From the sequence record NZ_CP040051.1: a DNA stretch of 64,000 nucleotides; one strand, given 5' to 3'. The translations under genes were made by a program, and so were the position numbers. The notes beneath the pieces are model-generated. The model was not told the origin of the DNA. It saw only the letters and a list, made by a program, of their open reading frames with translations, and made no database searches. Positions within the stretch are counted from its first letter, which is position 1. The number at the start of each line of letters is the position of its first letter. Positions 1-64,000 of the stretch are shown here, in pieces. This DNA is from a plasmid.

Positions 1-3000
1 TCTTTCTCGACGCAAACATTGAACAATCAAATCTAAGAGTAATTGAGGGAGATTATTCAAAGATTAAATTGAAGCAATTAAACAATAATGAATTATTTGA
101 TTTTACTATCGCAAATCCACCTTTTGGCAAAATCGATAAAACTTCACTTACTTTGAATCAAGCGGGATCATTAGAACGTTTAAATTTTTCTACTCAAAGG
201 TTAGATCATAAAATTTTATTAGAGACACTTTCTTTGAGAAAAGACAAAGGAAGAAGTGTTTTTATTATTGGTTCAGACAGCTTTTATGAAGCTGGCGTAG
301 TCAAGGGTGGAAGTAAAAATTTATTAAATTATCTCTATGATAATTACAATGTTGAAGCGGCCGTAGAGCTCGACGGGAGTTTATATAAGAAACAAGGGAC
401 TCGCGTCAATGTTCGTGTTCTTGTCATTGGTGATCTTCTGGAAAATAACCGTACTTATGAAGTTCCTCATGAGTTGCCCATCATAAATAATGTTCAAGAT
501 TTATGGAGATGGTCGGAAAATGTCCTACAGAAAAGATTACAACCTGAGTTAAGTTACGATGGGCCCTCCCCTTCTATTAATCAAAGTGAATCAGTTATAT
601 CCGAAGCTAATTTTGACCAGAATTTAGATGTGGTAGACGATGCTGATTTCTTAACAAGTGCATTGGATTCATATTTAAATGATCAAATAGTTCCGGATGA
701 GTCCGGTAATGTTGGGGACTTGAATAAACCTGATGATGACGACTTCTTTGGTAATGAGGAAGAAGATACGGCTGTTAAACCTCTTTCTACTGGAGATGAA
801 CACCAGAACAATGAGATTCTTGATCTAGAAATAGTAGAGGATGAATCTCAAGCTCAGGAAATTATTTTTGAATCTAAATCATTGCAAGTTGCATATGTGC
901 CAGTTTCACAACTAAGCTTGCCAGAAACAATGTTGCCAGCAGATCAAGCAATACTTATTAAACAAGCGCAAGATAATCAGATTAAGAAGATCTTGCTTTT
1001 AGCTGAAGTAAATCATGAATTGCAAAAATCTATCGATTTAGCCAATAACAATCCTTTCGACGGCTTTCTACTTTACAAGCTACAGTATTCAGATCTTTCA
1101 TCTCTTTCTAAAGCTTTCAGTGCTGAACAGGTTGATGCTGTTACTTCCGCAATATTAAGCATTGAAAATGACCGCTCTTATATTCTTGGTGATCAAACAG
1201 GTATTGGTAAAGGTCGCTCTTTAGCTGGCATGTTGCGTTATTCTTTAATCAATGGGTTTAGACCAGTATTTTTCACAAGGAATGCACAATTATTTAATGA
1301 TTTATGGCGGGATATCGTAGATACAGGAACAGATAAATTTATTTCTAATCCTTTTATCTTTAATAGTGATGGATTCATTACGCATAAAGACAAGGTTGTT
1401 TATTCTCCTATGAAAACCAGTGATATCTATAATCTAGATAGAATTGGTAATCAGTTTGATATTATCTTTAGTACATACAGTCAATTTTCTGGTAGAAGCG
1501 GTAAGAAAGAAAATCTTTTTCTATCAAGTATTGATAAGAATACCCTATTATTTTTAGATGAATCGCATGTGGCTGCAAGTGGCGAATCGAATATTAGCCG
1601 GTTCCTTTCAGTCGTTAAAGAGCGTACAGGTCCTACTTATCATTCTTCAGCAACAGATAGAAAGAAAGCAAACAATCTACTTTTCTATTCTGATATTTTC
1701 CCTGCATCTTTTAAAGGGCAATTGAAAAGCTTAATCGAAAATAAACCATCTAATGAATTACTAGAAGCTATTTCTATGGCTTTGGTCAAAGACGGTGTTT
1801 TCTTAAGACGTGAACATGATTTTTCTAAACTTGAATTCCGGACATATCACGCATCGACTCAGTATCAAACTGCTTCACGTGAGTTATCCGATCAATTAGC
1901 TCAGGTACTTTCAAAAATGGCATACCTTTCTGGTGATGTAGAAGAGAAAGTTGCCAAAATGAATAGTGAGATTAAACATAATCTTGAGCACATGAAGGAG
2001 GGAAGTTGGCAAGAGAATCGTATGCAAGTGAATTCGATGAACTTTGCTTCAAGAATGCACAATATAAGCCGCCAAATCCTTCTCTCAGTTACTACCCCTT
2101 TGATTATTGATCAAGCACTTGAGTCTCTCAAAGAAAATCGGAAGCCGGTTATTGGTTTGGAAAATACCGGTGAATCGTTGCTTAAAATGTTGCTTCTAAA
2201 AGATTCAAAAGCATTTGAATTGCTGGACCAGATTAATGAACTCAAGGATTCTTCAGATTATGATCGAGCACTGAGTGACCTAAACTCAGGGAAAATGAAT
2301 CAAATTGAATTTGATCAAGAGCCAATTATTGTAAAACTAAAAAAATTAGAACAGGATCTAGCTCAGTTCAAACAAGAAGATACTATTCTTGCAAAACCAC
2401 CGACGATAGCTGACTTACTTGAGAATATGGTTCATAAGTTAGATATTATTCAAGTTCGTGACCGATATGGCCAAGTACGAAGTGAAACCATTGATGACGA
2501 AATCTATTCTGATTTCAAACAAGACATCTTGGATAATATTCGGAAATTACCAGACATTCCTTTATGTCCTTTAGATCTGATAAAAGCTGAGCTGGAGTCT
2601 CGTGGGTATAAAGTCGGGGAGATTTCTGGTAGAGAGTATCAGCTCAAAAAAATTGATTCTAATCAAGGTTCGGTTTTTAAAGTTGAAGTACGTCAAGAAA
2701 ATAATCCGACAGCAAAGACGAAAGCTTGTAATGAATTTCAGTCTGGCATTCTTGATGCAATGATTATTACGAGAGCTGGTAGTACTGGCCTTTCATTACA
2801 TGCTATTCCCGTTAATGATGGTAGTCCTAGCCAATCAGATCATTTGAGGCAACGTGAGTTCCTTACAGGCCAGTCACCTCAAGCAATTGATGAATTCCTA
2901 CAAATGATTGGACGTGTTGATAGAAAAGGCCAAGTTAGTGCGCCGATTATTTCCCAATTTGATACTGGGCTTCCAATTCAACGCAAATTTCTAATGATGC

Positions 3001-4910
3001 ATAATGCTAAACTTGCCGAATTATCAGCGAATGTCACAAGTAACCGTGAAAATGTTAATAAGCAGGTAACTGACGTCGATTTACTTAATAGTTATGGTGA
3101 TGATGTTGCTCTGGAATATCTAGTCCAGAATCGCTCTGTAGCTCAAATGCTTGTCATAAATTTACCTAAAGAAAATGATAAAAATGGCGCTGAAGGTATG
3201 GTTAAGAAAATCTTTAACCGTCTTAATTTTGTTTCCATTTACCAGCAAGAGAAGATTATCGATGATTTAACTTTTGCTTATAACGAAAAGATTCAGAAAC
3301 TTAATGAAATGGGAATTAATCCATTCGTAGTTCAAGTATGTGATTGGAAAGCTCAAACTATCTCTAAACAAGAGTTACAAAGTGGCTTGGGCATTATGTC
3401 GCATGTTTCTGATAGTGCATTTTTCGAACCGGCTTATTTCCAAAAAGTTAGCTATAAATCTGAAACAAAACCTTTTCATGGCGATGATGTTATCTCTTTA
3501 ATTGATAAGTCGAGACAGCTTACACGCCAGCAATTGTTCAAGCATTTATGTAATTTTGATGATAATTTTGCTTCTACTATGGAAGGAAAGGATCAGGAGC
3601 TATCTTTATCTAGTTTAATTAAGTTCTACAATGATGCTCAAAAACAGATTCTCGAAAGAGAATTAAGAGAGTCAATTAAATACTCAGCTTCGCAATCTTT
3701 TTTCAAATCTAAAATTGATAAATATGAATTTACCGAGATTGAAAACTTTATTCTGAATAAACCCAATCTTGATGAAATCAAAGAATTCTTGAAAATATCT
3801 GCTGAAAATAATAATTTTCTTCATATTTATCAAGGGTTAAATAAAGCTTTAACTGTGGTGGAATTTGTAGAAAAGCTTCAGATCTTAGAAGAACATCAGA
3901 GCTTTAATATAAATTTCGCAATAAGCATGAAGGAATCACTTTGGGATCAGCATTACCATCGTGAAACAAATGAAAATGCTTTGATACGAGTTATGTTCCC
4001 GAAATTAGGCGCTTCTAGTCTTTTAGCGAGTAATTATGAAATTCGTTACGTTTATCCAAGTTCAGATTTTGTACACAGTAGTAAGCTCAAATATTTAATA
4101 GAAGATGCTGCTTTAACTCCTACTCTATTACGGAATGTTGGTACTCATTTATTTATTGATGGAAATAAAAAGGAAGAAGAGTTTTCATTTATGAAAACTT
4201 TAAATGAAATAGAGTACTTAAAAACTAATAGTCCCCTTTTGCTTTCTTTCGATAAGTACGAACCAACCGCTATTGAGCGAACTGCAACCCTTTTAACTGG
4301 CAATATTATCAATGCCCTTAATGCTGCCTCAGTAGCTAAATTATCTTCTCAAATGATTAATTACACCGATGCTAGTGGAAATAGACAACGAGCAGTCATG
4401 CTATATGACGACTGTGAGTTGGAAGAAGTTTTAGACAAAGTTAAAGGTCTTTCAACAATACAAGAGGCGATTACTTATTTTGAACGTGTAAATGATGCTA
4501 TAGAGATGAATGAAAAACCTACTCTTCCGGATTTCTATATTGTTCGTTCAAATTCAAATGGGAACCCAACTATTGAACTCAATCTAAAACCTCTAAATGA
4601 TGAAACATATAACTTTGTTATTACTGGTAGCAGAAAACATTTAAAACAAGTTGCTGAGATGGATTCTATATTTGTACAAGCTGGCTCAGGAAATAGATCA
4701 GATAGTTTGAATTTAGTCCTTAAGGGAGATCTATCACAAGGAGCTCGTTCTAGCCAGACAGTTCAGGTCCCTATTGAAAAAGTAACTAAACTGCTAACCA
4801 ACCTTTCCACTGAATTTTCTACTGTGAAAATTAATAATCTTGATCCAGACGTCTTAGATCAACTTAAACCGAATACGTCGAATAAACTTACTCAGAATCT
4901 CATGTATTAG
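1..4910 (+). CDS. 5'-truncated giant DNA methyltransferase/SNF2-like helicase fusion protein (polyvalent, plasmid-type); the reading frame is open to position 1
   Basis: N6-adenine MTase motif IV 'NPPFGK' lies near the N-terminus. Helicase motif I 'DQTGIGKGRS', motif II 'LFLDESH' (DExH) and motif VI 'QMIGRVDRKGQ' are present. There is no stop codon between position 3 and the first Met at 69, so the gene starts upstream of the window. Confidence 0.6.
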   Translation, partial: FLDANIEQSNLRVIEGDYSKIKLKQLNNNELFDFTIANPPFGKIDKTSLTLNQAGSLERLNFSTQRLDHKILLETLSLRKDKGRSVFIIGSDSFYEAGVVKGGSKNLLNYLYDNYNVEAAVELDGSLYKKQGTRVNVRVLVIGDLLENNRTYEVPHELPIINNVQDLWRWSENVLQKRLQPELSYDGPSPSINQSESVISEANFDQNLDVVDDADFLTSALDSYLNDQIVPDESGNVGDLNKPDDDDFFGNEEEDTAVKPLSTGDEHQNNEILDLEIVEDESQAQEIIFESKSLQVAYVPVSQLSLPETMLPADQAILIKQAQDNQIKKILLLAEVNHELQKSIDLANNNPFDGFLLYKLQYSDLSSLSKAFSAEQVDAVTSAILSIENDRSYILGDQTGIGKGRSLAGMLRYSLINGFRPVFFTRNAQLFNDLWRDIVDTGTDKFISNPFIFNSDGFITHKDKVVYSPMKTSDIYNLDRIGNQFDIIFSTYSQFSGRSGKKENLFLSSIDKNTLLFLDESHVAASGESNISRFLSVVKERTGPTYHSSATDRKKANNLLFYSDIFPASFKGQLKSLIENKPSNELLEAISMALVKDGVFLRREHDFSKLEFRTYHASTQYQTASRELSDQLAQVLSKMAYLSGDVEEKVAKMNSEIKHNLEHMKEGSWQENRMQVNSMNFASRMHNISRQILLSVTTPLIIDQALESLKENRKPVIGLENTGESLLKMLLLKDSKAFELLDQINELKDSSDYDRALSDLNSGKMNQIEFDQEPIIVKLKKLEQDLAQFKQEDTILAKPPTIADLLENMVHKLDIIQVRDRYGQVRSETIDDEIYSDFKQDILDNIRKLPDIPLCPLDLIKAELESRGYKVGEISGREYQLKKIDSNQGSVFKVEVRQENNPTAKTKACNEFQSGILDAMIITRAGSTGLSLHAIPVNDGSPSQSDHLRQREFLTGQSPQAIDEFLQMIGRVDRKGQVSAPIISQFDTGLPIQRKFLMMHNAKLAELSANVTSNRENVNKQVTDVDLLNSYGDDVALEYLVQNRSVAQMLVINLPKENDKNGAEGMVKKIFNRLNFVSIYQQEKIIDDLTFAYNEKIQKLNEMGINPFVVQVCDWKAQTISKQELQSGLGIMSHVSDSAFFEPAYFQKVSYKSETKPFHGDDVISLIDKSRQLTRQQLFKHLCNFDDNFASTMEGKDQELSLSSLIKFYNDAQKQILERELRESIKYSASQSFFKSKIDKYEFTEIENFILNKPNLDEIKEFLKISAENNNFLHIYQGLNKALTVVEFVEKLQILEEHQSFNINFAISMKESLWDQHYHRETNENALIRVMFPKLGASSLLASNYEIRYVYPSSDFVHSSKLKYLIEDAALTPTLLRNVGTHLFIDGNKKEEEFSFMKTLNEIEYLKTNSPLLLSFDKYEPTAIERTATLLTGNIINALNAASVAKLSSQMINYTDASGNRQRAVMLYDDCELEEVLDKVKGLSTIQEAITYFERVNDAIEMNEKPTLPDFYIVRSNSNGNPTIELNLKPLNDETYNFVITGSRKHLKQVAEMDSIFVQAGSGNRSDSLNLVLKGDLSQGARSSQTVQVPIEKVTKLLTNLSTEFSTVKINNLDPDVLDQLKPNTSNKLTQNLMY

Positions 4911-4923
4911 AGAGGAAAATATC

Positions 4924-6975
4924 ATGGACAATAAAGAAGAAATGAAAGCAGCTCCACAAGCTTTAAACGAAATGGACTGGAAAGATGAAATCGTCTTTGA
5001 TGATCTACTATCTAAAGTAGGTCCCATAACACCACCAGACACCACTTTAAAATCGAGTGATTTGGAAGCTTACGGTTATCAAAGCCAAGTGATGCTACCA
5101 GTTAGCGAAGCAAGAGCCAAAGAGCTATATGAAAAAATTGAATTATATCGATTATATGAAGATGGAACAGAAGCGTTAGTAGAAGATCTTGCAGACCTTA
5201 ATAGTCATGCACAGAAAGATGGACTATTTGGTGTTCAGGAAAAAGATTGGAGAAATTATCAATTAAAAATAGAAAAAAACAATGATTCCGAAAATAGTAA
5301 TGATCTTGAAAACTATCAGTATTTTTCGTATCCAGCTTTAGCTCAATCTATAATTAAGCGTGAAGGTGACCAATTTTTTGCAAATTATGAACTATCTCGA
5401 AGCTTGGGTTCTGATGAAGATAAAACGATTTTGAATAAAGAGTTTTACGAAGAACACAAAGCAGACTTAGACATTTTGTTAAACGAATTAACTATATCTG
5501 AGCAATATGAACATCAAGGCTATGCTGTTTTATATGCAACCAAGAGTAATTTATCTGCCCTAAATAGTGATGAAGAAATAGAAGCAGAAGCAAATGAGAT
5601 TAAATTATTTTTAGAAGGAAATAATGATGATCCAAAATATGCTTATGTATACGATACTCTTTATGAATTGAGCGCAGAAAACGTGTTCAATGAATTTAAG
5701 GCACTTGAAACTAGAATTGAAAGAGACATGGATTTAGAAGAAGGCAATTTTGATTTACCATTCCAGCATGCTGTAGAAAAGACTATGGAAACTTTTGATA
5801 ATAACGCCCCTATTTCTAACCTTCCCTTTGATAGTTTAAAAGAGCCCGAAGGATTTATGGAAGATATAGAGCAGTACTCTTATGCAGAGGATCAAAATTT
5901 TAGTTCTTCATTACCTATCAATAACGAAGAAATGATCCAAAAATCTGAAGTAAAGGAAGAAAAAGAAAAAATTGATGTTAACGATGTGGGGGTGCCAGAA
6001 CAACTCATAATCAATGGTAAAGAGTTCAACTTTGAACAATTAGATCCTAATGATATAGAAAAGCATGAGCAATTAAGAGCAGCTTTGTCGCAGTTATTGG
6101 GTAATACCAATGCTTCAACTTTTCAAAGTCCAAGCCAAATAAATCCAGTTACTTCCACTCCTTTGATTCCTCCATCAATGCCAGATTTTAACGAAAATTC
6201 GGCACAGCCTTCTACTGTTAAAAATTATTCGCTTTTTCCTAGTTTTGCGAATCTTAAAAAGGCGACTCCGGATAATGCATTATCGTTATTACAAGCTGAA
6301 CAACTTCTACAAACATCACAAAATATACAAGCTCCAGCTTCAGAAAATTCTGGTGCTCATATGAACACACAAAATGTTCAACATATGCTTTCAAGTCATT
6401 TAGCAAGCTCAAAATATAATGATTTGGTAAATTCACATAAAAATTATTCAGACTCAATAAATGAGTTCTGGAAATTTGACAAATTTGAGGATTTTCGTGG
6501 AACCCTAATTGAACGTGGACAAAAAGAAAATAAGGATTTGAAAACATTGATTAATGAAATGAATACAGATCCTAATTCACCATATCGCAAAGAGTTTCAA
6601 GATCTTATTGTTAATGTTGGTAGTACTGAGAAAGGCAAAGCTTTATTGAGTAAATTGAATAATTCACATCAAGACTTTTTGTCGCGCTCAGATTCAATGT
6701 TTGAAGTTATTCAAAAATCAGAGCTTTCACCTGATGATAAGACAAAATTTGAAAATAAGCTAAGTGAGGTTGTTGAAAACCAAGCTGAATTATCCTCTAC
6801 CCTACCTAATTATATTAATGATGACGGGGTACGTATTAGTCTTGCGGATGAAATGAAGAAGTATGCAGAAAGTCTCAAGAAGGCTCTACAAGTTGTTGTG
6901 GACTTTGTTAAATCTAAAGTGGGTTTATCTGTAGATGGCCCTACAGAACAGTCCTCTAGCTCACCGTCACCTTAA
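4924..6975 (+). CDS. hypothetical acidic 683-aa protein (D/E/N-rich, no TM segment)
   Basis: Long ORF starting 14 bp after the upstream stop, behind an RBS-like 'gagaggaaaa'. Low-complexity acidic composition. No recognisable catalytic motif. Confidence 0.4.
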   Translation: MDNKEEMKAAPQALNEMDWKDEIVFDDLLSKVGPITPPDTTLKSSDLEAYGYQSQVMLPVSEARAKELYEKIELYRLYEDGTEALVEDLADLNSHAQKDGLFGVQEKDWRNYQLKIEKNNDSENSNDLENYQYFSYPALAQSIIKREGDQFFANYELSRSLGSDEDKTILNKEFYEEHKADLDILLNELTISEQYEHQGYAVLYATKSNLSALNSDEEIEAEANEIKLFLEGNNDDPKYAYVYDTLYELSAENVFNEFKALETRIERDMDLEEGNFDLPFQHAVEKTMETFDNNAPISNLPFDSLKEPEGFMEDIEQYSYAEDQNFSSSLPINNEEMIQKSEVKEEKEKIDVNDVGVPEQLIINGKEFNFEQLDPNDIEKHEQLRAALSQLLGNTNASTFQSPSQINPVTSTPLIPPSMPDFNENSAQPSTVKNYSLFPSFANLKKATPDNALSLLQAEQLLQTSQNIQAPASENSGAHMNTQNVQHMLSSHLASSKYNDLVNSHKNYSDSINEFWKFDKFEDFRGTLIERGQKENKDLKTLINEMNTDPNSPYRKEFQDLIVNVGSTEKGKALLSKLNNSHQDFLSRSDSMFEVIQKSELSPDDKTKFENKLSEVVENQAELSSTLPNYINDDGVRISLADEMKKYAESLKKALQVVVDFVKSKVGLSVDGPTEQSSSSPSP

Positions 6976-6999
6976 CAATGTATTGATATAGAGGTTTTT

Positions 7000-7395
7000 A
7001 TGAACATGAGCACTTTCCCCCACCCTAACATATATGAAGATGGTTGTTTTGCTGGGGCAGCAGAAATGAACTGGCTAAAACCAATTTTTGAAAAACAGAT
7101 ATATGTTAAATTTAAAAAAAATTCCTTTTCTCCTTTTTTTCTTGATAAGGTTAAAAGTGATTATTACTGTGAAGCAGACATTTCCGAAATTGAGAAAGAT
7201 GAAGTTTATATTGTCTATATAAATTATGGAGAAACAAAGCTTTATGAGAAGGAGAATCAATATAGCCTTATATTAAAAGTAAAAATTATTAATGGAGAGT
7301 ATAGGGAATATGTAGAAGGTTGCTCACTCAGGGGTGAACAGATGCCGCTTGAATCTATAAATTATAGCTTGAGGGCAATTTTCGACTTTAATTGA
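7000..7395 (+). CDS. hypothetical protein
   Basis: ORF in a same-strand operon context; no motif recognised. Confidence 0.3.
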   Translation: MNMSTFPHPNIYEDGCFAGAAEMNWLKPIFEKQIYVKFKKNSFSPFFLDKVKSDYYCEADISEIEKDEVYIVYINYGETKLYEKENQYSLILKVKIINGEYREYVEGCSLRGEQMPLESINYSLRAIFDFN

Positions 7396-8042
7396 ATATA
7401 GTCGAAAAACCCTCTAAAATTAAGCCTACTGATAATGCAAATACCCCTGCGGGGATTTGGGATAATAAAATGGAAAGTTTAGTTGAAAGAAGTGCCAAAC
7501 AAGATTTGGATACTTTCTTACGTTTTATATGCACATATGCCTTAAATGATACATATGTGTCTAAAGATCTTATAACGGAAAGTCTTAAAGACTTACCGCA
7601 ATCCGTTGTGACGTTTGTATACTTACTTGAGTTTTCTCCAAACGATCAGATCAGTTCTATCACTTCTATCTCAGATAGTGTTTTAAAAACATTGTCAGAG
7701 CTTATTCATAATTTTAGAAATGAAAGAATTAATTCAAACGGTTACTCAATAATTTTTGATTTTTTTTCCGCAAATCCTTTCAGTTATTTCATTTATTTTT
7801 TACGTAATGTGATTACAGCAAATATTGATGAGTTACCACTTGTTGTTAATTTGAATATCACAGATTTCTTTCAGTTTTTACTAGATCGTAAAAGTTCAGT
7901 ATTTCACTCAAGAATTTTTTATTTTATACGGGCTTGGCAAACTGTTTCTGTATATAACGAAGCAAATATCAGAGAGCTAAAAGAAACAATGCTGTATGCC
8001 AGTCAAAATAAAGTCTTTCCAAACATTTCAGTTTCATCTTGA
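7392..8042 (+). CDS. hypothetical protein
   Basis: ORF overlapping the upstream stop by 4 bp, which suggests translational coupling; no motif recognised. Confidence 0.35.
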   Translation: MNIVEKPSKIKPTDNANTPAGIWDNKMESLVERSAKQDLDTFLRFICTYALNDTYVSKDLITESLKDLPQSVVTFVYLLEFSPNDQISSITSISDSVLKTLSELIHNFRNERINSNGYSIIFDFFSANPFSYFIYFLRNVITANIDELPLVVNLNITDFFQFLLDRKSSVFHSRIFYFIRAWQTVSVYNEANIRELKETMLYASQNKVFPNISVSS

Positions 8043-9106
8043 TCAGGTGGTGGTGGGTTATGCATAAACGTACATCAGCTTTAAATAAAAATCCGCAGAA
8101 ATTAAACTCTGTAGAAAAGAAACATTCGTTTAAACCAAAATTAGGTTTTACAACGGGTATTGTTCTTGGTGTGTCCTCAGCAATTGCATTGTCGACCACT
8201 GCAAGTGTCGGTGATGGTTTATCAACTATTCAATCCTCATTGAACCAAACTTCTAATACCTCAACAAACATTACGAATAGTTATACGAATACAACAACTT
8301 CTACTATTCCGACCTTATCAGCTTCTCCATTTGCTGCTAGTAGTAATGCTACTGCTGCCCAATCTGCAATTGAAGCTTCTAGCGTGGGTTGTGGTGATGC
8401 TTCACAACAAGGTTCAATTGCTTGGACTCAACAAGAAGTAATTAAGAATCGTCAGATTTTAAATACGGCACCAGTTGACATCGATGCATTGTTCAACGGA
8501 TCTAAGGGTTCTTCTTCTGGTAGCTGTTTTTCAGATATCACGAAGATTATTGACTTGAGTGTAGCAATTCCCGATTGGGGTGGTATGCGAGCTGCTGCTA
8601 TTGCTGCTTTACGTCAATATGCACAACGTAAAGTATGTACTATGGTTAATGAAGCAACCAAAAAAGCGTTGGAGCCACTCAATAATGCTATTGATATTAT
8701 TAATAAAAATGGAACCATTGATTTGAATGGAGCTGTACAAGGGGCTATAACTGGTGGTTTGGGTAAGTTAGATCCAGATTTAGCAAATATATATCAAACA
8801 CAAGCACCTCAAGGCGAAACTGTTAACATTTTTGATTCTAATCAGACTACTTTTAATACTGATGTTGCTAAAGTTCAAGATCAAGTTAATGGTGCTATTA
8901 ATCAAATTGGCACAATCGGAACGAATACCGGTAGTACTGGTTCAACGAATCCTACTGGAACTTCGGGTACTACATGGTCTAATAATACATCTACGCAATC
9001 TATACCAAATTTGAGCGCTAACACTTCTAATCAAACACAACAGAAGGCTCAACCACAAGAAGCTTCTCGTTCTTCAATTTTTGATGCGCTTTTTGGCGGT
9101 AGTTGA
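8039..9106 (+). CDS. membrane-anchored or secreted S/T/N-rich protein
   Basis: N-terminal hydrophobic segment 'LGFTTGIVLGVSSAIALSTTASVG' followed by long Ser/Thr/Asn low-complexity tracts. Overlaps its neighbours by 4 bp at one end and 26 bp at the other. Confidence 0.4.
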   Translation: MIRWWWVMHKRTSALNKNPQKLNSVEKKHSFKPKLGFTTGIVLGVSSAIALSTTASVGDGLSTIQSSLNQTSNTSTNITNSYTNTTTSTIPTLSASPFAASSNATAAQSAIEASSVGCGDASQQGSIAWTQQEVIKNRQILNTAPVDIDALFNGSKGSSSGSCFSDITKIIDLSVAIPDWGGMRAAAIAALRQYAQRKVCTMVNEATKKALEPLNNAIDIINKNGTIDLNGAVQGAITGGLGKLDPDLANIYQTQAPQGETVNIFDSNQTTFNTDVAKVQDQVNGAINQIGTIGTNTGSTGSTNPTGTSGTTWSNNTSTQSIPNLSANTSNQTQQKAQPQEASRSSIFDALFGGS

Positions 9107-9875
9107 GGTGGCAATGAGTAAGCTTGTTAAAGTTGCCTTGAGTACTGCGATAACAATGAGTTTAATTGGTTCTAGTTATGCTCAGATTGCTCATACAACG
9201 TACAACCAAAATACGAGAGATTTAACATCTGCCATAGGTGTTTTGACTAAGCAAGAAGGTCTGAGCGCCCAGCAACAGGCAGAATCCGCAATGATCTCTT
9301 CTAAAGCACTAGCTACTGCAATTGGTGCGATAAATATGTCTGATCGTGTATTACGCTTTATTGTTGACGATGCTGGGAGACTCGGTAGTACGCAAACCAC
9401 TACTTGTACTGTTTTTGCTGAACAGCAAGCGGAAAAAATAAAGATTCTTCAGTCATCTATTAATGCGGCCAATATGGTTAGTAATTATATGAAAGTTATG
9501 ATGTCTAATTCAGTTGAGTCTGAAAAGGACAAAATACTTCGTCATGAAAATTACTGTTCTATTGCCGAAGCAGCAATGGGTACATGCACACTTCTACCAA
9601 ATGGTTTACAAGCGGCTGACTCAAATTATGCATTAGTTTTCTCAAAATCTAAGCTACAAGATGACACTTTTAATGCGGCTACAGATTATATAGCGAATAT
9701 TACTGATTCGCGTTTTTCTGCTCAAGATATCTGTTCAAACACTCAGTGTATGACTAAACAAATCGATTTTTTAAACAAGACTTCAGGTAATAGTCTTGCA
9801 GCGTTTGTATTGAGTAATCAAGTTAGTGATCGACTTTCTTATTCATTGAATGCTAATTCATCTGGAGCTAACTAA
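9081..9875 (+). CDS. secreted Cys-containing protein, paralog 1 of 3
   Basis: Signal-peptide-like N-terminus ending 'SYAQ'. Conserved Cys pattern ('TTTCTVF' ... 'ENYCSIAEAAMGTCTL') shared with the next two ORFs. Confidence 0.5.
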   Translation: MMRFLAVVEVAMSKLVKVALSTAITMSLIGSSYAQIAHTTYNQNTRDLTSAIGVLTKQEGLSAQQQAESAMISSKALATAIGAINMSDRVLRFIVDDAGRLGSTQTTTCTVFAEQQAEKIKILQSSINAANMVSNYMKVMMSNSVESEKDKILRHENYCSIAEAAMGTCTLLPNGLQAADSNYALVFSKSKLQDDTFNAATDYIANITDSRFSAQDICSNTQCMTKQIDFLNKTSGNSLAAFVLSNQVSDRLSYSLNANSSGAN

Positions 9876-11003
9876 ATGAAATATAAATATTTATGTGTAG
9901 TTGCTGCCCTCCCCTTCTTGGGTCTTAGTTTTAAGGCATGGGCTGCGGCAGATGTATTGTATGGAAGTGTTGCACCTACCTTCCATCAAAACGTTCAAAC
10001 ACTTAATAGTAAGATGGTTTCAGAATTCGCTTCTACTCAAGCAAATTTGTTGAATGCAATTCAAGAAAATACTCGTCAATTGCAGAGTGCACTTAGTGTT
10101 TCTATTGCTCAATCAAGTGCTGGAACAACACAAGTAATTGATGCACGTAAACGAGCTGGACAAGCTCTAGCAACTGCTTATCAAGCAATTGAAATGCAAG
10201 ATAAAGTGATTGATACGGTATTGAACTATGGATCTACTGGACAAGGTTACAATACATGTAAAGTACTAGTTAGTAACGCAACACTGAGTAAAGGTAAAGA
10301 AGTTTCGAGACAAACTGCTGCCAAAATGGTGAATGAAACTAGTACTGGTACTGGTCGTGTAGTACATGATTTAAACCAAGTTCAAAAAGAAACGGTTCAA
10401 AAGCACCGTGAGTTATTTTGTACCCAAGCTGAGGCAAGTCTAGGATTATGTACGGTAAGTAAGCTGGCTGGTGGAGATACTAATGCGGCTTTACTTTTCC
10501 AACCTGCTAAGCCTAATTCATTAGAGGCTGAAGCGAGACGTACATTAAGAGGAAATATCTTAGGTTCACCAGATGTCGCTTTAAATGCTGTTAATGGTAT
10601 GACACCTAGAGGTCAACAATATTTATTTGCTTTAAACCGTAAAACAGCTTTACAAGCCTTCCCTGCTTATTCATTGGCTGCTATTGATGCAGCAAACTTA
10701 CAAACAATCAAGAATGAAGCTGGTGAACTGCGATCACCTAATCAGATGATTGATGAGACTATTGGCCGTTATTACGGTACTGACGAAGCCAAAAAGTTTC
10801 AGGCAACAATGATGAACCAGTCAGCTCGTGGATTGCTAGTTGAGTTGGCAAGACAGCGTGGTGCGGCTATTTGGTTACTCAATGAGGACTATGAACGTGG
10901 TTTACGTCTTGAAGGTAATTTAGCCTCACTTCTCTTAATTAGTGCTGAAGAATCAAAGTCGAAAATGCGTGATTCTTATCGCACAATGGCTGGCCGGAGC
11001 TAA
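9876..11003 (+). CDS. secreted Cys-containing protein, paralog 2 of 3
   Basis: Signal peptide 'MKYKYLCVVAALPFLGLSFKAWAA'. Motifs 'GQGYNTCKVL' and 'FCTQAEASLGLCTV' align with the 11006 ORF. Confidence 0.55.
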   Translation: MKYKYLCVVAALPFLGLSFKAWAAADVLYGSVAPTFHQNVQTLNSKMVSEFASTQANLLNAIQENTRQLQSALSVSIAQSSAGTTQVIDARKRAGQALATAYQAIEMQDKVIDTVLNYGSTGQGYNTCKVLVSNATLSKGKEVSRQTAAKMVNETSTGTGRVVHDLNQVQKETVQKHRELFCTQAEASLGLCTVSKLAGGDTNAALLFQPAKPNSLEAEARRTLRGNILGSPDVALNAVNGMTPRGQQYLFALNRKTALQAFPAYSLAAIDAANLQTIKNEAGELRSPNQMIDETIGRYYGTDEAKKFQATMMNQSARGLLVELARQRGAAIWLLNEDYERGLRLEGNLASLLLISAEESKSKMRDSYRTMAGRS

Positions 11004-11005
11004 TT

Positions 11006-12139
11006 ATGAAAAAGAAAACGACGTTTTTACTATTATCAGTTTTTAGTACTTCTGTAATTGCTGCTTACTGTCCTCCTTTTTCAAATCCATTGATACTCAG
11101 AGATTTTATAAGCGGTTTTCAGCAATTAAATGCGACATTCACGACTGGACTTAATACTTTGGATCAAAGTGTTAGTGCAGCTTTAACTACAGAACGCCAA
11201 TTACTTTTAAATGCAATTGCTTTGAAGACAACACAAGAAGCAATGAATGCTTCCTCAATTGCTCATGCGGACCAAGAAATTGCAAAGGCGACTGCTAATG
11301 CTATTGGCGCTGTTAAACAATCAGAGCGTTTAAAAGAAACAGCTATTGATTTTGGAGCTGCTGGACAAGGCTATAACCCATGTAAGGTTCTAAATGAACG
11401 TAGAACAATTACTGAAACTCAAGTAAGGGATAAAGAAAATAGACCAGATTTAATTTTTAAGGAAATTTCAGCGGGAACGGGAAAATATGCAAATCCTGTA
11501 GTTGCTCAAGAACAAACACTTAAGCTTCATCACGATTATTTTTGTACATCAGAACAAGTATCAGCCGGCTTATGTATGAGCGTAGGTGAAATGTCTGGTG
11601 CAAATTTGCAAGCCTCTACTTTATTTGAGTATTCATCAGCGAATGATAAGTATGCTATTGCAAAAACTAGCTTCATTAACAATATGGTTGGTTTGCCGGA
11701 TGCACCCTTATCTGCTAATGCAGCCAAAACGCCTCGTGGTAAAGAATACATGAGACAGAAAGTTGAAAATGATGCAGTTATTTCACCAGCTATTAATAGT
11801 TTAATGGCAATCAAATCTGAATTTACTGAAAACCCTAATGGTGGTGAGTTTGGTCAACCTGTTAAACCATTGCGACAACAATATCGGGAACAAGTAGACC
11901 GTTATCTTGGTCATGGTGAAGAATATAAGAATTGGAATAGAACATTAGTTGCTGCACCTGAGCGTGGGGTACTTGTAGAGATTCTTAAAGAAGGTGCATT
12001 AGAGCTTGCAATCATGGGAAATAAACATGCTCAAAACGAACGTATTGAAGCAAATTTAGCTTCTTTAGTTGCATTAGAAAATAAAAAGGCAAACTCGCTT
12101 AATAAATCTAATATAGCTGGTTCTGCTAAAGCTAAATAA
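11006..12139 (+). CDS. secreted Cys-containing protein, paralog 3 of 3
   Basis: Signal peptide 'MKKKTTFLLLSVFSTSVIAA'. Motifs 'GQGYNPCKVL' and 'FCTSEQVSAGLCMSV'. Start overlaps the stop of the previous gene. Confidence 0.55.
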   Translation: MKKKTTFLLLSVFSTSVIAAYCPPFSNPLILRDFISGFQQLNATFTTGLNTLDQSVSAALTTERQLLLNAIALKTTQEAMNASSIAHADQEIAKATANAIGAVKQSERLKETAIDFGAAGQGYNPCKVLNERRTITETQVRDKENRPDLIFKEISAGTGKYANPVVAQEQTLKLHHDYFCTSEQVSAGLCMSVGEMSGANLQASTLFEYSSANDKYAIAKTSFINNMVGLPDAPLSANAAKTPRGKEYMRQKVENDAVISPAINSLMAIKSEFTENPNGGEFGQPVKPLRQQYREQVDRYLGHGEEYKNWNRTLVAAPERGVLVEILKEGALELAIMGNKHAQNERIEANLASLVALENKKANSLNKSNIAGSAKAK

Positions 12140-12144
12140 TACAT

Positions 12145-12242
12145 AGTTTTCATAAATGAAAACTTTTAGTTTGAACTATTCTTGCTAGAAGTTTTCATAA
12201 ATGAAAACTTTTTTATTGGGTAAGTTTTCATAAATGAAAACT
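12145..12242. promoter_or_regulatory. array of three identical 20-bp near-palindromic operator sites upstream of the 12263 operon
   Basis: Exact copies of AGTTTTCATAAATGAAAACT at 12145..12164, 12190..12209 and 12223..12242. Each has 9-bp inverted arms around an AA centre. The array lies 20-118 bp upstream of the ATG at 12263. Confidence 0.6.
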
Positions 12243-12262
12243 AATCTAAAAGTGGTGATGAT

Positions 12263-15200
12263 ATGAAATGGTTGAATTTATCAGAATTCGGACTGCATCT
12301 AGGGTTTCGAAAAGCAACAAGCTTTAGAGATAAAGTTGCCGTACTGACTGTCAATGATTTAAATACTTTATCACGGTTCATTCATTTAGTTGATTTAAGT
12401 GAAAAACTACAAGCAATAGGATTTAACCGTGTCAATTCAGATGACGGGAATGCAAAGTTTGTAAAAGCTGATAATTCAATCAATCCAAAACAATTAGCTT
12501 CAATATTGCCAATCACAAATAAACATTTACAAGAAATGCCGGAGAATGATGCTAGAGCGAAATTTCATGTAGATAAGCAAGCATGGATAGATTTGACTGC
12601 AAAACTAGCTCAACAAGGTTCAGTTTGGAAACTAGATGAAAATTATTACAATGAAGCAGGTATACACTGGAAAAATAAAATTAGTGAAAACTACCTAGAT
12701 CTATCTACAAAGCAAGATGAAAGATACATAAATTTAGCTTTTGAAAGCCCTTTACCAGTAAATTTGTTAGAAACTTATAAATATGATTCAAGAGCATTGG
12801 GTGTACTAACTACTAATAAGGAAATACTGATAAGAAAAGGCGTGCCAGAAGAGGCTTTTACAGAAGTACAATTAAACTTTATGTTGCCATTATTATCATT
12901 AGAAGATGAAGTTCATATAGTTCTAAATGATATCCGTGAAGTACCAGAAATATTAGAGTTGCATCCAGATATATGGCGTCAATCGATCAATAGTTTTGAA
13001 TCCTTTTTAACAAGATCAAAATTATTAGAAAAAATAAATAATCTTTTGATAAATGATGAATTCTTGGACAAATCAAATGAAATTGTAAATGATATAAAAG
13101 TGTTTTATGACACGTATAACAAATGCTTACTAAGTAAAGAAGAATTTTCAAATGATGATGATTTAACAAATCACCGTATTCAGTTGTTGAAAAACCAAAT
13201 TATAAAGCTCGATAAATTTGGTGTGATTAATGAAAATTTATTACCAAAGCTTGATAACATCTATGACTCTTCAATTGAAGAAACTGTACTAGAACCTGAA
13301 AAGGAAAATAAGTCCCTTAATGAAAGAATTGAGGACTATGGAGAATATGTTTTCGGAGCTAGAAAACATTTTTATCAGAAATCTAAAAATGCACTTTTCG
13401 AAGAATTGAATAGTTCAAAAGACCTATCTTTAGATGTTCTCATAGATAAATTCCAAAAACGAAATTTATGGTCATTCAAAAATGAAACCATGAGCCAGAT
13501 TGAAGACAACAATGTGATCTTTTTCTTAGCTCAATCAGTCTACAACATGATTCCTTCTAAAATCTCTTTCTCCAAAGATGAGAGAAAAGACTCTGAAGAA
13601 TGCATTGATAAGTTAAAAAGCTATATGTATTCAGTTAACCATTTTAAAGAAATGGTCCATACGGCTATAGAATTAGACAAAAATGAAAGAATGCCTATAG
13701 CTAATTTTGTCAATCAAATGGTTAACTATAGAAACGTCTTAAGAGGTTATGCTCAGGATCCTCAGCAATTCTTATTTGATGAATTAGATGAGGACCGTTT
13801 ATTAGCAGATAGGATATATAAGGTTGTAAAAGGTACGACTCTTAGAGGAAGTCCTTTATTTCAAATTATGAATAATTTGGATACTGTCAAAACACAGTAT
13901 TGCAAAATGATGTTTAATGAAGTCTATCCAGAAACTAAAGAAGTCTCATATGATCAATTTCAAGACTATGTTGAGTCCGGCGGTCACATATATGATGGTA
14001 GTGCAATAAAACAATTTATAGACGCAGCTAATGGTAAGTTAGATTACACATATCTTTCGCGCCAATTTGAGCGTTTAGAAGATAGCTTGGGTCAGGAATT
14101 ATTCCTAAACATGATTGTTACAGGAAATAAGCCATTTTCAGATGCTTTATTTAAAAATGTTGAAAAGATTTTAGAAAGCGATAAAAGCATTAAAACACCT
14201 TTAGATTTCGAAAAAGATGATTCTAAACTTAATTATCTACTTTCTTTATATCGTTTTAAATTCGATTCAAAGTATTCAATTCCTGATATCTATATCAAAG
14301 ATGAAAACCAACATACTCAAGTTATCACTGACTTGAGTTCAACTGATAAATTTGATGGCTTAGTTAGAAAGATATTAAAAGACCAAGAGCCTAATCGACT
14401 TGATTTACGCTATCCATCAATTGTATCTGGTCTTGCACATGAGACATCAAAAAATTTTCGGCATGGTGAAAATGTAAATCCAGAACAATTTAGTAATGTA
14501 TTTGGATTTCGAGCAATACAGTTTGGAAACTGGGTGACACAACAAGAAAGACAGCATTTATTGAATATCACATTTGATGGTCTAAGTGAGCTAAGAGATG
14601 CTCTCGGATTTGATTCAAAGAATATTTCTTTAAATGGTACTTTAGCTATCGCTTTCGGTGCGCGGGGGCAAGCTGGACGAAATGCAGCATCAGCTCACTA
14701 TGAATATGCTAGCAAAATTTTTAACCTAACCAAACAAAATGGAGCAGGTTGTTTAGCACATGAGTGGTTCCACGGGCTTGATGCATATATGGCCCAACTA
14801 GTAAGAAAAGATGTAGAGAAATTGATTTATAAAAGTGGAAATTTTGAATCTGTAGAAAACAACTATTTTTTAACACATTTAATGTCAGACGTTGACTATA
14901 AAACATGTAAAACAGTTATAGATAACAATCCATTATTGAAAAGTGTTTATGAGCTTCAATTAAAACTGAATGGAAAAATGCATAGAGATGAAATTTTTAG
15001 TGAAAATGGAAAAGAGTTAATAGTAAATCGTATACATGAGCTAGTTGATAGCAATTTAAAAAAAGTAAATGTATTAATGGATGCAATTTCAAAGTCTTTG
15101 GAAAAGCAAGGTCTTAGTAGAGTAGCATCATTGTTAGATGGAGTGACAACAAACCATGTAGACAATGTAAAAAAATTAAAAAATCAAGAATTAACGAAGA

Positions 15201-15997
15201 ATATTAAGAATTACTTGGTAGATAATGATCTGCATATAAAAAGAGACCAAATGTATAGTGCGGTGAAAACAATCTATAAAGAATTGCAAAATAACAATGC
15301 GCCAGTTGGAAAATATACAATTGCGAATCCAATTACCCGTGAATTCAATTCATTGGTTCGTGGTTCACAAGTCAATGATGATCTTGCGAAATCAGAGAAG
15401 GAAATATTGAAACATCTAAGATCACATAAGATTATTAAAGAAATGGAAAAGTTACTTCATGAATCAGTATTCTATTTAGTACAAAGACAAACATTACCTT
15501 TGTTTATAGATCAAGTGAATTCTATAGGTGGAAATAAAATAAGCATTCTAAAAGGGGTTGCGCTAGATCACTACCAGTCTTATATGGAAAAATCATTTCA
15601 GACAGGGAAGGGGGTAGCAAATAAACTTGATTTAGACCTTGTCTTTAATAATAACAATTTTGCAAGCCAGTCAAAATTACTGGATAAAGACAAGAAGCAA
15701 TATTTTTCATTAGTTGCAGAAAGGTTCGCACGATGTGGAGAAGCGCTGGTAACAGATTTACTTGCTGAAAAAAGCGTACAAGTAGATTACTTAGTAACTT
15801 GCATGGAGGATCCACAAACAGTAGGGCAACGAGCTGGTATCACTCCATCTGGTAATGACCGAACTGAAATTTTAAAAGCTTTTAAATCAGTGATTGAAGC
15901 TTGCCGTAGTTATGCTTTTAATCTGGATAAAGATATCAAAGAGGAAAATGAAGTTAATCAAAAATTGTCTACTACACTGTCATTTGGAGCTAATTGA
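12263..15997 (+). CDS. large (1244 aa) protein with a zincin-like HExxH metallopeptidase-type domain
   Basis: 'LAHEWFHGLDAYM' (HExxH) is embedded in an approximately 120-aa block ('FGNWVTQQERQ...IAFGARGQ...') that is clearly homologous to ORF 27438..29096. No Walker motif is present. Confidence 0.5.
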   Translation: MKWLNLSEFGLHLGFRKATSFRDKVAVLTVNDLNTLSRFIHLVDLSEKLQAIGFNRVNSDDGNAKFVKADNSINPKQLASILPITNKHLQEMPENDARAKFHVDKQAWIDLTAKLAQQGSVWKLDENYYNEAGIHWKNKISENYLDLSTKQDERYINLAFESPLPVNLLETYKYDSRALGVLTTNKEILIRKGVPEEAFTEVQLNFMLPLLSLEDEVHIVLNDIREVPEILELHPDIWRQSINSFESFLTRSKLLEKINNLLINDEFLDKSNEIVNDIKVFYDTYNKCLLSKEEFSNDDDLTNHRIQLLKNQIIKLDKFGVINENLLPKLDNIYDSSIEETVLEPEKENKSLNERIEDYGEYVFGARKHFYQKSKNALFEELNSSKDLSLDVLIDKFQKRNLWSFKNETMSQIEDNNVIFFLAQSVYNMIPSKISFSKDERKDSEECIDKLKSYMYSVNHFKEMVHTAIELDKNERMPIANFVNQMVNYRNVLRGYAQDPQQFLFDELDEDRLLADRIYKVVKGTTLRGSPLFQIMNNLDTVKTQYCKMMFNEVYPETKEVSYDQFQDYVESGGHIYDGSAIKQFIDAANGKLDYTYLSRQFERLEDSLGQELFLNMIVTGNKPFSDALFKNVEKILESDKSIKTPLDFEKDDSKLNYLLSLYRFKFDSKYSIPDIYIKDENQHTQVITDLSSTDKFDGLVRKILKDQEPNRLDLRYPSIVSGLAHETSKNFRHGENVNPEQFSNVFGFRAIQFGNWVTQQERQHLLNITFDGLSELRDALGFDSKNISLNGTLAIAFGARGQAGRNAASAHYEYASKIFNLTKQNGAGCLAHEWFHGLDAYMAQLVRKDVEKLIYKSGNFESVENNYFLTHLMSDVDYKTCKTVIDNNPLLKSVYELQLKLNGKMHRDEIFSENGKELIVNRIHELVDSNLKKVNVLMDAISKSLEKQGLSRVASLLDGVTTNHVDNVKKLKNQELTKNIKNYLVDNDLHIKRDQMYSAVKTIYKELQNNNAPVGKYTIANPITREFNSLVRGSQVNDDLAKSEKEILKHLRSHKIIKEMEKLLHESVFYLVQRQTLPLFIDQVNSIGGNKISILKGVALDHYQSYMEKSFQTGKGVANKLDLDLVFNNNNFASQSKLLDKDKKQYFSLVAERFARCGEALVTDLLAEKSVQVDYLVTCMEDPQTVGQRAGITPSGNDRTEILKAFKSVIEACRSYAFNLDKDIKEENEVNQKLSTTLSFGAN

Positions 15998-16398
15998 TGA
16001 AACTTAACAATACCTTTGTACAATTAAAAATATGCTTATATTCATTTTGCAAAAAAAACGATTTGGATTTTAAGTATATGAACACGAGTCTAGATCACCA
16101 GACTGCTGCTGAGTATATCTATCCGTTAATTTGTCACTTGTGTGAGTCTGAGTTTATTTATTATTTCCATAGAGAAAAGCTGGAGGATTTAGAAGCCCTT
16201 TTTATGTATAGTAAGAATACTACAGGGTCAATTTTTCAACCTTATAAGGTAGAACCTACAAGTTTACTTTCAACCATTTCATTTAGCCTTATTTCTCCTT
16301 TTTTCTTCTTTTGGATGAAGAACTTAATTGAAAATTATGCGTCACAACTTGAGCTAATGTATATACATTTTCCAGACTCATTTATTTTTAAAAATTGA
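15994..16398 (+). CDS. hypothetical protein
   Basis: ORF overlapping the upstream stop by 4 bp (coupled). Confidence 0.3.
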   Translation: MMKLNNTFVQLKICLYSFCKKNDLDFKYMNTSLDHQTAAEYIYPLICHLCESEFIYYFHREKLEDLEALFMYSKNTTGSIFQPYKVEPTSLLSTISFSLISPFFFFWMKNLIENYASQLELMYIHFPDSFIFKN

Positions 16399-16421
16399 CA
16401 GTTTAAAATTTTTAAAATACG

Positions 16422-17105
16422 ATGAATTATAGCTTTTGCGAGAGTTGTACCATGAATGCATCACAAACTATCCAGACTGTACAATTTGGTTTGGATCAAT
16501 ACTCTAAATTAGTAAAAGATCTCAAAGTCTTATCCGGCATTGATGCATTCTATACAGCTAAATGCTTGATAGAATCATTTCCCAATGTAGTTAATGATGA
16601 ATTTTATGGCTATGATTTTTATGCTGATGAAAAGATCTTAGATATTTCAAGCTACATACATATTGATGAAAATAAGTGGTTTAACTTAAATTGTCTAATT
16701 GATTTAGAAGAAAAGATTGTCTCAATAAATTTAGCTTCAGAAATGGAAAATGGTGAGATTTTTCTCTTTCGCACAGATAAAAATTATCAGGTGGCTGTAA
16801 ATTATAATTATTCATTCGAAAATTTCTTCTCACTCCAAAGTAACTTCGAATATAGTCTATTTGATTTAGTTCTTTCATCGATGGGTTTATCTTTACTGCC
16901 GAAAAAAATATTTAACAGCTTTGAGCTGAAGGATATATTCTTGTTCTCAATGTCGATAGTTACTGGCAGATATAAAAACTATATTCCAGATCAGCTACTT
17001 TTTAACTCAATACACAAAAATATTGTTCTAGATTTAAAAAGTGATGAATTAGAATTACCATCACGATTAATTAATTACAGAGATGAGATAGATCTAAAAT
17101 GGTAA
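16422..17105 (+). CDS. hypothetical protein
   Basis: ORF in the same-strand operon; N/I/F-rich. Confidence 0.35.
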   Translation: MNYSFCESCTMNASQTIQTVQFGLDQYSKLVKDLKVLSGIDAFYTAKCLIESFPNVVNDEFYGYDFYADEKILDISSYIHIDENKWFNLNCLIDLEEKIVSINLASEMENGEIFLFRTDKNYQVAVNYNYSFENFFSLQSNFEYSLFDLVLSSMGLSLLPKKIFNSFELKDIFLFSMSIVTGRYKNYIPDQLLFNSIHKNIVLDLKSDELELPSRLINYRDEIDLKW

Positions 17106-17641
17106 TCAGTGATGAAAAAACTTTTTTAAATTATCTAAATTTAAATCAAAGTTCGGGTTTGTCATCGAATGAATACAAACAGCTTCTTGAAATTAAATCA
17201 GTAATAGATAAGAAAAATGATAAAATAAACTATGTTTATACTTCCATTTTAAAAGACAATTTCGTTAAAATTTTAACCCCTTTAAATGATAATGTATTTC
17301 AGGAAGTAAAAAAGCAGAAAAGTGTGATTAAACATATTAGTCTTTTTTTTAATTCTGAGGTGATGAACTCATTATTTATCAATAACCTTATAGATGAGTT
17401 GTTAAAATTTAAATTTGTAGATCTGTTATCAATGACTAATACATTTATGAGTAAAGTATTAGATTCCACAAATACGTCCGGAATAAGATTAAAGATCGAA
17501 TTTAGTTATGAAGGGGAAGAGTATAATTTTTATCTTATAACAATATTACAAACACTTAATTACCTCATCGAAGACAAGAAAGATGTTTCTTCTCTTAAGA
17601 AAATGATTCTTCTACCTGAATTCAAGCTCATAACATATTAA
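17099..17641 (+). CDS. hypothetical protein
   Basis: ORF overlapping the upstream gene by 7 bp. Confidence 0.35.
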   Translation: MVISDEKTFLNYLNLNQSSGLSSNEYKQLLEIKSVIDKKNDKINYVYTSILKDNFVKILTPLNDNVFQEVKKQKSVIKHISLFFNSEVMNSLFINNLIDELLKFKFVDLLSMTNTFMSKVLDSTNTSGIRLKIEFSYEGEEYNFYLITILQTLNYLIEDKKDVSSLKKMILLPEFKLITY

Positions 17642-17735
17642 TATTTAGATTAATTACAAATTTTCTCTAATTTTTTTTTGCTCCTATATTATCTTCTATA
17701 GGCTATATTGTAGAATTAGCAGATAAGCTAAAGAT

Positions 17736-18239
17736 TTGGAATTTATGATGAAAAAATCAATGAGTAAGGCTGATTTTGAAAGAATTAGAGCTCATGACTT
17801 TGTAGTTCTAAAGGGAGTCAACAATAAGCTTATTGTTGGTCAAGTTTCGTTTGATAAAAGTTGTATATTCTTATCTCTAACAAATAACGAACTTAGTCGT
17901 TTAGCTATGATTCCTGAATTAATTTTAGAGAATTTAGGTAGTATCGTTGAACTCATGAAGAAATACAAAGAAGTTTTTTTTCGGTTAAATGATGTTATTG
18001 AAAAGTCCAATTTGCCTGAATTAAATGAGTATAAGAATGATTCACTATTTAAAATTAAAGCTTTATATGCTTTGAGAGAATTATTGGATTCTGCTGAAGT
18101 GAACGAAGATGTAACAACTGAAACATTAGAAATAGCTGTCAAAAAGGCATTAGATGAATGTGTTTATATTCAAGATGTTCAGTTTACACTGTCTTACTAT
18201 ATTTTAAATCGACCTAAGCAAAATACACAAATGATGTAG
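17736..18239 (+). CDS. hypothetical protein
   Basis: ORF with no recognisable motif. Confidence 0.35.
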   Translation: MEFMMKKSMSKADFERIRAHDFVVLKGVNNKLIVGQVSFDKSCIFLSLTNNELSRLAMIPELILENLGSIVELMKKYKEVFFRLNDVIEKSNLPELNEYKNDSLFKIKALYALRELLDSAEVNEDVTTETLEIAVKKALDECVYIQDVQFTLSYYILNRPKQNTQMM

Positions 18240-18260
18240 TTTTCAATATAAGCGAGTAGG

Positions 18261-19763
18261 GTGGCAAGAATGCGTATATTCAAATATGAGCTCGAAGATG
18301 CTCTACAATCGCTTGATAATAGTGTTAGTTATGCAGGTTTTATTAATAAATTATTTCCAACGTTTATATCTAAAGATGTTGATAACATCAATACCATTAC
18401 CATAAACATTCTTCTGAAGAAAATTCAAGATTTATTATCTTCTGGTTATTACTCCGTATTTATTAATTATAAAAACTATATGACCAATGGCGAGAGGGTA
18501 TGGGGTATACATCATTTTTGTATGTGTATTTACTTACATGAAAATTTTGAACCATTTGGTACTTATTCATGGGATGCATCTTCACATCCTCAAATGATAT
18601 TAGATTTTTGGTCCTTTACATCTTCAAATAAATACGAATTACATGAAGTGGGTTTAACTTATAATCAAGTTAACAATTCAGATCATACAGAAAGGATGAA
18701 CATCGATATTGAAATGGCTTGGGAAGAATTAGTTATATTAAATCCAACTTTTAATTTTCCTTTCTTTAGGAACTTTTTTTACTTAAGTTGTTTATCAATT
18801 TTTAATATTTCGGAGTACCAAAAGTTTGGCAAGTTGCTTTCATTAAATTATAGCATTGATCATTTACTTGACCAGTTGAGACATAATTTATTTAATTTTT
18901 TAGACTTACTTGATGACTATATGCTTAATATAGATTTAAGTGAGTCAACATACTCTTTTACTGATAGCACTAGTTTTACAATGTTTGCTGAAGTAAGTGA
19001 ACAGGACTTACTCAATTATGACTTCTCGTTTGTTTCTGACAGTTCTAGTTCTGAAGATTCTACAGCTCAACAGAGCCAAACATTTTCTACATCAGATACA
19101 CATTCGGCTCCTTCACGTGTAGACAGCTCTTATCTATCTTTTCTTTCAAAGCAAGATATTCACGAAGAGATCACTTCTAACTATGTTCGTGAGCTTATAA
19201 AACAGTTCTTTTATAATTATTCTAAAGTCAGCTTTTCTATTCATAATACGTCGATACCAAGTGGATTCGTCGCTGATTTTCTTGATTACTTAAACCGATC
19301 ACTAGAGCAAATATTTATTAAGGTTGAAAGTTTAAAAGTCAATTATTTGAAGCTTCAATTTATTTACCAGACTTCTCATACTTTATCGAGTATGTATTTT
19401 TATAAGTATATAGTTGATAACTATACTTCTATTTTTATCAATATTTCTGTACCGGAAAGCCTAAAAAAAGAAGTTTTAGTTAAGGTGAGATCTTTATCAA
19501 TTTTTATTAAAAATAAGATTAATAAATTAAATGATGTTCTCGTTCATGATCCACTTTTCATAAATGTTTACTCTTTAGTCTTTTTTTACCTAGATAGTTT
19601 TTCACAATCTTTAAACTATATTCGATGTTCTGGAGGGGAGCTAGACAAAGATAGATTAGATTTAATATATAATAATGAATTGGAGTATATCGATGCTTTG
19701 GATTTTAACTTTTTTCAATACTTGGCGCGAAGATTACCACGCCAAGTATATAGATTGCCTTAA
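18261..19763 (+). CDS. hypothetical 500-aa protein
   Basis: Long ORF; S/D-rich central low-complexity segment. Confidence 0.4.
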   Translation: MARMRIFKYELEDALQSLDNSVSYAGFINKLFPTFISKDVDNINTITINILLKKIQDLLSSGYYSVFINYKNYMTNGERVWGIHHFCMCIYLHENFEPFGTYSWDASSHPQMILDFWSFTSSNKYELHEVGLTYNQVNNSDHTERMNIDIEMAWEELVILNPTFNFPFFRNFFYLSCLSIFNISEYQKFGKLLSLNYSIDHLLDQLRHNLFNFLDLLDDYMLNIDLSESTYSFTDSTSFTMFAEVSEQDLLNYDFSFVSDSSSSEDSTAQQSQTFSTSDTHSAPSRVDSSYLSFLSKQDIHEEITSNYVRELIKQFFYNYSKVSFSIHNTSIPSGFVADFLDYLNRSLEQIFIKVESLKVNYLKLQFIYQTSHTLSSMYFYKYIVDNYTSIFINISVPESLKKEVLVKVRSLSIFIKNKINKLNDVLVHDPLFINVYSLVFFYLDSFSQSLNYIRCSGGELDKDRLDLIYNNELEYIDALDFNFFQYLARRLPRQVYRLP

Positions 19764-19766
19764 TAT

Positions 19767-20303
19767 TTAAAAGAAATTATTTAAATCAATTTCATTCGTT
19801 TTGTTGTTACTTTCATTTTTCTGCTGGTTAAACTCCTGCATAGATTCTGCCGATCTTTGTTTGATTTCCTCAATGATCTGCTTTTGAATGTCACTCTGAG
19901 GTTGGGTAACTGTATTCATGGCCAGTGTAGAAGGGGAAGGTTGTTTTGGATCTGTAAATCCATACTCAGGCATAGACATCTTGCGAATAAGTTCTTCAGC
20001 TTTTTGAGGAAAACTGCTAGTAAAGAAGTTATTTGCTAGTTCACTAAGTACTTCTTTATTTAATTTCGGTTCACTGATAATTACTTGCTGAATATTATCT
20101 ATTCCAAGTCTATTAAAAATATTGCTTAAAGCTCTTCGTTGGTTATTAATTTCAGGAATTTCAAGCTTTACACTTTTGTGTAATGTATTTAATAAAGGAC
20201 TTTGATTTAATATTCCCGTTAAGGGAATGATCTTTGAACACTCAATTGAATTTTCACTTTTCATGGCGATCCTCATTTTTTTATCATGCTGTCCAGCAGT
20301 CAT
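19767..20303 (-). CDS. hypothetical protein
   Basis: ORF convergent with the upstream operon. Confidence 0.35.
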   Translation of the reverse strand: MTAGQHDKKMRIAMKSENSIECSKIIPLTGILNQSPLLNTLHKSVKLEIPEINNQRRALSNIFNRLGIDNIQQVIISEPKLNKEVLSELANNFFTSSFPQKAEELIRKMSMPEYGFTDPKQPSPSTLAMNTVTQPQSDIQKQIIEEIKQRSAESMQEFNQQKNESNNKTNEIDLNNFF

Positions 20304-20305
20304 GA

Positions 20306-20875
20306 TTATCTTGGATTGAAGCTGTTAGGAATATTTGATTCTAATACTACTTTATTTGATTGAGTAGCTGTACGTTCAATTTCACGTTGCTTACTAATTA
20401 TTACTCGTTCAATATCATTTCTTTGTTCTTCTGGAACAAACGTAAGTACACCTTCTTTCATGTTCCGGATTAGATCAATTTTTAGCGAACGTTCGCAATG
20501 CAGATTTTTGATTGTATTTAGAGAGCTCTTTAATTTTTCTTCATTCAATTCGATTTGATCCGGATTGCGCGAAAATTGTAATGCTGTATCAATGATGATG
20601 CTGTTAATGTCTTGGAGAGTGGCACGTTCTCTTTTAAGATTCATTAGAACTTTGTCATTAAAAATTTCGTGCTTCATTCCCATATTTTCAATATTGAACC
20701 CTTTAACACCATTAAGTATTTGGTCTTCTAGAAGACGATTCAGTTTGTGATCAGGACCATTCTTCATTGCATGGTTAATGATTTGATTCGCTTGTAATTC
20801 TTCAAGAGATTGGTGCTCTTGCATATGAACAATAGAAGCATACAAATTGCTAAACGATTTTGTGCTACTATACAT
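20306..20875 (-). CDS. hypothetical protein
   Basis: ORF tightly linked to the 19767 ORF (2-bp gap). Confidence 0.35.
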   Translation of the reverse strand: MYSSTKSFSNLYASIVHMQEHQSLEELQANQIINHAMKNGPDHKLNRLLEDQILNGVKGFNIENMGMKHEIFNDKVLMNLKRERATLQDINSIIIDTALQFSRNPDQIELNEEKLKSSLNTIKNLHCERSLKIDLIRNMKEGVLTFVPEEQRNDIERVIISKQREIERTATQSNKVVLESNIPNSFNPR

Positions 20876-20916
20876 ACATACCTCGAAAACAGCGATATAT
20901 CTATCAAAATCAAAGG

Positions 20917-20938
20917 AAAAAGTTAACGTTAACTTTTT
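20917..20938. promoter_or_regulatory. perfect 22-bp palindrome (AAAAAGTTAACGTTAACTTTTT) in a divergent promoter region
   Basis: Exact dyad symmetry. Lies 42 bp upstream of the minus-strand start at 20875, inside the 333-bp region separating it from the divergent gene at 21209. Confidence 0.45.
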
Positions 20939-21208
20939 ACATTAAACACCATAATTAATGTGCTAACAATGCATTCTACCTTTATTTTTTTTGCGAATCT
21001 TAATTTATTGTTATATGTGTCCGAATGATAGTCAATTGCATTTTGTTTTTTAAAAATTGTCTATTTCCATTTTTTAAATTAAAATTAATTGTGCTTTGAA
21101 AACTAATATTTTGACAGCATTCCGAATAATTTAAGACAAGATAGTTGAGCTACTTGTTTAAAAACCTAACAGACCTGTGGTCCTTGTTAGAAATAAAGGA
21201 TAAGAGTA

Positions 21209-23857
21209 ATGAGCATATTTTGCCCTTCGCAGACTGACAGTACATGTCAAAACGATGCAGCAATAGACCTGCTGGGAAAAATTTTTGGTGATGGGTTTAT
21301 TCAAGCATTCGTGCTGGGTAAGTCCGCTGCTGCAACTGCACCTGCTACGGGTGAATTAACGCCTGTACTCTTTGGTGCATTAGGTCATTTAGCCTTAGTG
21401 TTTGCCGCTTTTCTTTTTCTCTTTCTAGTTTTTACTTCCGTATTACACACTGCACGAGATGGTGAAGTCTTTGGTGCTGGAAAGAAAAAACATTGGGTAA
21501 TACTTCGTATCTTGATGTCTGGTGTCATGATTCTACCCACCACATCATTATATTCAGTTTCCAGTGTGGTACTTATGATGGTGGTATTAGCCTCGAATGG
21601 TGAAACTAACAAGGCATACAGAGAATTTTTAAATACTGTTGTTATGAACCCATCGCCATCCTTTGCTTCAGTAGACGGTTTAGATCCGTATGGCTTTCGC
21701 GCATACGCAATCCAAAAGCTTCGGCAATACACATGTGTACGTGTTTTGAATCAGAATTTTGCGGCTGAAGGTGTTTCTGTCGGTGAAAAAAAATATTCGG
21801 ATGGCCAAACTTATTATGTTTCTAATATTGGAGGAGAAAGACAATTTAACAGCTCTCTAGTTGACAGAAATAATGTCTTAGATCAGGGATATTTCGGAGC
21901 AATATGTGGTACATCCTCTTACATTGTAGCTAATGCTGACTCTGTTGATTCGAATTTTAAATATTTAACATCTGAAAATCCGGATTTAGAATCATATAAA
22001 GATTTCAAAAAACGCTTATTACTCAATATACAAAATCTTAAATTTCAGGGTATTGTTCGATTAAATGAAGCAGTACTTGCATATGTAAATAGATTGCCAT
22101 CTGAAGCGATTAGTCCTGAAGAGTATGCACGTAATTTTAATCAAGCTTTTAATAATGAAGAATTTGATAAAATTATTACTGATGAAATTAGACGAACTGA
22201 TGCGTCTATTAACTCCCACTTACAGTCAAATCAAAATAGTTATATTAATAAAACAATTCAATATTTTGCTGAACGTGGTTGGACACAAGTAGCTCTCACT
22301 AAGAAGAAACTTGGTGAATTCCAGCGTGATATTTATGAGGCTCGCGCAAAAACCATTTATGAAGGTACGAATCCAGACTTACAACGTCTTAACAGAGAAG
22401 GCGTTGCCAGTGAAAAAGAACGTATGATTTATAACGTTCTAGTCACACAGATGGACTCTACTGTAAACAATTACCTCAAGACACCTCAAGTAGTAACAAC
22501 CCTATCAACTAACGATATTCAGAATTTAATTCCTGAAGATATAACTAATTCAGATGTTTCATTTAAGCAGATCTCTAAAGATGTTGAAGCTGCAAATACC
22601 ACACTAGTTTCAAATACCATGAGAATCTTTATTGAGACTTTTACTGGCACTGGACAAGCTGATGGCGTAGATGCTGTAACTCGTATGCAGAACACGGGTA
22701 ATGTACTTCACATTGCTTTAACGGCTGTAGATACTACTCTAACTGGTGTGAGAACTGGTTTATCTGCTGCTGGCGCCACTGGTGCTGTTTTCTCAGATAA
22801 TATCGGTACTGCTGCTGAAATTGTCATTGGGCTTGTTGACTATTATTCTGAAAAGCTAGGCAAAATCATGGTGATGGGTAAGCTCGTTGCCTATTATCTT
22901 GCTGTAATTATCCCGACTTTACCGTTTGTATTCTTCTTCTTCGCTGTTATTGGTTGGATTATTCATATCATTCAAACGATGGTTGGCTTAATTCTTTGGT
23001 CAGTAATGCATATGATCCCTGAACAAAGTTTTGTCGGTAGCCAGACACAAGGTTACTTAACGGTAGTTGCCTTATTCTTTAGGCCGATGCTATCGCTAGT
23101 CGGATTCTTCTTGGCTTTTATTATTTCTGATCCTTTATTAACATTTACTACTGATGGTTTCTTCGCAATCATGGGAGCTGTACAGTTCACTAATAATGGG
23201 TTTATTGCTGCTTTAGCTCAGTTCTTCTGGCTAATGGGTTGGGTAATTTTATATTGCTTAATCCTTTTACCAATTATTTATTTGATTTTTGGATTACCTA
23301 GTTCGCTTGCGGATAGTGTATTAGCTTGGTTGGGTACTAATTTATCTCGATCACTTGGCGAGACAAATTTAGGTCAGAATGTAGGTCGTGCTGCAAATCC
23401 GGCTGCTGGTTACTATAATACCTCTGGTGGTGGACGAGGTGGCTCTGGCGGTGGTTCCGGTGGTAACGGTGGGGGTGGTAGTCCTGCTGGTGGCGGTGGA
23501 GCCGGTACACGTGGTGATGGATCAGTATTGATGAATAAAGGGCAGCCTAATGAACAATCATCGGGAGCTCAAACTCACTTACCTAATGCTACCCCAAGCT
23601 CAAGTAATTCTAATTGGCAGTCTGCGGCTGCTGCTGGAGCTAGAGAGGGCGGTATAGGTGGTGCTATTGCTTCGGGTGTTAGCTTCGCGGGTAGACGGGG
23701 TCTTCAGAATGAAGCTTCGGCCGGAACAAGCGTCCTTTCCGATGTAAATGCTGGTGCTAATCAAACAGGTTATGTTCCTACAGAATATCGTATTGTTCCA
23801 GCAACTACCTCCGGTGCAAATAGCGTTGTACCAGAACCAAAAGATCCTAAACGGTAG
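21209..23857 (+). CDS. polytopic inner-membrane protein with a large periplasmic domain and a Gly-rich C-terminal tail; possibly DotA/TraY-like or VirB6/TrbL-like
   Basis: Three N-terminal TM helices, then an approximately 400-aa hydrophilic domain, then 4-5 TM helices (for example 'LVAYYLAVIIPTLPFVFFFFAVIGWIIHII'), then a 'GGGRGGSGGGSGGNGGGG' tail. The assignment rests on topology only. Confidence 0.35.
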   Translation: MSIFCPSQTDSTCQNDAAIDLLGKIFGDGFIQAFVLGKSAAATAPATGELTPVLFGALGHLALVFAAFLFLFLVFTSVLHTARDGEVFGAGKKKHWVILRILMSGVMILPTTSLYSVSSVVLMMVVLASNGETNKAYREFLNTVVMNPSPSFASVDGLDPYGFRAYAIQKLRQYTCVRVLNQNFAAEGVSVGEKKYSDGQTYYVSNIGGERQFNSSLVDRNNVLDQGYFGAICGTSSYIVANADSVDSNFKYLTSENPDLESYKDFKKRLLLNIQNLKFQGIVRLNEAVLAYVNRLPSEAISPEEYARNFNQAFNNEEFDKIITDEIRRTDASINSHLQSNQNSYINKTIQYFAERGWTQVALTKKKLGEFQRDIYEARAKTIYEGTNPDLQRLNREGVASEKERMIYNVLVTQMDSTVNNYLKTPQVVTTLSTNDIQNLIPEDITNSDVSFKQISKDVEAANTTLVSNTMRIFIETFTGTGQADGVDAVTRMQNTGNVLHIALTAVDTTLTGVRTGLSAAGATGAVFSDNIGTAAEIVIGLVDYYSEKLGKIMVMGKLVAYYLAVIIPTLPFVFFFFAVIGWIIHIIQTMVGLILWSVMHMIPEQSFVGSQTQGYLTVVALFFRPMLSLVGFFLAFIISDPLLTFTTDGFFAIMGAVQFTNNGFIAALAQFFWLMGWVILYCLILLPIIYLIFGLPSSLADSVLAWLGTNLSRSLGETNLGQNVGRAANPAAGYYNTSGGGRGGSGGGSGGNGGGGSPAGGGGAGTRGDGSVLMNKGQPNEQSSGAQTHLPNATPSSSNSNWQSAAAAGAREGGIGGAIASGVSFAGRRGLQNEASAGTSVLSDVNAGANQTGYVPTEYRIVPATTSGANSVVPEPKDPKR

Positions 23858-23870
23858 TTAATACAAATTG

Positions 23871-23904
23871 AAAAAGCCATTTCTTTCGAAATGGCTTTTT
23901 TTTT
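23871..23904. terminator. bidirectional rho-independent terminator between convergent genes
   Basis: Hairpin AAAAAGCCATTTC-TTTC-GAAATGGCTTTTT flanked by an A-run and a T-run. Confidence 0.55.
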
Positions 23905-23910
23905 GACATA

Positions 23911-24276
23911 TTAAACTTTTTCGTATTTTGATAACCGCGCTTCAAGGTCATCAATAAGTCCATCTAATCGTGTAATCGTACTATTACAAGTATGTATATT
24001 ACTAATAGCTTTTTGCAAATTTGAATCTAAGCTTTGGTTTTGTTGCTCTAACTGCTTAATGTAATTGACTAACTGAATAACATATTCTTGAGAGTAAGAT
24101 TTTTGCTGTACAGGTGTATTAATATTTCTTGTGAAATTACGAATACGTGCAACGGCAGCCGGAGTATGATCCTTCATATATTGATCAAAATCACGGGCAT
24201 TTCTGTCTAAAACATGTGGAGCAAATAAGCCATTATCAATGCCGTCATTTGAATATCGCATATTTGACATACTCAA
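23911..24276 (-). CDS. hypothetical small coiled-coil protein
   Basis: ORF; C-terminal heptad-like segment 'LEQQNQSLDSNLQKAISNI'. Confidence 0.35.
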   Translation of the reverse strand: MSMSNMRYSNDGIDNGLFAPHVLDRNARDFDQYMKDHTPAAVARIRNFTRNINTPVQQKSYSQEYVIQLVNYIKQLEQQNQSLDSNLQKAISNIHTCNSTITRLDGLIDDLEARLSKYEKV

Positions 24277-24500
24277 ACTCCTTTAACATTCTTATATATA
24301 TCTTGATTTAATTATAAATTAGCATTCACAAGGATCAAGCTATTTTATGTAAGGAATTTTTAAAAAACTGATATATTCAAAAAATAAAAATCAGAATCAA
24401 CAAACTTGCATAATTTTAAGGATTAGAAGAAAATTAGAGGTAGAAAATTCAGATGGTTTACCACTGAAAAAAATAACCTACCTTTAGGGCAAACGGTAAA

Positions 24501-26378
24501 ATGATAACACTTGGTTCAACAAAACTAAGGCTTCTTGTCTTGATGATGTCTGCTGCTGTTATTGCAGATTTACATGCTTCGGCCACCAACTTTGAATATG
24601 CCAAACCGTCTGGTCAAACTGGTAAACCATCAAATTTAGATGCCGGTGATTTTCCTTTAACTGGTAATCTTCTCGTTACATCACGTTTTGGTATTACTCG
24701 ATTTCGATCGGATGGATCACCGCGGTCACATTCCGGTTTAGATATCATCAACTCAAATGGTAATCATAGTCTGTACGCAATTGCGGATGGTGTCGTTATT
24801 GCGAATGGATGGATGACCGGTGGTGGTAATTATATTCGCGTTAAAAGGAAAGAAAATAATGACGTATATCAGTATCTTCATTTAGCTACGCGCTCCCCTT
24901 TAAATATCGGTACTGAAGTAAAGAAGGGGCAATATTTAGGGACAATGGGTAATACCGGTATATCGTTCGGTACACATTTACATTTTGATTATGCAATTCC
25001 ACAAAAAGAAGGATCCCGTGCCAGAAATGCATGGCTTGGTAGTCCAAAGGGAAGCGCTAATGCGAATCCATATCAGAATATTCAGACAATAGGTCTAAGT
25101 AAGAATGGAATCGAAGGATACTACGTAACTGATCCGACACCATATTTAAAAGATGATATAAAAATAACGGATAGTACCTATAAAAACTATCTCGGTTCTA
25201 CTATTAGACAACAGTTTAATATCCTCTATGGAGCTAATTTGCCAGTAGGAGCTGGTGCAACACAGCCAAAATTTGCTGGGGTTCAGTTTAAGTTACCTCA
25301 AGGATATGGAGCTACTGATGAGCAACTAGCAAAAGTAAATATTTCTGTCATTGAGGCTAGACAAAAAGCTCTTGAAAATGGTGAGATCACTGAAGCACAA
25401 GCTTACGATCCAAACATTACTTATCGAGAAGTAGAAGATATTTTTAAAGATTCAGGGCAGGTGGGGAGTTCTGAAGAAACTAAACTTGATATTGGTGATG
25501 ATGGATCAGTAAAAGGCCACATTGAAAATTTAGCTTTCAAACGTTTCGCTTCTGCTGGCTGGGCTCAAGATCTGGTAAAAGCTTCAAATCGATCTTTATG
25601 GGTCGAATTTTTAAATATTGAAATTGCTAAAAACCATCTTAAAACACAACTTTTAAAGCAAAATGAACGCATTGAAGCACTTTTTGCAGCTTACGCAATT
25701 GCAAAGGCACGAGTCTTACAAGGTAAGATTGAAGAGTTAAGACAGGCTATTGAAAATGGCCGTAATATTGCTTTAATCAGTCGCCTAGAGCTTGAAGATC
25801 TTCCACCGATTGCTTCAGATACTGAAGTAATGAATGCAACAGTTACAAAACGTAATGGAAGTTATGGTTTAACTGGTGATAAGAAAGCTGCAATTATTGC
25901 AGTCGCTCAGGCAATTGGTGCAAACCCTAATGACTTAGCTGCTGTTATTAGTTTTGAAACGGCTGGTTCATTTAGTCCAAGCATACGCAATCCAAAAGGG
26001 TCTGCAACCGGTTTGATTCAATTTATGCAGTATACGGACGGAACTGGAAATGATAAGACGCCGCGAGATCAATGGGATTATTGGGGCATGACACGTTCAC
26101 AATTTGGATCATTATCATTTACAGAACAAATGAAGTATGTTGAAAAGTACTTTAAAGATCGTGGATTACGTGAATCTAAACCAGTTAGTTTAGCGACACT
26201 TTATGGTTTAGTTATGGGCGTGCCGAAGGGAGGATATACGATTGCAAGACATTCGGCTGTCTTCAGAGATAACCCAGCATGGGATGTGAATGGAGACGGT
26301 GTTATCACGGCTGCTGAAGCTGTAAATGGATCAAAATTTAAAGCTCATATTCGAGTTTATTTCCCTGATTTCCCATAA
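24501..26378 (+). CDS. secreted peptidoglycan hydrolase: M23 (LytM-type) metallopeptidase domain plus C-terminal lytic-transglycosylase-like domain
   Basis: Signal peptide. M23 motifs 'HSGLDI' and 'GNTGISFGTHLHFD'. SLT-like 'SFETAGSFSP...ATGLIQFMQYT'. C-terminal EF-hand/dockerin-like loop 'DVNGDGVITAAEAVNG'. Confidence 0.75.
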   Translation: MITLGSTKLRLLVLMMSAAVIADLHASATNFEYAKPSGQTGKPSNLDAGDFPLTGNLLVTSRFGITRFRSDGSPRSHSGLDIINSNGNHSLYAIADGVVIANGWMTGGGNYIRVKRKENNDVYQYLHLATRSPLNIGTEVKKGQYLGTMGNTGISFGTHLHFDYAIPQKEGSRARNAWLGSPKGSANANPYQNIQTIGLSKNGIEGYYVTDPTPYLKDDIKITDSTYKNYLGSTIRQQFNILYGANLPVGAGATQPKFAGVQFKLPQGYGATDEQLAKVNISVIEARQKALENGEITEAQAYDPNITYREVEDIFKDSGQVGSSEETKLDIGDDGSVKGHIENLAFKRFASAGWAQDLVKASNRSLWVEFLNIEIAKNHLKTQLLKQNERIEALFAAYAIAKARVLQGKIEELRQAIENGRNIALISRLELEDLPPIASDTEVMNATVTKRNGSYGLTGDKKAAIIAVAQAIGANPNDLAAVISFETAGSFSPSIRNPKGSATGLIQFMQYTDGTGNDKTPRDQWDYWGMTRSQFGSLSFTEQMKYVEKYFKDRGLRESKPVSLATLYGLVMGVPKGGYTIARHSAVFRDNPAWDVNGDGVITAAEAVNGSKFKAHIRVYFPDFP

Positions 26379-26392
26379 TAAGGAGTAAGAAA

Positions 26393-26734
26393 GTGTTAAC
26401 AAAAAATATTTTATTAGCCATTACTTTGGCCGGTTCAATTGGTACAAGTTACGCAGCCGATTTGAATGATCAATTCTATCAAGTAATGGATGAAGCAGAT
26501 GCAAATCCTATCACGTTAAACACTAAGGAAGACGATAAAAACTTTATTTCGCGTTATACAAAATTGAATCAAAAGCTGGCTTCAATTAACCAGCAAAAGA
26601 ACGCAAAAGTTTATAGCCAATATAAGGCTAGAATTGAGCAAAATTGTTCAAAGCTTAAAACTAATGGGACTGAGTCATCGAGTTCAGCCTATTGTAAATA
26701 TATTTTGAACTATTCGATTTTTAACATGCTGTGA
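26393..26734 (+). CDS. small secreted protein
   Basis: GTG start after RBS 'taaggag'. Signal peptide 'LLAITLAGSIGTSYAA'. Confidence 0.4.
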   Translation: MLTKNILLAITLAGSIGTSYAADLNDQFYQVMDEADANPITLNTKEDDKNFISRYTKLNQKLASINQQKNAKVYSQYKARIEQNCSKLKTNGTESSSSAYCKYILNYSIFNML

Positions 26735-26747
26735 TTAGGAGCCAGAA

Positions 26748-27143
26748 ATGAAAAAATTAATCTTGATATCTTTAATTCTAGGTGCTTCTGTAACTGCTAA
26801 TGCGAACTCCAAGTTTCAAAATCAGTTCAAGCAAGTCGAGCAAATGACAGATAGTTGCGGTGAAGCAACCTATGGAGATTCGCTTACTTGTTATAACGAA
26901 GTTATAGCTAAGCATGCCCAACTTGCTGAAACAATTAAGGGTCATTCACCGGAAAAATCCAAAATTCCTGCATGGAATAAAGCCGTTTCGGATCTATCAT
27001 CGATTAACAATTTATGCAATCAGATTGGCCAAATTCAGACCGGTATGCAAGGTGCAGCAAGTTTAGGCACCGGTGATTACTGTAGAGCTAAAATAATGGG
27101 CTTAACTTCATATAAGGCAGCTCAAATTTTTGGCAGTAAATAA
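26748..27143 (+). CDS. small secreted protein
   Basis: Signal peptide 'MKKLILISLILGASVTANA'. Confidence 0.4.
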   Translation: MKKLILISLILGASVTANANSKFQNQFKQVEQMTDSCGEATYGDSLTCYNEVIAKHAQLAETIKGHSPEKSKIPAWNKAVSDLSSINNLCNQIGQIQTGMQGAASLGTGDYCRAKIMGLTSYKAAQIFGSK

Positions 27144-27414
27144 GGCGCATATATTGAATAACCTGAATCCAATAGAGCGAAGTGCGCTGATGTCTGTATC
27201 TGAAAGTTTAATCGCGATCAGGGTAATTATAAGAAGAGCACAAGGCAATGGTGGGTTATCAGTTAAAGATATTCAAAATATTGAATCATTAGCTGATGCT
27301 TGCCATAACATACCTTCAGTTATTGCCAATAATGAGTCGGAACAGCTCAAGTTTTTGCTTGAGTCGGGTACAAGAGAGGCGAAGATGATTCTTGCTCAAG
27401 GAGCTGTATTTTAA
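27130..27414 (+). CDS. hypothetical small protein
   Basis: ORF overlapping the upstream gene. Confidence 0.3.
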   Translation: MAVNKAHILNNLNPIERSALMSVSESLIAIRVIIRRAQGNGGLSVKDIQNIESLADACHNIPSVIANNESEQLKFLLESGTREAKMILAQGAVF

Positions 27415-27437
27415 TCTGATCTGAATGGCGGGCTTAA

Positions 27438-29096
27438 ATGGAAGAATTAAATAATACAAGAATTGAAGATGCTGGAGAAAAATTCGAAGGTGCGCGTAAA
27501 GATGCGGCTTCTCCGATCTTCAATCAACCATTTAAGCTAGGAAAAAATGACAGCAAAATAACCAAAAAAAAGATATGGCCTTCACCGAATTTTAGAGAAG
27601 ACGTTCATAACGGAATTAAAACTAAAGAGCATGCATTACTTTTTATGCTTGTGTATGAAGGTTTATGCAATAAGCCTTTAAACGGGGGGTGGTTCAATAT
27701 TAGTGGCCAATCATTTGAAAAAGCGTATGAAGATACATTGAATTTTTTGAAAGAAGCTTATGAAAAAAAAACTTATGAAAATAGAGATGTATTAGTTCAA
27801 GACTTCAACGATTTTATGAAAGCGAAATATTCTGGTAATGAGTTGTATGCTGCTGGTAGAAGAAAAGGGCGGGTTGTCCAGCATCCATTATATTTCAATT
27901 TACATTCTAGAATTCGTTTTAAAAATCTACTTAATATTGGCTGGCCACATAAGTTAATTCTGGATTCAGATTGTTTTGGAGCTTATGAGTTTTCGGATAA
28001 TGATTCAAAAAAGCTATTTTGGTATGCAATAGAAGGCATCAAGGAGCGGAGGATCCGGAGCTTAGATAATTGGACCAAGCATGATCATTATGAGGCTGCA
28101 TTACAAGTGGCCAAATCTGAATTCAGAAGTATTATTCAAAAAAGGAAAGAAGAGCAGCCAGACAATAACTCAAAAGTGCGTTCTAAGCCTCCAAAACGCC
28201 CTACATTTAATCGACCATTTGTACGGGTAGGGGAAACATATCGTCAATCAAATATTTCAACTGAGGAGTTTTTGAGTACCTTTAAATTTAGAGGGATTGA
28301 ATGGGGAAATTATGTAACTCAATCTGAAAGACAAGGTTTCCTAGACGCTACTTATGATTCCTTTATAGATCTTACAAGGCTTTGTGGTTTACCACCTTCT
28401 TTTGCCTCACTAGGTGGTAAATTGGGTATTGCTTTTGGCAGCAGAGGGCGAGGGTATGATGGGGCAGCAGCACATTTTGAGCTTGATCAATGGCTAATTC
28501 ATTTGACAAAGACAAAAGGTGTGGGAGCACTTGCTCATGAATTTGGCCATGCGTTAGATGCTTATTTAGCTTTAAAGAGTAAAACAAAAAGAGATTTTCT
28601 AACTGAGTCTTTTATTACTAAATACAATAATCACTCACTTAGCCTTTATTCAAGTGGTTTAAAGATAAGTGAATCCGAAAGCCTGAGATGTTTTAAAGTT
28701 CTTCTTGAAAATATGATTTTTACTTCAGACAAGAACATAACTGATGAACAACAAGGAAGGACTAATTCTACATTTGCAAAGAATGCATGCTTGTTAGATC
28801 AAGGGAGAAAAGAAGCATACTGGACGGATCCAACTGAGCTTTTTGCTAGAGTCTTTGAAGTATGGGTCACTGATAAGCTCAAAGCTTCAGGATCAATTAA
28901 CGAGTTTCTTGTTTATGGACCAGATGAACCACCTTCAAGCTGGCACACCAAAGTTAATTCATACCCTGAAGATCAGGAAAGATTAAGAATAGTCCATTAT
29001 CTAGACCGCTGGTTATCAGAACTTGTAACTACATGGAAGTTTGAAAAAAAGAGAAAAATCACTATCTCTAGAATTATGTCGAAAAGTCCCCAATAA
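27438..29096 (+). CDS. HExxH metallopeptidase-like domain protein; paralog of the central domain of the 12263..15997 protein
   Basis: 'LAHEFGHALDAYLA' plus the 'IEWGNYVTQSERQ...IAFGSRGRG' block collinear with the 12263 ORF. Confidence 0.5.
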   Translation: MEELNNTRIEDAGEKFEGARKDAASPIFNQPFKLGKNDSKITKKKIWPSPNFREDVHNGIKTKEHALLFMLVYEGLCNKPLNGGWFNISGQSFEKAYEDTLNFLKEAYEKKTYENRDVLVQDFNDFMKAKYSGNELYAAGRRKGRVVQHPLYFNLHSRIRFKNLLNIGWPHKLILDSDCFGAYEFSDNDSKKLFWYAIEGIKERRIRSLDNWTKHDHYEAALQVAKSEFRSIIQKRKEEQPDNNSKVRSKPPKRPTFNRPFVRVGETYRQSNISTEEFLSTFKFRGIEWGNYVTQSERQGFLDATYDSFIDLTRLCGLPPSFASLGGKLGIAFGSRGRGYDGAAAHFELDQWLIHLTKTKGVGALAHEFGHALDAYLALKSKTKRDFLTESFITKYNNHSLSLYSSGLKISESESLRCFKVLLENMIFTSDKNITDEQQGRTNSTFAKNACLLDQGRKEAYWTDPTELFARVFEVWVTDKLKASGSINEFLVYGPDEPPSSWHTKVNSYPEDQERLRIVHYLDRWLSELVTTWKFEKKRKITISRIMSKSPQ

Positions 29097-29204
29097 TATT
29101 TATTATCACGATTTAACATTTGTCCGAAAAAATGTGATTTTTTCAAACAACCTTTGTCTGAAAACGTTGTAAAATGAATTTTATATTTGTGTGGAGGGTA
29201 GATT

Positions 29205-29855
29205 ATGTACGCCTTAGCTCAAGAGGAAAAATTTGAAAATTCTTCAGTAGCGGAGAATGTAAGACATAAAATTAAAAAATTCCCAAGAGGTCGAGTTTTT
29301 TCTATTGAAAATATTCCTGAAACATATGGGAATAAAGAAGCGATTCAACGTAATTTGTCTCGATTAGCTCAAAAAGGTGAGATTTATCGAATTAGAAATG
29401 GGATTTACTATAAACCTTTACGAAATAAGTTTCTTAAAGGGCGAATTGTGCCGCCTAATGTCGATGAGGCACTTAAGGTAATTTCAAAAAAATATAACGA
29501 AAAGATTCAACTTCATGGTGGTGCTGCGGCTAATAAACTTGGATTAAGCACTCAAGTTCCAACAATTTACGTTTATTACACAAGTGGTGTCACACGTGAG
29601 CTTGAAATTGCGGGTATACATGTAAAGCTCATTCATACAAATAATGAAGCTTTAATTAAATATGCAGGTACAAATATTGGTTTGGCAATTGCAGCCTTAC
29701 AATATTTAGGAAAGGAGCTGGTTTCGGAGGAAGTGATTCTTAAAATTCGTGAGAATCTTACTGATAAAGAATTTCAAAAATTGATGAAAGCACATATAGC
29801 GGATTGGATGCATAAAACATTGATTAAATATAGCGATATTAATAATGCCTGTTAA
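29205..29855 (+). CDS. AbiEi-like antitoxin (type IV TA/abortive-infection system, transcriptional-regulator-like)
   Basis: N-terminal 'PRGRVFSIENIP...SRLAQKGEIYRIRNGIYYKP' resembles the AbiEi winged-helix domain. Overlaps the downstream NTase gene by 11 bp. Confidence 0.5.
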   Translation: MYALAQEEKFENSSVAENVRHKIKKFPRGRVFSIENIPETYGNKEAIQRNLSRLAQKGEIYRIRNGIYYKPLRNKFLKGRIVPPNVDEALKVISKKYNEKIQLHGGAAANKLGLSTQVPTIYVYYTSGVTRELEIAGIHVKLIHTNNEALIKYAGTNIGLAIAALQYLGKELVSEEVILKIRENLTDKEFQKLMKAHIADWMHKTLIKYSDINNAC

Positions 29856-30891
29856 GTACACACATTTAACGCAAAAAGAGCAGTATGGTATTTTGCATTT
29901 CTCGGCAAGGCATTTTGGAAAGAACAGCATTGTTTTAGAGAAAGATATTTGGGTATGTTGGGTACTTAAACAAATTTTTGAGATGCCAAATCGCTTATCT
30001 ATGGCTTTTAAGGGAGGAACTTCTTTATCCAAAATTTACAAAGTTATTGATCGCTTTTCTGAAGATATTGATATTACACTTGATTATAGACAATTTGAGG
30101 TTTGCAAAGAGCTAAATCTTGGTCCAAACCAAACGGTTCCGGATTCACTAAGTAGATCTGCAATTAGACGCTTATCTGAAGCATTAAAAGCAAACGTGCA
30201 AGAATATACAATGGACGTTGTTATTCCCTATTTGAAATCACAAATTCAACTACTTCCTAATGGTGAGGACTTTGAGGTGATTGCAGAGGGTTCAGAACAA
30301 ATCCGTTTTATATATCCTTCAGCTATTAAAGAGGGCGGAAGAAGAGGATATATCAAAGACTATGTGCTAATAGAATTTGGTGGACGAAATATAATTGATC
30401 CAAGTGAAACTCATTTCATCGAGCCAGATGTAGCAGAAAGCACAGATCATATCGAATATCCAAGTAGCCAAGTAGTAGTTTTGTCACCGGAGAGGACATT
30501 TTGGGAAAAAGCTACCCTTATTCATGTGGAATGTCATCGAGGGGTAAGGGAAAATGCCGAACGTCTTTCTAGACATTGGTTCGATTTAACTTCTTTGTAT
30601 AGTGATGATATTGGTACTCAAGCTATCCAGAATATTGAATTGCTTAAAGACGTCATTTCTCTTAAAAGTACTTTCTATAATGCATCATATGCTCATTATG
30701 GAGAATGTTTAACAGGCAGCTTTAGGTTGATTCCCGATCCAGAAGGGTTAACACATCTTGAAAGTGATTTTAGTAAAATGAATGAAGCCGGTATGCTTAA
30801 TCATAGCTCAATGTCCTTCGAAGATGTAGTAGAACGTATCCGTACAATTGAAGCTCATATGAATCAGATGATCACTGAATTTCATGTTTGA
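29845..30891 (+). CDS. AbiEii-like nucleotidyltransferase toxin
   Basis: Motif 'FKGGTSLSKIYKVIDRFSEDIDITLDY' (GG[ST]xL...RxSxDID NTase signature of the AbiEii/DUF1814 family). Confidence 0.6.
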   Translation: MPVKYTHLTQKEQYGILHFSARHFGKNSIVLEKDIWVCWVLKQIFEMPNRLSMAFKGGTSLSKIYKVIDRFSEDIDITLDYRQFEVCKELNLGPNQTVPDSLSRSAIRRLSEALKANVQEYTMDVVIPYLKSQIQLLPNGEDFEVIAEGSEQIRFIYPSAIKEGGRRGYIKDYVLIEFGGRNIIDPSETHFIEPDVAESTDHIEYPSSQVVVLSPERTFWEKATLIHVECHRGVRENAERLSRHWFDLTSLYSDDIGTQAIQNIELLKDVISLKSTFYNASYAHYGECLTGSFRLIPDPEGLTHLESDFSKMNEAGMLNHSSMSFEDVVERIRTIEAHMNQMITEFHV

Positions 30892-30912
30892 TCTAATAAT
30901 AATGTACTTATA

Positions 30913-30946
30913 AAACGGGCCTATAGAGACTATAGGCCCGTTTTTT
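30913..30946 (+). terminator. rho-independent terminator after the AbiE operon
   Basis: AACGGGCCTATAG-AGA-CTATAGGCCCGTT hairpin followed by TTTTTT. Confidence 0.6.
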
Positions 30947-31016
30947 AGATTTTTACAAGCACAAGAACCGTTGATCAAATTTTATAAATCAATCTGTTTA
31001 TCCACAACATTTAAAT

Positions 31017-31577
31017 TTGAAATTTGGCTGGACTCTACTTTATTATTTTGAATACGTTACGTTTTCAAAAGGTGGCAAAATGAATAGAGCAGTTGAGTTG
31101 GGGCAGGCATGCAGCCATTTATTGTGTGGCAAAGTTTATCCGGATGTGATTTGTGTACATGAAGTAGTTAGATCTTCATCCATAAAAATTCCATTCGTAA
31201 GTGAAAAGATATCAGCGGGATTTCCATCACCAGCTCAAGATTATGTAGATAAAATGATGGATATGAATGAGCATCTTATCCGGAACGAAGCTGCAACTTT
31301 TATTGTCAAAGTTTGCTCGTTATCAATGATAAATGCTGGAATTGATATCAACGATGAGCTTGTGGTTGATCGTAGTTTAGAAGCGAAGAACGACGATATT
31401 GTAGTAGCACTTATAGAAAATGAATTTACTGTTAAGCGATTAAAGATAGAAGGAACGAAAGTCTGGCTAGAGGCAGAGAATCCAGACTACAAGAATATAT
31501 ATTTTAGTGAAGGGGAAAATCTGATCGTATGGGGAGTAGTTACGTTCATTCTAAAAAATGTTAGAAAAAGATCATGA
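31017..31577 (+). CDS. umuD: UmuD-like LexA-family (S24) self-cleaving SOS mutagenesis protein; the likely true start is the internal Met at about 31080
   Basis: 'SAGFPSPAQDYVDKMMDMNEHL' and 'VVDRSLEAKNDDIVVALIENEFTVKRLK' match the UmuD/LexA C-terminal-domain pattern. The track start is a TTG codon. Confidence 0.7.
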   Translation: MKFGWTLLYYFEYVTFSKGGKMNRAVELGQACSHLLCGKVYPDVICVHEVVRSSSIKIPFVSEKISAGFPSPAQDYVDKMMDMNEHLIRNEAATFIVKVCSLSMINAGIDINDELVVDRSLEAKNDDIVVALIENEFTVKRLKIEGTKVWLEAENPDYKNIYFSEGENLIVWGVVTFILKNVRKRS

Positions 31578-32869
31578 ACCACACAAACAAAATTTTTTTA
31601 CTCGTTGATGTCAATAATATGTACACCTCGGTAGAAACGGCTTTTGATCCTTCCTTATCGGGGCGTGCCTGTGTAGTTTTGTCAAGTAATGATGGAAATA
31701 TCGTAGCCAGAAGTCCGGCTGCAAAAAAGCTTGGAATCAAAATGGGTGAACCATTATTTCAAATCCAAGATTTAATAATGAGAAACGATGTTATTGTTCT
31801 TTCAAGTAACTATATTATTTATGGGGAAATGAGCCGGCGTTTTCATAAAATATTAGCTGAATACGTTTCTCCAGAAAACCATGAAATATATTCAGTTGAT
31901 GAAGCATTTCTGGAACTTACAAGTTATAGGGATATATATGATTTGAATCAATGTGCTAAAGACATTAAAGATAAACTAATGAAATTTTTATCTTTGCCCG
32001 TTTGTGTGGGGATTGGACGCACGAAAACAGAGGCTAAGTGCATGAATCATATAGCGAAAACCTATCCACATTTGAACGGTATTTGTAATATTTTTGATAT
32101 TGCTGAAGTAAAAGATTCTATTTATCGTAATACGGATGTTGGAGAGGTTTGGGGGGTGGGCCGGCAACAAAAAAAGAAACTTCAGCTTATGAATATTAAT
32201 ACGATCTATGACCTAATGATGGCTCCACCATCGCATATACAAAGTGTTTTTTCAGTGGTATTAAAGCGTACTGTTCTGGAGTTAAATGGCATATCATGTA
32301 TTGATATAGAGCATACGCCTCCAACAAAAAAACAAATTGTCTCATCACGAACGTTTGGCCAGAGAATAACAAAAATTCATGATTTGAAAGAAGCAATTAT
32401 TAAAAGAACACAAGAAGCGTTTACACGTGCGAGAAATGAACAAGTTCTTGTGGGGTGCCTTATTGTGTTTGGGTATTCAAATCCTTTTGATAAAACAAAG
32501 CCTTTTTATAAAAAGGAACAAAGCGCATCTTTTGCTGTACCTACGGATGATTTAAGGTTACTGGTTCAAACAGCAACAAGATTAATGGATCAAGTCTATA
32601 AGGCCGGAATTGAATTTAAAAAAGCCGGAGTGATTTTGACTTGTCTCGAACCAAAACATACTTACACCTATGATCTGTTAACTGACCATCAGGATCTGGA
32701 GAAAACAGAGCAACTTATGAAGGCTATTGAGGATGTACAACAGATCTTTGGTAAAAACAAAATTGGATTTGGGGGAAGTATGTTTAAAAACCGGATTTGG
32801 AACCTTACAGCAAATCATCAAACTAGAAATTATTTTAGTTTTGATGGAATGATAAAAATTATGAATTAA
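31574..32869 (+). CDS. umuC: UmuC-like Y-family translesion DNA polymerase
   Basis: N-terminal 'FLLVDVNNMYTSVETAFDPSL' (Y-family palm signature). ATGA overlap with umuD. Confidence 0.8.
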   Translation: MNHTNKIFLLVDVNNMYTSVETAFDPSLSGRACVVLSSNDGNIVARSPAAKKLGIKMGEPLFQIQDLIMRNDVIVLSSNYIIYGEMSRRFHKILAEYVSPENHEIYSVDEAFLELTSYRDIYDLNQCAKDIKDKLMKFLSLPVCVGIGRTKTEAKCMNHIAKTYPHLNGICNIFDIAEVKDSIYRNTDVGEVWGVGRQQKKKLQLMNINTIYDLMMAPPSHIQSVFSVVLKRTVLELNGISCIDIEHTPPTKKQIVSSRTFGQRITKIHDLKEAIIKRTQEAFTRARNEQVLVGCLIVFGYSNPFDKTKPFYKKEQSASFAVPTDDLRLLVQTATRLMDQVYKAGIEFKKAGVILTCLEPKHTYTYDLLTDHQDLEKTEQLMKAIEDVQQIFGKNKIGFGGSMFKNRIWNLTANHQTRNYFSFDGMIKIMN

Positions 32870-32901
32870 AAAAAGATAAAAAAACAAAGCCATAGATAGA
32901 G

Positions 32902-32925
32902 AAAAACCACCTTTCGGTGGTTTTT
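32902..32925. terminator. bidirectional terminator between umuC and parB
   Basis: AAAAACCACC-TTTC-GGTGGTTTTT hairpin. Confidence 0.55.
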
Positions 32926-32936
32926 CCAATTAACGC

Positions 32937-33815
32937 TTATTTATATTGCTTTAAAATTAAAGTCAGATCCTTAATCAGTTCACCTAAAGAATTTACAACT
33001 TCTTCACGTTCTTCAGGATCTTTGATTTCGCCCTTATGTAGTTTCGATACTAACGGTAAGCTTTCTTTAGCTTTCGATAGAATATCCTCAATTACAGTTT
33101 CATTGAGTGAAACTTCTTTTGATTTAGGTTTATCTTTTTCAAGATCTGTTTCAAAAGTCTTTTTGAATTTTTGTACTTCAGCAATACCAATTTTTTTAGC
33201 TGTTGCAGATTGTTTTTCAACCCAAGCACGTACATCTACTTTATGATCACGATATAAAACTGCAATCTCATACATTGCTGAGAAGTCATTTAATAGATTG
33301 CGATTACACATATCTTCCAGAGTTTCGAGAATTTCTTCATCCAACCCATCGGTGATAGCTACAATCTTTGAAACTTTTGCATCACCATAAGCCAGCGTTT
33401 TACCGATTTGACGTTGGCTGTATCCTTTAGCCTTTAAGCGAACAATAGCACGACTAATATCATAAATAGTCATGTCTTCATTCATTGTGTTAGCTGTTAA
33501 CTGGTCCAACTCTGTAAAGCTTTCTACAACAACGGCTGGGATCTTATCAATTCCAGCACGAAGGCTGTTTTTAACTCGTCTATTGCCATCTTTAACAATA
33601 AAACGGTTGCTATCATGAGGATGCTTTATAAGAATAACGGGTATACGAACACCGCTTTCACGAATACTTTCTTCAAGATCTTTTTCTTTAGCTTCAATGA
33701 ATGTCTTACGTGGGTTTTCCGGATCGAGATCGATTAGATGGAGTTCAATTTCTTTTTGTTCGGCATTAGCTTCTGTTTCATCATCCTTAAGGATTGAATC
33801 TAATAACATACTCAT
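32937..33815 (-). CDS. parB: ParB-family partition/centromere-binding protein
   Basis: ParB N-terminal motif 'RFIVKDGNRRVKNSLRAG' (GxRRxxA box). Sits immediately downstream of parA. Confidence 0.7.
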   Translation of the reverse strand: MSMLLDSILKDDETEANAEQKEIELHLIDLDPENPRKTFIEAKEKDLEESIRESGVRIPVILIKHPHDSNRFIVKDGNRRVKNSLRAGIDKIPAVVVESFTELDQLTANTMNEDMTIYDISRAIVRLKAKGYSQRQIGKTLAYGDAKVSKIVAITDGLDEEILETLEDMCNRNLLNDFSAMYEIAVLYRDHKVDVRAWVEKQSATAKKIGIAEVQKFKKTFETDLEKDKPKSKEVSLNETVIEDILSKAKESLPLVSKLHKGEIKDPEEREEVVNSLGELIKDLTLILKQYK

Positions 33816-33818
33816 GAT

Positions 33819-34703
33819 TTATTCTCCTTTACCAGATGTATTGAACACAGATAATTTAAGTTGAGTGCCAACTTGTTTGAATATATTGGTAAATGTTCGT
33901 TTGACATCACGTGATGATGTTTTATTAATATGCCAACAAGCAGTGCCATAAGTGACTGCTTCTTCTATAACATTCTTATCCGTTATATATGCCATATTAG
34001 ATTTATCTTGGTAGAACAAATTGGTTTGCTCAGCCACTTCCAACAACTTAGATAGTTCATTCTTTTGAATATTTGATTTTAAATTAACCATATTGGGAAC
34101 AATACCGCCAATTAATAACTTGGGGTTGTTCGTTTTTTTAATTTTATTAGCAAAAGACAAATAATCTCGAATACCATCCGATGCGTATTGTTTAAGCATT
34201 GTCGGAATTAAAACTACATTTGATACTGATAAAGGTAGAAGCATTAAATTACTTAGAGTAGGGGGTGTGTCGAATATAATAACTGTTTTATATTTCAATA
34301 ACTTACTAATATTATCTTTAAAAATAGTAACTAGATCAACATCGCTACTCGTGTTTATATTAGCGAGTGCTTTAGTTGGTCGAAAAACGCCAATTGAGCC
34401 ATTTTGTAAGTCGCACTTAAGATTATGATTATCTTTAAGAAAAAGAGAAATTGCGTCCCCTAAGTTATGTACAGGTGAGGTTGGTCGCGTCACATATTCT
34501 GGTAATACTGTATTTGAATTGAGCATTAATAAATGACCAGAGCTGTTGCCTTGATTATCAAGGTCCACGACAATTACCTTGTAGCCATGTTGAGAAAAAA
34601 AGTACGCAGAATGTACGGTAAATGTACTTTTACCGACGCCACCTTTTCCATTACCAATAGTTAAGATACCGGCATCTTTAATTTGTGAAGTCTTGTCGTT
34701 CAT
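33819..34703 (-). CDS. parA: ParA-family partition ATPase
   Basis: Deviant Walker A 'GNGKGGVGKSTF' and 'VVDLDNQGN'. Confidence 0.85.
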   Translation of the reverse strand: MNDKTSQIKDAGILTIGNGKGGVGKSTFTVHSAYFFSQHGYKVIVVDLDNQGNSSGHLLMLNSNTVLPEYVTRPTSPVHNLGDAISLFLKDNHNLKCDLQNGSIGVFRPTKALANINTSSDVDLVTIFKDNISKLLKYKTVIIFDTPPTLSNLMLLPLSVSNVVLIPTMLKQYASDGIRDYLSFANKIKKTNNPKLLIGGIVPNMVNLKSNIQKNELSKLLEVAEQTNLFYQDKSNMAYITDKNVIEEAVTYGTACWHINKTSSRDVKRTFTNIFKQVGTQLKLSVFNTSGKGE

Positions 34704-34817
34704 GTGCTTATCCTATTTATAAAAATCAGGGCGAACTCTTGTAGAAATCACTACCCGTCCACCGCATGATTAATAGAATAGCAGAATATTAAATTTATGA
34801 AAGTATTTTTCCAAAAA

Positions 34818-34837
34818 AATTTTCATTTATGAAAACT
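34818..34837. promoter_or_regulatory. operator copy (19/20 match, TT-centre orientation) in the parA upstream region
   Basis: AATTTTCATTTATGAAAACT lies 115 bp upstream of the parA start and abuts the stop of the 34837 ORF. Confidence 0.5.
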
Positions 34838-35484
34838 TAATTAGACATTTGATTCGAACTAACAAACATATCCATAATTTCTAGATCAATGTTTTTGATA
34901 TTTATAGAATACATTTTTAATGTTTCTATCGCATCTGGAAAAAAATCCAATGGGTTACTTAACTGATCTTCAATAGAAGAGAGGGCAATATTTGGCATTG
35001 CTCTTGAGGTTAAGTTGTTGATATAAAACACATTACACCAAGATGGGAAAATAAATTCTTGCTTGAGGTGAAGCTCAAAAATATTTAGTAAAACACCTTT
35101 TAGTTTTAAAGCAGACTCAGGACCAAAAACATTTGGTGCATTTAGCGTACCTAAGCAGTAGGAGAACTTTACAGTAAGAGAGTTTTCAGGAATTAAGTGG
35201 AAAACGTATACATAAAATTTATTTGGATCGTCATCAGATCTTAAAGTGAAGATTTGATCCTTACTCTCATATTCCTTTTTTTCTTTAAAAATATGTGATT
35301 GCTTTTGACCATTCGACATCAAATCATGTATCAGCAAGTTAGCTTTCTGCAACATTTCTGAGGCTGCCACAACATCTAAAACATGTTTCGGATTAGGTGA
35401 TTGCTTGAGTCTACTCATAAATTTATTAGGATCATTCTGATTTGAACGGAATACTCGTTCAAGTAATTCTAGAGAAAGCTGCAT
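34837..35484 (-). CDS. hypothetical protein
   Basis: ORF. Confidence 0.35.
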   Translation of the reverse strand: MQLSLELLERVFRSNQNDPNKFMSRLKQSPNPKHVLDVVAASEMLQKANLLIHDLMSNGQKQSHIFKEKKEYESKDQIFTLRSDDDPNKFYVYVFHLIPENSLTVKFSYCLGTLNAPNVFGPESALKLKGVLLNIFELHLKQEFIFPSWCNVFYINNLTSRAMPNIALSSIEDQLSNPLDFFPDAIETLKMYSINIKNIDLEIMDMFVSSNQMSN

Positions 35485-35500
35485 TCGGCACCTTTTTATC

Positions 35501-36109
35501 TTAAAGGAATGAAGTTTTGTTGGATAAAGCGTGTTGACGATTAATTGGAGTCAATTGTGGTCGAACAGGTATAGGAAGATTACTGAACTCAGAAATATTC
35601 CATTTATTAATACCAGCCGGAGAAGGTCCAATCTTACCGATATATGCATTTTTGAATGCTGGAATATATTGCTGAAGATGATCATAGTACATGTCGCTTA
35701 ACGGAATACTAATAGTTAAGCTTGGAATCCGGATCTTATTCTCACTGGATAAATTTAAATTGACATAATTTAGCGGTAAAAACTTGATAATCAAGTATTT
35801 TTCAATAAATGTAAAATACTCAATACCAATTTCACTTAACCACCAAAAGTCATTTTCTTGAGCGAATAACAAGAAATTTTCAGGATTCTTGTCATCTATT
35901 CCAAATGCAAACAAACTTGCTTGGTGATGTGTAAATTGAATACTAGAGTAAGGGTTTTTAGTTTCATAGTTTGTTTGAAAAGAACTTAAGAATCGGATGA
36001 AATACAACCATGCTCTTAATCGAAGTGCATTTAAAGATGCACTTTCAATTTCATTCTCTTCTAACGCTTCAAGAGCGTCAACGATATGTGGGGGTAGCTT
36101 TTTAGCCAT
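35501..36109 (-). CDS. hypothetical protein
   Basis: ORF. Confidence 0.35.
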   Translation of the reverse strand: MAKKLPPHIVDALEALEENEIESASLNALRLRAWLYFIRFLSSFQTNYETKNPYSSIQFTHHQASLFAFGIDDKNPENFLLFAQENDFWWLSEIGIEYFTFIEKYLIIKFLPLNYVNLNLSSENKIRIPSLTISIPLSDMYYDHLQQYIPAFKNAYIGKIGPSPAGINKWNISEFSNLPIPVRPQLTPINRQHALSNKTSFL

Positions 36110-37072
36110 TTACTTCACCAGTGTTTTCAATCTCATCTTCATCTGAAGAATCTAGATTCGATTTCAAAGTGAACTTTTTATGTTCTTTAATAATCTTCTT
36201 AAGAGCTTGGTGTTCACTGATCCCGTGCATCTGTGATTGCTCTAAAACCCAACTATATGATGGAGTATCAAGGATCTTCTCAATATCAGTTTTAAGTGCA
36301 CGACTTCTTGCTGAACGATTATCTGTATTCAATAGCCCTTCAATATTAGACATCTTTCGGATGCGCTTTACATCACATTTACGAATATCAAGAGTTTTAC
36401 CGATCGAAAAATCACTATTGCCGTCTTGAACCATGTTCGCATACGGCTTTACTTTGCTGTAAAGCTGAAGACTATTAATAATGTGGTCATGGCCAGTTAC
36501 AACCATTCGTTCAATATATGGCGCAGTATCCAAGTCATCGATACGCTTATTACATTGAGCAACGATATCCTGAAGAACTTTTGGATCATTGATATCGCAA
36601 ATCAACCGTGAAAGTTGGCGCGTTTTATCAATAAGATGAGAAGTACCATCAATATGGAACTGACTTTGAATTTTAGAGAATTCGAGATTGTTTAGTATTG
36701 ATAAAGCAATCACAAATTCAGCTTTTAGGTCAACAATAAGGTCAAAGTTCTGTGAAATCGCTCGACAATAACTCTGTACTGGTAAACGACGTTCAACAGT
36801 CCAAATAGCAGTATCAAAGAAATTAATGAGATCGGCTAATTGATTGTCATTGAAAAGGGGATATTGCTTATTTGAAGATGAAAGAGGGTTATGCAAGTTC
36901 GACTTTTCACCACGAGTTATTTTTAAACTCAGTTCTTTGTCATCAGTAAAAAAACCGTTTTCTAAGATGGAAAAGTCCGAAGCCTCTTTTTTTTAGGTTT
37001 AGAGGCGATCAGATGTGTAATAGCCGAATAGTACTCATCTAGTGAGAAATTTAAACGTTGTTTACTTTCCAT
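36102..37072 (-). pseudogene. gene split by a frameshift at an A8 homopolymer; the product is possibly a calcineurin-like phosphoesterase ('VVTGHDHII')
   Basis: A 36-codon ATG-initiated frame (ATG at 37070..37072 on the minus strand) stops just after the A8 run (T8 on plus, 36987..36994). The other frame runs without a stop from that run into the 36102..36896 ORF, which the track starts at TTG. Confidence 0.4.
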
Positions 37073-37081
37073 AATAACCTT

Positions 37082-37939
37082 TTAATTTAAACTATCTTGT
37101 AAGCAACCTAGATCATTGCTTTTGGCGGTAGCTGGAACCCCTAGCTTGCCCTGAACACGCGAAACAACATCTTCTGCAATTTGAACTTGTTGATCAATTG
37201 AAGATGAAGAATACGGGTTTTGTGAAGAATTTGCATAGCCATTTTTTGAATTAACATAATGGCCCCATAAAGATAGTGAGATAAATGCAAGTAGAAGTAA
37301 AACGATAGCGGCTAGGAAGAGCTGTAAAAGTGAAAACTCATAGCCAAATATTGAAAAGGTTCTTGGCTGTCTTACAGTTGATACAGATGCATGACCTGAA
37401 GTTGTGATAGGGGTATATCCACCACCGTTATTCTGGTTGCCAAAAGTTCTATTATTTAAGTTATAAGTTGAGATGATACTATTAAATGCATCCTCCCATT
37501 GGCCATTTAAATACTCTTTAATTTCATCAGGGGTGTTAAAGAAATATTTATCTGCTTTAGAATCATAATCGTTTGGATATACTTTGAAGTCGATATCAGC
37601 AATTTCATATGTCTTAGTTTCATCAGTTTCATTCTTAAAGGAAGGTGATATTTCTAAAACTGCTTTGAATTTGACAATTTTATAAGGTACTTCCTCTGAA
37701 GTATGCACCGGATCTGCATTCAATGTACTTTGGTCAAAGTCTAAAGCGTAATTAAATGATGGTAGTTCTGGAAGTTGAATTGATACTAATTTGGGAGCAC
37801 GATTGTGAATTGTGCAATTATCATCAGTATATACCTGAATTGTCAGAAAACTTTTATCTTCCTTTTCGTGAACATTGCTAGTCACTGAAGGTAAATGAGT
37901 CGTATCAGGTAATGACACTTTTTTATTAAACAGTTTCAT
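37082..37939 (-). CDS. hypothetical protein with a C-terminal TM anchor
   Basis: ORF; 'LLQLFLAAIVLLLLAFISLSLW' TM segment near the C-terminus. Confidence 0.4.
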   Translation of the reverse strand: MKLFNKKVSLPDTTHLPSVTSNVHEKEDKSFLTIQVYTDDNCTIHNRAPKLVSIQLPELPSFNYALDFDQSTLNADPVHTSEEVPYKIVKFKAVLEISPSFKNETDETKTYEIADIDFKVYPNDYDSKADKYFFNTPDEIKEYLNGQWEDAFNSIISTYNLNNRTFGNQNNGGGYTPITTSGHASVSTVRQPRTFSIFGYEFSLLQLFLAAIVLLLLAFISLSLWGHYVNSKNGYANSSQNPYSSSSIDQQVQIAEDVVSRVQGKLGVPATAKSNDLGCLQDSLN

Positions 37940-37960
37940 AGGTTATGCCTTCGCCAATTC

Positions 37961-38914
37961 TTAGATTTTTCCGAAAATCATTTCTAAAATGCTTTCATCT
38001 GATAAGCCAGTAGTCATTTTTGGCTCACCTGTTTTTTTGTTTAAGTAAAATGCTGTAGGAACAGCGATTGTTTGACTACCTGTACTTTGTACGGTTGCTT
38101 CAGTAAGGAATTGCACGTTTTCTTCAAGGGCCTTCTTCTCTTCAGGAGTAGGATTGACCACTATATTTGGATCTTTTGAGAACGCTCTTTCGAGTTGCTT
38201 TGGATCCCGAAGAACAGCAGCCGCCAATTTAGCGCCTTCTTCATGTTTACCAAGTAGCGTTGTTGGAATCCATTTGATCGAAAAGCCTTTTTCTACATAT
38301 TTACGTGTTGCGCGGTAGGCATCATGACAATTTGAACAACGAGGATCAAAAACGATATACAGTGTATCAACTGCTGAAGCATTACCTTCTTTTGCACCTT
38401 TTAATTTATCTAGTAAAGAGATAGATGGAGGAACTTCTTTATCCCATTTCCCTACGATTTCGGCAAAATCAACAGCTACGTTACCGCCAGTCGGTGCAGC
38501 AACTCCGGTTGAATTTGCTGGAGCACCACCTTGTTGTGCTTTTTGCAAAATAGGAAGGCTTACACTATCCATTGTTGCTGTATCAAAAGCATTTCCAGTA
38601 ATGACCACTTTTTCATCTTTAGTTGTAAAAACAACTTGTGGCTGGCCATTAATTAGCATGGTCCAAGCAAGTAGTTCGCCAGCCATAGGTTGAACGTTAG
38701 AAACTTGTCCCAGCTTACTCATTTGAGCAAAAAGATTTTCACTATAAAGGTTTGTGCTGTTTGAAGTTACAACTGTAGGAACATTATGTGATTCGTAATA
38801 AAACCATCCTCCAGCCGCACCAAAGCCAAGTAGAGCTGCCAAAGCAACATGGGGAAATTTAAAGCTTGATTTTTTATTGCTGTTACCAAGTGATTTGGTT
38901 TTCATAAAATTCAC
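37961..38914 (-). CDS. periplasmic thioredoxin-fold thiol:disulfide interchange protein (DsbC/TrbB-like)
   Basis: N-terminal TM/signal segment. CxxC in 'FDPRCSNCHDAY'. Sits within the T4SS block. Confidence 0.45.
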   Translation of the reverse strand: MNFMKTKSLGNSNKKSSFKFPHVALAALLGFGAAGGWFYYESHNVPTVVTSNSTNLYSENLFAQMSKLGQVSNVQPMAGELLAWTMLINGQPQVVFTTKDEKVVITGNAFDTATMDSVSLPILQKAQQGGAPANSTGVAAPTGGNVAVDFAEIVGKWDKEVPPSISLLDKLKGAKEGNASAVDTLYIVFDPRCSNCHDAYRATRKYVEKGFSIKWIPTTLLGKHEEGAKLAAAVLRDPKQLERAFSKDPNIVVNPTPEEKKALEENVQFLTEATVQSTGSQTIAVPTAFYLNKKTGEPKMTTGLSDESILEMIFGKI

Positions 38915-38986
38915 CTTGAAGGAATTATTTTATAGAATAATACCTGATTTTAAAAAAAACATATATGCAAAAAATAAATATTTTTG

Positions 38987-40357
38987 CTAGTTGACGGTGA
39001 TCTCATTAGCTTTCGGAGGCGCTGGTAAATAAACATGAGGATCGGCGTAGCGATATTGTTTAAGGCTTTCTAAAAGCCCATTCCATCCATAGCTGAAATC
39101 TGGAGAAATCTTTCTCCGGTGGTAATAAGCTTCTGAGGTGTAGTGTGAAAATGCCGCAAGTTGTTCTACATAAACACTAGGTCTACCAACATTCTGAACA
39201 AGAGCCCAAAGCGTGCGGTCATAATTTCTCAACCAGCGAAGCTCACATGGAGCAAGTACCCCTAACGTTCTGGTTTTATAGATCAGTGCAATAAGGGCAG
39301 TACGTACATATGCATGCTTTGAAAAGACTTCTTTAGCTACAGGGTGATTCCAGTATCTCTCGACAATTTTCTGTAATCTTTTTCTTTCAAAATACTTAAA
39401 TTCACGTGGCTCATAATTTTTAGGATTAATAAAAGCTTTTTCTGAAGTTAAGTGCTCAATGGCTTTGTCCCAAAAGTAGTGAAGTAACATATCTTTTTGA
39501 GCTTTAATTTTTTTGAACTCTTTATCAGACATGCGTTCATCTGTAGCACAAGCCATTGGTAAAAAAAGTGCATAAAGAATAATTTCGCCATCGCTTAGAT
39601 TGGATGGTTTATCTAGCATTTGACCAAGTTGATGCATCATCAATTTTTCAAATTTGCTTTGGTCTAGCAGTGGATAAGCATCATCTTTTGGAGAATTTGA
39701 GCCTTTGAAATCATCAAAATCTTCGGCATTTTCAATTTCGTATTTTCTGAATCCATAAACAAGATTATGTATTTTGATAAATTCTCTTGGCGATAAAAGA
39801 AGTCTATAAAACCCTTTGTCGGTCGCATAGTTGGATTGAATAAAACGTTGTATATAGCGTAAATGTGGCTGATAAGATCCCAGCTCTCCAATTAATGATT
39901 CAAGATCATGTTCTTGAACATAGCGTGTGTCCGGTAAGTATTTCAAATTAATTGCATGTTTATACCAGATCCAGCCGACTAAGAGAGCTCCAATAAGAAT
40001 CGTTGGGAAAATGCAGTTTTCAGAGTAAAAGGAAAAAGGAACTACTTTTAAATTCGCTGTACAATGCATTAACGGATTCATTGCGTGATTTGGATCCGGA
40101 TAACATAGCTTTGTAATAGCATTAGTTGTGAAATCCAGATAACCAGCGTTAGAACCAGTTATCTTTTGAATAAATAATTGAAGGTAATAAAATGGAAGTT
40201 CAATTAACCCGTACACGTTTCGAGTAATTGTGATAATTGCCACTTTACCAATTTTCCATCCCCCAAAAACTAATAGAGGGATGCCTACACATAAAACACC
40301 AATCAAAATGAGTGTGTCATCAGTTGATCCATGACTTGTATTATGATTATTTGACAT
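38987..40357 (-). CDS. inner-membrane protein with 2-3 N-terminal TM helices and a large cytoplasmic domain; possibly DotM/IcmP-like
   Basis: Topology and position only. Confidence 0.35.
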   Translation of the reverse strand: MSNNHNTSHGSTDDTLILIGVLCVGIPLLVFGGWKIGKVAIITITRNVYGLIELPFYYLQLFIQKITGSNAGYLDFTTNAITKLCYPDPNHAMNPLMHCTANLKVVPFSFYSENCIFPTILIGALLVGWIWYKHAINLKYLPDTRYVQEHDLESLIGELGSYQPHLRYIQRFIQSNYATDKGFYRLLLSPREFIKIHNLVYGFRKYEIENAEDFDDFKGSNSPKDDAYPLLDQSKFEKLMMHQLGQMLDKPSNLSDGEIILYALFLPMACATDERMSDKEFKKIKAQKDMLLHYFWDKAIEHLTSEKAFINPKNYEPREFKYFERKRLQKIVERYWNHPVAKEVFSKHAYVRTALIALIYKTRTLGVLAPCELRWLRNYDRTLWALVQNVGRPSVYVEQLAAFSHYTSEAYYHRRKISPDFSYGWNGLLESLKQYRYADPHVYLPAPPKANEITVN

Positions 40358-40375
40358 ATACGGCCTATATTAAGC

Positions 40376-41125
40376 TTATCCGACCTGAATCTGACTCCAG
40401 TCTTCAATAGTTGAACTTGATTGTTCATCGAAAGACTCTTGATCAACGGGATTTTGGATTTGATCAATCGTTTCTTGTTTTGGTGAAGCTAAAGTGTATT
40501 CAGGGGTGGGTGAAAGAGCATTGGTATTTAGATCGTCTAAGATAGGTTTCTGTAGAGGATCTGGATGACTAGTTGCTGTAATCATAGTTTCGCTATGAAC
40601 ATAACTTTCTAAAAGTGCAAAGGCTCTGGTGCTTTCAGTATTGAAGCTGGATGCCATGATTTGAATATTCTGGAAAAACTTCGTTTCATTCGTAAGCTCA
40701 ATAAAATCATCAAGGAATGCAGAGATTCCCAATTCAAAAAATTGATTCTCAAGAGCTGCCAGTTCGTTGAAATTCCTATTAGTAACATACGTGTAATACA
40801 TAAAAAGTTTGTATGCCAACATATTGGACATTTCATATAAAGCGGTTAGGCAATAAAGCTCTCTTTGATATTGAGTTTTACCAGTAAGTGTTTTAACAAT
40901 CGCCTCATGATGAAAGTTAAGGGCAATTTTGCTCTCATTTTTTCCAACGGCTCCAATTAACTGAAGTGATTTAGTAGGATGAAAAAAGAAATATGAAATG
41001 AGATGTGCATAGAAGCTATGCACATCAATCTCTTTTATATTCTTAAACTTGTCCAAAAAATCACGTTGGCGCTTAGGTAGCTTGGCTAAACTAACAGAGA
41101 TTCTTAACCGGTGTTTTTGAGGCAT
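40376..41125 (-). CDS. hypothetical protein
   Basis: ORF downstream of the actin-like gene. Confidence 0.35.
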   Translation of the reverse strand: MPQKHRLRISVSLAKLPKRQRDFLDKFKNIKEIDVHSFYAHLISYFFFHPTKSLQLIGAVGKNESKIALNFHHEAIVKTLTGKTQYQRELYCLTALYEMSNMLAYKLFMYYTYVTNRNFNELAALENQFFELGISAFLDDFIELTNETKFFQNIQIMASSFNTESTRAFALLESYVHSETMITATSHPDPLQKPILDDLNTNALSPTPEYTLASPKQETIDQIQNPVDQESFDEQSSSTIEDWSQIQVG

Positions 41126-41138
41126 AAGTCACCTCAAA

Positions 41139-42197
41139 TCAAAGCTTCGAAATATACTTTGCACATTTATACATGCCACGTGCATTCGCAAATTCAGGCT
41201 GTTTTACAAGGTGCCAGTTATCATAGTTGAATCGTTTAAGTAGCTCGTCACCAAGCGTGATTGAACCTCCACCAACGAGCAACACTGCTCCTAGATCTTG
41301 ACCGTCTTGCACATTCACTTTGATAGAGTTTTCAATCTGATCAGTTATTTCAACCTTTGCAGCATTTAAGATTTTTGAAATATCGTGATCTTTCCCGCCA
41401 TGATTATAAATGCCGGTCTTCAAGGCTTTAGAGAGTCGCCAATCTGTAATATTTGAAGAAAGCCCGAAAAACTCCTTAAGATTTTGACTTACCTTATTTT
41501 TTAAAGTAATTATCCCTACATCTAGAGTGTCGCAGCGAGAAGCTTGCATGGTGCCGCCACGGGGATTAATCATTGCAATATCGGTAGTGCGACCACCAAT
41601 ATCGATAATTGCACAACCACCTTCCCATAAATCTTCATACATACTTGAGCGTTTGCCATTATCATCCATGAGAGCATCAAAATAAGCACATTGACCCTCA
41701 GAAAGAACGATATGGTTTAAAATTTGCAAAGGATCATTTTTTTTGTCGTGCTCATAAAGATTGTAAACAGTAGGGTTGTTAAAATCCTTATTAATCAATA
41801 GATTTTGAGTTTTGTCAGCAATCAACTTCTCATTTTTAGCTTTGTCTTTACCACCGTAGTACTGATTTAATGGTAAGCCAGTTGCAATTTTAAATTTACG
41901 GTATTGGCCATCAAAAGCTTGGTGAAGAGCATGGTGCACAAGTGCGACATTCGCATCACTTAGCGGATAATCTTCAGTACGTGTATCAATATGCTCTTTT
42001 GTAAATTCATCGACAGTAAAATACTTGCCATTAACGTGAATGATTTGTTTGTTTACTTCATCGGTATCACCAATAATGGTGCGTCCATTGGCGACTCGAC
42101 TTGGTAGACGAAAAGATTTACCCACTTCACCACAATAAATCTTGATTCCGTCATGGCCATCATCGACGCCAACTGTCAATGTTTTATAACCTTTCAT
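41139..42197 (-). CDS. actin-like ATPase of the ParM/StbA family
   Basis: Phosphate-1 'VGVDDGHDGIKIY', phosphate-2 'IIDIGGRTTDIA' and adenosine motif 'LLVGGGSITLG' are collinear with ParM. Confidence 0.6.
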   Translation of the reverse strand: MKGYKTLTVGVDDGHDGIKIYCGEVGKSFRLPSRVANGRTIIGDTDEVNKQIIHVNGKYFTVDEFTKEHIDTRTEDYPLSDANVALVHHALHQAFDGQYRKFKIATGLPLNQYYGGKDKAKNEKLIADKTQNLLINKDFNNPTVYNLYEHDKKNDPLQILNHIVLSEGQCAYFDALMDDNGKRSSMYEDLWEGGCAIIDIGGRTTDIAMINPRGGTMQASRCDTLDVGIITLKNKVSQNLKEFFGLSSNITDWRLSKALKTGIYNHGGKDHDISKILNAAKVEITDQIENSIKVNVQDGQDLGAVLLVGGGSITLGDELLKRFNYDNWHLVKQPEFANARGMYKCAKYISKL

Positions 42198-42212
42198 ATC
42201 TATTTCCTTTAA

Positions 42213-42479
42213 TTATTTGGGAGATTTAATTTTTCCGAAGAAAAAGCCGATAATGAGCTGGAAAAAATACTTGTATGGCATTTTTAAATAGTTCTCGATT
42301 AGCCAGCATATCGGGACAGCAAAGATGCCGACGATTATCGGAATTTTTGAAATATTCCAAAACAAACATCCGAAAGCGATAAGAAATAGGGCTATAGGGT
42401 TAATGCCTTTTAAACTAGGGTTATTTGAAGCTTTACCCCAATCAATGAAATTGTTGTTGTCTTCCATATCTAACTCCAA
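42213..42479 (-). CDS. small two-TM membrane protein, IcmT/TraK-like by size and position
   Basis: 88 aa; hydrophobic core 'IALFLIAFGCLFW...IIVGIFAVPICWLI'. Sits directly after the DotB-like ATPase. Confidence 0.4.
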   Translation of the reverse strand: MELDMEDNNNFIDWGKASNNPSLKGINPIALFLIAFGCLFWNISKIPIIVGIFAVPICWLIENYLKMPYKYFFQLIIGFFFGKIKSPK

Positions 42480-42481
42480 AA

Positions 42482-43771
42482 CTAGGCTATAAGGGCATCA
42501 AAGCCTTTTTTGCTGATGAGTCCCTTATTCAATAAATCTTTAGCCTGATTTTCAAAATTTGGTGATGAGTTTTCTGTACCTTGTGGATTGTCATTCATCA
42601 TCTTTCGAATGTATTGGATAACAAGTCCATACCCACCAGCCTGAATAGCCAGATCCAAAAGGTCATTACGAATGGATTTAGAGAAAAAGAGGTGTTCTCG
42701 TACACCTATTAATTTTCCCTCTGGCGTCTCAACGAGGCGCTGAGCAATAAATGCATGTGCTGTAGAGATAGTTTCGGTTAATTTACGATGTTGTTGGTCT
42801 GGTGGAACCAAATCCATGATACGAGGTAGTACGTTTGCAACATCGTTACTATGGATTGTTGACATAACGGGGTGTCCCGTCTTTGAGAGCTCAATTGCAG
42901 CAGAGAAAGATTCTTGGTCACGTAATTCAGCAACTAGTAGTAGTGCTGGTTTACGTCTCATTGCTTCTCTTACAGCTAGGCCAAAAGTCATGAAATGTTC
43001 AGGTATCTGACTTTGAACAATGATTGAATGCTTACTTTTAATACCGTCGTATCTGAATTCGATAGGTTCTTCAAGAGTAATAATATTGCCCTGAATATGT
43101 GTATCTTCTTCATATACGTAACGAACCATTGAAGCTAATGTTGTTGATTTTCCGTGACCAGTTTCACCAACAACATAAGTGATGCCTAGTCTCGGAATGG
43201 CTTTTAGAACGAACTCTTCAGTTAGGCCGATTTGATCATAGGTAGGTGGATCAGATGGAATAATACGTTGAACAATTTGAAAGGAAGAGTTGCCAGTTCT
43301 ATCATTACAGGCACTCACATTACAGCGGAAAATGATTTTCTCTTTTTCCACTGCATTCACATGTAACCAGCTTTCATCATTCTGTGTAGTTATATACCCT
43401 TTACCACTTTTCGAATTGCGATCTTGAAATGCGCTACAGTTATACGCGAAATTTAAACCTTTCCCTTTTTTAATTGAGCTTAGTGCTTCATTACCATTAA
43501 TAATGGTTAAAAACATATTAAGCTCAACATCTTTAAGGTTCTTCAGAGTTAATGCATAAAGCTTATTGTAACGACGAATGAGTATTGGTCTACCGGAGTT
43601 GATCAATACGTCACTCGCGTTAAAAGCATTAGCAACAGTTAAGATTTTACGCACATCTTCTTCAGAATTTATGCTGATGTTATCCAAATCAATTGTTTCA
43701 TGTCGCAACATTTGATAGGGGTGTTCAGCTTTGGGCTCTTCAGCGACGGTATCTCTAGCATAAACATTCAT
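42482..43771 (-). CDS. dotB: VirB11/PilT-superfamily secretion ATPase (DotB/TraJ-like)
   Basis: Walker A 'GETGHGKSTT'. Asp box. His box 'TGHPVMSTIHSN'. Confidence 0.7.
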   Translation of the reverse strand: MNVYARDTVAEEPKAEHPYQMLRHETIDLDNISINSEEDVRKILTVANAFNASDVLINSGRPILIRRYNKLYALTLKNLKDVELNMFLTIINGNEALSSIKKGKGLNFAYNCSAFQDRNSKSGKGYITTQNDESWLHVNAVEKEKIIFRCNVSACNDRTGNSSFQIVQRIIPSDPPTYDQIGLTEEFVLKAIPRLGITYVVGETGHGKSTTLASMVRYVYEEDTHIQGNIITLEEPIEFRYDGIKSKHSIIVQSQIPEHFMTFGLAVREAMRRKPALLLVAELRDQESFSAAIELSKTGHPVMSTIHSNDVANVLPRIMDLVPPDQQHRKLTETISTAHAFIAQRLVETPEGKLIGVREHLFFSKSIRNDLLDLAIQAGGYGLVIQYIRKMMNDNPQGTENSSPNFENQAKDLLNKGLISKKGFDALIA

Positions 43772-43783
43772 AAGCTGTTTCTT

Positions 43784-44602
43784 TTATTGTTGAGTTTCAA
43801 TCGCAACAGGTGTTTCAACCGGATCCTTAACGACTGAACGTTCTTTGATGCTTAAAATTCGGCTATTCCACAATTTAGTGTTGTTCACAAATTGAGGTAA
43901 AGAAGTAATCTCAAAGTTGGTCTGGTTCAACATAAGTGTATTGCCGTTACCAGTAAGGGCGATATCACGACGAGCAATTGCTGGCATCGTAATTTTCCCG
44001 TCCATGACAAAACGATGGAATGCAATCATTCCTTTATATGTTTGGTTGAGACGGTTTAATTGATGCTTGAAAATAGCGTCTGCTTCACGAACACCATCTT
44101 CAATTCCTTTATTCATTGCTTCTTTAAAAGCACGTTCTTCGGCACTATTTTTGGGTTTTAACTCGTTAGGTAAGGCGTCCACACCGATTTCATAGCTCTT
44201 CACATTAAACTGTAAAAAGTCACGCCAGTTTGGTGGGGTATGTGAGAAACGAGCATTTTCTTTAATTTCATAGCGGACGCCAAGCACTGAAAGTGTACGA
44301 GGGTTTTGAACATCACTAATATTGTTTGCCTGAACAATGACAGGGGGAACAACAACAGTATTAATCATTAAACGCTGAAAGTCGTAAATAGAATCAAGCT
44401 TTCGTACATTGTTTGGGTTGTAAACGACTTTATCAATTTCAGTCAGACGAGCACGTAATGCATTTCGTGTAGCTGCTTCATGTACTAGTGTTTTGATTGA
44501 TTCAAGTCGAGCTGAGCTTTCAGCTTGTTTTGCAGAGTCATCTTGAGAAATGATGATTGGTGATTGCTGCAAGTAATATTGGTAATTAGGTAAATCTGCC
44601 AT
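43784..44602 (-). CDS. dotC: DotC/TraI-like T4BSS core protein; lacks an N-terminal lipoprotein signal as annotated
   Basis: 'LDSIYDFQRLMINTVVVPPVIV' and 'HTPPNWRDFL' resemble conserved DotC blocks. Sits between the DotD-like and DotB-like genes. Confidence 0.5.
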   Translation of the reverse strand: MADLPNYQYYLQQSPIIISQDDSAKQAESSARLESIKTLVHEAATRNALRARLTEIDKVVYNPNNVRKLDSIYDFQRLMINTVVVPPVIVQANNISDVQNPRTLSVLGVRYEIKENARFSHTPPNWRDFLQFNVKSYEIGVDALPNELKPKNSAEERAFKEAMNKGIEDGVREADAIFKHQLNRLNQTYKGMIAFHRFVMDGKITMPAIARRDIALTGNGNTLMLNQTNFEITSLPQFVNNTKLWNSRILSIKERSVVKDPVETPVAIETQQ

Positions 44603-44643
44603 AGTCTTAATCCTTATCTTTATTTAAATGACGGTTCATTTGA

Positions 44644-45114
44644 TTAACGATGGATCAATGTGATTGTTTTATCATTTTCATCTACAGCAACAGTTGCAGA
44701 GTTACCAAGTTGTAAGCCAACATCTTTAATGAGATCAAATCCCGTTAATTTGCGTTTGCTAAAGTTTACGATTGGGAGCTGATGAATGTTACCAGCTTCA
44801 ATAAAGCGATATCCGAAGTGATAAGCTGCACTTTGAAGGAGGGTCTGAGGTTCCCCGACATAGTCAACACGAATAACGTCAGTTCTAAAGCTACGTTGAC
44901 GTAAAGCTAAATCTTCGTTAAAGGCTTTTTTATCTAACGCATAAGTTTGTTGTTCAGCTACAGCATCTTGAGCCGCTTGACTCAAAATACCTAAAGGCGA
45001 TTCAACATCAAATTTAGGGCTTGGAACGTAGTAGTAGCTTTGGCATCCAGTCAAAGTGGCAACAGAGATACAAAGGACAGTGAGTGAACGACGAATTGAA
45101 GGTACTATTTTCAT
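44644..45114 (-). CDS. dotD: DotD/TraH-like lipoprotein
   Basis: Lipobox 'LTGC' after the signal peptide. 'AAYHFGYRFIEAG...PIVNF...LIKDVGLQLG' pattern as in the DotD secretin-N0-like domain. Confidence 0.55.
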   Translation of the reverse strand: MKIVPSIRRSLTVLCISVATLTGCQSYYYVPSPKFDVESPLGILSQAAQDAVAEQQTYALDKKAFNEDLALRQRSFRTDVIRVDYVGEPQTLLQSAAYHFGYRFIEAGNIHQLPIVNFSKRKLTGFDLIKDVGLQLGNSATVAVDENDKTITLIHR

Positions 45115-46050
45115 AATTACACCTAGTGTTTGCTATTGTTAGTAGAAGTGCTCAAGGCAGCTTCGGCTTGTAGCAACAAGTATAAATTCTAAATTTTAAA
45201 AAATATATAGTATTAAAAAATAAAAACGCAGAATAAGCGGTCTTGAGTTCATATAAGTTGCGAACTAAAAACGTCATATCAAAAGTTATTGCTAGTTGAG
45301 CTAGTAAGGTTAATTTGTGAACAGTTTCTAATACGAGAAAAGACGAAAATTCTTTAAAAAATCAAAAAAACGATTAATTTGATCTTAAAAGTATGAAATG
45401 TAATGAATAAAAAGAATTTATTTCCAAATAATCTTGAAAACTTGTAGTTAAATTTAAATAAATCTACAAATAAGAAAAACAGATTAAATATTTGGACAAA
45501 AGTCGACAAGTCTAACGTCTAATTAAAATCAAAATAGAAATTTTTATAATGTAAAGCGTAGTATATAACATGGAGAAATTTATAGAATTATTTGATTTTA
45601 TTAATATTATTTTATTATTTTAATGAAAATAACTGATATAAGATATAATTTTTATTCCAATAATATAAGTATGAATAATATTCTATATATTTTATAGAAA
45701 TGAATATTGTTAAAAAATAAAATTTCTTATTTTTTCAATTAAGAAAATAAAGACCATTTAACTTTTTCTATTTATGTAAATAAGATTTAAAAAAATAATT
45801 AACATGTAGCATCACGTGAATGGTTGAAAGTTATATCAAGTTAAATGCTAATGAATGTACTTAGTATCTGCTTAAAAGTGGAATTTAATAAAGTTAAGGA
45901 TGGGTAACGAGCAAGGAGTGTTGCAAACGGTAAGTTTTTAAGCAAAACTGCAATCTGATGAGACATGATCTAGATCGAAGTGAAAGCAGTTGAGCAACAC
46001 TCCGTATCTGATAGGTGTAATAAATTTAAAATTATCGTGGTGTTTGAATT
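45115..46050. other. approximately 930-bp non-coding region with an extremely AT-rich core, about 45180..45900; candidate oriT/oriV or divergent control region
   Basis: No ORF longer than 60 aa. Long A/T runs. Contains a TCACGTGA palindrome and, at its right edge, a structured element (see next feature). Confidence 0.3.
45915..46003 (+). promoter_or_regulatory. 10-bp inverted repeat (GGAGTGTTGC / GCAACACTCC) enclosing a GATCTAGATC palindrome, immediately upstream of the recombinase gene
   Basis: Arms at 45915..45924 and 45994..46003. Perfect palindrome at 45967..45976. Confidence 0.4.
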
Positions 46051-47955
46051 ATGAAGGCTGGCTCGGAATTAGAATTCAATGCAAAAAAATATCCAAAAAG
46101 TATTAAAGGCTTGGAGACACGTGTATTTGATTATTCTGAGAAAACAATAATCAGATATACCAATGTTTGGAAAAAACTTTTAAAACAATATGGGTTAGAA
46201 GATCAAGTTTTGGTAAATCCAGAATATACGCTGGAAACAGTAGTAAATAATCTTATTTCTGAATATGGAAATAATGAATTGCGAAACTCCACTTTTAGAC
46301 ACTATCGATCTGCACTTATTCATCGTATGGGGGTGATCTTGAGTGAACAAAAGAGGGATGGTGAGAAGCTTGTAGCATTGCCTAAGCTGGCAAGACTTTT
46401 TGAAAGTTTGAAAGCAGTTGAGGCGACTGATGATAAAAAACAGCCGAACCGATCTAGCAGTTCGAAGCTCAAGTACTTTCCAAAAGATCTTTATGAATTT
46501 GTGTTAGGCAGCAGTTTTAATTTGAACAGGTCTAATTTGGGGTTGATGTTAAAGCTGTTTATAGAAGCAAATACTATGATTGGATTGAGGCCAGTGGAGT
46601 GGCAAAGCTTAAGGTTGGCATGTGATGTTGAAGAGAGATGCTTATCTCTTGTGGTCGATAATGCAAAAAATACTCAGGGTAGAGCGAACGGCGACATAAG
46701 GATTCTTAATATGATTGAGCCTGATCCAATCAAGCTTAAGAATCAATTAAGGGCAATACTTGGGTTTAAGAGATTGCTCGATTTAGAACTGGAGGCAAGA
46801 GCTAGAAAGTTCTTAACTGAAAGAAGTAGAGAGACTAATGAAACTTATAAAATTTACATCGCAAGTAAAGAGCCAGACAGTTTTGAATTTGAGTTCATTC
46901 ATTGGAAAGGTTCCCAAACCGTTAACTGTATAGAAGCCGTAAACTGTATAAAACCTGAGAATGGAACTGGAGAAACCGTAAACTGGATTTCTACTGAAAA
47001 CGAACTTGAGCAAAATATTGAAGATAGAACAAACGGCGCATTACCTTCCATAAACGGACCAGATACCGTAAACAGAATATCGTCCGGACATGGCCAGAAT
47101 ACGACTGACGGCAATAAAGCTGGCGGTAGTGAATTTAACTATGAGCGAGTGATTGAAGACGGCGCTCATTCTTCCGTAAACGGAATAAATACCGTAGACA
47201 GAATATGGGCCGTAGACGGAATAAATAAAGTTGATGGGAGTGATCACGGCGCATTACCTTCCGCGAACGGACCAGATACCGTAAACGGAATAAAGGCCAT
47301 AGACGGAAATAATACAGTTGATGGAATTAACGCCGTTGCCGGAATAAAGGGGGGTGGGACAAATCAAGCCATTTCTACTGCTTCTACTGCGCCAGCTCCA
47401 GAGTTGACCGACTTCGGATTTAATTCAGTTGCCGGAGAAATACAGCAAACTGGTAGAAATACCGATCACGGAAAAATGGCTGCCTTATTGGGTGCTTATA
47501 ACGCCGTGGTAATTGAAAGTTATGTTGATCGTTATGGCACGATTCAATATGCACTATGTCAAAGTGTGATGGATTCATTGCAACGTAAATTAAAAGATAT
47601 GAGCAATGAATTTTATGAAAAGAAAAAGTTTGGTTTACCTGAAGAGTTAGCTTCAAATAAAGCAAATGCTACGATTTACAGTACACGCCATCAAGCGGTA
47701 GCTAATCGAAAAAAATATAAGTGGAAAGAAGAAGAGGTCGCAGGTTGGTTTGGGCATGCAAGTGTTCAAACGGCGTCAAGACACTATGGTGTGGCTGGTA
47801 AAGGTTGGGGGGATAAACCTATGTTTAGAACTTCGAAATTTAGTCTTGAAAAAGTCAGAATGAGAGAGCAGCAAGTTAATCAAACCAAACAGCTCACGGA
47901 AGAAGATGTATTAAATTCGGTTTTATCTGATAAAGATTTAGATGATCTATTGTAA
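46051..47955 (+). CDS. tyrosine site-specific recombinase (integrase) with an internal repeat insertion
   Basis: C-terminal 'FGHASVQTASRHYG' (LGHxxxxxTxxY catalytic Tyr box). 'STRHQAVANR' (HxxR). 'LRPVEWQSLRL' (box I Arg). Confidence 0.65.
   Translation: MKAGSELEFNAKKYPKSIKGLETRVFDYSEKTIIRYTNVWKKLLKQYGLEDQVLVNPEYTLETVVNNLISEYGNNELRNSTFRHYRSALIHRMGVILSEQKRDGEKLVALPKLARLFESLKAVEATDDKKQPNRSSSSKLKYFPKDLYEFVLGSSFNLNRSNLGLMLKLFIEANTMIGLRPVEWQSLRLACDVEERCLSLVVDNAKNTQGRANGDIRILNMIEPDPIKLKNQLRAILGFKRLLDLELEARARKFLTERSRETNETYKIYIASKEPDSFEFEFIHWKGSQTVNCIEAVNCIKPENGTGETVNWISTENELEQNIEDRTNGALPSINGPDTVNRISSGHGQNTTDGNKAGGSEFNYERVIEDGAHSSVNGINTVDRIWAVDGINKVDGSDHGALPSANGPDTVNGIKAIDGNNTVDGINAVAGIKGGGTNQAISTASTAPAPELTDFGFNSVAGEIQQTGRNTDHGKMAALLGAYNAVVIESYVDRYGTIQYALCQSVMDSLQRKLKDMSNEFYEKKKFGLPEELASNKANATIYSTRHQAVANRKKYKWKEEEVAGWFGHASVQTASRHYGVAGKGWGDKPMFRTSKFSLEKVRMREQQVNQTKQLTEEDVLNSVLSDKDLDDLL
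46915..47352 (+). repeat. in-frame degenerate tandem DNA repeat inside the recombinase gene
   Basis: Repeated 'ccgtaaacgg(a/t)ata' units encode the T/D-V-N/D-G/R-I peptide repeats. Contains a near-identical 42-bp direct repeat at 47031..47072 and 47245..47286. Confidence 0.55.
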
Positions 47956-48038
47956 ATAAAATTGCATTCAGGTATTTTTAAAAATAGATATATCTTTTTT
48001 TAAAAATACGGTGGCTGGTATGCTGTTCGATACAAAAA

Positions 48039-48221
48039 TTGCTTTATTTTGTGGTTTGCTTGGTGGCATTTACAGTGCTATTGCCTACTTTGAATACCTA
48101 TTTTGAAATCCCTAATGTTGAACTATATGAGAGTATGAAAGCGAGACTTTTGCTGGCGGCTATCATCATTGCTGTGATTAGTGGGCCACTCTCATTTTTT
48201 TATTATTTATACGGCGGTTGA
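48039..48221 (+). CDS. small membrane protein (weak)
   Basis: 60-aa ORF with two hydrophobic segments. Confidence 0.25.
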   Translation: MLYFVVCLVAFTVLLPTLNTYFEIPNVELYESMKARLLLAAIIIAVISGPLSFFYYLYGG

Positions 48222-48227
48222 GCAGCA

Positions 48228-48560
48228 ATGAAGATACCTCTAATCATAATTGTGGTTTTATGCACTTTATATTTTTTAAATCTTTCATTGAAATCAAATA
48301 TGAAAGACATTCACAAAAACGAGATCAGCGATAAAGCGTATTTTCGTTTGAGTAGTGAATATAACTACATCAAGGAAAGTCCTGCTGGTGATGAAATGAG
48401 AGCTAAGATCATCAATGGCTTAGTGGATGGGATGATAGATGGTAACGAATATAAATCTATTATTGGAGAAGAGCCTGACTATGATCTTAGTACTGATGCT
48501 GAAAAAGCAACATACAAAGAGGCAAAACAAAAATTTATTGATGAATTTAAACCTTCATAA
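48228..48560 (+). CDS. small N-terminally TM-anchored protein, paralog A
   Basis: N-terminal TM helix. The C-terminal 'YKEAKQKFIDEFK' block is shared with the 48576 ORF. Confidence 0.4.
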   Translation: MKIPLIIIVVLCTLYFLNLSLKSNMKDIHKNEISDKAYFRLSSEYNYIKESPAGDEMRAKIINGLVDGMIDGNEYKSIIGEEPDYDLSTDAEKATYKEAKQKFIDEFKPS

Positions 48561-48575
48561 ATAGAGGCCATATTA

Positions 48576-48902
48576 ATGAAAAAGCTTTTTATAGGGCTTG
48601 TAATAATAGTAATTGCGCTGATCATCGTTACACAATACTTCAAAGCTAGAAGTTACAAAGTTGAAGTTGATGATAAGGGTTACTACATACTCAATGAAAT
48701 GTATGAGCATGTTAAAAATAGTAAGGCTGGAGATGAGCTTGAAATACGGCTTCACACGGCGTTGGATGATGGGATTATCACTCAGGCTGAATATACATAC
48801 CTCACGGACTCTGAATTGCCATCGATGGCAGTTCAAGCCAGTGATAAAGAATATAAAGAAGCCAAGCTAAAAATTTTGAAAGAGTTCAAAAAAGTTTCAT
48901 AA
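48576..48902 (+). CDS. small N-terminally TM-anchored protein, paralog B
   Basis: 'LDDGIITQAEY...YKEAKLKILKEFKK' is parallel to the 48228 ORF. Confidence 0.4.
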   Translation: MKKLFIGLVIIVIALIIVTQYFKARSYKVEVDDKGYYILNEMYEHVKNSKAGDELEIRLHTALDDGIITQAEYTYLTDSELPSMAVQASDKEYKEAKLKILKEFKKVS

Positions 48903-48950
48903 ATGAAAGTTTGTATCTATAGAACAGCTTAGATCCGTTCTCGGACTAAC

Positions 48951-48987
48951 ATACAGTAAACGGTATTAGTGACGGTAACGGATAAAG
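48951..48987 (+). repeat. intergenic repeat unit R1 (ATACAGTAAACGG...ACGGATAAAG family)
   Basis: 'atacagtaaacggtattagtgacggtaacggataaag'; follows a degenerate operator copy at 48893..48910. Confidence 0.5.
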
Positions 48988-49040
48988 TGACTAAGACAAA
49001 TTAATCTTAGACATAACATGATATTTATTGGAGACTTTAA

Positions 49041-49487
49041 ATGATAGAAAACTCACCTATCCCACTAATTGATAAATTAGTAAAAGAAAAAAATTTTGTT
49101 CTTCTAACTTGGGATGCTCGCTATTCCAGTGGGGCATGGGCATGTTGTTTGCCTTATCTTAATCAATGTGAAGTTGTTTATGAGGCTTCTGAAGATGGTG
49201 ATACTCTGATGATCCCTAAAATGGAATATTTACTTAATACTAATTGGCTTCCCATTATGGATGGCTCAAGCGCTATGGATGCCTTAGAAAAGTTAGAGAC
49301 TCGTTTAGCAACATTGCCAACTGATTTTCTTGCTGACAATGATTGGATTAATGCAACTGATGAAGCCATAAATTATTTAAGTAGAATTTCAAAAAAGTAT
49401 GAAGATGATGATGGTGGAATGGATGGAAAACTAAAACCTCTACCTATTGACTACAGAGAGATTAAGTTTCCTCAAGGCTTGTCCTAA
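49041..49487 (+). CDS. hypothetical protein
   Basis: ORF. Confidence 0.35.
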   Translation: MIENSPIPLIDKLVKEKNFVLLTWDARYSSGAWACCLPYLNQCEVVYEASEDGDTLMIPKMEYLLNTNWLPIMDGSSAMDALEKLETRLATLPTDFLADNDWINATDEAINYLSRISKKYEDDDGGMDGKLKPLPIDYREIKFPQGLS

Positions 49488-49488
49488 A

Positions 49489-49524
49489 TCAGTAAACGGT
49501 ATAAACGCCGTGGACGGATAAAGG
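49489..49524 (+). repeat. intergenic repeat unit R2
   Basis: 'atcagtaaacggtataaacgccgtggacggataaag'. Confidence 0.5.
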
Positions 49525-49561
49525 CTCTCCCCAATAGACTTAACTTATATAGGTGGCTTAA

Positions 49562-49864
49562 ATGAAAACAGATGATGTTATTGAACACATCGAAAATCAA
49601 AATGTGACAGCAGTAGAATTACTCGATGAGTTTGATCCGAACTTGCAATTCAAATTCGCAAAAGCAATGACGGCGTTAAAACAGATTATTGATGATGTTC
49701 GGATTCTTTATCCAGATGCCTCTTACTACATTCAAGATGATGCTTTTTATCTAATGCTAGGAGATAGCCATTCTGGTGATCATAAACAGAATGCAAATAC
49801 AAATTTAATTGCATTGACTGATAATCATAAATTGGCAGGGTGTATCTCTGGTGGAGGATTCTAA
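49562..49864 (+). CDS. hypothetical protein
   Basis: ORF. Confidence 0.3.
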   Translation: MKTDDVIEHIENQNVTAVELLDEFDPNLQFKFAKAMTALKQIIDDVRILYPDASYYIQDDAFYLMLGDSHSGDHKQNANTNLIALTDNHKLAGCISGGGF

Positions 49865-50191
49865 ATGAATATGTCAAACGAATATAAACCAATGCTTATC
49901 AAGCACAATAAGTCACAGCCACGTATTAAAAGTATCGAGGACAGGGTATTTCAAGTCTTTGGCATTTTTGCGCTAATTGCTTTTGGGTTAACAACGTGGG
50001 ACCTCTTTGCCGCTGGGGAGCTCTCAGTTCTAAGTTTTAATATGACTTCTGAGGAAATACATCAGTTATCTGAAGCGTTTATGGAAGCGCTCTTTTCCCG
50101 TGTATTTATGTTGGTCATTTTTATTTTCTTCGGTGGTTTTGCTCTACTTAATTTAATCAAACTTATTCAATTGTTTGATTCTGGCAAATAA
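49865..50191 (+). CDS. small membrane protein
   Basis: Two TM helices ('VFGIFALIAFGLTTW', 'VFMLVIFIFFGGFALLNLI'). Confidence 0.3.
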   Translation: MNMSNEYKPMLIKHNKSQPRIKSIEDRVFQVFGIFALIAFGLTTWDLFAAGELSVLSFNMTSEEIHQLSEAFMEALFSRVFMLVIFIFFGGFALLNLIKLIQLFDSGK

Positions 50192-50262
50192 ATTACGGCG
50201 GCGAATTCCGGCCACGTAAAAGTACAGTAATCGGCGTACCAATTTCGACTACGAAAATATTA
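50191..50262 (+). repeat. intergenic repeat unit R3 (two degenerate copies, ending CGAAAATATTAAG)
   Basis: 'attacggcggcgaattccggccacgtaaaagtacagtaatcggcgtaccaatttcgactacgaaaatattaag'. Confidence 0.45.
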
Positions 50263-50269
50263 AGAGGAT

Positions 50270-50641
50270 TTGAAAATGTTTAAAAGTGAACATGTGGTGA
50301 AAGAGCAAGATTTAGATAAGCTAATTAAAGAAAATCCCTATACTCAAAAAATAGTCCAGCATTTGAAAGATTTTGAAAACATTGAAATAGGGATTGTCTT
50401 ATTTATGGGTTTACCAGTTGCTGACCACGATTCCATAAATAAGCTACATCTTAAGTTGCATGGATATATTGAATGTTTATTGGAAAATGAGATGTGTACG
50501 CAATCACAGTGCAATCTATTGAAAGCGTCATTAGATGAAATTCATTTTAACAAGGTAAAGCCACGTTCATCTTCAACACATTCAAACGACGTGTATATTA
50601 CGGATGAAGATGTGCGCCGTTCAGGTGAACTTGGTTTTTAA
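50270..50641 (+). CDS. hypothetical protein
   Basis: ORF with RBS 'agaggatttgaaa'. Confidence 0.35.
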   Translation: MKMFKSEHVVKEQDLDKLIKENPYTQKIVQHLKDFENIEIGIVLFMGLPVADHDSINKLHLKLHGYIECLLENEMCTQSQCNLLKASLDEIHFNKVKPRSSSTHSNDVYITDEDVRRSGELGF

Positions 50642-50648
50642 AGACATC

Positions 50649-50805
50649 ATACAGCGTAACCAATTCCGGCTACGGAAAAATACAGTAAACGGGCTTGGGT
50701 CCGGACACGGCGAATATTAAGTTTTCAGTTATGACAGATGAAAGGACTAATTCCGGAAGCGGAGGAATACAGTAAACGGAAATAGGTCCGTACACGGAAA
50801 CACAG
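50649..50805 (+). repeat. intergenic repeat cluster R4 (three units)
   Basis: 'atacagcgtaaccaattccggctacggaaaaa', 'atacagtaaacgggcttgggtccggacacggcgaatattaag', 'atacagtaaacggaaataggtccgtacacggaaacacag'. Confidence 0.5.
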
Positions 50806-50834
50806 CTTCAAACGCCGTGATAATTTAAAAATAG

Positions 50835-50858
50835 ACCAGCTTTAAAGCTGGTTTTTTT
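50835..50858 (+). terminator. rho-independent terminator at the end of the small-gene array
   Basis: ACCAGC-TTTAAA-GCTGGT stem-loop followed by TTTTTT. Confidence 0.55.
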
Positions 50859-51010
50859 GTGCAAGCTATTTATAATTAGAAACTATAAATTTTTTAAAAC
50901 TAAAAAGTTTTCTGAAATATTTTTATTTTCTTAGGTAATTTTAAAAAAAAGATATTGCATATTTTTAAAAATACTAAGACAATAGCCACTATAAGCAACT
51001 GACACTAGAT

Positions 51011-51352
51011 GTGCAGTTTAATTCAAGCTCGTGCCTTAATAATGACGAGATGAGAACTATGAAAGAGTCACAACAACAAGACATTGAACTGTCTTCTTCT
51101 TCAGATGAATACAGTACGTGGGGGAATCCTCGCAATTCTCTGAATGTAGATGTTAGAACTAAAGAGTTCTATTCAAATCTGCTTACGCGCATTATCAACT
51201 TCAAGATTATTGTTCTTGTTGCTTTGACATTAGTTGTACTTGCACAAGTTGCCTATATCGCTGTTAAAAGAAATTTTGAACAGCTTGTTTTTGATGATGG
51301 TTCAAGTACTCCTTGTATTTATAACCCTCTAACTAAAACCTTTCGGCAATAA
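51011..51352 (+). CDS. small single-TM protein, IcmM/DotJ-like by position
   Basis: One TM ('IIVLVALTLVVLAQVAYIAV'). First gene of the plus-strand T4BSS block. The start is likely an internal Met. Confidence 0.3.
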   Translation: MQFNSSSCLNNDEMRTMKESQQQDIELSSSSDEYSTWGNPRNSLNVDVRTKEFYSNLLTRIINFKIIVLVALTLVVLAQVAYIAVKRNFEQLVFDDGSSTPCIYNPLTKTFRQ

Positions 51353-51369
51353 TAAGCAAGGAATAGGTA

Positions 51370-52086
51370 ATGTCTGAACAAAAGCAGAATCAGAACCCGA
51401 AAACTAAACCTCGTTTTCCAACTACACCAGAACAGGTTAATAGTGGGTTGGTCGAAATGGCCAAAAAGAATGATGAACTTGAAGACAAGATTAAAAGTCA
51501 ACGTCGTCAATTATTAGGCTGCATTATCGGTATTGGTGTGTTGGGTACAGCAGTTGCAGTACTTGGTGGCATTATTGGATTGATGCCAAAAGTCGAATAC
51601 TTTCAGACCGTCAATAATGAAGTAATTTGTAAAATCAATCCGAATGACAATCCTGCATTTACTGACGTAAATGTTGCTGAATTTGCTTCGGAAGGTTTGC
51701 TAAATGCCTATTCACTTGATTATCAAAATGCTGACGCTGATATCAATAACACTTTACGCCGTTACTTCACAGATCGTGGGCGTGAAAGCTTCATTACTAC
51801 ACTACGTCAATCAGGTTTGATTGACCAAATCCGTAACAATTTCTTAGTCCTTAGAACTTCTAAGCTGCAAACACCTGAAGTCGCTAAAAATAATGGCATT
51901 GATAGTCGTGGCAATCGATTCTGGATTGTTATGCAACCAGTTCGCATGGACTACTTCAACGGTAAATCTCAACCGGCTGATACTCGACAATATATGGCTG
52001 AAATTCGTGTTGAAGTTACGCCACGTGATGTCTATAACCCGAAAGGTTTAGGTATCGCCAGTATCGTTTTACGTGCAAAAAATTAA
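51370..52086 (+). CDS. icmL: bitopic inner-membrane protein, IcmL/DotI-like
   Basis: Single TM ('LLGCIIGIGVLGTAVAVLGGIIGL') followed by an approximately 170-aa periplasmic domain. Position is upstream of the icmK-like gene. Confidence 0.45.
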   Translation: MSEQKQNQNPKTKPRFPTTPEQVNSGLVEMAKKNDELEDKIKSQRRQLLGCIIGIGVLGTAVAVLGGIIGLMPKVEYFQTVNNEVICKINPNDNPAFTDVNVAEFASEGLLNAYSLDYQNADADINNTLRRYFTDRGRESFITTLRQSGLIDQIRNNFLVLRTSKLQTPEVAKNNGIDSRGNRFWIVMQPVRMDYFNGKSQPADTRQYMAEIRVEVTPRDVYNPKGLGIASIVLRAKN

Positions 52087-52103
52087 TTTAGGGAAGTCTC
52101 AAG

Positions 52104-53234
52104 ATGCAGCTAAAGTTTAAAAATCTTGCACTGAGTATGGCGCTAGTCGTTGCTGGTAGTTCTTATGCTGAACCAAGCCAACAACAATCAGGCCAGCAAC
52201 AGCAAGCTACGGCGCAGCAAACTGTGCCTTCTTCTCAACCACAGGGTAATAACCAATCTCAAGGGAATAACCAGCAACAAGGTCAACAGCAAGCCAATAA
52301 TCAACAGGCTCAAGCTGAAGCGCCTTCGTATATTGGAACACCTCCACCAAATACGATTAATTTAGGTAATGTTCAAACTTTTGGTAATTCGTTCCCACCA
52401 CCAGTACGTGTAGCGAAAACTAAAGATGAGATTGTTGCTGAAATTTTAAGTATGGAACTTACCCCGCAACAGGTTAAAAACATCAAGGATCTGCTCTTAC
52501 GTCAAGAGCGGGATGCTTCTACACCATATACGACAACGGCGCGACCAATTGTACGCTCTGTTCCAATTGATTTGAGCCCAGCAGCTCAACCGCCAGTCTT
52601 ACGGCTTTCTATGGGCATGTTAACCAGTATTGTTTTTAGCGATCTGAGTGGTAATCCGTGGGAAATTGAAAAAGTTACGTTCAACAAAGAACTGTTTGCA
52701 GACGACAGACCAGAACAAGGGCAGGGTCAAGGTGAAAAATCTGATATTTCATCTAAAAACACGAACATATTTTCAATTGAACCTCTTACCGCTACCGCTT
52801 ACGGAAACGTGACAGTACGTTTAAAAGGTTTATCAACACCAGTAATTTTCATTTTAGCCACTGGTCAAAATGAAGTGGATATGCGTATTGATGCGCGACT
52901 AGCTGGGCGTAGTCCAACATCTGTCAACTCTTCGTTACGCGCAAATATGAATGCCACTGGCGTTATGTCGAGTATTGATAGCCAGACACTACTATTTCTA
53001 GATGGTACGCCTCCAGTAGAAGCAGAACGCATTAGAACTTCAGATACAAGTGTTGAAGCTTGGAATTTTAACGGTCAATACATTGTTCGTAGTAACGATA
53101 CAGTGCTTTACCCAAGTTATAAATCAACAGCACGTTCAACAGGCGGCACAAGTATTTATGTCTATCCGGATCCTATTAATCAGGTAACGATTAGTAGAAA
53201 CGGACAACCGACTACAGTGTATTTTAATAATTAA
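52104..53234 (+). CDS. icmK: outer-membrane core component, IcmK/DotH-like (VirB9-like)
   Basis: Signal peptide, Q-rich linker, beta-rich C-terminal domain. 376 aa, against roughly 360 aa for DotH. Syntenic position. Confidence 0.5.
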   Translation: MQLKFKNLALSMALVVAGSSYAEPSQQQSGQQQQATAQQTVPSSQPQGNNQSQGNNQQQGQQQANNQQAQAEAPSYIGTPPPNTINLGNVQTFGNSFPPPVRVAKTKDEIVAEILSMELTPQQVKNIKDLLLRQERDASTPYTTTARPIVRSVPIDLSPAAQPPVLRLSMGMLTSIVFSDLSGNPWEIEKVTFNKELFADDRPEQGQGQGEKSDISSKNTNIFSIEPLTATAYGNVTVRLKGLSTPVIFILATGQNEVDMRIDARLAGRSPTSVNSSLRANMNATGVMSSIDSQTLLFLDGTPPVEAERIRTSDTSVEAWNFNGQYIVRSNDTVLYPSYKSTARSTGGTSIYVYPDPINQVTISRNGQPTTVYFNN

Positions 53235-53242
53235 GGTGTGCT

Positions 53243-54874
53243 ATGAGTGCTGAAAATAATACAAATAAACCAGATGACATCCAGTCTTCGCAAGAGCAAT
53301 TCACTGGTCAAAATGAAGCGACTCACTCGACTCATAATTCCGATCCTGAACGCAGGGATCCATTGACGCCTGAATATGAGACGTTTGAAGAAAATCAGAC
53401 AGCAACTTGGATACCAAGAAATGATGCAGATAATCGCATCAATATGAAATTTGGTGATAAGTTCAAGCTCTACTGGCGTGAAAACGGTGTGTTCCGTTTT
53501 ATCATCATAACTGTTGGTGCAGTAATTCTTCTTATCCTATTTTTCCTCATGAAGTTCATCTTCAGACAGGATGCGCCGGAACAAATTAATCCGGCAAATA
53601 TTAAGATGGATGCTCCGCAAAGCAATACTAAGCAAGCGGAATATGTATCACAAGAGCAATATACAGCTATACGTAAACAAGAAGAAATTCTTGCAAGACA
53701 GGCGGCGGCTAAAGGCGAAAGCTATACACCACGTAATCTTGTTATTGCTCCAACAGATGCTCAAGGTCAAGTGGTATTACCTTCAACATCTAATGCTCAA
53801 TACGGCGCTATGAACCCGCAACAAGCTGGTTTAATGAATAGTACTGGCCAATTAACTTATGCAAATCCAGCAGTGGCAGGACAACAAGGTCAGATGCAAC
53901 AGCAGGGAATGCAGCAAGGCCAACCGCAACCTCAATACATACCAGTTCAAACACAAGATTACGTAAGTGATGTTGCTGCGAATTATGAGCAAAATAACAA
54001 TCAATTTGCGAACTGGTTTGATGAAGAAAGTCAACGCCAAATCACTGCAAATAAAGAGCAAGAACAAACAATTAACAGTTTTGTTCTTAAACAGATTGGT
54101 CAGATCACGGGTGCTGAGTTTGACGCTAACGGAAATATGATTCCGAAGAGCAAAGACAAAAAAACTAAAGCCGGTTCATACGCACAAAAAACCTATTACA
54201 CGGCGCCAGCAAGCGCAGACAATTCCGGAAACGGAAGTAATACAGGTAACAGTGCAAACAATGCTCAGGATGCTTCGCCGTTTTCCGCTAACGGAAATAA
54301 TCCAGTAAACGGTAAAAAGTCCGGAACCGGAAAAGTGTTGATTCCAGCCGGAACTCGTTCAATTGCTCGTTTATTGGGTGAAGTGAATACAGATGACGGC
54401 AACCAAGTCTTTGCACAAGTTACCAATGGCCCATTAAAAGGCCGCAAAGTGTTTGGAACAGTTTCTAAGTCAAATGACAATATTCAATTCAAAATTGATC
54501 GTGTCTTGAGTGATGGTAAGAACAAAGAATTTTCTATCGACGCCGTGGGTCAAACGTTGCAAGGCTCATATGGAATGGCGACATATATCAAACGCCATAC
54601 TTTACAGCGTTATGGTGCATTAATCGCAAGTGGTATTGCACAAGGTTACGGTCAGGCATATAGCCAAGCTTATGGCCAACAAACTTATACAAGTGGTGCA
54701 ACAGTGATTGAGACTAAGGATCCATCTGGTGAGCGTATTGCCGGAAACATCATTGGTCAAGTTGGCCAAAATGCAAGTCAGGAAATTCAGCAAATCGGGC
54801 GTAAACAAGTGACATATATCACTCCAGTCGGCACCGTTTTCTACATTTTCTTTAACCAAGATGTGACTGAATAA
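53243..54874 (+). CDS. icmE: IcmE/DotG-like (TraO/VirB10-like) core complex protein
   Basis: Cytoplasmic N-terminus, TM ('FRFIIITVGAVILLILFFLMKFIF'), Pro/Gln-rich spacer, C-terminal VirB10-like beta domain ('VLIPAGTRSIARLLGEVNTDDGNQVFAQV'). Confidence 0.5.
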   Translation: MSAENNTNKPDDIQSSQEQFTGQNEATHSTHNSDPERRDPLTPEYETFEENQTATWIPRNDADNRINMKFGDKFKLYWRENGVFRFIIITVGAVILLILFFLMKFIFRQDAPEQINPANIKMDAPQSNTKQAEYVSQEQYTAIRKQEEILARQAAAKGESYTPRNLVIAPTDAQGQVVLPSTSNAQYGAMNPQQAGLMNSTGQLTYANPAVAGQQGQMQQQGMQQGQPQPQYIPVQTQDYVSDVAANYEQNNNQFANWFDEESQRQITANKEQEQTINSFVLKQIGQITGAEFDANGNMIPKSKDKKTKAGSYAQKTYYTAPASADNSGNGSNTGNSANNAQDASPFSANGNNPVNGKKSGTGKVLIPAGTRSIARLLGEVNTDDGNQVFAQVTNGPLKGRKVFGTVSKSNDNIQFKIDRVLSDGKNKEFSIDAVGQTLQGSYGMATYIKRHTLQRYGALIASGIAQGYGQAYSQAYGQQTYTSGATVIETKDPSGERIAGNIIGQVGQNASQEIQQIGRKQVTYITPVGTVFYIFFNQDVTE

Positions 54875-54883
54875 CAATCGAAT

Positions 54884-55753
54884 TTGGAGAAATTAAAAAT
54901 GTCAAACGAACCACAACAACCTAATTATGATGACGATTTTGACTATCAGACACAGGCACAACAACCAGTTGATTCGACTGATAGACGTAATAAGTTCATT
55001 TTAATTGGCGCAGTTATCTTCGCTATTTGTGTTCTTACGTTCATGTTTATTTCAACAAAAATGAAAAAAGCACCACCGAAAGATCAAACTATTGAAGCTC
55101 CAGCTCCAGATCAAACGGCATATCAACCACCGCCACAACCAGTGCAAATGCAGCCACAACAACCGGTTGGATATTCGCAAAATTCAATGGTGGCCGTGCC
55201 AGAAACGATGCCAAAGTCTACTGATCCAGTGAACGGTACAGTGATGGTTAAAGATATGACTGGTAAAGACGTTGATGCTTATTCCGTGGACGGACAAAAC
55301 GCCATTATTCAATTCAACAATGCTAATGGTTTACAGCCGATCCCATTGAATATGCCAGCTCCAGTAGCGCCAAATATCAATAATCAGGCGAATAATTTTA
55401 ATGAGCAACGTGTGATTACGTTAGAGCAAGAAAATTCACAGCTCAAGGCTCAAAACAATTCACTACGTACATTGGCCCAAGATCAGCAACTTAAAATTGG
55501 ACAGTATCAAGCATTGATTAAAAATGCACGCGCAAACAACGGCGCAAATATTGTGCAATTACGTGAAACTAAAAAAGGTGTTGCTTTGAATAAAGCATTA
55601 CCACGTGGACAAGAAGTAGTAGCGACTGTAGGCAATCGTGTTTGGTTATCTGACGGTAAGCAATATAACTCATATGGAGTAGGCCAACGTCTACCAACGG
55701 GTTATCGCGTTCTTGATGTAAATGAAATGGCTGGCGAAGCTTCATTTAAGTAA
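54884..55753 (+). CDS. icmG: IcmG/DotF-like bitopic protein
   Basis: TM ('FILIGAVIFAICVLTFMFI'), Pro/Gln-rich region, coiled-coil 'QENSQLKAQNNSLRTLAQDQQLKIGQYQAL'. Position follows icmE. Confidence 0.45.
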   Translation: MEKLKMSNEPQQPNYDDDFDYQTQAQQPVDSTDRRNKFILIGAVIFAICVLTFMFISTKMKKAPPKDQTIEAPAPDQTAYQPPPQPVQMQPQQPVGYSQNSMVAVPETMPKSTDPVNGTVMVKDMTGKDVDAYSVDGQNAIIQFNNANGLQPIPLNMPAPVAPNINNQANNFNEQRVITLEQENSQLKAQNNSLRTLAQDQQLKIGQYQALIKNARANNGANIVQLRETKKGVALNKALPRGQEVVATVGNRVWLSDGKQYNSYGVGQRLPTGYRVLDVNEMAGEASFK

Positions 55754-55791
55754 CAAAGCTACAAACTAGACCAAGATTATAGGGGGCGCGC

Positions 55792-56370
55792 ATGGAAACT
55801 ATAGATATTTTGCAAAATATGGGTTTCTTCTTCGTAGCAGCTACCGAATTGCTTCGATACTTCTTTGTAGTGTCTGGTTTTTACATATTTCTTCATGCGC
55901 TGGTTGATTTTGTTCAAATTTCACAACCAGCTTTAGCAGGACGATTTATGACTCAAATACGCCGACCAAGCGCATTTGGGGCATCGATGAAACTTATTAT
56001 CGCAGCGTTTCTTTGTACGTTGGGTTTAAGACTTCAGTTGCTAGACATCGTTGGGTCACTCATTAGTGACACAACACCAGCAGGGGTAACTTATTACGAT
56101 TACACACAGTACACAGGCAGCTCTTATACAGACGAGCTCAACTTAGCAGTATTGGTAATCATCGGGGTTTTACAATTTTTTGGATTATTAGCCATTGGTC
56201 GTGGTCTATGGATCTGGCGCGATAATGCTGACGGCATTGCCAAATTATCTGTAGGTCAAGGAACAATGTTCATGATAGGAGGAATGTTAGCTTATAAAGT
56301 TGAAGTTGTGCACGCATTTTTAGCGTCGTGGTTTGGCTTAGACTTTTTCAAAATCATAGGCTTAACCTAG
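55792..56370 (+). CDS. icmC: multi-TM inner-membrane protein, IcmC/DotE-like by size (192 aa) and position
   Basis: Four hydrophobic segments. The synteny icmG-icmC-icmD matches Legionellales. Confidence 0.4.
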   Translation: METIDILQNMGFFFVAATELLRYFFVVSGFYIFLHALVDFVQISQPALAGRFMTQIRRPSAFGASMKLIIAAFLCTLGLRLQLLDIVGSLISDTTPAGVTYYDYTQYTGSSYTDELNLAVLVIIGVLQFFGLLAIGRGLWIWRDNADGIAKLSVGQGTMFMIGGMLAYKVEVVHAFLASWFGLDFFKIIGLT

Positions 56371-56474
56371 AAATGAATATTAATTTTTTTAACATCTGAG
56401 CTGGTAGATCCACTCAGTCCAAAACCAACTCCTAGCCAATTTCGGCGGAAAAAGGAAAGAAGGAAAAATTTTTT

Positions 56475-56894
56475 ATGAGCAAAATCAATAACTTACAGAA
56501 AGTAAAAAACGTTGGTCAAGATATCTATGCACAACTTGGCGTTGCTTTCACTATGGGTTCATTAGGTATTACTAATGCGATTGCGGCTCCAGATACTACC
56601 AATCTAACTGGTGGTAATCGTCAGGGACAAGCAACAGGTGGTGACTCTGTGGGTGACATCCGTGATCGTGGTATTAACGCAATGGATGCATTCATGTCAT
56701 TCCTTCAATATGCGGGAATGTTAGTTGGTTTCATCGTTTTCGTAATGGGTGTTATCGACTTCTTAAATATCGGTAAGCCGGGTAAAGATGCCACTGCTGG
56801 TAAAGCTGGATTGAAGCTCTTGATTGGTGCTGTTTTAGCGGGTGCTGGTTACTTCTACTGGTCTGCTGCGAACTCTGCCTCTGGCAACGTCTAA
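56475..56894 (+). CDS. icmD: small two-TM Gly-rich membrane protein, IcmD/DotP-like or VirB2/pilin-like
   Basis: 139 aa; 'MLVGFIVFVMGVIDFL' and 'LKLLIGAVLAGAGYFYW'. Strong RBS 'aaaggaaagaaggaaaaa'. Confidence 0.4.
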   Translation: MSKINNLQKVKNVGQDIYAQLGVAFTMGSLGITNAIAAPDTTNLTGGNRQGQATGGDSVGDIRDRGINAMDAFMSFLQYAGMLVGFIVFVMGVIDFLNIGKPGKDATAGKAGLKLLIGAVLAGAGYFYWSAANSASGNV

Positions 56895-56911
56895 GCGCGT
56901 TTAAGAGGTAT

Positions 56912-56939
56912 TGTAGGGAGAGCTCCGGCTTTCCCTACA
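56912..56939 (+). other. stem-loop downstream of the pilin-like gene (8-bp arms TGTAGGGA/TCCCTACA, no U-tract)
   Basis: Inverted repeat seen directly; may act as an mRNA-stabilising or attenuating hairpin. Confidence 0.3.
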
Positions 56940-56972
56940 GCTTAATTTAAATATGCGATTAAGGGGATTATC

Positions 56973-57731
56973 ATGATAAACAAAAGCATTCAACTCGATA
57001 CCATAGGTGATACTGAGAAGTTTTTACATGCTTTAAAAATTGATTCTTCTTCCTTTTTCAAAAAGCATGACCATCGTTGCTATTTTTGTGATTTTCGGGA
57101 TCTTCGTTTTCTTGAGGTCCACCATCTAGATGGAAATCACAACAATAATAATGAGTCGAATCTTGTGCCGGCTTGTACTTTATGTCATCGAGCGCATCAT
57201 TTAGCTTGGGTGCTAACAGATCGTTCGGGGTTGTTAGGTATATGTCATGAGTTGGACCAGATCAGAATTAATCATCTACAACGTTTTGTTCTCGTTTTAG
57301 CTAACCATCCGGATCCTAAGCTGAAGGCATTTTTTATCAAGGGTGGGATGTTCCAGACCGTACTTGATAATATTGCAATGGAGTATTACCGTCCGGATGT
57401 TGATGAGAAGACGATTCGTGAAAGTATCGATTCTGAATTCCCTCAAGCAACGATTGATTTAAAAGAATCACTCTTTACTGACCGTATTAATGCAATTTAT
57501 GTGAGACAGTCTCTATCATCAAATGATGGGTTAGAACGCCTCATTTATGCAATTAATGAGGTTAAGCAGAGTAATAAGACGATAGCGCCGAATGCGTTTT
57601 TCCCGTTTGTTCTGTTATATAACCAAAATATCTTTTCTAAAGAGCAAATTGATTATTACCTTTCATTAGATGAGTTTAATCCGGAGAAGTGGACTCAGCT
57701 TTTTGAAGAACAACTTCTTAAAGCCGGTTAA
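56973..57731 (+). CDS. icmJ: Cys-rich (zinc-binding) cytoplasmic protein, IcmJ/DotN-like by position; the motif is also HNH-like
   Basis: 'CYFCDFRD...VHHLDGNHNNNNESNLVPACTLCHRAHH' (C2-C2/HNH-like cluster). Sits directly upstream of the icmB-like block. Confidence 0.35.
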   Translation: MINKSIQLDTIGDTEKFLHALKIDSSSFFKKHDHRCYFCDFRDLRFLEVHHLDGNHNNNNESNLVPACTLCHRAHHLAWVLTDRSGLLGICHELDQIRINHLQRFVLVLANHPDPKLKAFFIKGGMFQTVLDNIAMEYYRPDVDEKTIRESIDSEFPQATIDLKESLFTDRINAIYVRQSLSSNDGLERLIYAINEVKQSNKTIAPNAFFPFVLLYNQNIFSKEQIDYYLSLDEFNPEKWTQLFEEQLLKAG

Positions 57732-58750
57732 TGGAGGTCATTATGATTGAAAGTAACCTAAATCCATTTCTGTTTAGAGCTCTGCCAAATATAGAGCATG
57801 CTTGTATTGGTAACGCTTACGATTTAATGGCCAATCAATTCGAACAAGCGCCTATAAATGTTCAAGAATGGTTTCACTTGCATACCGGCTTTATAGATAC
57901 CGGATTAGAGCTTACTGACGATGTTGAGACGGCTTTTGTAACGATACTATCGAACCAAGTAGTACGTTTACTGGAGCAAACACGATTGCCTTTATTCAGT
58001 ACTCCGGATCCTGAATTAGAACCATTTATTGCCGATAGTATGGATGATGAGCTCTGTCTGGTATCTATTTCACTAGAAAATTTGACGGCGCAACAAATCA
58101 AGATTCGTACTTTATTAGGTTTTGGTCCTCAACTAGTTATATTGAAGTCAAATAGTGATTTTTTTGACATGCATGGGTTCGAGTTGGTAGTAACTGATTC
58201 TTTCCCTTGTACTTCATTTCGATTGTTTATTGAGTCAAGTAAGCGGAATTTACTATCTACATTCAACAAAACTTTTATGCTTCAGCAAAACACTATTGCA
58301 AATGAACTTTTAAATGGTCCAGCAATCTATAGTGATTTATTTAAGCAAGCATTACGTCAACAAATCTGTTCAAAGCTATGTGCTGAAGATGATTTGGAAA
58401 TATCAGTACATGACAAGGAACTTTGTGATGATGCTGGAAATTTATATTTTCATATTGGCTTTAATCAGACATTTAAGCATCAGTTTTTTCATTTAGTTTC
58501 TAAAAATATTCTTATTTCTCCTTTTCATATCGAACGTCTAATTGGCGAAGGAAACGAACTTCTTGAAACACCGGCTGCTGCTCAATCGAATTTAGAAAGT
58601 TTAGTTACATTCATGTTGGTGTACATGGCCATATATGAAAAAGAGGCTCTAGATTCAATCAATTCAACAAATATTAATGATGATGATGTTCTAAATATGA
58701 TTATGTCTAAATTGGAACAACATTCTAATAATTACCCAAGTTTTAGTTAA
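57731..58750 (+). CDS. hypothetical cytoplasmic protein (T4BSS-associated); the likely start is the ATG at 57743, after GGAGG
   Basis: ORF between the icmJ-like and icmB-like genes. RBS 'ggagg' at 57733..57737. Confidence 0.4.
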   Translation: MEVIMIESNLNPFLFRALPNIEHACIGNAYDLMANQFEQAPINVQEWFHLHTGFIDTGLELTDDVETAFVTILSNQVVRLLEQTRLPLFSTPDPELEPFIADSMDDELCLVSISLENLTAQQIKIRTLLGFGPQLVILKSNSDFFDMHGFELVVTDSFPCTSFRLFIESSKRNLLSTFNKTFMLQQNTIANELLNGPAIYSDLFKQALRQQICSKLCAEDDLEISVHDKELCDDAGNLYFHIGFNQTFKHQFFHLVSKNILISPFHIERLIGEGNELLETPAAAQSNLESLVTFMLVYMAIYEKEALDSINSTNINDDDVLNMIMSKLEQHSNNYPSFS

Positions 58751-58754
58751 AAAG

Positions 58755-64000: not shown

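Follow-up and report, generated by a model that had tools for sequence, protein, structure and literature searches.

What are the palindromes in front of the gene at position 12263, and which protein might read them? Three identical 20-mers (AGTTTTCATAAATGAAAACT) span positions 12145-12242 of a plasmid DNA stretch that was analyzed over its full length of 64 kb (hereafter, the window). The perfect 20-mer, AGTTTTCATWWATGAAAACT, occurs four times in the window, at positions 4180, 12145, 12190, and 12223, and every coordinate assigned to these copies in a sequence-only reading of this DNA was correct. A scan allowing up to 3 mismatches adds copies at 34818 (1 mismatch) and 62056 (2 mismatches), for six in total. 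The sequence-only reading had judged a chance origin of this repeat very unlikely, and the statistics agree: at this threshold 0.08 matches are expected from shuffled sequences, and 0 of 100 shuffles reached 6. The perfect 14-bp core, TTTCATWWATGAAA, is found seven times (at 4183, 12148, 12193, 12226, 34821, 48895, and 62059), compared to approximately 0.01 expected in 64 kb; one more copy, with a single core mismatch, is located at 59219. Two copies had been called degenerate, at 48893 and 62057. Their places were right, but the degeneracy does not extend to the core: the cores at 48895 and 62059 are perfect 14-bp matches, so both copies differ from the 20-mer in their flanks alone.

The window represents the backbone of the large conjugative Acinetobacter plasmids pAB3, pA297-3, pAB04-1, and pWM98-2. 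Its sequence matches pWM98-2 (NZ_CP116388.1; 169,443 bp) between positions 4544 and 68544, on the reverse strand, with 99.98% identity, and PLSDB typing assigns plasmids of the pAB3/pA297-3 family to MPF_I (Dot/Icm-like) and MOBP. Scanning the whole replicon for the motif, as the sequence-only reading had proposed, revealed eight perfect cores in pWM98-2, two of which are inside ORFs. Seven are within the window, that is, in the conjugation and maintenance backbone. The eighth, at position 90503, is inside an ATP-binding-protein gene and is the only perfect core in the remaining ~100 kb, which is largely accessory DNA.

An extended consensus of about 24 bp, AAA-R-Y-TTTCAT-WW-ATGAAA-R-Y-TTT, was derived from a pool of 20 sites (40 half-sites). 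TTTCAT is invariant in all 40 half-sites and the center is always W. Further out, C, T, or G is found at position -8 and A, G, or T at position -9; positions -10 to -12 are mostly A, nearly without exception at -10.

In the array, the first perfect 20-mer (12145-12164) begins 5 nt past the stop of the gene at 11006-12139, the second (12190-12209) starts 45 bp after the first, and the third (12223-12242) starts 33 bp after the second, leaving 20 nt between its end and the ATG of the LPD1 gene (12263-15997). The array is identical in pAB3, where it spans positions 2270-2367. It abuts the ribosome-binding site of this LPD1 polyvalent-protein gene, which encodes a 1244-aa LPD1-domain protein; the product is named DNA primase in one record. 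The remaining perfect 20-mer, at 4180-4199, is intragenic. Its host gene (69-4910) encodes a helicase-methylase of the strawberry-notch/SNF2 type, as judged by Pfam domains, and the stop codon follows 728 nt further on. A 19/20 copy that had been reported upstream of parA was recovered at 34818-34837 with its one mismatch and a perfect core; this palindrome lies 114 nt upstream of the parA ATG (34703) and overlaps the stop of the gene at 34837-35484. The last two sites combine perfect cores with variant flanks. One (48892-48911; flanks in AAGTTTCATAAATGAAAGTT) is at the end of an ORF (48576-48902) and upstream of 49041-49487, and the other (62056-62075) is between a gene for a 1094-aa ATPase (58755-62039) and 62103-62513. 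The intra-operon sites are within Dot/Icm-type transfer genes.

We compared the window to two old syntenic relatives of its backbone, Acinetobacter sp. Z1 plasmid unnamed2 (98,420 bp; hereafter, Z1) and pFA648. In global alignments, backbone proteins of Z1 and the window are 24-77% identical (ParB 49%, ParA 52%), a distance at which non-coding DNA should be randomized. Z1 nevertheless has seven perfect cores, two of the seven inside ORFs, and at least four are at places homologous to those in the window. The intergenic region upstream of the LPD1 gene has two core copies in both Z1 and pFA648, compared to three in the window, and a perfect core is found ~122 bp upstream of parA in Z1. The Z1 site at 70001, in a small-gene cluster downstream of a 634-aa gene, is equivalent to window site 48892; the small genes surrounding it are not homologous to those of the window, yet the site is kept. 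The strawberry-notch gene of Z1 also contains a core, whose reading frame matches that in the window and whose distance to the stop codon is 731 nt, compared to 728 nt in the window, while the local peptide is poorly conserved (EFSFMKT in the window versus KLSLMKV in Z1). Retention of an in-frame core despite divergence of the peptide suggests that selection acts on the DNA and not on the protein. The Z1 core scan found no equivalent of window site 62056. An example of a Z1 site is AAAAACTTTCATTAATGAAAGTTTTT.

Upstream of parA, the pattern extends to every locus that we recovered. Nine further ParB loci (44-50% and 90-95% identity) were collected from PLSDB, metagenomes, and species genomes, and in all nine a perfect core precedes parA by ~115-130 bp. 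This placement was seen in the relatives Z1, L010, L011/L012, L013, L015, L016, L017/L018, L019, and L021. The flanks are lineage-specific, reading GTTTTCAT in the window lineage and A(A/T)CTTTCAT in the Z1 lineage, with positions -8/-9 being GT in the former and AC or TC in the latter; the core between them is invariant. We searched for relatives with a changed core using tblastn of PLSDB, a large protein index, genome contigs, and metagenome contigs. The ParB relatives recovered form one group at 90-100% identity and another at 44-50%, with a single protein of 69% identity, from a 1-kb contig, outside both; none of the relatives from these four sources has an altered core that could be set against changes in the recognition residues of ParB. 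Finally, a 35-nt probe covering one site matched only 64 Acinetobacter plasmid records in PLSDB, at 5-6 places per record among the matches listed. Those of the 64 records that were listed all belong to the pAB3/pA297-3 family, and among them no decoy sites were seen on other Acinetobacter plasmids; the remaining PLSDB matches are weak, partial, and in unrelated genera. These scans show directly that the sites exist far in excess of chance, are confined to the pAB3/pA297-3 family, and hold their positions across deep divergence.

Alignment of the parA upstream regions revealed two conserved blocks: the full palindrome, and a half-site followed by TATTCT. In the window, the conserved half-site (AAAAATACTTTCAT; 34810-34797, minus strand) is 31 bp downstream of the parA-proximal palindrome. 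Together with a 16-nt spacer and the sequence TGcTATTCT (34783-34775), which resembles an extended -10 element, it forms a candidate parAB promoter (34775-34810, minus strand). The block TTTCAT-16/17 nt-TATTCT and its spacing are conserved in Z1, L010, L011, and L013. Since the half-site is located 16-17 nt before TATTCT, it occupies the place of a -35 element.

Among all window sites, only those proximal to parA have a credible conserved promoter context. No sigma-70 consensus promoter was found at the triple array (positions 11900-12500) or at intragenic site 4180. Sites 48892 and 62056 gave only promoter matches of a quality expected by chance, among them TTCAAA-18-CATAAT at 62011-62040, just upstream of the latter site. 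Moreover, the palindromes and the recurring AT-rich promoter-like elements of the plasmid are in different places. The sequence-only reading had proposed a global repressor of plasmid operons. The scans did not show this: the array, site 4180, and most other sites lie away from both sigma-70-like and AT-rich promoter-like elements, and for the same reason a role for ParB as a KorB-like global silencer appears doubtful. Autoregulation of parAB by ParB, through the palindrome and the half-site on the promoter, is by comparison rather likely given the conserved arrangement upstream of parA.

The palindrome nearest to parA precedes two genes on the minus strand, parA (33819-34703) and parB (32937-33815), which are 3 nt apart and form one operon. 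Three hallmarks of a type I ParABS system are present: a Walker ATPase, a protein with ParB_N and helix-turn-helix domains, and a nearby palindrome. ParA is a Walker-type ATPase of 294 aa (Pfam AAA_31/CbiA/ParA). Its Walker A motif starts near residue 19 and it has no N-terminal helix-turn-helix extension, so it is not expected to bind an operator. ParB (292 aa; WP_000062236.1; Pfam ParB_N, PDB profile matches, AF2/Foldseek) consists of a ParB_N domain, a helix-turn-helix DNA-binding domain, and a C-terminal helical hairpin. The gene downstream of parB is a convergent umuC.

The sequence-only reading had described this ParB as KorB-like and as the best candidate for the binder. Searches of structural data support the first point. 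A ParB family profile searched against the PDB matched KorB first (8qa8, E 9e-23, residues 21-204, covering the N-terminal and DNA-binding domains), and the same search matched KorB-O on its operator (1r71, E 8e-8); chromosomal ParB, Spo0J, and Noc rank after KorB. Foldseek was concordant, with 8qa9/8qa8 ranked first and a TM-score of 0.67, normalized to the target, for 1r71. The AF2 model used for this search was built from a shallow alignment (4 sequences; mean pLDDT 60) and is poor overall. It is usable for the DNA-binding domain and the C-terminal hairpin, where two long helices (residues 238-290, pLDDT about 85) are predicted with no beta domain, a prediction of moderate weight given so few sequences. 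The nearest ParB homologues outside the family are in operons of the korA-incC-korB type, and the nearest one adjoins a TrfB-related gene. The second point also stands. Approximately 50 backbone ORFs were scanned against Pfam, some of them also against PHROGs, and ParB is the only one predicted to have a sequence-specific DNA-binding fold. No KorA/TrfB-like or other helix-turn-helix partner was found in the small backbone ORFs with these databases. Genes for TetR and H-NS proteins sit elsewhere on the plasmid; TetR regulators are encoded on pWM98-2 and on the Z1 plasmid alike.

Several ParB residues are invariant among relatives spanning 44-100% identity: A145, K146, S148, and K149 of the putative recognition helix, as well as the DFSA-YE block and K206, which are candidate DNA-contact residues. 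By our own estimate of the numbering, we take the DFSA-YE block to align with the KorB segment containing T211. Invariance of these putative contact residues matches the invariance of the core, without discriminating between candidate binders. The N-terminal domain has a box I motif (DPENPRK) and a P-motif 2 (GNRRVK) with both arginines. R79 and N108, both invariant among relatives, are the equivalents of KorB R117 and N146, which are involved in CTP binding and clamp closure, respectively (PMC11790492). Conservation of the CTP-pocket arginines and of the clamp-closing asparagine suggests that loading and sliding as a CTP clamp may occur. Box III (TANTMNED), however, is degenerate; ENLQR is changed to ANTMN, which keeps the N146 equivalent and lacks E, Q, and R, making clamp behavior uncertain.

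The explanation we favor, to which we give a probability of about 75%, is that the plasmid encodes a type I ParABS system which uses the palindromes as its parS/operator sites, with the KorB-like ParB binding to them. ParB is the probable binder because it has the only candidate fold in the backbone, because the site upstream of parA is conserved, because the protein resembles KorB, and because there is a precedent in IncA/C plasmids. ParB binding, centromere function, and repression are only what we infer from these observations, and other proteins have to be considered. Most backbone ORFs have no recognizable domain, so a DNA-binding protein could be hidden among them, and the palindromes could be operators for an unannotated plasmid regulator (KorA/ArdK/StbA-like, or a TetR protein) while ParB uses another centromere. 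This would be compatible with the core never varying and with every relative that keeps the motif keeping the whole backbone as well, and TetR proteins, present on both pWM98-2 and Z1, do bind palindromes of similar size. Nonetheless, we consider it quite unlikely: no other palindrome or repeat family that could serve as an alternative centromere was found adjoining parAB, the only invariant site location is the one upstream of parA, and the motif is nearly the same as the proven ParB site of IncA/C plasmids. The specific candidates fared poorly. TetR proteins were rejected as the binder since no site is near a TetR gene; the shortest distance is 3.4 kb in pWM98-2 and 5.5 kb in Z1. An AbrB-like ORF that neighbors a site (48576-48902) was rejected as well; its Pfam match is weak (E 0.004) and it has no homologue in Z1, where the motif is kept. 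A factor encoded by the Acinetobacter chromosome and recruited by the plasmid would explain why the core is identical in plasmids of several Acinetobacter species. Such a factor is nonetheless very improbable. The flanks differ systematically between plasmid lineages, a pattern more in keeping with a plasmid-encoded binder that co-evolves with its sites than with a host factor common to the lineages; the accessory DNA, which makes up ~100 kb of this plasmid, has a single site; and the 35-nt probe matched, among the Acinetobacter plasmid records listed, the pAB3/pA297-3 family alone. Nor is the motif known to fit an Acinetobacter regulator box, such as those of Fur, Zur, or UmuDAb or the ARG box.

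Functions that do not involve partition were also considered. The RNA of the array is predicted to fold stably (-38.6 kcal/mol, z = -6.7), several copies have T-runs after and A-runs before them, and most are intergenic within long runs of genes on the same strand, as might be expected of weak bidirectional terminators, of elements for RNA processing or translation control before the LPD1 gene, or of single-stranded initiation signals for the transfer strand. The fold, however, is an automatic consequence of repeated palindromes, and its stems are A/U-rich with a 2-nt center. The primary sequence is invariant across sites and diverged plasmids with zero compensatory changes, one of the conserved copies lies within a coding sequence and keeps its frame there, and no Rfam match or terminator-like match was found at the sites, so that an RNA or single-strand role is highly improbable. 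Comparably remote is the idea that the triple array is part of the replication origin and consists of iteron-like initiator-binding sites. The rep gene and oriV of the pAB3/pA297-3 family are not known (10.1101/2022.08.26.505409), the array groups identical sites together, and the primase annotation of the LPD1 protein downstream could be read in this light. Against this, the copies are palindromic, and their uneven spacing of 45 and 33 bp is not that of phased direct repeats; single copies are scattered over the backbone with one inside a gene; the array has 3 copies in one lineage and 2 in the other; and conservation is strongest for the copy at parA. No origin signal was seen in the GC-skew profile, which is uninformative on this point because the strand bias is monotonic. 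A dif-like core site for tyrosine recombinases was rejected. The left arm is similar to the XerC arm TTTCGCATAA, but a spacer of 6-8 bp is missing and the bases adjacent to the center are invariant; moreover, scattered recombination sites would scramble the backbone, which is syntenic.

If the palindromes are indeed parS sites, a ParB dimer (32937-33815) would read the 14-bp TTTCAT-WW-ATGAAA together with the A/T-rich flanks. Binding to the palindrome and half-site before parA, over the promoter-like arrangement, could autoregulate parAB; the half-site and TGcTATTCT would then be the parAB promoter, for which they remain a candidate. Three perfect copies in close proximity at 12145-12242 would provide the loading site of highest occupancy and the best candidate for the main centromere. 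Whether the array really is the main centromere or loading site is, in our estimation, evenly balanced. The isolated sites at 4180, 48892, and 62056, along with one elsewhere on the plasmid, may provide further points of loading, as the scattered sites of IncA/C plasmids do. Proteins of the ParB family are loaded at parS-type sites and spread or slide with CTP. This ParB, too, may slide as a CTP clamp after loading at its sites, and transcription nearby could be dampened as a result. That it is a KorA-independent, KorB-style CTP clamp whose loading at dispersed sites does more than partition is, we believe, unlikely. If it were true, ParB on the array and at the intra-operon sites would be a roadblock or silencer coupling transfer and establishment genes to the level of ParB, the GT and AC flanks would determine whether plasmid lineages sharing a cell are incompatible in partition, and, by analogy with SGI1, other Acinetobacter elements could bear decoy sites to hitch-hike with the plasmid or evict it.

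Large Acinetobacter resistance plasmids are clinically important, and the basic maintenance biology of this family is largely unannotated. A literature search found no description of a parS, centromere, or corresponding motif for the pAB3/pA297-3 family. Dispersed parS sites, while an expected kind of element, have apparently not yet been described for these plasmids. Defined ParB sites would supply sequences for plasmid-curing or incompatibility tools, a basis for ParB-based tracking of plasmids in cells, a sequence signature for typing plasmid lineages, and a way to ask if a conjugation system of the Dot/Icm type is under the control of a KorB-like clamp.

The motif can be compared to three known systems. 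The sequence-only reading had likened its arms to chromosomal parS, and the likeness is real at the level of the half-site. Chromosomal parS (TGTTNCACGTGAAACA) is bound by Spo0J/ParB, a dimeric helix-turn-helix ParB, and has the TTTCA(C/T) half-site in common with the window motif, as does box A of P1 parS (ATTTCAC). In both the chromosomal system and the window there are multiple sites, some of them inside genes. The half-sites of chromosomal parS are 2 bp closer together than those of the window palindrome, however; the window system belongs to a plasmid, and its ParB is more similar to KorB than to the chromosomal proteins. A closer match to the motif is the proven IncA/C parS, TTTCACATGTGAAA.

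KorB of the IncP-1 plasmids RK2/RP4, which binds OB, is the best solved homologue of the window ParB (PMC11790492; 1r71). In both cases a palindrome is repeated around the plasmid, before the protein's own operon and far from promoters, and one protein could serve in partition as well as regulation. The systems differ in several respects. The operator center of OB (TTTAGCSGCTAAA) is unrelated to the window core, no KorA- or TrbA-like partner was found in the scanned backbone ORFs of the window, and the window sites showed no consistent relation to promoters in the consensus scans. The dimerization domain of KorB (KorB-C) is SH3-like, unlike the helical hairpin predicted for the C-terminus of the window ParB. 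The number of sites is 8 in pWM98-2 compared to 12 in RK2 (PMC10954446).

The closest parallel in architecture is with the IncA/C plasmids. IncC plasmid R55 has 14 parS sites scattered over its backbone, 4 of which are inside ORFs, and one parS overlaps the predicted -10 box of the parA promoter (PMC10954446). In EMSA, the 22-bp sequence AAAC-TTTCACATGTGAAA-GTTT, unlike the bare core, is shifted by purified IncC ParB, a protein with ParB and KorB domains, and a 4-bp insertion at the center of the site abolishes binding (PMC10954446). We confirmed IncC-type sites in pAR060302 and pRA1 (for example, CAAAACTTTCACATGTGAAAGTCT). The IncA/C core and the window core (TTTCATWWATGAAA) are identical at 12 of 14 positions; the single base that differs in each half-site is next to the center, where the window has T/A and IncA/C has C/G. 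At up to 1 mismatch, the IncC core is absent from pWM98-2 and Z1, and the window core is absent from the IncA/C loci compared. Binding of ParB to the IncA/C sites is proven by experiment; binding to the window sites is predicted. The proteins are distant. ParB is 25% identical over 157 residues and ParA is 23% identical, and the recognition helices are unlike each other (AKVSKIVAI in the window ParB and TFVSTHLSL in IncC ParB, compared to AFITQHVTL in KorB), so close homology does not explain the similarity of the sites. Near-identical sites with such divergent ParB proteins make a useful case for how these proteins read DNA. Other differences concern the surroundings of the sites: IncA/C plasmids have a third gene, 053, after parB (parA-parB-053), whereas the window has no 053-like gene; the parA-proximal site is ~115 bp upstream of the start and accompanied by a half-site in the window, compared to ~50 bp upstream in pAR060302; the tandem triple array is a feature of the window plasmid, unlike IncA/C; and the backbones are unrelated (MPF_I/MOBP in the window versus MPF_F/MOBH in IncA/C).

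Despite these differences, much is shared. Both systems have a conserved palindromic 14-bp core with a 2-bp A/T center and less conserved AAAC/GTTT flanks, amounting to ~22-24 bp in total. In both, 7-14 copies are scattered over the backbone, mostly intergenic, with some in ORFs and one at the parA promoter region, and in both ParA is without an N-terminal helix-turn-helix and ParB combines ParB_N with a KorB-type DNA-binding domain. What is new here is the combination, as predicted from the conserved sites and the parAB genes, of a KorB-like ParB with dispersed parS of the IncA/C style on an unrelated MPF_I Acinetobacter backbone. It may not surprise a specialist; it suggests that the scattered-parS architecture of IncA/C plasmids recurs on a backbone unrelated to theirs.

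Beyond the window, another perfect copy of the 14-bp core (TTTCAT-WW-ATGAAA), the proposed parS site of the plasmid's KorB-like ParB, was found at 90503-90516 of pWM98-2 (NZ_CP116388.1), approximately 100 bp before the stop of a gene encoding an ATP-binding protein. The plasmid of Acinetobacter sp. Z1, a diverged syntenic relative, has two extra perfect cores (36636 and 37307), flanking or located inside a hypothetical gene close to the topoisomerase gene. These extra cores of pWM98-2 and Z1 are lineage-specific sites and are not part of the shared set. Within the window, a core with one mismatch (TTTCATTGATGAAA) is located at 59219-59232, inside the gene for a 1094-aa ATPase. Approximately 7 matches to the core are expected by chance when up to two mismatches are allowed, and this copy could be a weak site or a chance occurrence.

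Recurring AT-rich elements of approximately 34-44 nt each, with the form TTTTTAAAAA(TTGACA)...TTTTTAAAA, were found in the window at 7084, 16385, 21047, 24356, 38946, 45192, 45689, 47975, and 50938. Most are intergenic and precede runs of genes, such as those at 16422, 21209, 24501, and 51011. They look like a promoter architecture held in common, and none coincides in position with a ParB-type palindrome in the window.

Repeat analysis also revealed a second dispersed family in the window, distinct from and unrelated to the ParB motif (47033-47362, 48954-48987, 49478-49523, 50659-50803, and 54291-54336). Its units contain short CCGTnnACGG palindromes (e.g., CCGTAAACGGAAT, CCGTAGACGGAA, and CCGTACACGG) with a period of approximately 18 bp. 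These repeats form a dense array within the ORF at 46051-47955, and further copies are intergenic, among the small genes downstream of that ORF. Another protein encoded by the plasmid may bind them, for instance a regulator or a component of the relaxosome.

A gene for a ParM/StbA-family actin-like ATPase (41139-42197, minus strand) lies within the run of Dot/Icm-type transfer genes and is kept in Z1 with 62% identity. Neither a ParB-type palindrome nor an obvious parC-like repeat array was detected next to it; its product may belong to a second partition system or be a transfer-associated protein. The stretch at 29205-32869, which separates parB from the LPD1-2 gene, holds umuDC and a toxin-antitoxin-like pair of the DUF6088/AbiEii type. 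No homologues of these genes were found in Z1, and an Abi-family gene takes their position in pAS5-1. This region looks like an accessory insertion adjoining the par locus.

Two contigs of approximately 69 kb from a phage collection (CAKLQF020000023.1 and CAKLQH020000019.1), both labelled 'Acinetobacter phage MD-2021a', match the plasmid backbone of the window with 99.2% identity across 6 kb. They are probably plasmid contigs wrongly filed as phage.

Alignment of parA upstream regions identified a conserved inverted repeat, GGTGRAYGRGC ... GAGTTCRCC, in what is presumed to be the 5' leader of parA (minus strand, window ~34765-34727). It follows the half-site/-10 candidate and precedes the parA start. 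This repeat, which could form a hairpin in the leader RNA or serve as a second operator, is kept in Z1 and in three further parAB loci from relatives (L010, L011, and L013). The IncC plasmid pAR060302 carries an analogous GGTGGTC..GATCACC directly after its parA-proximal parS.

Follow-up and report, generated by a model that had tools for sequence, protein, structure and literature searches.

A ParM-family actin-like ATPase gene and a candidate ParR-like adaptor gene within the T4BSS transfer operon of a pAB3-type Acinetobacter plasmid

The window analyzed here, the whole 64,000-nucleotide stretch taken from sequence record NZ_CP040051.1, belongs to a large conjugative Acinetobacter plasmid of the pAB3 type. 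Its minus strand carries a tightly packed cluster with the gene order dotD-dotC-dotB-icmT/traK-parM-like-249aa-dotM-dsbG-like. The region upstream of the cluster, its genes in order, and the type I partition genes of the same element are as follows, with the evidence for each assignment in parentheses.

45115..46050, no strand assigned: AT-rich intergenic region of 936 bp upstream of dotD (scans revealed no iterons in helical phase)
44644..45114, minus strand: DotD/TraH lipoprotein, first gene of the cluster (PF16816, 7e-8)
43784..44602, minus strand: DotC/TraI lipoprotein (PF16932, 2e-38)
42482..43771, minus strand: DotB/TraJ secretion ATPase (T2SSE, 4e-30; TIGR02524 DotB, 1e-60)
42213..42467, minus strand: IcmT/TraK-family small membrane protein, 84 aa (NF038220, E=0.02; RBS and ATG; stronger positional orthologs)
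41139..42197, minus strand: ParM-family actin-like ATPase, 352 aa (Pfam ParM/Alp domains, R1 ParM profile, AF2, Foldseek, invariant catalytic residues)
40376..41125, minus strand: candidate ParR-like adaptor, 249 aa (AF2 topology, conserved C-terminal peptide, positional orthologs, weak ParR matches)
38987..40357, minus strand: DotM/IcmP-like coupling-complex protein (PF23127 DotM_C, 2e-28; NF033890, 4e-26)
37961..38914, minus strand: DsbG-like thiol:disulfide interchange protein, syntenic (NF008657, 3e-14)
33819-34703, minus strand: type I partition gene parA (AAA_31/CbiA/ParA domains)
32937-33815, minus strand: type I partition gene parB (ParB_N domain)

The junctions around the ParM-like gene measure only 13-15 nt: 15 nt separate it from icmT, and the 249-aa gene starts 13 nt downstream of it. 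Every gene is preceded by a ribosome binding site, and neither a significant promoter signal nor a significant terminator signal was detected inside the packed operon. The original prediction had described these neighbors largely as we find them, with DotD, DotC/TraI and DotB upstream and a DotM_C protein downstream, except that the 249-aa ORF intervenes before DotM. Its assignment of an icmT-like neighbor receives only E=0.02 from model NF038220 for the copy in the window, but positional orthologs score at or above the cut-off, from 1.7e-14 to 8e-11 (the best, from locus L012, at 53.8 bits). This ORF was listed as beginning at a TTG at 42479; the ATG at 42467, which gives 84 aa, is probably the real start. 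The DsbG-like gene that follows DotM is conserved in syntenic loci. The type I ParAB system already noted on the element was recovered by its domains at 32937..34703, on the same strand as the ParM-like gene and about 6.4 kb downstream of it. In pAB3, the dotDCB promoter is GacS/GacA-dependent and the plasmid's Dot/Icm-like system is essential for transfer; the deletions reported there covered recognized Dot/Icm orthologs only, the ParM-like gene not being among them (PMC10746170).

The ParM-like ORF runs from ATG to stop, with the Shine-Dalgarno sequence AGGAAA 7 nt upstream. The three nucleotide motifs that had first drawn attention to it are all found, VGVDDGHDGIKIY at residues 9-21, IIDIGGRTTDIA at residues 197-208 and LLVGGGSITLG at residues 306-316, so that the protein has the phosphate-1, phosphate-2 and adenosine motifs together with a catalytic Glu/Asp, as in the actin/Hsp70 fold. 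In an alignment of 28 homologs with 31-62% identity, the key residues are invariant: G10, D12, D13, G14, K19, E167, D199, G201, G202, T204, D206, G309 and G310. Four Pfam models match above their gathering cut-offs (MreB-like_C, 4e-17; StbA_N, 3e-10; ALP_N, 3e-9; ParM C-terminal, 4e-8), and a profile search of the PDB finds R1 ParM at 1e-28 and pCBH ParM at 2e-25. The AF2 model has a pLDDT of 94.4, and its best Foldseek matches are R1 ParM, pCBH ParM, Ta0583, pSK41 ParM and Alp7A; ParM, Alp and Ta0583 entries occupy ranks 1-22, while MreB and Hsp70 do not appear before rank 28. An Hsp70 or sugar kinase identity was rejected, as both profile and fold searches place the protein with the ParMs. 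By family and by predicted fold, the gene product is a genuine ParM-family actin-like ATPase, as first proposed under the name ParM/StbA-type, and its family membership suggests that it would polymerize in an ATP-driven manner.

Assignment to a named subfamily is a separate matter. PRTRC protein D (TIGR03739) was considered and rejected, the score being 63.6 bits against a cut-off of 214.8, with no PRTRC context, and the R1-type ParM equivalog model NF010498 gives 42.6 bits against a cut-off of 417. Since these scores fall so far under both cut-offs, sequence comparison places the protein in a distinct ParM subfamily, orthologous to neither. Copies with 100% or 99.7% identity occur in 62 sequenced Acinetobacter plasmids, and RefSeq names the gene 'ParM/StbA family protein' there.

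The 249-aa protein encoded immediately downstream is predicted to contain two beta-alpha-alpha units resembling ribbon-helix-helix (RHH) domains, then a helical region, then a disordered tail (residues 164-249). The AF2 topology, E7-12/H18-29/H35-48 and E66-71/H74-81/H85-115, has a pLDDT of about 90, with only two of five models confident. The chain ends in the peptide DWSQIQVG, and among relatives a C-terminal (D/E)W(S/T)(Q/H)IQ motif is kept while the linker varies. Such relatives are few, only 7 among 1.84e9 representatives; deep profile searches returned 6 and 7 matches, too few for a good alignment. Positional orthologs at other loci share an RHH-like N-terminus and a hydrophobic or Trp-containing tail but are otherwise unalignable. 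Pfam yields no match to the protein itself and, at a permissive threshold, a single faint PF10784 match (E=0.087) among eight adaptor orthologs. ParR of pB171 (2jd3) matches the family at a sub-threshold E=0.45. The best profile match, by hhalign, pairs the adaptor N-terminus with ParR family PF10784, that of IncI1 ParR (P=6e-4, below the homology threshold). These three weak ParR signals share one register. A genuine IncI1 ParR, which scores 7.6e-28 against PF10784, ends in a similar ...NMFGDD tail. A fold search with the model gave nothing significant, its best matches being DndE and an F-relaxosome chain at E of about 0.6. The suggestion that this ORF encodes a ParR-like adaptor thus agrees with its predicted layout, with tandem RHH units, a disordered linker and a C-terminal peptide, but homology to ParR stays below threshold, and we regard the protein as a probable DNA-binding adaptor.

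A centromere was sought beside these genes. The original prediction had looked to 42198-42480 for centromere-like iterons, but that stretch is icmT/traK coding sequence: upstream of the ParM-like gene in the window there is only the icmT ORF and the 15-nt junction, with no parC-like array. No phased array was detected near the operon by repeat finder, TRF, k-mer spacing test, sliding phased-pair scan or k-mer enrichment, nor is there any 10-11-bp phasing in the sequence preceding dotD. Lag autocorrelation was too noisy for this purpose because of coding periodicity. The dotB-icmT gap, which bears an array in relatives, is closed to 14 bp in the window.

Related loci do carry arrays of 10-11-bp iterons, both upstream of icmT-parM and at other T4BSS operon starts. 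At locus L012, clusters of the core motif are confined to 4341-4496 (the dotI-dotH-dotG start), 6439-6666 (upstream of dotD) and 9560-9693 (the gap before icmT-parM), with all iterons on one strand at a spacing of 11 bp. Loci L021, L024 and L027 show the same pattern. Serratia has an array before icmT-parM, and the Cupriavidus locus L029 has 6-7 units of 10 bp about 130 bp upstream of the ParM-like gene. A direct-repeat feature of the parC type lies upstream in L012, L021, L024, L004 and L029.

The position of the ParM-like gene is itself conserved. DotC/DotB genes lie within 10 kb of it at no fewer than 33 of 80 loci from GTDB species representatives, in Gamma- and Betaproteobacteria, and 20 of those loci keep the exact order DotD-C-B-IcmT-ParM. 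This order is seen in Acinetobacter spp., Serratia, Alteromonas, Rhodanobacter, Thauera and Massilia, and also in Paracidovorax, Zoogloea, Neisseria, Cupriavidus and Achromobacter. Members linked to a T4BSS are spread over most of the clade around the query in the phylogeny. The place beside dotC/dotB is kept as ParM-like identity falls from 62% to about 30%, across two proteobacterial classes, and ParM identity correlates with DotB identity (Spearman 0.85) and with DotC identity (0.80) over 36 points that are not independent of one another. Gene order and divergence together indicate that the T4BSS placement is not accidental, and the ParM-like gene is consistently present in the orthologous operons.

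Other branches of the same secretion class mark the limits of this association. The gene is absent from IncI1 and IncL/M loci, where traH-I-J-K is followed by nuc/primase, and from the same place in Pantoea and S. entomophila plasmids. ParM-type partition genes of IncL/M were checked as possible occupants of the same post-traK slot and rejected, as the slot is not theirs. A ParM-like gene is likewise not known to be a canonical component of the Legionella T4BSS. The earlier description of the gene as non-canonical therefore holds for IncI1 and IncL/M but not for a large second MPF_I subgroup, in which it is conserved. Among distant homologs, at 30% identity or less, one clade resides in ICEclc/pKLC102-like ICEs and another group is chromosomal or lies near ParAB; the T4BSS link therefore does not extend to the whole recovered ParM-like family. 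No RHH adaptor was seen downstream of the ParM-like gene in the ICE-borne sister clade. A chromosomal Ferrovum-type clade retains the ParM and RHH pair outside any T4BSS context, and contigs of several Mb that are probably chromosomal, such as L029, also carry the ParM-like gene.

Rather than either extreme proposed at the outset, a second partition system or a recruited cytomotive element, we favor a ParMR cassette whose function is coupled to the T4BSS regulon. The genuine ParM and the 249-aa protein would form a DNA-positioning cassette of the ParM/ParR type, co-transcribed and co-inherited with the T4BSS block in a broad I-type subgroup, a reading to which we assign a probability of about 0.6. 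Plasmid positioning and transfer appear to be genetically linked in such elements. The N-terminal RHH module of the adaptor would bind repeated plasmid sites, which in relatives would be the iteron arrays upstream of icmT-parM and at other T4BSS operon starts. The adaptor may also act as an operator-binding repressor of transfer genes, and we propose that cassette and T4BSS stay together because of this wiring. Its conserved C-terminal peptide would, by analogy with R1 ParR, dock on ParM, whose polymerization would move or position plasmid copies. The cassette's expression from the transfer operon would tie this activity to the transfer-competent state, as a supplement to ParAB. There is precedent in plasmid R1, whose ParM and ParR bind TraI, TraD and TraC and enhance transfer (PMC4949242), and in the SXT/R391 srpMRC locus, which is of the ParMRC type and is co-expressed with the transfer regulon (PMC4489591).

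Several points weigh against the cassette model. The window has no iteron or centromere array, and its dotB-icmT gap is closed. The 249-aa protein matches ParR only below threshold, its fold search gave no significant result, and the ICE-borne sister clade showed no RHH adaptor downstream. Another regulator could bind the iterons of the relatives. With ParAB present, a role in segregation would be redundant. The T4BSSs of IncI1 and IncL/M work without an embedded ParM, so T4BSSs do not in general need such a protein.

It is possible, though we consider it doubtful, that the pair is a dedicated conjugation factor, in which the DotL-DotM coupling complex is activated, or supplied with the plasmid or relaxosome, by a ParM-like filament and its adaptor, a machine part with no task in segregation. 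Co-transcription of the gene with T4BSS genes, between icmT and dotM, is what one would expect of such a part, as are deep synteny and co-divergence with DotB/DotC even in elements that have ParAB, and its presence on probably chromosomal contigs; in R1, physical binding by ParM/ParR extends to a requirement for efficient initiation of transfer (PMC4949242). But IncI1 and IncL/M T4BSSs transfer DNA without it, the arrays of relatives lie at operon starts and not at a recognized oriT, and the Ferrovum-type pair, which has outlived the T4BSS context, suggests an autonomous ParMR function. A stronger version, in which filament and adaptor are, in this large and little-studied I-type subgroup, an obligatory part of the apparatus, a cytomotive step carrying the plasmid or relaxosome to DotL-DotM and also the master repressor of the T4BSS operons, is unlikely in our judgment; were it true, pAB3-type resistance plasmids with the cassette deleted would transfer very poorly or not at all.

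We think it quite improbable that the genes are an ordinary second (type II) partition system lodged by chance among transfer genes, without functional or regulatory connection to the T4BSS. ParM family membership and a ParR-like partner agree with it, two par systems on one plasmid are common (ParA and ParM/ParR on IncI1, for instance), and a second system has already been suggested for this plasmid lineage (PMC7315799). Such cassettes, however, are normally free to move between backbones, whereas this one stays next to dotC/dotB over an identity range from 62% to about 30%, with its divergence tracking dotC/dotB across two proteobacterial classes; the window leaves no room for a promoter or parC of its own, and the iterons of relatives also occur at other T4BSS operon starts. 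It is very unlikely that the protein is instead a non-polymerizing actin-fold scaffold of the PilM/FtsA kind on the tails of T4BSS membrane proteins, or that the RHH protein is merely a T4BSS repressor with ParM modulating it: small membrane protein genes (IcmT, DotM) adjoin, arrays stand at operon starts in relatives, and there is a trivial FtsA profile match (E=0.005), but the best fold matches are all filament-forming segregation actins, with no PilM or FtsA structure among the top 50, and a DNA-binding protein that ends in a conserved peptide is more readily seen as an adaptor than as a simple repressor.

The coupled cassette that we prefer resembles R1 ParMRC (PDB 1mwm, 4a61, 4a62) in its nucleotide motifs, R1 ParM being the best match by both sequence profile and fold, in a candidate adaptor gene directly downstream whose product has a predicted RHH-like N-terminus and a docking-type C-terminal peptide, and, among relatives, in its arrays of 10-11-bp direct repeats. 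It differs in that the ParM-like protein is only about 19-20% identical to R1 ParM and far under the NCBIfam ParM equivalog cut-off, in that the window cassette is embedded in a T4BSS operon without its own promoter or parC, in its 249-aa candidate adaptor with two predicted RHH-like units per chain, where ParR is small and dimeric, and in the spread of relatives' arrays over three T4BSS operon starts. IncI1 ParM/ParR (StbA/StbB-type, as in pND12_96) shares the MPF_I class, with a ParM of 22.6% identity and a ParR that is the best profile match to the adaptor N-terminus and has a similar ...MFG tail, but its genes adjoin ParA in the maintenance/leading region, at a distance from traH-I-J-K.

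The srpMRC locus of SXT/R391 ICEs, with the related IncA/C locus, is likewise a ParM-type system on a conjugative element, expressed only with the transfer regulon, and its adaptor has no recognizable ParR homology; its deletion lowers transfer only slightly, 4- to 14-fold (PMC4489591). Unlike the present cassette, it belongs to the integrase operon and has an srpC of its own upstream, outside the mating-pair-formation genes, and we saw no close sequence relationship between the two. The T4SS of SXT/R391 is of class MPF_F, versus MPF_I here. Among other partition-type proteins, the RHH protein Omega of pSM19035 binds iterons in several promoters and is both a global repressor and a centromere-binding protein, and Agrobacterium VirC1, a ParA-like partition-type ATPase, and VirC2, an RHH protein, are encoded with a T4SS and recruit the T-strand. 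The partners of Omega and VirC2 are ParA-type (Walker) ATPases, not actin-like, and we know of no sequence relationship between either pair and the window cassette.

Plasmids of the pAB3 type spread multidrug resistance and control the T6SS in Acinetobacter baumannii. The link between partition and conjugation has so far come from few experiments, such as those on R1 ParM/ParR with TraI and TraD; here it is written in gene order, and in relatives also in operator sites, across many genera. The cassette may offer a natural system for learning how a secretion machine and a cytoskeletal mover of DNA work together, and could bring a transfer-gene regulator to light as well. For one branch of MPF_I it is an additional conserved accessory module, missing from present component lists and detection models, whose basis is IncI, IncL/M and Legionella.

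Two short motifs in the window were followed further. One, ATACGGYGGYTG, present twice at 48006 and 48209, was dropped, as it recurs at no informative places. The other is the sole lead that the window offers, a palindrome found at two plus-strand T4BSS block starts:

47972..48009, no strand assigned: pair of near-palindromic GTATTTTTAAAAATAC-like 16-mers, spaced 22 bp apart (another such pair at 50935-50974)

This A/T-rich palindrome is a candidate operator at the plus-strand T4BSS gene blocks, and a tie to the 249-aa protein is speculative. With up to three mismatches allowed, the GTATTTTTAAAAATAC-like 16-mers number 11 against 2.2 expected, a count reached in none of 100 shuffles.

The ParM-like gene lies on the minus strand, inside a block of genes for the Dot/Icm-like DNA-transfer system (T4BSS). 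The products of this block are listed in gene order, followed by other cargo or backbone genes of the window.

44644-45114, minus strand, DotD
43784-44602, minus strand, DotC/TraI
42482-43771, minus strand, DotB
42213-42467, minus strand, 84-aa membrane protein, IcmT/TraK
41139-42197, minus strand, ParM-like protein, 352-aa ATG-to-stop ORF with a ribosome-binding site 7 nt upstream
40376-41125, minus strand, 249-aa ORF
38987-40357, minus strand, DotM_C-domain protein
37961-38914, minus strand, DsbG-like thiol:disulfide interchange protein, in the T4BSS operon directly after DotM
beyond the DsbG-like gene, minus strand, several hypothetical proteins, then ParA and ParB
29845-30891, AbiEii toxin
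31574-32869, UmuC-like Y-family polymerase
69-4910, 1613-aa N6-methylase plus Strawberry-notch-like helicase protein
27438-29096, LPD1-domain protein

A Shine-Dalgarno sequence is present in each of the 13-15-nt junctions flanking the ParM-like gene, and promoter and terminator scans within the gene block gave no signal above chance. Neighbor order and junctions bear out the original prediction of a gene embedded in the dotD-dotC-dotB-icmT operon ahead of a DotM-like gene, on an element that already encodes ParAB. The 84-aa ORF is assigned to IcmT/TraK by orthology: in the window it reaches only E=0.02 against the model, while positional orthologs reach 1.7e-14 at best, which is above cut-off. 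RefSeq names the gene "ParM/StbA family protein". In 62 sequenced plasmids of Acinetobacter its product is 100% or 99.7% identical; one of these is pAB3 of ATCC 17978, typed by MOB-suite as MOBP, MPF_I and conjugative. One survey reports a ParM-like protein for this plasmid lineage and raises the possibility of an additional partition system, of type II (PMC7315799; see also PMC10117892). The study that first defined the pAB3 Dot/Icm-like conjugation system deleted recognized orthologs and found dotDCB and dotIHGF to be under GacS/GacA control (PMC10746170); the ParM-like gene is absent from that paper, and actin-like proteins are absent from a 2025 review of T4SS components.

The 352-aa product is, by sequence and fold prediction, a genuine ParM-family actin-like ATPase with predicted activity. 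The three nucleotide motifs quoted originally are present; across 28 aligned homologs, only 31-62% identical to the window protein, none of their key residues varies. The protein matches four Pfam ParM/Alp families, each above the gathering cut-off. Searched against PDB, a family profile hits R1 ParM first (E=1e-28) and then pCBH ParM, pSK41 ParM, Alp12 and Ta0583; the 352-aa sequence by itself reaches R1 ParM at 1e-6. AlphaFold2 gives a model of very high confidence (pLDDT 94.4, pTM 0.91); its Foldseek ranks 1-22 are of ParM/Alp type throughout, and no MreB or Hsp70 entry ranks above 28. Pfam, PDB profile matches and fold model agree on a ParM/StbA-type assignment rather than one to Hsp70 or sugar kinases. 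Because the protein scores far beneath the curated equivalog cut-offs for both R1-type ParM and PRTRC protein D, sequence comparison places it in a separate subfamily. Among its fold and sequence matches is the CorM filament with CorR from Anabaena (PDB 9rmi, 2026), a further pair of ParM and adaptor beyond classical plasmid partition.

The placement is conserved. The same neighborhood occurs on annotated plasmids of Acinetobacter sp. 16, A. lwoffii, Serratia symbiotica and Alteromonas mediterranea, at ParM-like identities of 62%, 36%, 34% and 30%. With each GTDB species represented by one genome, a scan yielded 80 loci for comparison with the window proteins. In 20 of these, DotD-DotC-DotB lies directly 5' of the ParM-like gene, with DotM and a Dsb-like gene 3' where the contig extends far enough; at least 13 more carry DotC/DotB within 10 kb in other arrangements. 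Consistent absence from orthologous operons is thereby refuted. The order ParM-small ORF-DotD-DotC-DotB occurs among the latter loci and also on the annotated Achromobacter plasmid pA82, from outside the scan. Genera with linkage include Rhodanobacter, Thauera, Massilia, Paracidovorax, Zoogloea, Neisseria, Cupriavidus, Gallionella and Pusillimonas. In syntenic loci the DsbG-like gene keeps its position after DotM.

In a neighbor-joining tree, T4BSS-linked proteins are spread over most of the query's clade. Over 36 points, which are not phylogenetically independent, ParM identity rises with that of DotB (Spearman 0.85) and of DotC (0.80). Among PLSDB Acinetobacter plasmids, 142 have this DotC and 143 this ParM, essentially one set. 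Two derived groups have left the T4BSS context: one on ICEclc/pKLC102-like integrative elements, with AcaB, RadC, DUF3577, DUF2857, DUF2859 and integrase genes close by, and one chromosomal or near ParAB. The ICE sister clade (loci L064, L068, L073, L081 and related) shows ~28-30% identity and has DUF3577 and RadC genes 3' of the ParM-like gene, where no ribbon-helix-helix (RHH) adaptor was seen. Unlike the window, the well-studied plasmids of class MPF_I have no embedded ParM: in IncI1, IncL/M and the Pantoea and S. entomophila relatives, nuc and/or an LPD7 primase gene follows traH-traI-traJ-traK immediately. IncI1 carries a canonical ParM/ParR pair at another site, its ParM being 22.6% identical to that of the window.

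The suggestion that the 249-aa ORF encodes a ParR-like adaptor fits its predicted architecture and C-terminal peptide, while homology to ParR is unproven, since sequence matches are weak, if consistent in register, and the fold search gave no significant match. Pfam and NCBIfam searches found nothing, and sequence relatives number six in a 5.8-billion clustered set and seven in a 1.84-billion representative set. AlphaFold2 (two of five models confident) predicts beta-alpha-alpha units E7-12/H18-29/H35-48 and E66-71/H74-81/H85-115 at pLDDT about 90, more helices up to residue 162, and a disordered tail (164-249). Because the model has no other strands, these two must pair with each other, and would form the ribbon of a single-chain tandem RHH module. 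A small family alignment keeps a C-terminal (D/E)W(S/T)(Q/H)IQ after a variable linker.

Positional orthologs in other lineages, though not alignable overall, share this plan. Betaproteobacterial loci have two ORFs: an RHH-like one of ~70-80 aa, and a longer one (185-245 aa) whose N-terminus is RHH-like and which continues through a Pro/Ala-rich linker to a tail such as DWSRMRGLAG, DWSRFRGVAG or NWGRFAGIAG. Further lineages have a single ORF (126-185 aa) with the C-terminus SAFMG, AFLGGLM, GIFSGG or KNFFGQ, and in the chromosomal clade a version of 84-110 aa terminates in KLFGIK or GLFGLD; the bona fide IncI1 ParR (PF10784 at 7.6e-28) ends in AENMFGDD. Three weak signals agree in register: one ortholog against PF10784 (E=0.087), a match to pB171 ParR (2jd3, E=0.45), and hhalign against IncI1 ParR (P=6e-4, 29% probability).

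A search for centromere-like iterons upstream had been suggested; no iteron array was found in the window, and arrays were found in relatives instead, where their architecture is of parC type. At locus L012, ~13 consecutive 11-bp units (nnTGTGGnnnn) occupy the 150-bp dotB-icmT gap. Within this 21-kb locus the core motif clusters at just three sites, on one strand with 11-bp spacing throughout: 4341-4496 (start of the divergent dotI-dotH-dotG), 6439-6666 (upstream of dotD) and 9560-9693 (the gap itself). Loci L021, L024 and L027 have lineage-specific motifs at equivalent positions, with k-mer spacing peaks at 11, 22, 33 and 44 bp (z = 8-22). These four loci, with arrays at all three T4BSS operon starts, belong to betaproteobacterial and Xanthomonadales-type relatives. 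Serratia has a GTGT-type array immediately 5' of icmT-parM, and in Cupriavidus (L029) a run of 6-7 10-bp units lies ~130 bp 5' of the ParM-like gene. We infer that the RHH proteins bind these arrays. The spread over three operon starts points to a second role of the binding protein in the relatives, control of those operons, and has the appearance of one regulon covering the entire transfer apparatus.

These results describe a predicted ParM/ParR(/parC)-type cassette that, in one large branch of the I-type conjugation systems, now belongs to the T4BSS gene cluster. The observation behind the original prediction is confirmed, and its interpretation, a second partition system or a recruited cytomotive element, is supported in part: judged from sequence, a type II partition-like cassette is integrated into the T4BSS and probably regulates it. 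Such wiring in relatives would give a simple reason for the long co-inheritance of cassette and T4BSS genes. Given ParM family membership, the likely activity is adaptor-coupled, ATP-driven filament growth that would move DNA, which may serve segregation while cells are competent for transfer, the supply of DNA to the coupling complex, or both. Both kinds of link are on record: R1 ParM/ParR bind TraI, TraD and TraC and stimulate the initiation of transfer (PMC4949242), and srpMRC of SXT/R391, co-expressed with the transfer regulon, stabilizes the excised element, with only a 4- to 14-fold effect on transfer (PMC4489591). In a literature search of incomplete coverage, we found no published report of conserved ParM embedding in T4BSS operons, of a tandem-RHH adaptor beside a ParM-like gene, or of iterons at T4BSS operon starts.

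Within the window, a near-palindromic GTATTTTTAAAAATAC-like 16-mer is a candidate operator, as a lead only. It forms two pairs, 47972-48009 and 50935-50974, with sites 22-24 bp apart, both at starts of plus-strand T4BSS gene blocks; matches at up to three mismatches number 11 against 2.2 expected. Between the two divergent T4BSS operons is a 634-aa ORF without Pfam match (46051-47955), which the pKO16_VIM annotation calls "integrase". It has internal 18-nt repeats (47174-47227), and a weakly Phage_integrase-like ORF fills its slot at L012. In Serratia symbiotica pSsAf24.1-1 (L004, 2768-5660), parA-parB is inserted between dotB and icmT in opposite orientation, with 4-5 tandem 38-bp repeats adjoining parA and the separate GTGT-type array adjoining icmT-parM. 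Three copies of the 23-bp palindrome AGTTTTCATAAATGAAAACTTTT (12145-12245) lie upstream of a 1244-aa LPD1-domain ORF, and two copies of the related half-site ATTTATGAAA (34793-34834) lie just upstream of parA; the two may represent a shared operator or parS-like site.

Follow-up and report, generated by a model that had tools for sequence, protein, structure and literature searches.

The repeats in a 64,000-nt stretch (the window) of the record NZ_CP040051.1, a large resistance plasmid from Acinetobacter, are best explained by a recombination-prone modular repeat that delimits an array of accessory genes and has expanded in frame in a disordered protein loop, with the adjacent tyrosine recombinase as its most likely agent, a reading held tentatively at a probability of about 45%. 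Repeat sharing between a tract inside the recombinase gene and the intergenic DNA downstream exceeds chance and the tract is a plasmid-family-specific modular DNA repeat translated in frame, not a protein domain. The features concerned are listed in Table 1.

Table 1. Features of the recombinase gene, the small-ORF array and the dotG copy, in window coordinates.
Feature	Position	Strand	Remarks
Divergent tyrosine recombinase gene	46051..47955	+	634 aa; folded at residues 12-295 and 486-634
Catalytic Arg I R180 (46588-46590, in GLRPVEW) and Lys K206 (46666-46668, in NAKNTQGRANG)	46588..46668	+	both invariant in the 50-sequence family alignment
In-frame repeat tract	46915..47508 (~590 bp)	+	encodes [T/A/P]-[V/I]-[N/D]-G-I-[N/K]-type hexapeptides in a disordered loop
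42-nt head-plus-unit module, two copies (47033-47074 and 47246-47287)	47033..47287	+	38/42 identical, 213 nt (71 codons) apart
C-terminal catalytic box Y543-x-x-R546-H547, H569, nucleophile Y579 (47785-47787)	47677..47787	+	50-sequence alignment
AT-rich 38-nt palindrome GTATTTTTAAAAATAGATA/TATCTTTTTTTAAAAATAC	47972..48009	.	start of the small-ORF array; inverted repeats I9, I2
Seven small co-oriented ORFs (60-148 aa), variable module region	48039..50641	+	ORF list
Intergenic element D, two units, CATACAGTAAACGGTATT and AGTGACGGTAACGGATAA	48950..48987	+	flanks the 536-bp o148 indel (versus pAB3) on the left
o148 module	49041..49487	+	absent from pAB3, where one hybrid element stands
Intergenic element E, two units, the second overlapping tail AACGCCGTG (49504-49512)	49486..49523	+	o148 junction at the 5' edge of the tail
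Degenerate element A, head-like ACGGCGGCG and one scored unit at 50204	50195..50262	+	the o123 swap versus pAB3 has its left breakpoint here
o123 module	50270..50641	+	pAB3 has an unrelated 63-aa ORF instead
Elements B (50662-50714, three units) and C (50749-50819, three units and tail CGCCGTG at 50813)	50662..50819	+	families D4, D5
Intrinsic-terminator-like hairpin closing the recombinase and small-ORF unit	50833..50854	+	predicted
Element in frame in a DotG/IcmE-like gene (53243..54874)	54199..54334	+	head CACGGCG at 54199; units at 54221, 54281, 54299 and 54317

By fold and catalytic residues the gene at the left of the array encodes a tyrosine recombinase. The predicted structure has the two domains of such enzymes, a core-binding helical domain and a catalytic domain, and the catalytic set R...K...H-x-x-R...H/W...Y is present except for the first His, which an invariant Tyr (Y543) replaces throughout the family to give Y-x-x-R-H instead of the usual H-x-x-R-H. 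The preliminary description of this DNA, which spoke of an integrase with canonical catalytic boxes, was therefore right about the enzyme but not entirely about the boxes. In the 50-sequence family alignment the columns R180, K206, Y543, R546, H547 and Y579 are invariant and H569 is found in at least 90% of sequences, with residues 567-580 reading FGHASVQTASRHYG. The protein gave no match to Pfam PF00589 (Phage_integrase) and was missed by Pfam, NCBIfam and PDB sequence searches alike, a distant homologue (P0025) scoring 22.9 bits in PF00589 with a cut-off of 27.1. The missing match marks a divergent clade, with some 1200 relatives invisible to Pfam, and does not contradict the fold. A family profile had no match among PDB sequences, such that fold comparison was needed. 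Structure prediction (AF2) used the 50-sequence alignment, 10 close sequences having given a mean pLDDT of only 42.8, and residues 296-485 fall below a pLDDT of 50. Purifying selection is strong on the folded domains, whereas the repeat tract is disordered and its constraint relaxed.

In the catalytic domain the tract separates the sheet bearing the Lys from the YxxR helix. Its units start at 46915, 46933, 46972, 47062, 47170, 47188 and 47206 and further along at 47257, 47275, 47293, 47311, 47329, 47422 and 47458, with heads (ACGGCGC) at 47033, 47159 and 47246 and tails (CGCCGT) at 47331 and 47502, and Tandem Repeats Finder reports a period of 18 x 3 at 47174-47227. An insertion of approximately 440 bp (46915..47352) had been described, which is real and in frame but, given the last two units and a final tail motif spanning 47502-47508, extends to ~47508. 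Likewise, the 42-bp direct repeat placed at 47031..47072 and 47245..47286 exists, though as an imperfect repeat in a slightly different register (Table 1). Recombination between these copies removes 71 codons, and this is matched by a natural variant (P0002) that lacks exactly 71 aa between them. In close relatives the gene encodes 627, 680 or 724 aa, and with P0002 these lengths bear out the expansion first proposed, in the sense that the tract changes length by gain and loss of repeat modules. Such natural variants show the tract growing and shrinking, with head-plus-unit modules recombining unequally or slipping on one another. Down to 49% identity, the tract is found at the same position throughout the Acinetobacter MPF_I-plasmid clade, while it is absent from more distant homologues (28-33% identity, 300-480 aa); the comparison of orthologues that had been proposed as a check on lineage-specificity thus assigns it to a whole clade and not to this plasmid alone.

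The elements follow a common order in which a head, (C)ACGGCGCA, leads into n units of 18 nt and a tail, AACGCCGTG, complementary to the head, with 7-nt ends of CACGGCG (head) and CGCCGTG (tail). Each unit is a quasi-palindrome, CCG-N3-A-CGG, in an AT-rich frame, so the palindromic element first suggested is not a simple palindrome but a composite of head, units and tail. The inverted ends and the closing stem of complete elements amount to the terminal inverted repeats of a MITE. In L014, where a tail and a head are separated by N8, the junction sequence is TACGCCGTTGGTATTCACGGCGCA. With at most one mismatch GTAAACGGAA has 14 matches against 4.09 expected, a number equalled in 0 of 100 shuffles, and CCG-N4-CGG has 18 against 1.40, all between 47174 and 55293. 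The head end CACGGCG has 9 matches against 1.15 expected, with strands alternating as head/tail pairs, and CAGTAAACGG has 5 on the + strand and 0 on the - strand. The repeat family is limited to two clusters on the 169-kb plasmid with all copies on one strand. A blastn search of PLSDB with a complete L004 element gave no match, blastn being unable to find repeats so short and degenerate.

The kinship of coding and intergenic copies was scored with a matrix whose training set was confined to intergenic units from other plasmid lineages. Its matches per kb amount to 17.7 in the recombinase tract, 16.6 in the DotG linker, 8.1 in the intergenic spacers of the window and 0.16 elsewhere, the density in the tract being more than 100 times that of the rest of the window. 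Together with the shared head-unit-tail grammar this upholds the earlier observation that the same core recurs between the downstream genes. Could the tract instead be a low-complexity repeat of the protein, its likeness to the DNA repeat arising by chance or codon coincidence? Asn-Gly-rich linkers are common and AAC-GGA codons would yield part of the motif. However, the tract has 11 matrix matches whereas the same peptide recoded with background codons averages 3.3 and never exceeds 7 (500 trials), the non-coding copies have the same heads, tails and unit order, and intergenic spacings of 17, 19 and 21 nt mean that those copies are not coding. This explanation is already contradicted by the recoding test and the non-coding copies, and hardly any credence is left to it. 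Codon use in the tract is also skewed to the repeat sequence (GGA 52% versus 16%; ATA 69% versus 13%) and is bent in that direction in all three lineages, in keeping with the original view of a nucleotide-level repeat translated in frame. Relative to pAB3 the tract has 6 synonymous and 6 non-synonymous changes.

The head-unit-tail layout is identical in three lineages whose recombinases are 49-55% identical, and every fetched locus encoding a recombinase of this clade also has repeat units. Repeat units were absent from 24 loci of distant recombinase homologues (26-30% identity; Acinetobacter mega-plasmids, Moraxella, Comamonas and others), and in 3 of these loci inspected for direct repeats of any kind no comparable array was seen. 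The lack of repeats at distant homologues stands against the units being sites of the recombinase.

The unit is six codons long and stop-free in one frame, which makes in-frame copies possible in the catalytic domain of the recombinase and in the DotG linker, and such copies would be tolerated in disordered loops rich in Asn, Gly, Asp and Ile. The dotG copy encodes ...DNSGNGSNTGNS...ANGNNPVNGKKSGTG..., and equivalent units are present in dotG of L002. The second repeat cluster lies at ~149.2-149.9 kb of the plasmid record (L007 45170-45870), where an AT-rich, promoter-like motif is preceded by three units at 21-bp spacing and followed by six more. It was considered as a second rearrangement hotspot and rejected, there being no structural variation among relatives. 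Copies within the recombinase gene, dotG and the second cluster would be dangerous substrates for a site-specific recombinase, a point against the recombinase-site model.

Between the recombinase gene and the dotI operon the dispersed copies follow small ORFs, all on the coding strand. None of the seven small ORFs matched a Pfam family above the curated cut-off. L002 and L004 have non-homologous ORFs at this place, between a recombinase gene and dotI that are homologous. Comparison with pAB3 (flanks 92-99% identical) showed o148 as a presence/absence difference bounded by two element copies, and a swap of o123 with both breakpoints in heads. Within Acinetobacter the o148 module was found on just 8 plasmids; plasmids from other genera carry distant homologues of it. 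Set against L002, L014 and L015 show a swap of the first ORF at a head, the absence of o93 exactly from a tail plus 7 nt to the next head, and another deletion that starts inside o93 and ends at the same head. In a small sample of ~6 independent rearrangements, the distance to the nearest head or tail hexamer is at most 8 nt for 6 of 9 junction ends (scored coordinates), as against 6-9% of positions by chance, and for 7 of 9 if the right end of the o123 swap is taken in pAB3 coordinates; at several junctions the other end is in ordinary sequence. Accessory modules in other lineages include CRISPR mini-arrays. A metagenome scan yielded only three more loci, each belonging to the L002 lineage; apart from a single shared deletion and insertions, they showed no further module swaps.

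Gain, loss and swap of modules at heads and tails favour a role in recombination. As the pattern of junctions shows, the dispersed copies act as preferred break-and-join points for gain, loss and exchange of accessory modules. The adjacent tyrosine recombinase would be the most likely agent, with the inverted 7-nt head and tail acting as core-type sites and the units as accessory sites, and from this we infer an integron-like arrangement in which the recombinase acts on heads, tails and units. The recombinase nevertheless appears to lie outside the IntI clade and is missed by PF00589, and while intI is divergent from its array the recombinase gene here is co-oriented with the array and ends with it at one terminator. 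The attI and Pc of integrons are defined and here none is. The elements are analogous to attC in position, not in sequence: attC has the form R''-L''...L'-R' with RYYYAAC/GTTRRRY, whereas the elements end in CACGGCG/CGCCGTG and hold 18-nt tandem units. Copies are found here also inside coding genes and at a second locus. As to cassette mobility, junctions at heads or tails accompany ~6 events in which a module was gained, lost or swapped, with no cassette seen in different arrays and no cassette sharing between lineages found at the DNA level. Homologues of o93 on unrelated plasmids have no elements beside them, and no attI-like site, canonical core site (two arms around a 6-8-bp spacer) or excision circle came to light.

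Other known systems resemble the repeat in part. Rickettsia palindromic elements (RPE) occur between genes and in frame inside genes. Likewise, RPEs and Coxiella MITEs are short structured repeats that are both intergenic and in frame and add a tolerated peptide segment, as does the repeat in the recombinase tract, the DotG linker and the intergenic DNA. They are single insertions of ~100-150 bp dispersed genome-wide, whereas the present repeat is modular, tandem, on one strand and at module junctions, in only two clusters and not dispersed across the replicon. The BOX element of Streptococcus pneumoniae has the structure boxA-(boxB)n-boxC. BOX is similar in that terminal parts able to pair enclose a variable number of tandem internal units, and in being intergenic and co-transcribed, but the sequences are unrelated and BOX modules are ~45-60 nt each, chromosomal and dispersed; to our knowledge BOX has not been reported in frame in proteins or beside a recombinase. 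In the shufflon of the IncI1 plasmid R64 the Rci recombinase acts on sfx repeats. There too an MPF_I (Dot/Icm-like) conjugative plasmid codes for a tyrosine recombinase and short repeats overlap coding sequence, but sfx are 19-bp inverted repeats inside pilV that cause inversions, while here there are direct repeats, no pilV, and modules gained, lost or swapped. Iteron and centromere arrays (sopC, parC) share tandem short units, internal dyad symmetry and regular spacing, but the present repeats are scattered after and inside genes with heads and tails, and the ParB-like protein has separate parS-like sites. Literature on such in-frame elements includes PMC5896051 and PMC10969869.

The two readings first put forward, a selfish RPE-like element or the recombinase's own target sites, are not separated by the data, with junctions at heads and tails favouring recombination and no target-site duplications or empty sites pointing to transposition. 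In its passive or selfish form the repeat would be a functionless structured element (cf. BOX, REP, RPE) spread by slippage, gene conversion and hairpin-stimulated illegitimate recombination with no dedicated enzyme; the recombinase next door would be coincidental and the in-frame copies those that selection let through. Tandem copy-number polymorphism and relaxed protein constraint in the tract, copies in two unrelated genes and a distant second cluster, several one-ended junctions with microhomology, the repeat-free loci of distant homologues and the folding of complete elements with a head-tail closing stem (z-scores -4.7, -4.1 and -2.5) are all in keeping with this, and we regard it as possible if rather unlikely. 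It fits less well with two clusters on one plasmid type, always on one strand, unlike dispersed REP, RPE and BOX. The unit consensus and the GGA/ATA codon bias are also kept across lineages with ~50% protein divergence, which argues for nucleotide-level selection or continuing homogenisation. At the edges of elements no target-site duplications were noticed; among the relatives compared, none had a recombinase or dotG site free of the element, and no parent IS was seen. A bolder form of the recombination reading, which we consider doubtful, is a non-IntI gene-capture platform in which the new recombinase clade would insert and exchange small modules just upstream of the Dot/Icm-like transfer operon by way of head/tail-bounded sites that contain units, its own sites having expanded in frame in its gene and in dotG; among such modules would be CRISPR mini-arrays and perhaps anti-defence genes, and recombinase dosage or tract length could be coupled to recombination activity.

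Regulatory explanations are weaker still. Operator- or centromere-like arrays, bound by a plasmid or host dimer that coats the transfer region and controls its expression, with the genic copies as tolerated sites, are improbable. The information in the unit is roughly dyad-symmetric (C4, C5 and G6 mirror C11, G12 and G13), the units are regular with 17-21-bp spacing, including the second cluster around its promoter-like motif, and the dot genes and transfer operons of pAB3 are known to be regulated through GacS/A (GacA; PMC10746170). Most copies nevertheless lie 3' of ORFs and not at promoters, an 18-bp spacing would put successive dimers on different helix faces, and heads, tails and the junctions at them are left unexplained. 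The plasmid's KorB/ParB-like protein is unlikely as the unit binder, having its own parS-like palindromes, CTTTCACATGTGAAAG, which flank its gene and are absent from the window. More improbable again are RNA-level elements that stabilise or process a polycistronic mRNA or form A-N-GGA arrays for CsrA/RsmA. Every copy lies within a transcription unit, on its coding strand, ACGGA recurs in most units with a period of 18 nt, G:T (22) exceeds A:C (6) at the innermost stem pair of intergenic units, and the same GacS/A regulon holds the pAB3 dot genes. An RNA stem-loop is unsupported in that six stem pairs over 132 units show no compensatory changes, with G:T (70) only slightly above A:C (49) and with A:G and A:A mismatches common, and window copies fold no better than shuffles (z-scores -0.6 to -2.1). 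An Rfam scan of 45-56 kb at E<=1 returned only three sub-threshold chance matches. A CsrA sponge was rejected as the main explanation, given that about a third of the units have an incomplete GGA (complete in only ~63%), conservation is dyad-symmetric (CCG/CGG) and not GGA-centred, the plasmid has no csrA homologue and the pAB3 study does not invoke CsrA (PMC10746170); A14 is found in 63% of units and GGA lies in a stem half rather than a hairpin loop. The stem positions without compensatory changes, by which neither a hairpin nor a dimer site is proven, are also a point against the recombinase-site model.

In Acinetobacter baumannii and its relatives the main large conjugative resistance plasmids are those of the pAB3/pA297-3 family. 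The papers searched on these plasmids cover the transfer system and its regulation and do not describe the recombinase, the repeat or the variable array. The repeat's presence both between swappable small genes and in frame in two proteins suggests a gene-shuffling hotspot not described before. If the repeats are recombination sites, small genes beside the transfer machinery could be picked up and swapped by a new route, and two protein-coding genes would, unusually for bacteria, harbour functional DNA sites in frame. Even a passive repeat would be a clear and testable case of in-frame repeat colonisation outside obligate intracellular bacteria, with tract length and module content as a typing marker for these plasmids and a recombinase clade worth defining in itself. 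The AT-rich palindrome at the start of the array has a related copy at 50935-50974, ahead of the dotI operon, and its motif TTTTTAAAAATAC has 9 matches against 1.24 expected.

The repeat that interrupts the tyrosine recombinase gene is built from a basic unit of 18 nt (consensus AATTCCGTTAACGGAATA), with its information concentrated in C4-C5-G6 and (A10)-C11-G12-G13, so that within AT-rich surroundings it reads as the quasi-palindrome CCG-N3-A-CGG. A head, (C)ACGGCGCA, stands before the units, and a tail, AACGCCGTG, the head's inverted complement, stands after them. All element copies of the window lie on the + strand, the strand calls depending on heads, tails and the AA centre as the unit matrix is itself palindromic. 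The sequence CACGGCG occurs nine times against 1.15 expected, the first eight alternating + - + - as head/tail pairs. Repeat finders recovered an 18-nt period of three copies (47174-47227), a family of 88-nt repeats at 47033, 47159 and 47246, and one of 18-nt repeats, the eighth of which falls between genes (49490). The preliminary description placed the tract, the in-frame repeat region of the gene, at 46915-47352; it exists but its end reaches approximately 47508, and the 42-bp direct repeat reported within it is real but in another register, 47033-47074 against 47246-47287 (38/42 identical, offset 213 nt). The core said to be common to tract and intergenic repeats was recovered far in excess of chance, GTAAACGGAA with at most one mismatch giving 14 matches against 4.09 expected and CCG-N4-CGG 18 against 1.40, every match lying within 47174-55293.

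Positions of the repeat elements and of the associated hairpin
Feature	Position	Strand	Remark
Copies in recombinase gene	heads 47033, 47159, 47246; ~14 units; tails 47331, 47502	+	
Intergenic copies (n = 5)	48950, 49486, 50195, 50662, 50749	+	each 3′ of a small ORF
In-frame copy in DotG/IcmE-like gene	head 54199; units 54221-54334	+	translated ...DNSGNGSNTGNS...ANGNNPVNGKKSGTG...
Terminator-like hairpin	50833-50854		closes the recombinase and small-ORF unit
Second cluster	L007 (another region of the pAB04-1 record) 45170-45870; pAB04-1 record ~149.2-149.9 kb		925-bp spacer before lipoprotein-led operon

The 169-kb plasmid has just one other repeat cluster, upstream of another + strand operon, comprising a head-tail hairpin with no units and an AT-rich promoter-like stretch that has three units, spaced by 21 nt, on its upstream side and six on its downstream side, and this cluster is structurally conserved among relatives of the pAB3 type. 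A separate AT-rich motif, TTTTTAAAAATAC, matches nine times where 1.24 would be expected. Directly 3′ of the recombinase gene it makes up a near-perfect palindrome of 38 nt (47972-48009), and it recurs ahead of the dotI operon (50935-50974), so that the variable array of small ORFs is bracketed; similar sequence lies ahead of the plasmid's second operon (L007 ~45700-45740) and in the plasmid lineages L002 and L004, and the motif is probably a common promoter or operator.

To compare coding and intergenic copies, a weight matrix trained on 39 intergenic units from other lineages only (L002, L004 and L003) was scanned over the window, giving densities of 17.7 hits per kb in the tract, 16.6 in the DotG linker, 8.1 in the window spacers and 0.16 elsewhere. 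The tract holds 11 matrix hits, while 500 recodings of the same peptide with window codon usage averaged 3.3, with a maximum of 7. The tract's codons are skewed towards the repeat (GGA 52% against 16%, ATA 69% against 13%, ACC 41% against 12%), GGA also leads among Gly codons in the other two lineages' tracts, and spacings of 17, 19 and 21 nt between intergenic units mark those copies as non-coding. The likeness of the tract to the intergenic repeats is thus at the DNA level, one modular repeat being common to coding and non-coding sites. The matrix, recoding, codon and spacing results therefore leave the preliminary description standing where it could have failed: the intergenic repeats are related to the tract, and among orthologues no structured domain free of DNA repetitiveness was found at the tract position.

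The recombinase ORF (46051-47955) encodes 634 aa and carries FGHASVQTASRHYG, as claimed, with no match in Pfam, NCBIfam or PDB sequence searches. A word-indexed search found only 12 relatives, from Acinetobacter or unnamed assemblies (49-99% identity, 425-686 aa), and all of those spanning the region have an indel-rich [T/P][V/I][N/D]G[I/S][N/K] tract at the same position. Profile searching of 1.84 billion representatives gave 1202 relatives, 548 below 1e-10, and most of those listed measure 300-460 aa and align in two stretches, leaving the tract out; sub-threshold Pfam integrase-domain matches were seen in two of ten distant members. Across an alignment of 50 sequences, R180, K206, Y543, R546, H547 and Y579 are invariant and H569 nearly so (at least 90%), which is the tyrosine-recombinase set with Tyr replacing the first His; the catalytic boxes described as canonical depart from the usual form at that position. 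AlphaFold, run with this alignment, gave pLDDT > 90 for residues 12-295 and 486-634 and < 50 for 296-485. With the catalytic domain divided by the tract, structure searches gave modest E-values. Against the close relative pAB3 the folded parts differ by 27 synonymous and two non-synonymous changes and the tract by six of each. Together the substitution counts, conserved residues and pLDDT indicate that the gene encodes a functional enzyme under strong constraint, in which a disordered loop is tolerated and constrained only weakly.

Within that loop the repeat expands and contracts in frame. P0002, a natural recombinase variant (86% identity overall), lacks exactly the 71 codons between the two copies of the 42-nt module, and in the L002 lineage, where flanks are 93-99% identical, recombinase genes encode 627, 680 and 724 aa and differ by whole head-plus-unit blocks. 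Such changes reflect slippage or unequal recombination from module to module, and since modules are multiples of 18 nt the reading frame is kept.

Megablast matched the recombinase ORF (95-100% identity) to 62 Acinetobacter plasmids, every one of which has a Dot/Icm-like (MPF_I) transfer system; they include pAB04-1 (identical), pD46-4 and pAB3 of ATCC 17978 (97.8%). The gene, named 'hypothetical protein' or 'integrase' in RefSeq, is flanked by a dotD-dotC-dotB cluster on the - strand and a dotI-dotH-dotG cluster on the + strand. Two papers on this plasmid family (PMC10117892, PMC10746170) make no mention of the recombinase, the repeat or the variable array. The approximately 935-bp spacer between dotD and the recombinase gene (45115-46050) is very AT-rich with short tandem repeats (45587-45624, period 19) and is a candidate regulatory or origin region. 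A 241-kb plasmid of Acinetobacter corruptisaponis (NZ_CP125670.1) has the whole recombinase and dot region twice, with identical unit, head and tail maps across 18 kb. A parS-like 16-bp palindrome, CTTTCACATGTGAAAG, has no copy within the window and two in another region of the pAB04-1 record (L006 31757 and 35172; ~85.8 and 89.2 kb). A parA/KorB-like pair lies between them, one copy being directly upstream of parA and the other ~1.4 kb downstream of both genes.

The window, L002 and L004 have conserved recombinase (49-55% identity) and o113-dotI genes (42-76%). The small ORFs lying between these genes have no homology from lineage to lineage, one weak L002-L004 case excepted; head-units-tail elements lie 3′ of these small ORFs in every lineage. 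The repeats are clustered and strand-biased, with a grammar conserved across lineages, and the accessory modules turn over with joints at heads and tails. Between the window and pAB3 (flanks 92-99% identical) a 536-bp segment carrying the small ORF o148 is bordered by an element copy on each side, and pAB3 has a single hybrid copy at that place, the crossover mapping to the 5′ edge of the tail CGCCGTG; o123 gives way to a 63-aa ORF of unrelated sequence, both breakpoints falling within heads. In L014, a locus compared with L002, the first ORF is exchanged with the right breakpoint 2 nt from a head, and o93 is missing exactly from the tail plus 7 nt to the next head, leaving TACGCCGT-TGGTATTC-ACGGCGCA; in the loci L015 and L047 a deletion starts inside o93 and ends at the head bordering that loss. 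A head or tail hexamer is found within 8 nt of six of the nine junction ends, or of seven when pAB3 coordinates are used for the right end of the o123 swap, a distance at which 6-9% of positions qualify, the junctions coming from sequence comparison of few independent rearrangements and being uncertain by the length of shared bases.

These observations suggest, at a probability of roughly 0.45, that the elements are recombination sites and the adjacent recombinase their user. The main rival is a passive repeat of the BOX/REP/RPE kind, with hairpins that would provoke illegitimate recombination. It accounts for the stable second cluster, for the copies within the recombinase gene and dotG, and for the lack of repeats beside distant recombinase homologues; it fits less well with persistence of the consensus and with the restriction to a single plasmid family and strand, and is the less likely of the two. 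Dyad symmetry and the promoter-flanking second cluster agree with a DNA-binding array, which is improbable; the ParB/KorB-like protein has parS-like sites of its own, and most copies are 3′ of ORFs. Action at the RNA level is more doubtful still, with no covariation, no Rfam support and no convincing folds among the window copies, and a CsrA role breaks down on conservation of the motif.

Among known systems the integron is closest in its working to this arrangement, sharing a recombinase and ORF-and-palindrome modules, but the elements do not have attC sequence character, the divergent layout with attI/Pc is absent and nothing places the recombinase in the IntI clade. RPEs and Coxiella MITEs resemble the elements in their in-frame aspect, pneumococcal BOX elements in head-units-tail modularity and the R64 shufflon in its setting, a tyrosine recombinase in an MPF_I plasmid.

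A tail-N8-head arrangement (ACGCCGT-ATTCATAC-ACGGCG) lies within the dotH coding sequence (L002 15268-15290, with equivalents in L014, L015, L018 and L047); its layout is that of the L014 junction where o93 is missing, and it may be chance or a solitary site. The variable regions of L004 (~4300-4520) and L014 (~4270-4500, directly 3′ of that junction) hold CRISPR mini-arrays of type I-F-like 28-nt repeats, TTTCTAAGCTACCTATACGGTAGTGAAC and TTTCTAAGCCACCTGTGCGGTGGTGAAC, each made up of four repeats around three 32-nt spacers; no cas genes lie near them. A 79% identical copy of o93 occurs on unrelated 66-71-kb plasmids (L013 5001-5279; pAS62-4, MOBF), directly upstream of a TetR gene with no repeat elements, the ORF alone being common and not its flanks. 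Two adjacent window ORFs (48228-48560, 110 aa; 48576-48902, 108 aa) resemble paralogues, each with an N-terminal hydrophobic helix and a DG-x-I-x-x-x-EY segment (SHOCT-like, weak Pfam match), and a CACGGCG head lies inside the second at 48755. The o148 product (49041-49487) is a widespread plasmid-borne protein of unassigned function, with 43-46% identical homologues on Shewanella and Pseudomonas conjugative plasmids, 38% in sphingomonads and ~30% on Bacillus and Paenibacillus plasmids.

Follow-up and report, generated by a model that had tools for sequence, protein, structure and literature searches.

Integrons, with their arrays of small genes behind a tyrosine recombinase, carry attC sites that are imperfect hairpins of 57–141 nt; the array described here lies in a 64,000-nt stretch of plasmid DNA (NZ_CP040051.1; hereafter the window, to which positions refer, + strand unless stated otherwise) and contains non-folding runs of a 10-bp palindrome instead. 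As in an integron, its small genes are co-directional and look promoterless, its variable blocks each end in a repeat, some repeats overlap gene 3' ends, a gene with a predicted tyrosine-recombinase fold adjoins the array, and a given block may be present, missing or exchanged in related elements, with breaks mostly at the repeats. Unlike an integron integrase, the recombinase-like gene is co-directional with the array, belongs to a very divergent other clade and is a conserved member of the traM/dotI conjugation operon; the repeats also occur within genes and at a distant locus, several blocks hold two or three genes instead of one, and crossover points vary. The first-pass annotation, which had set this locus apart from integrons for its co-directional recombinase and for repeats unlike attC R''/R' cores, is borne out by the missing attC-like hairpin, and the integron was rejected. 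The pdif (XerC/XerD) modules occur in the same host genus, and there too short repeated sites bound gene modules that differ between plasmids; the sites considered here are direct, not alternating, and unrelated in sequence, and a search with the 11-6-11 consensus (TCGYATAA-N6-TTATGTTAAWT, up to 3 mismatches) returned 0 sites in the window, so that pdif modules were rejected as well. The IncI shufflon (Rci, sfx) also has a tyrosine recombinase encoded beside MPF-I transfer genes, which acts on multiple short repeats, yet its repeats are inverted and 19 bp long and its segments are alternative pilV ends, whereas the array repeats here are all direct and on the coding (+) strand, and the ORFs are complete and without PilV similarity; this candidate was dismissed too. 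A tblastn search with the N-terminal domain of the recombinase-like protein had no IncI plasmids among its matches.

The window represents a large, resistance-carrying conjugative plasmid of Acinetobacter, of the pAB04-1/pA297-3 type and with a Dot/Icm-like (MPF-I) transfer system. The array begins downstream of the 634-aa recombinase-like gene (46051..47955) with an AT-rich, promoter/operator-like perfect palindrome, GTATTTTTAAAAATAGATA/TATCTTTTTTTAAAAATAC (47972..48009, no strand assigned); lineages B and D have copies of it at corresponding positions. A second copy of the AT-rich element (50936..50983, no strand assigned), 48 bp long and 94% conserved in the distant lineage B, precedes the orfX-dotI operon. 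The small membrane protein gene orfX (51011..51352), the conserved partner directly upstream of dotI/traM, has kept this synteny in relatives, with 50% identity between the window and lineage-B proteins; it is the marker for the end of the inserted array, and the only array protein counted as common to lineages A and B.

The 634-aa protein had no match in Pfam or NCBIfam, profile searches of PDB sequences found nothing, and its relatives reached the Pfam Phage_integrase model below threshold only (16–19 bits against a cut-off of 27.1). Its designation as a recombinase in the first-pass annotation is supported by the predicted structure of a relative and by the alignment of catalytic residues, according to which it belongs to a divergent family with a tyrosine-recombinase fold and conserved catalytic residues. 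The AF2 model of the short relative P0015 (E = 2.4e-63 to the profile of alignment A1) reached a pLDDT of 89.3, and its top 50 PDB matches in Foldseek were all tyrosine recombinases (probability 0.91–1.00), with IntI (2a3v) just 48th; the 634-aa protein itself was modelled poorly (pLDDT 42.8). In alignment A1, R180, K206, R546-H547, H569 and Y579 are invariant, as are R, K, YxxRH, H and Y in alignment A2, which comprises 64 sequences of diverse relatives; the first catalytic His is replaced by Tyr (YSTRH). Among the 1202 relatives collected by profile search, most are 300–480 aa long; the N- and C-terminal parts of the 634-aa protein are conserved, and its hypervariable, repeat-bearing centre differs in length among homologues (518–686 aa). 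The family is associated with Dot/Icm-like (T4BSS) transfer gene clusters, usually as the first gene of the traM/dotI operon. It is conserved in many MPF-I elements without array or repeats and is thus not array-specific; the small-gene array is restricted to those Acinetobacter lineages that have the repeats.

Divergent proteins of tyrosine-recombinase fold that are encoded among or next to conjugation genes, close to repeat-rich DNA, are also found in SGI1 (MpsA), pCW3 (TcpM) and pIGRK (MobK), and tyrosine-recombinase-like relaxases of this kind are reported to exist (PMC6414798; PMC8152469). The likeness is one of fold and gene setting, in a host plasmid family without an identified relaxase: in pA297-3-type (PTU-Pse9) plasmids and III-4a megaplasmids the relaxase, oriT and rep are reported as unidentified, yet the plasmids are conjugative (PMC8490738; bioRxiv 10.1101/2024.01.30.577996; PMC7885321), and both groups carry the recombinase-like gene beside traH. 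An explanation inferred throughout, and in our judgement improbable, would make the protein a relaxase or relaxosome component and the units its binding sites at or near oriT; transfer that began at one site and stopped at a different one would then add or remove blocks. The precedent of these relaxases and the embedding of the family in the T4BSS gene cluster are consistent with such a role; a unit-rich element at another place on the plasmid, bounded by inverted repeats and with seven small co-directional genes behind it, resembles an origin, and a Shewanella array that holds a homologue of one array gene (148 aa, see below) also has an antirestriction gene. Against it, and unlike the MpsA, TcpM and MobK cases, relatives of the gene coexist with ordinary MOBP relaxases in Xanthomonas and also in some Pseudomonas (PMC10488154), and neither a nick site nor an oriT motif was found.

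The intervals in which repeats had previously been marked (48951–48987, 49489–49524, 50191–50262 and 50649–50805) all contain members of one family. The form given for them proved right as to the family; the unit is actually a symmetric 10-bp palindrome, CCG-N4-CGG (extended form TTCCG-N4-CGGAA), spaced at 17–18 bp, plus a separate motif, CACGGCG, that starts repeat runs and whose inverse often ends them, and the sequence CGAAAATATTAAG, in which several repeats were said to end, has just two occurrences, both approximate. With up to 1 mismatch allowed, the core ACMGTAAACGG has 11 copies in the window, where 0.79 would be expected, and 10 of the 11 lie within 46919–50779; perfect CCG-N4-CGG palindromes number 18 in the window, 13 of them within 46900–50830, an interval for which 200 block shuffles yielded 0.155 on average and never more than 2. 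Information content is mirror-symmetric across the unit (C4/G13, 1.88/1.88; C5/G12, 1.04/0.99; G6/C11, 1.49/1.66 bits), and variants such as CAG...CGG lack a compensating change on the opposite side; this combination fits recognition by a dimer and not a base-paired stem.

When all five repeat modules were folded as RNA and as DNA on both strands, z-scores ran from 0.0 to -2.8 and DNA energies from -4.5 to -10.8 kcal/mol. The hairpin of module R1 is weak and imperfect (-9.1 kcal/mol; z -1.9 on one strand and -2.8 on the other), and the remaining modules are no more stably folded than shuffled sequences (z 0.0 to -2.6). That the units act as folded single strands or RNA, either as attC-like hairpins or as mRNA processing or regulatory structures between genes, is very improbable: the R1 hairpin and the placement of all array copies on the coding strand are compatible with it, but paired positions are conserved without covariation, the units occur in both orientations at the second locus, and a search against Rfam found no family. 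What the units share with iteron, centromere (parC/parS) and operator arrays is that they are phased, position-specifically conserved copies of a short symmetric site, gathered in one or two plasmid places; as in iteron and operator arrays and in RepA_N origins, some sites lie in coding sequence and position is kept while sequence drifts. Unlike iteron and operator arrays, the field has no linked cognate binding protein, rep or par gene, is interleaved with variable genes, and changes its period from 18 bp in the recombinase-like gene and 17–18 bp in the array to 21 bp at the second locus.

The distribution of the units is highly restricted. Within the recombinase-like gene, an in-frame field (46916..47476) contains about 15 units of 18 bp with the consensus ATACCGTAAACGGAATAA, which translates as T-V-N-G-I-N, organised in modules of about 87 bp that each start with ACGGCGC. 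A module in the same reading frame, with a CACGGCG box and four units (54199..54337), lies within the DotG/VirB10 homologue (53243–54874), and lineage-B plasmids (L013 among others) have units at the same DotG site; two more in-frame units (55224..55300) are found in a 289-aa gene downstream of dotG. The second locus is the single-copy, inverted-repeat-bounded element mentioned above. The repeats are thus not confined to cassette ends, and the rest of the backbone (about 150 kb of the plasmid) has no copies. On the low-GC backbone of pAB04-1, 23/23 perfect palindromes are confined to three places; on a 98-kb lineage-B plasmid, 11/11 perfect palindromes fall within 64.5–71.4 kb and 24/24 copies of the CACGGCG/ACGGCG box within 63–72.4 kb. 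The cluster positions (recombinase-like gene, array, DotG and inverted-repeat-bounded element) recur in a lineage that is only about 50% identical, the repeat element is conserved in four lineages, and lineage D has long runs of units both immediately downstream of the recombinase-like gene and in front of the traM promoter element.

In-frame copies of one repeat in unrelated genes, translated as a tolerated peptide, together with intergenic copies, recall the Rickettsia palindromic elements (RPE); an RPE, however, is one element of 100–150 bp, whereas the repeats here are 18-bp units that are not dispersed, have no stable palindromic fold and keep their positions between lineages. The MITE/RPE-like element proposed in the first-pass annotation thus survives in respect of the in-frame copies only; a mobile repeat was rejected for the lack of a stable fold and of dispersal over the two plasmids scanned, since the units keep to three places on the 169-kb plasmid and to the equivalent ones on the 98-kb relative. 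It is also improbable that the units are functionless short repeats whose local proliferation (through slippage, gene conversion or an RPE/MITE-like mechanism) is tolerated in frame in disordered loops alone and produces deletions and duplications as a by-product. The copies in three genes always use the frame that avoids TAA and encode N/G/V/T-rich linker peptides, copy number inside the gene varies, and the tandem 87-bp higher-order structure would agree with local proliferation; the persistence of cluster positions and of the symmetric core across lineages down to about 50% protein identity argues against it, as do the absence of copies on the other 150 kb or so and the lack of terminal repeats, target duplications or a hairpin in individual clusters.

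Within the array, the 60-aa TTG ORF annotated earlier at 48039 is probably no gene; two hydrophobic mini-ORFs of 28 aa suit the comparison with plasmid pD4 better, the first (48020..48106) lying inside 119 bp (48015–48133) that are missing from pD4/pA297-3-type plasmids, the second (48135..48221) conserved in pD4. They are followed by a 110-aa protein with an N-terminal hydrophobic anchor (48228..48560), which has no family match and shares 44% identity with the 126-aa first array gene of the lineage-B plasmid L024, and by its 108-aa, likewise N-terminally anchored paralogue (48576..48902); the paralogy already proposed for this pair is supported by 38% identity over 81 aa (E = 1.6e-13). The palindrome TTTCATAAATGAAA behind the second gene recurs after its counterpart in lineages B and D. 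Module R1 (48934..48990, three units) precedes a variable block, the 148-aa gene (49041..49487), that is missing from pD4/pA297-3/pAB3-type plasmids, where one hybrid R1/R2 repeat is left; plasmids of Shewanella, Pseudomonas and Bacillus carry homologues within long arrays of small genes. Module R2 (49487..49530), two units and an inverted CGCCGTG box, begins in the stop codon of this gene. The next block (49562..50191; 98.4% identity to pD4) consists of two genes without a repeat between them, encoding a 100-aa protein that matches phrog_27273 (function unknown) and a 108-aa protein with predicted membrane segments. After module R3 (50192..50262; an ACGGCG box, two units and a copy of the R4a start), a variable slot holds a 123-aa gene (50270..50641), with distant homologues (34–37%) elsewhere on lineage-B plasmids, and in pD4-type plasmids an unrelated 63-aa ORF. 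Modules R4a and R4b (50651..50825) lie 87 bp apart with a 14-codon remnant ORF (50731–50775) between them and are closed by the inverted box AACGCCGTG at 50811–50819; identity to pD4 rises to 99.65% from 50651 on. The terminator expected at the array end was found at 50833..50858, an intrinsic-terminator-like hairpin with a 9-bp stem plus a T run. Of the gene junctions, just four carry repeats.

Detailed comparison of two lineages (about 50% protein identity), covering about a dozen array configurations, agrees with the cassette-like layout noted at first: relatives gain, lose or replace single small genes, with most breakpoints in or at repeats. The accompanying suggestion of repeat-mediated shuffling finds no counterpart, as no reordering was seen among these configurations. 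Identity to pD4 differs among the module-bounded blocks (92.4%, 98.4% and 99.65%), and one and the same DNA box, in a different reading frame each time, forms the end of two unrelated genes, so that the joint is defined at the DNA level. The "empty" relatives L035 and L037 retain about 250 bp of unbroken units where others hold one to three genes; the repeat field therefore appears to be primary, and the genes inserted into it. The direct repeats that flank inserted blocks measure 34–38 nt, are 79–84% identical and have 13–17 bp of exact match; being diverged and short in exact match, they would make a poor RecA-dependent substrate, which leaves room for an enzyme-driven process.

A dedicated cassette system, a functional integron analogue with unrelated sites and an unrelated enzyme clade, would have the recombinase-like protein act site-specifically on two-unit modules, inserting and excising cassettes; we consider this unlikely. 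Repeats and array occur only where the recombinase-like gene carries the repeat insert, and the predicted recombinase fold and the catalytic R, K, R-H, H and Y, invariant across the 64 diverse family members, would fit such a system. The flanking repeats of three independent blocks differ by 16–21%, as expected under such a system if a cassette-borne site met a resident site; hybrid or reduced single repeats remain at empty sites, the same slot is filled by unrelated genes, and the 18-bp period keeps unit-to-unit events within the gene in frame. Tyrosine-recombinase core sites, however, have a spacer of 6–8 bp, whereas the units here are 10-bp palindromes with a 4-bp centre, and the gene is conserved in operons of many elements that lack repeats or arrays. 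Crossovers fall at varying positions, at least one junction has the look of a microhomology-mediated event (a 4–5-bp microhomology deletion), the indel at 48015–48133 involves no repeat, neither the DotG units nor those of the distant element form cassette ends, and the missing reordering also speaks against cassettes.

What is directly observed is the motif, found in few places and conserved in four lineages, and the breakpoints at the repeats. The reading that we favour, tentatively and with somewhat less than even confidence, is that of a conserved field of protein-binding repeats which is also prone to recombination and so serves small accessory genes as a landing pad. As a caveat, a binding field alone accounts neither for the units behind nearly every variable gene nor for so many units inside a coding region; sites within genes are familiar from parS sites inside genes and from origins inside RepA_N rep genes. 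A symmetric (dimeric) DNA-binding protein probably binds the units, the adjacent recombinase-like protein would be the obvious candidate for this role, and the field would resemble an iteron or operator array. The ground state between the recombinase-like gene and the traM/dotI promoter in this Acinetobacter plasmid group would be an unbroken unit run; by recombination between units, whether enzyme-catalysed or incidental, small accessory genes would be inserted, lost and replaced, and for this reason the variable blocks would each end in a repeat and the locus would look like a cassette array.

The four repeat locations that the first-pass annotation had noticed among the small genes at 48039-50858 all proved to be members of one family. 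Its 11-mer core occurs 11 times in the window against 0.79 expected, with 10 of the 11 copies within 46919-50779; a position weight matrix from 22 units gives the consensus ATACCGTAAACGGAATAA, with information content distributed mirror-symmetrically at C4/G13, C5/G12 and G6/C11. The unit is therefore a palindrome of 10 bp, CCG-N4-CGG, flanked by AT-rich shoulders (TTCCG-N4-CGGAA). The window has 18 perfect palindromes: 13 in 46900-50830 (0.155 expected; at most 2 in 200 shuffles), four in 54190-55300 and one at 52795, with none in the remaining ~55 kb scanned. Runs of units, here called modules (R1 to R4 in the array), start with a second motif, the (C)ACGGCG box, and frequently end with its inverse. 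The densest field is found inside the recombinase-like gene (46051..47955, plus strand), at 46916-47476, where units with an 18-bp period lie in frame, encode T-V-N-G-I-N-like hexapeptides, and are grouped in ~87-bp modules that begin with ACGGCGC. The DotG homolog carries one further in-frame module, in the same reading frame as in the recombinase-like gene, and the gene after it two more units; outside this recombinase-array-DotG region, the only cluster on the whole plasmid is a ~430-bp intergenic element beyond the window. Purely selfish or neutral proliferation of the repeats would fit the in-frame copies, but it does not explain the conserved cluster positions, and we consider it quite improbable.

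Several known repeat systems were rejected. The modules form no defined hairpin (RNA z -0.1 to -1.55; DNA, both strands, z 0.0 to -2.8 and only -4.5 to -10.8 kcal/mol), and an Rfam search matched no family; the folds of all modules on both strands, together with Rfam, speak against an integron with attC hairpins and against an RNA structure. The window contains no match to the XerC/D-type consensus site, which excludes pdif modules; a shufflon, in which repeats are inverted, is excluded by the direct orientation of the array repeats and the absence of pilV. A CsrA sponge based on ACGGA motifs was dropped, since the cluster outside the window has units in both orientations and no CsrA-like gene was observed, and a ParM/ParR centromere does not agree with relatives that have ParM and lack the repeats.

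The window and its relatives pAB04-1, pD4, pA297-3 and pAB3 belong to the MPF-I (Dot/Icm-like) class of conjugative plasmids. DotD, DotC and DotB are encoded upstream of the locus on the minus strand, and DotI, DotH and DotG downstream on the plus strand; the DotG homolog is intact in the window (53243-54874, 543 aa), whereas in the pAB04-1 record (43369-45000) a TAA stands in place of the CAA of the window and splits the gene, so that the window represents a near relative of pAB04-1 and not that record itself. Over 45500-51500, pAB04-1 (NZ_CP012007.1, 169 kb) and seven further large Acinetobacter plasmids share 99.9% identity with the window, and pD4, pA297-3 and pAB3 match it at ~95%, in pieces. 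Among about a dozen array configurations compared, the proposed cassette-like gain, loss and replacement of genes at the repeats held for the most part in lineages A (the window type) and B (the pAC1633-1 type), except that crossover positions vary and no reordering of blocks was found. Within lineage A, pD4 is without the 148-aa gene and retains in its place one hybrid repeat, in which the left portion comes from R1 and the right portion from R2; where the window has the 123-aa gene, pD4 carries an unrelated 63-aa ORF, with breakpoints at the ACGGCG box that follows the previous stop codon and where R4a starts. Identity between window and pD4 differs by module-bounded block, from 94.4% for the recombinase-like gene and 92.4% for the anchored pair (the 110-aa and 108-aa genes at 48228 and 48576) to 98.4% for the block of the 100-aa and 108-aa genes and 99.65% beyond the last module; this unequal divergence suggests that the blocks have had separate histories. 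An indel at 48015-48133 has no repeat at its breakpoints.

In lineage B, one slot between units holds either an 88-aa gene or an unrelated 93-aa gene, an additional 85-aa gene reads through a CACGGCGCA box, a 190-bp insert is located between 38-nt direct repeats, and a 126-aa gene, whose right breakpoint coincides with the box, replaces two other genes. Two unrelated genes end, in different reading frames, in the box GCACGGCGCAAAA(A)TAA, so that it is the DNA sequence of the joint that is conserved. The lineage-B 126-aa gene shares 44% identity with the 110-aa gene of the window, so that one gene family is represented in both arrays. Such exchanges could come from a site-specific cassette system that is dedicated to them and operated by the recombinase-like protein, but the varying crossover positions, the lack of any observed reordering, one empty-site junction that represents a 4-5-bp microhomology deletion, and several blocks that carry two or three genes speak against it; we regard such a system as unlikely.

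Two relatives in the lineage-B comparison (loci L035 and L037) have no variable genes at all; ~250 bp of uninterrupted units extend between a conserved gene trio and the traM promoter element. In lineage D, long unit runs enclosed by CACGGCG...CGCCGTG occur immediately downstream of the recombinase-like gene, between blocks of genes, and ahead of the promoter element. Together, the uninterrupted field and the lineage-D runs suggest that the repeat field came first and that the genes were inserted into it. Lineage C (L014/L027, a contig of Acinetobacter sp. Marseille-Q1618) has no small-gene array downstream of the recombinase-like gene; the region contains IS elements, MazE/PIN and Gp49/HTH toxin-antitoxin pairs, an isochorismatase and a permease, and the site is thus also a hotspot for larger insertions. 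The symmetric and conserved unit, its strict localization, the recurring cluster positions and the uninterrupted field in the empty relatives are all consistent with a functional array of protein-binding sites, similar to iterons or operators. We tentatively lean toward this reading, at somewhat less than even confidence: the units would be bound by a protein in a field ahead of the traM operon, and small accessory genes would enter this field and be exchanged within it. A binder encoded in the array was set aside, since orfX and the anchored-protein family are the only array proteins common to lineages A and B among those compared. The recombinase-like protein is the natural candidate for the predicted binder, because the densest field lies in its own gene and the repeats co-occur with the insert-bearing form of the protein.

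The small proteins received no assignment in Pfam or NCBIfam, and a PHROGs search produced one match, to a PHROG of unknown function; homologs of the 148-aa protein occur in long small-gene arrays on other plasmids, including a Shewanella plasmid whose array also contains an antirestriction gene (ArdR) and the Pseudomonas plasmid Rms163, where the array lies downstream of a site-specific integrase. The terminator that had been seen to close the array (50835..50858) is present, and the paralogy of the anchored pair was borne out; the supposed 60-aa ORF with a TTG start at 48039 is more plausibly a pair of hydrophobic ORFs of 28 aa each, the first inside a 119-bp stretch absent from pD4. A 14-codon ORF, MTDERTNSGSGGIQ* (50731-50775, between R4a and R4b), starts after a copy of the ATATTAAG motif, which is also found ahead of the ribosome-binding site of the 123-aa gene, and extends into the next module; it resembles what would be left of a deleted gene block. 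AT-rich palindromes with the core TATTTTTAAAAATA stand on either side of the array (47972-48009 and 50936-50983) and recur at ~6508 of the pAB04-1 record; plasmids whose genes share only ~50-60% identity conserve the downstream element at 94% over 48 bp, and this element is probably the promoter/operator of the tra operons. Another conserved palindrome, TTTCAT(T/A)AATGAAA, is located behind the stop codon of an early gene of the array in lineages A, B and D, even where the upstream gene differs (window 48900-48917; compared loci L005 4952-4967, L024 5543-5560 and L031 3863-3878). Arrays of lineages B and D contain a second repeat family, two to four tandem ~60-bp units with a small hairpin (TTCTAAGCCACCTGTGCGGTGGTGAAC, or ...CTACCTATACGGTAGTGAAC), whose copy number differs among plasmids (L005 6365-6449; L024 6253-6463; L031 4375-4520).

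The 634-aa recombinase-like protein was assigned to no family in Pfam or NCBIfam. Its close homologs are only 12, all from Acinetobacter, and keep the N- and C-terminal parts around a repeat center of varying length (518-686 aa); a profile search of 1.8 billion representative proteins recovered 1202 relatives, mainly of 300-480 aa, most of which match in two stretches that skip the repeat insert. Phage_integrase matches were sub-threshold and limited to a few relatives; profile searches with the family against PDB sequences found no match, and hhalign against the canonical integrase of the plasmid was uninformative. Since the repeat insert and the shallow alignment gave a poor structure model of the 634-aa protein (pLDDT 42.8), a short relative was modeled in its place; the top 50 PDB hits of this confident model (pLDDT 89.3) were all tyrosine recombinases (Tn1549 Int, XerA, lambda Int, Cre, XerH, IntI). 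These matches and the residues R, K, Y-x-x-R-H, H and Y, invariant in 64 diverse relatives, place the protein, as judged from the model, in a real but very divergent tyrosine-recombinase clade with conserved catalytic residues. The clade (window 46051-47955 and loci L015, L016, L017, L022 and L023) is large, unannotated, and found in MPF-I conjugative elements of several genera. The genomic position is conserved, immediately divergent from dotD/traH; metagenomic contigs show the order int-like, small orf, dotI, dotH, dotG, with the int-like gene first, and the gene has the same position in Pseudomonas and Xanthomonas plasmids and in Acinetobacter III-4a megaplasmids. These latter relatives are short (323-428 aa) and without a small-gene array, and no units were present in the three plasmid loci scanned (L015-L017); array and repeats are therefore a specialization of a few Acinetobacter lineages (A to D). 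Genome and metagenome scans for further loci yielded only 4 and 3, respectively.

Plasmids of the PTU-Pse9 type are conjugative according to the literature, with rep gene, relaxase and oriT reported as unidentified (PMC7885321; PMC8490738; bioRxiv 10.1101/2024.01.30.577996). The ~430-bp element outside the window (pAB04-1 record 149516-149945; L009 49516-49945) contains units in both orientations, three of them with 21-bp phasing, arranged around a promoter-like AT-rich core; it is bordered by 18-bp inverted repeats (AAAATAGCCTAAGCA.AT / AT.TGCTTAGGCTATTTT) and followed by seven co-directional small genes. One copy each was found in pAB04-1, in a 98-kb lineage-B plasmid (NZ_CP101117.1 22360-22617, L019) and in the lineage-C locus (L014 16745-17312), all with CCG-N4-CGG units and CACGGCG boxes; the element has the look of an origin (oriT or oriV?), in a family of plasmids without known origins. 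GC skew was dropped as a pointer to a replication origin: most 3-kb bins of pAB04-1 (L007-L010) show positive skew for one and the same strand, with no leading/lagging switch, and its near-monotonic cumulative rise around the 169-kb plasmid makes it uninformative. The bin with the repeat field has the strongest skew of pAB04-1 (0.21). A relaxase/oriT function of the recombinase-like protein and the units seems quite improbable; it is weakened by relatives that combine the gene with a MOBP relaxase, in Xanthomonas and, according to the literature, in some Pseudomonas (PMC10488154). The broader proposal, that a catalytically intact-looking recombinase in MPF-I operons acts on the modules in PTU-Pse9-type plasmids as a new cassette recombinase or relaxase/relaxosome protein, with the inverted-repeat element as origin-like site and the array as a recombinase-fed accessory, possibly leading or anti-defense, region, is in our estimate distinctly doubtful.

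The papers searched and read do not describe the repeats, the array or the recombinase-like family; those on these plasmids list only tra genes around the recombinase-like gene (PMC7885321; PMC8490738). The locus combines two known kinds of structure, repeat-bounded gene modules and binding-site arrays, and offers candidates that can be tested: a well-defined cis-element confined to three places on the plasmid, a hotspot for the exchange of small accessory genes, and a conserved recombinase-fold protein inside a transfer operon. If the units are targets of the recombinase-like protein, they would belong either to a cassette-exchange mechanism or to a relaxase/oriT type that is new; if they are no more than operator-like sites of an ordinary kind, they would exemplify binding-site fields that are written into coding sequence and serve as gene landing pads. 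The plasmid families concerned (pA297-3, pAB3, pAB04-1 and pAC1633-1) spread multidrug resistance, carbapenemases included, in Acinetobacter.
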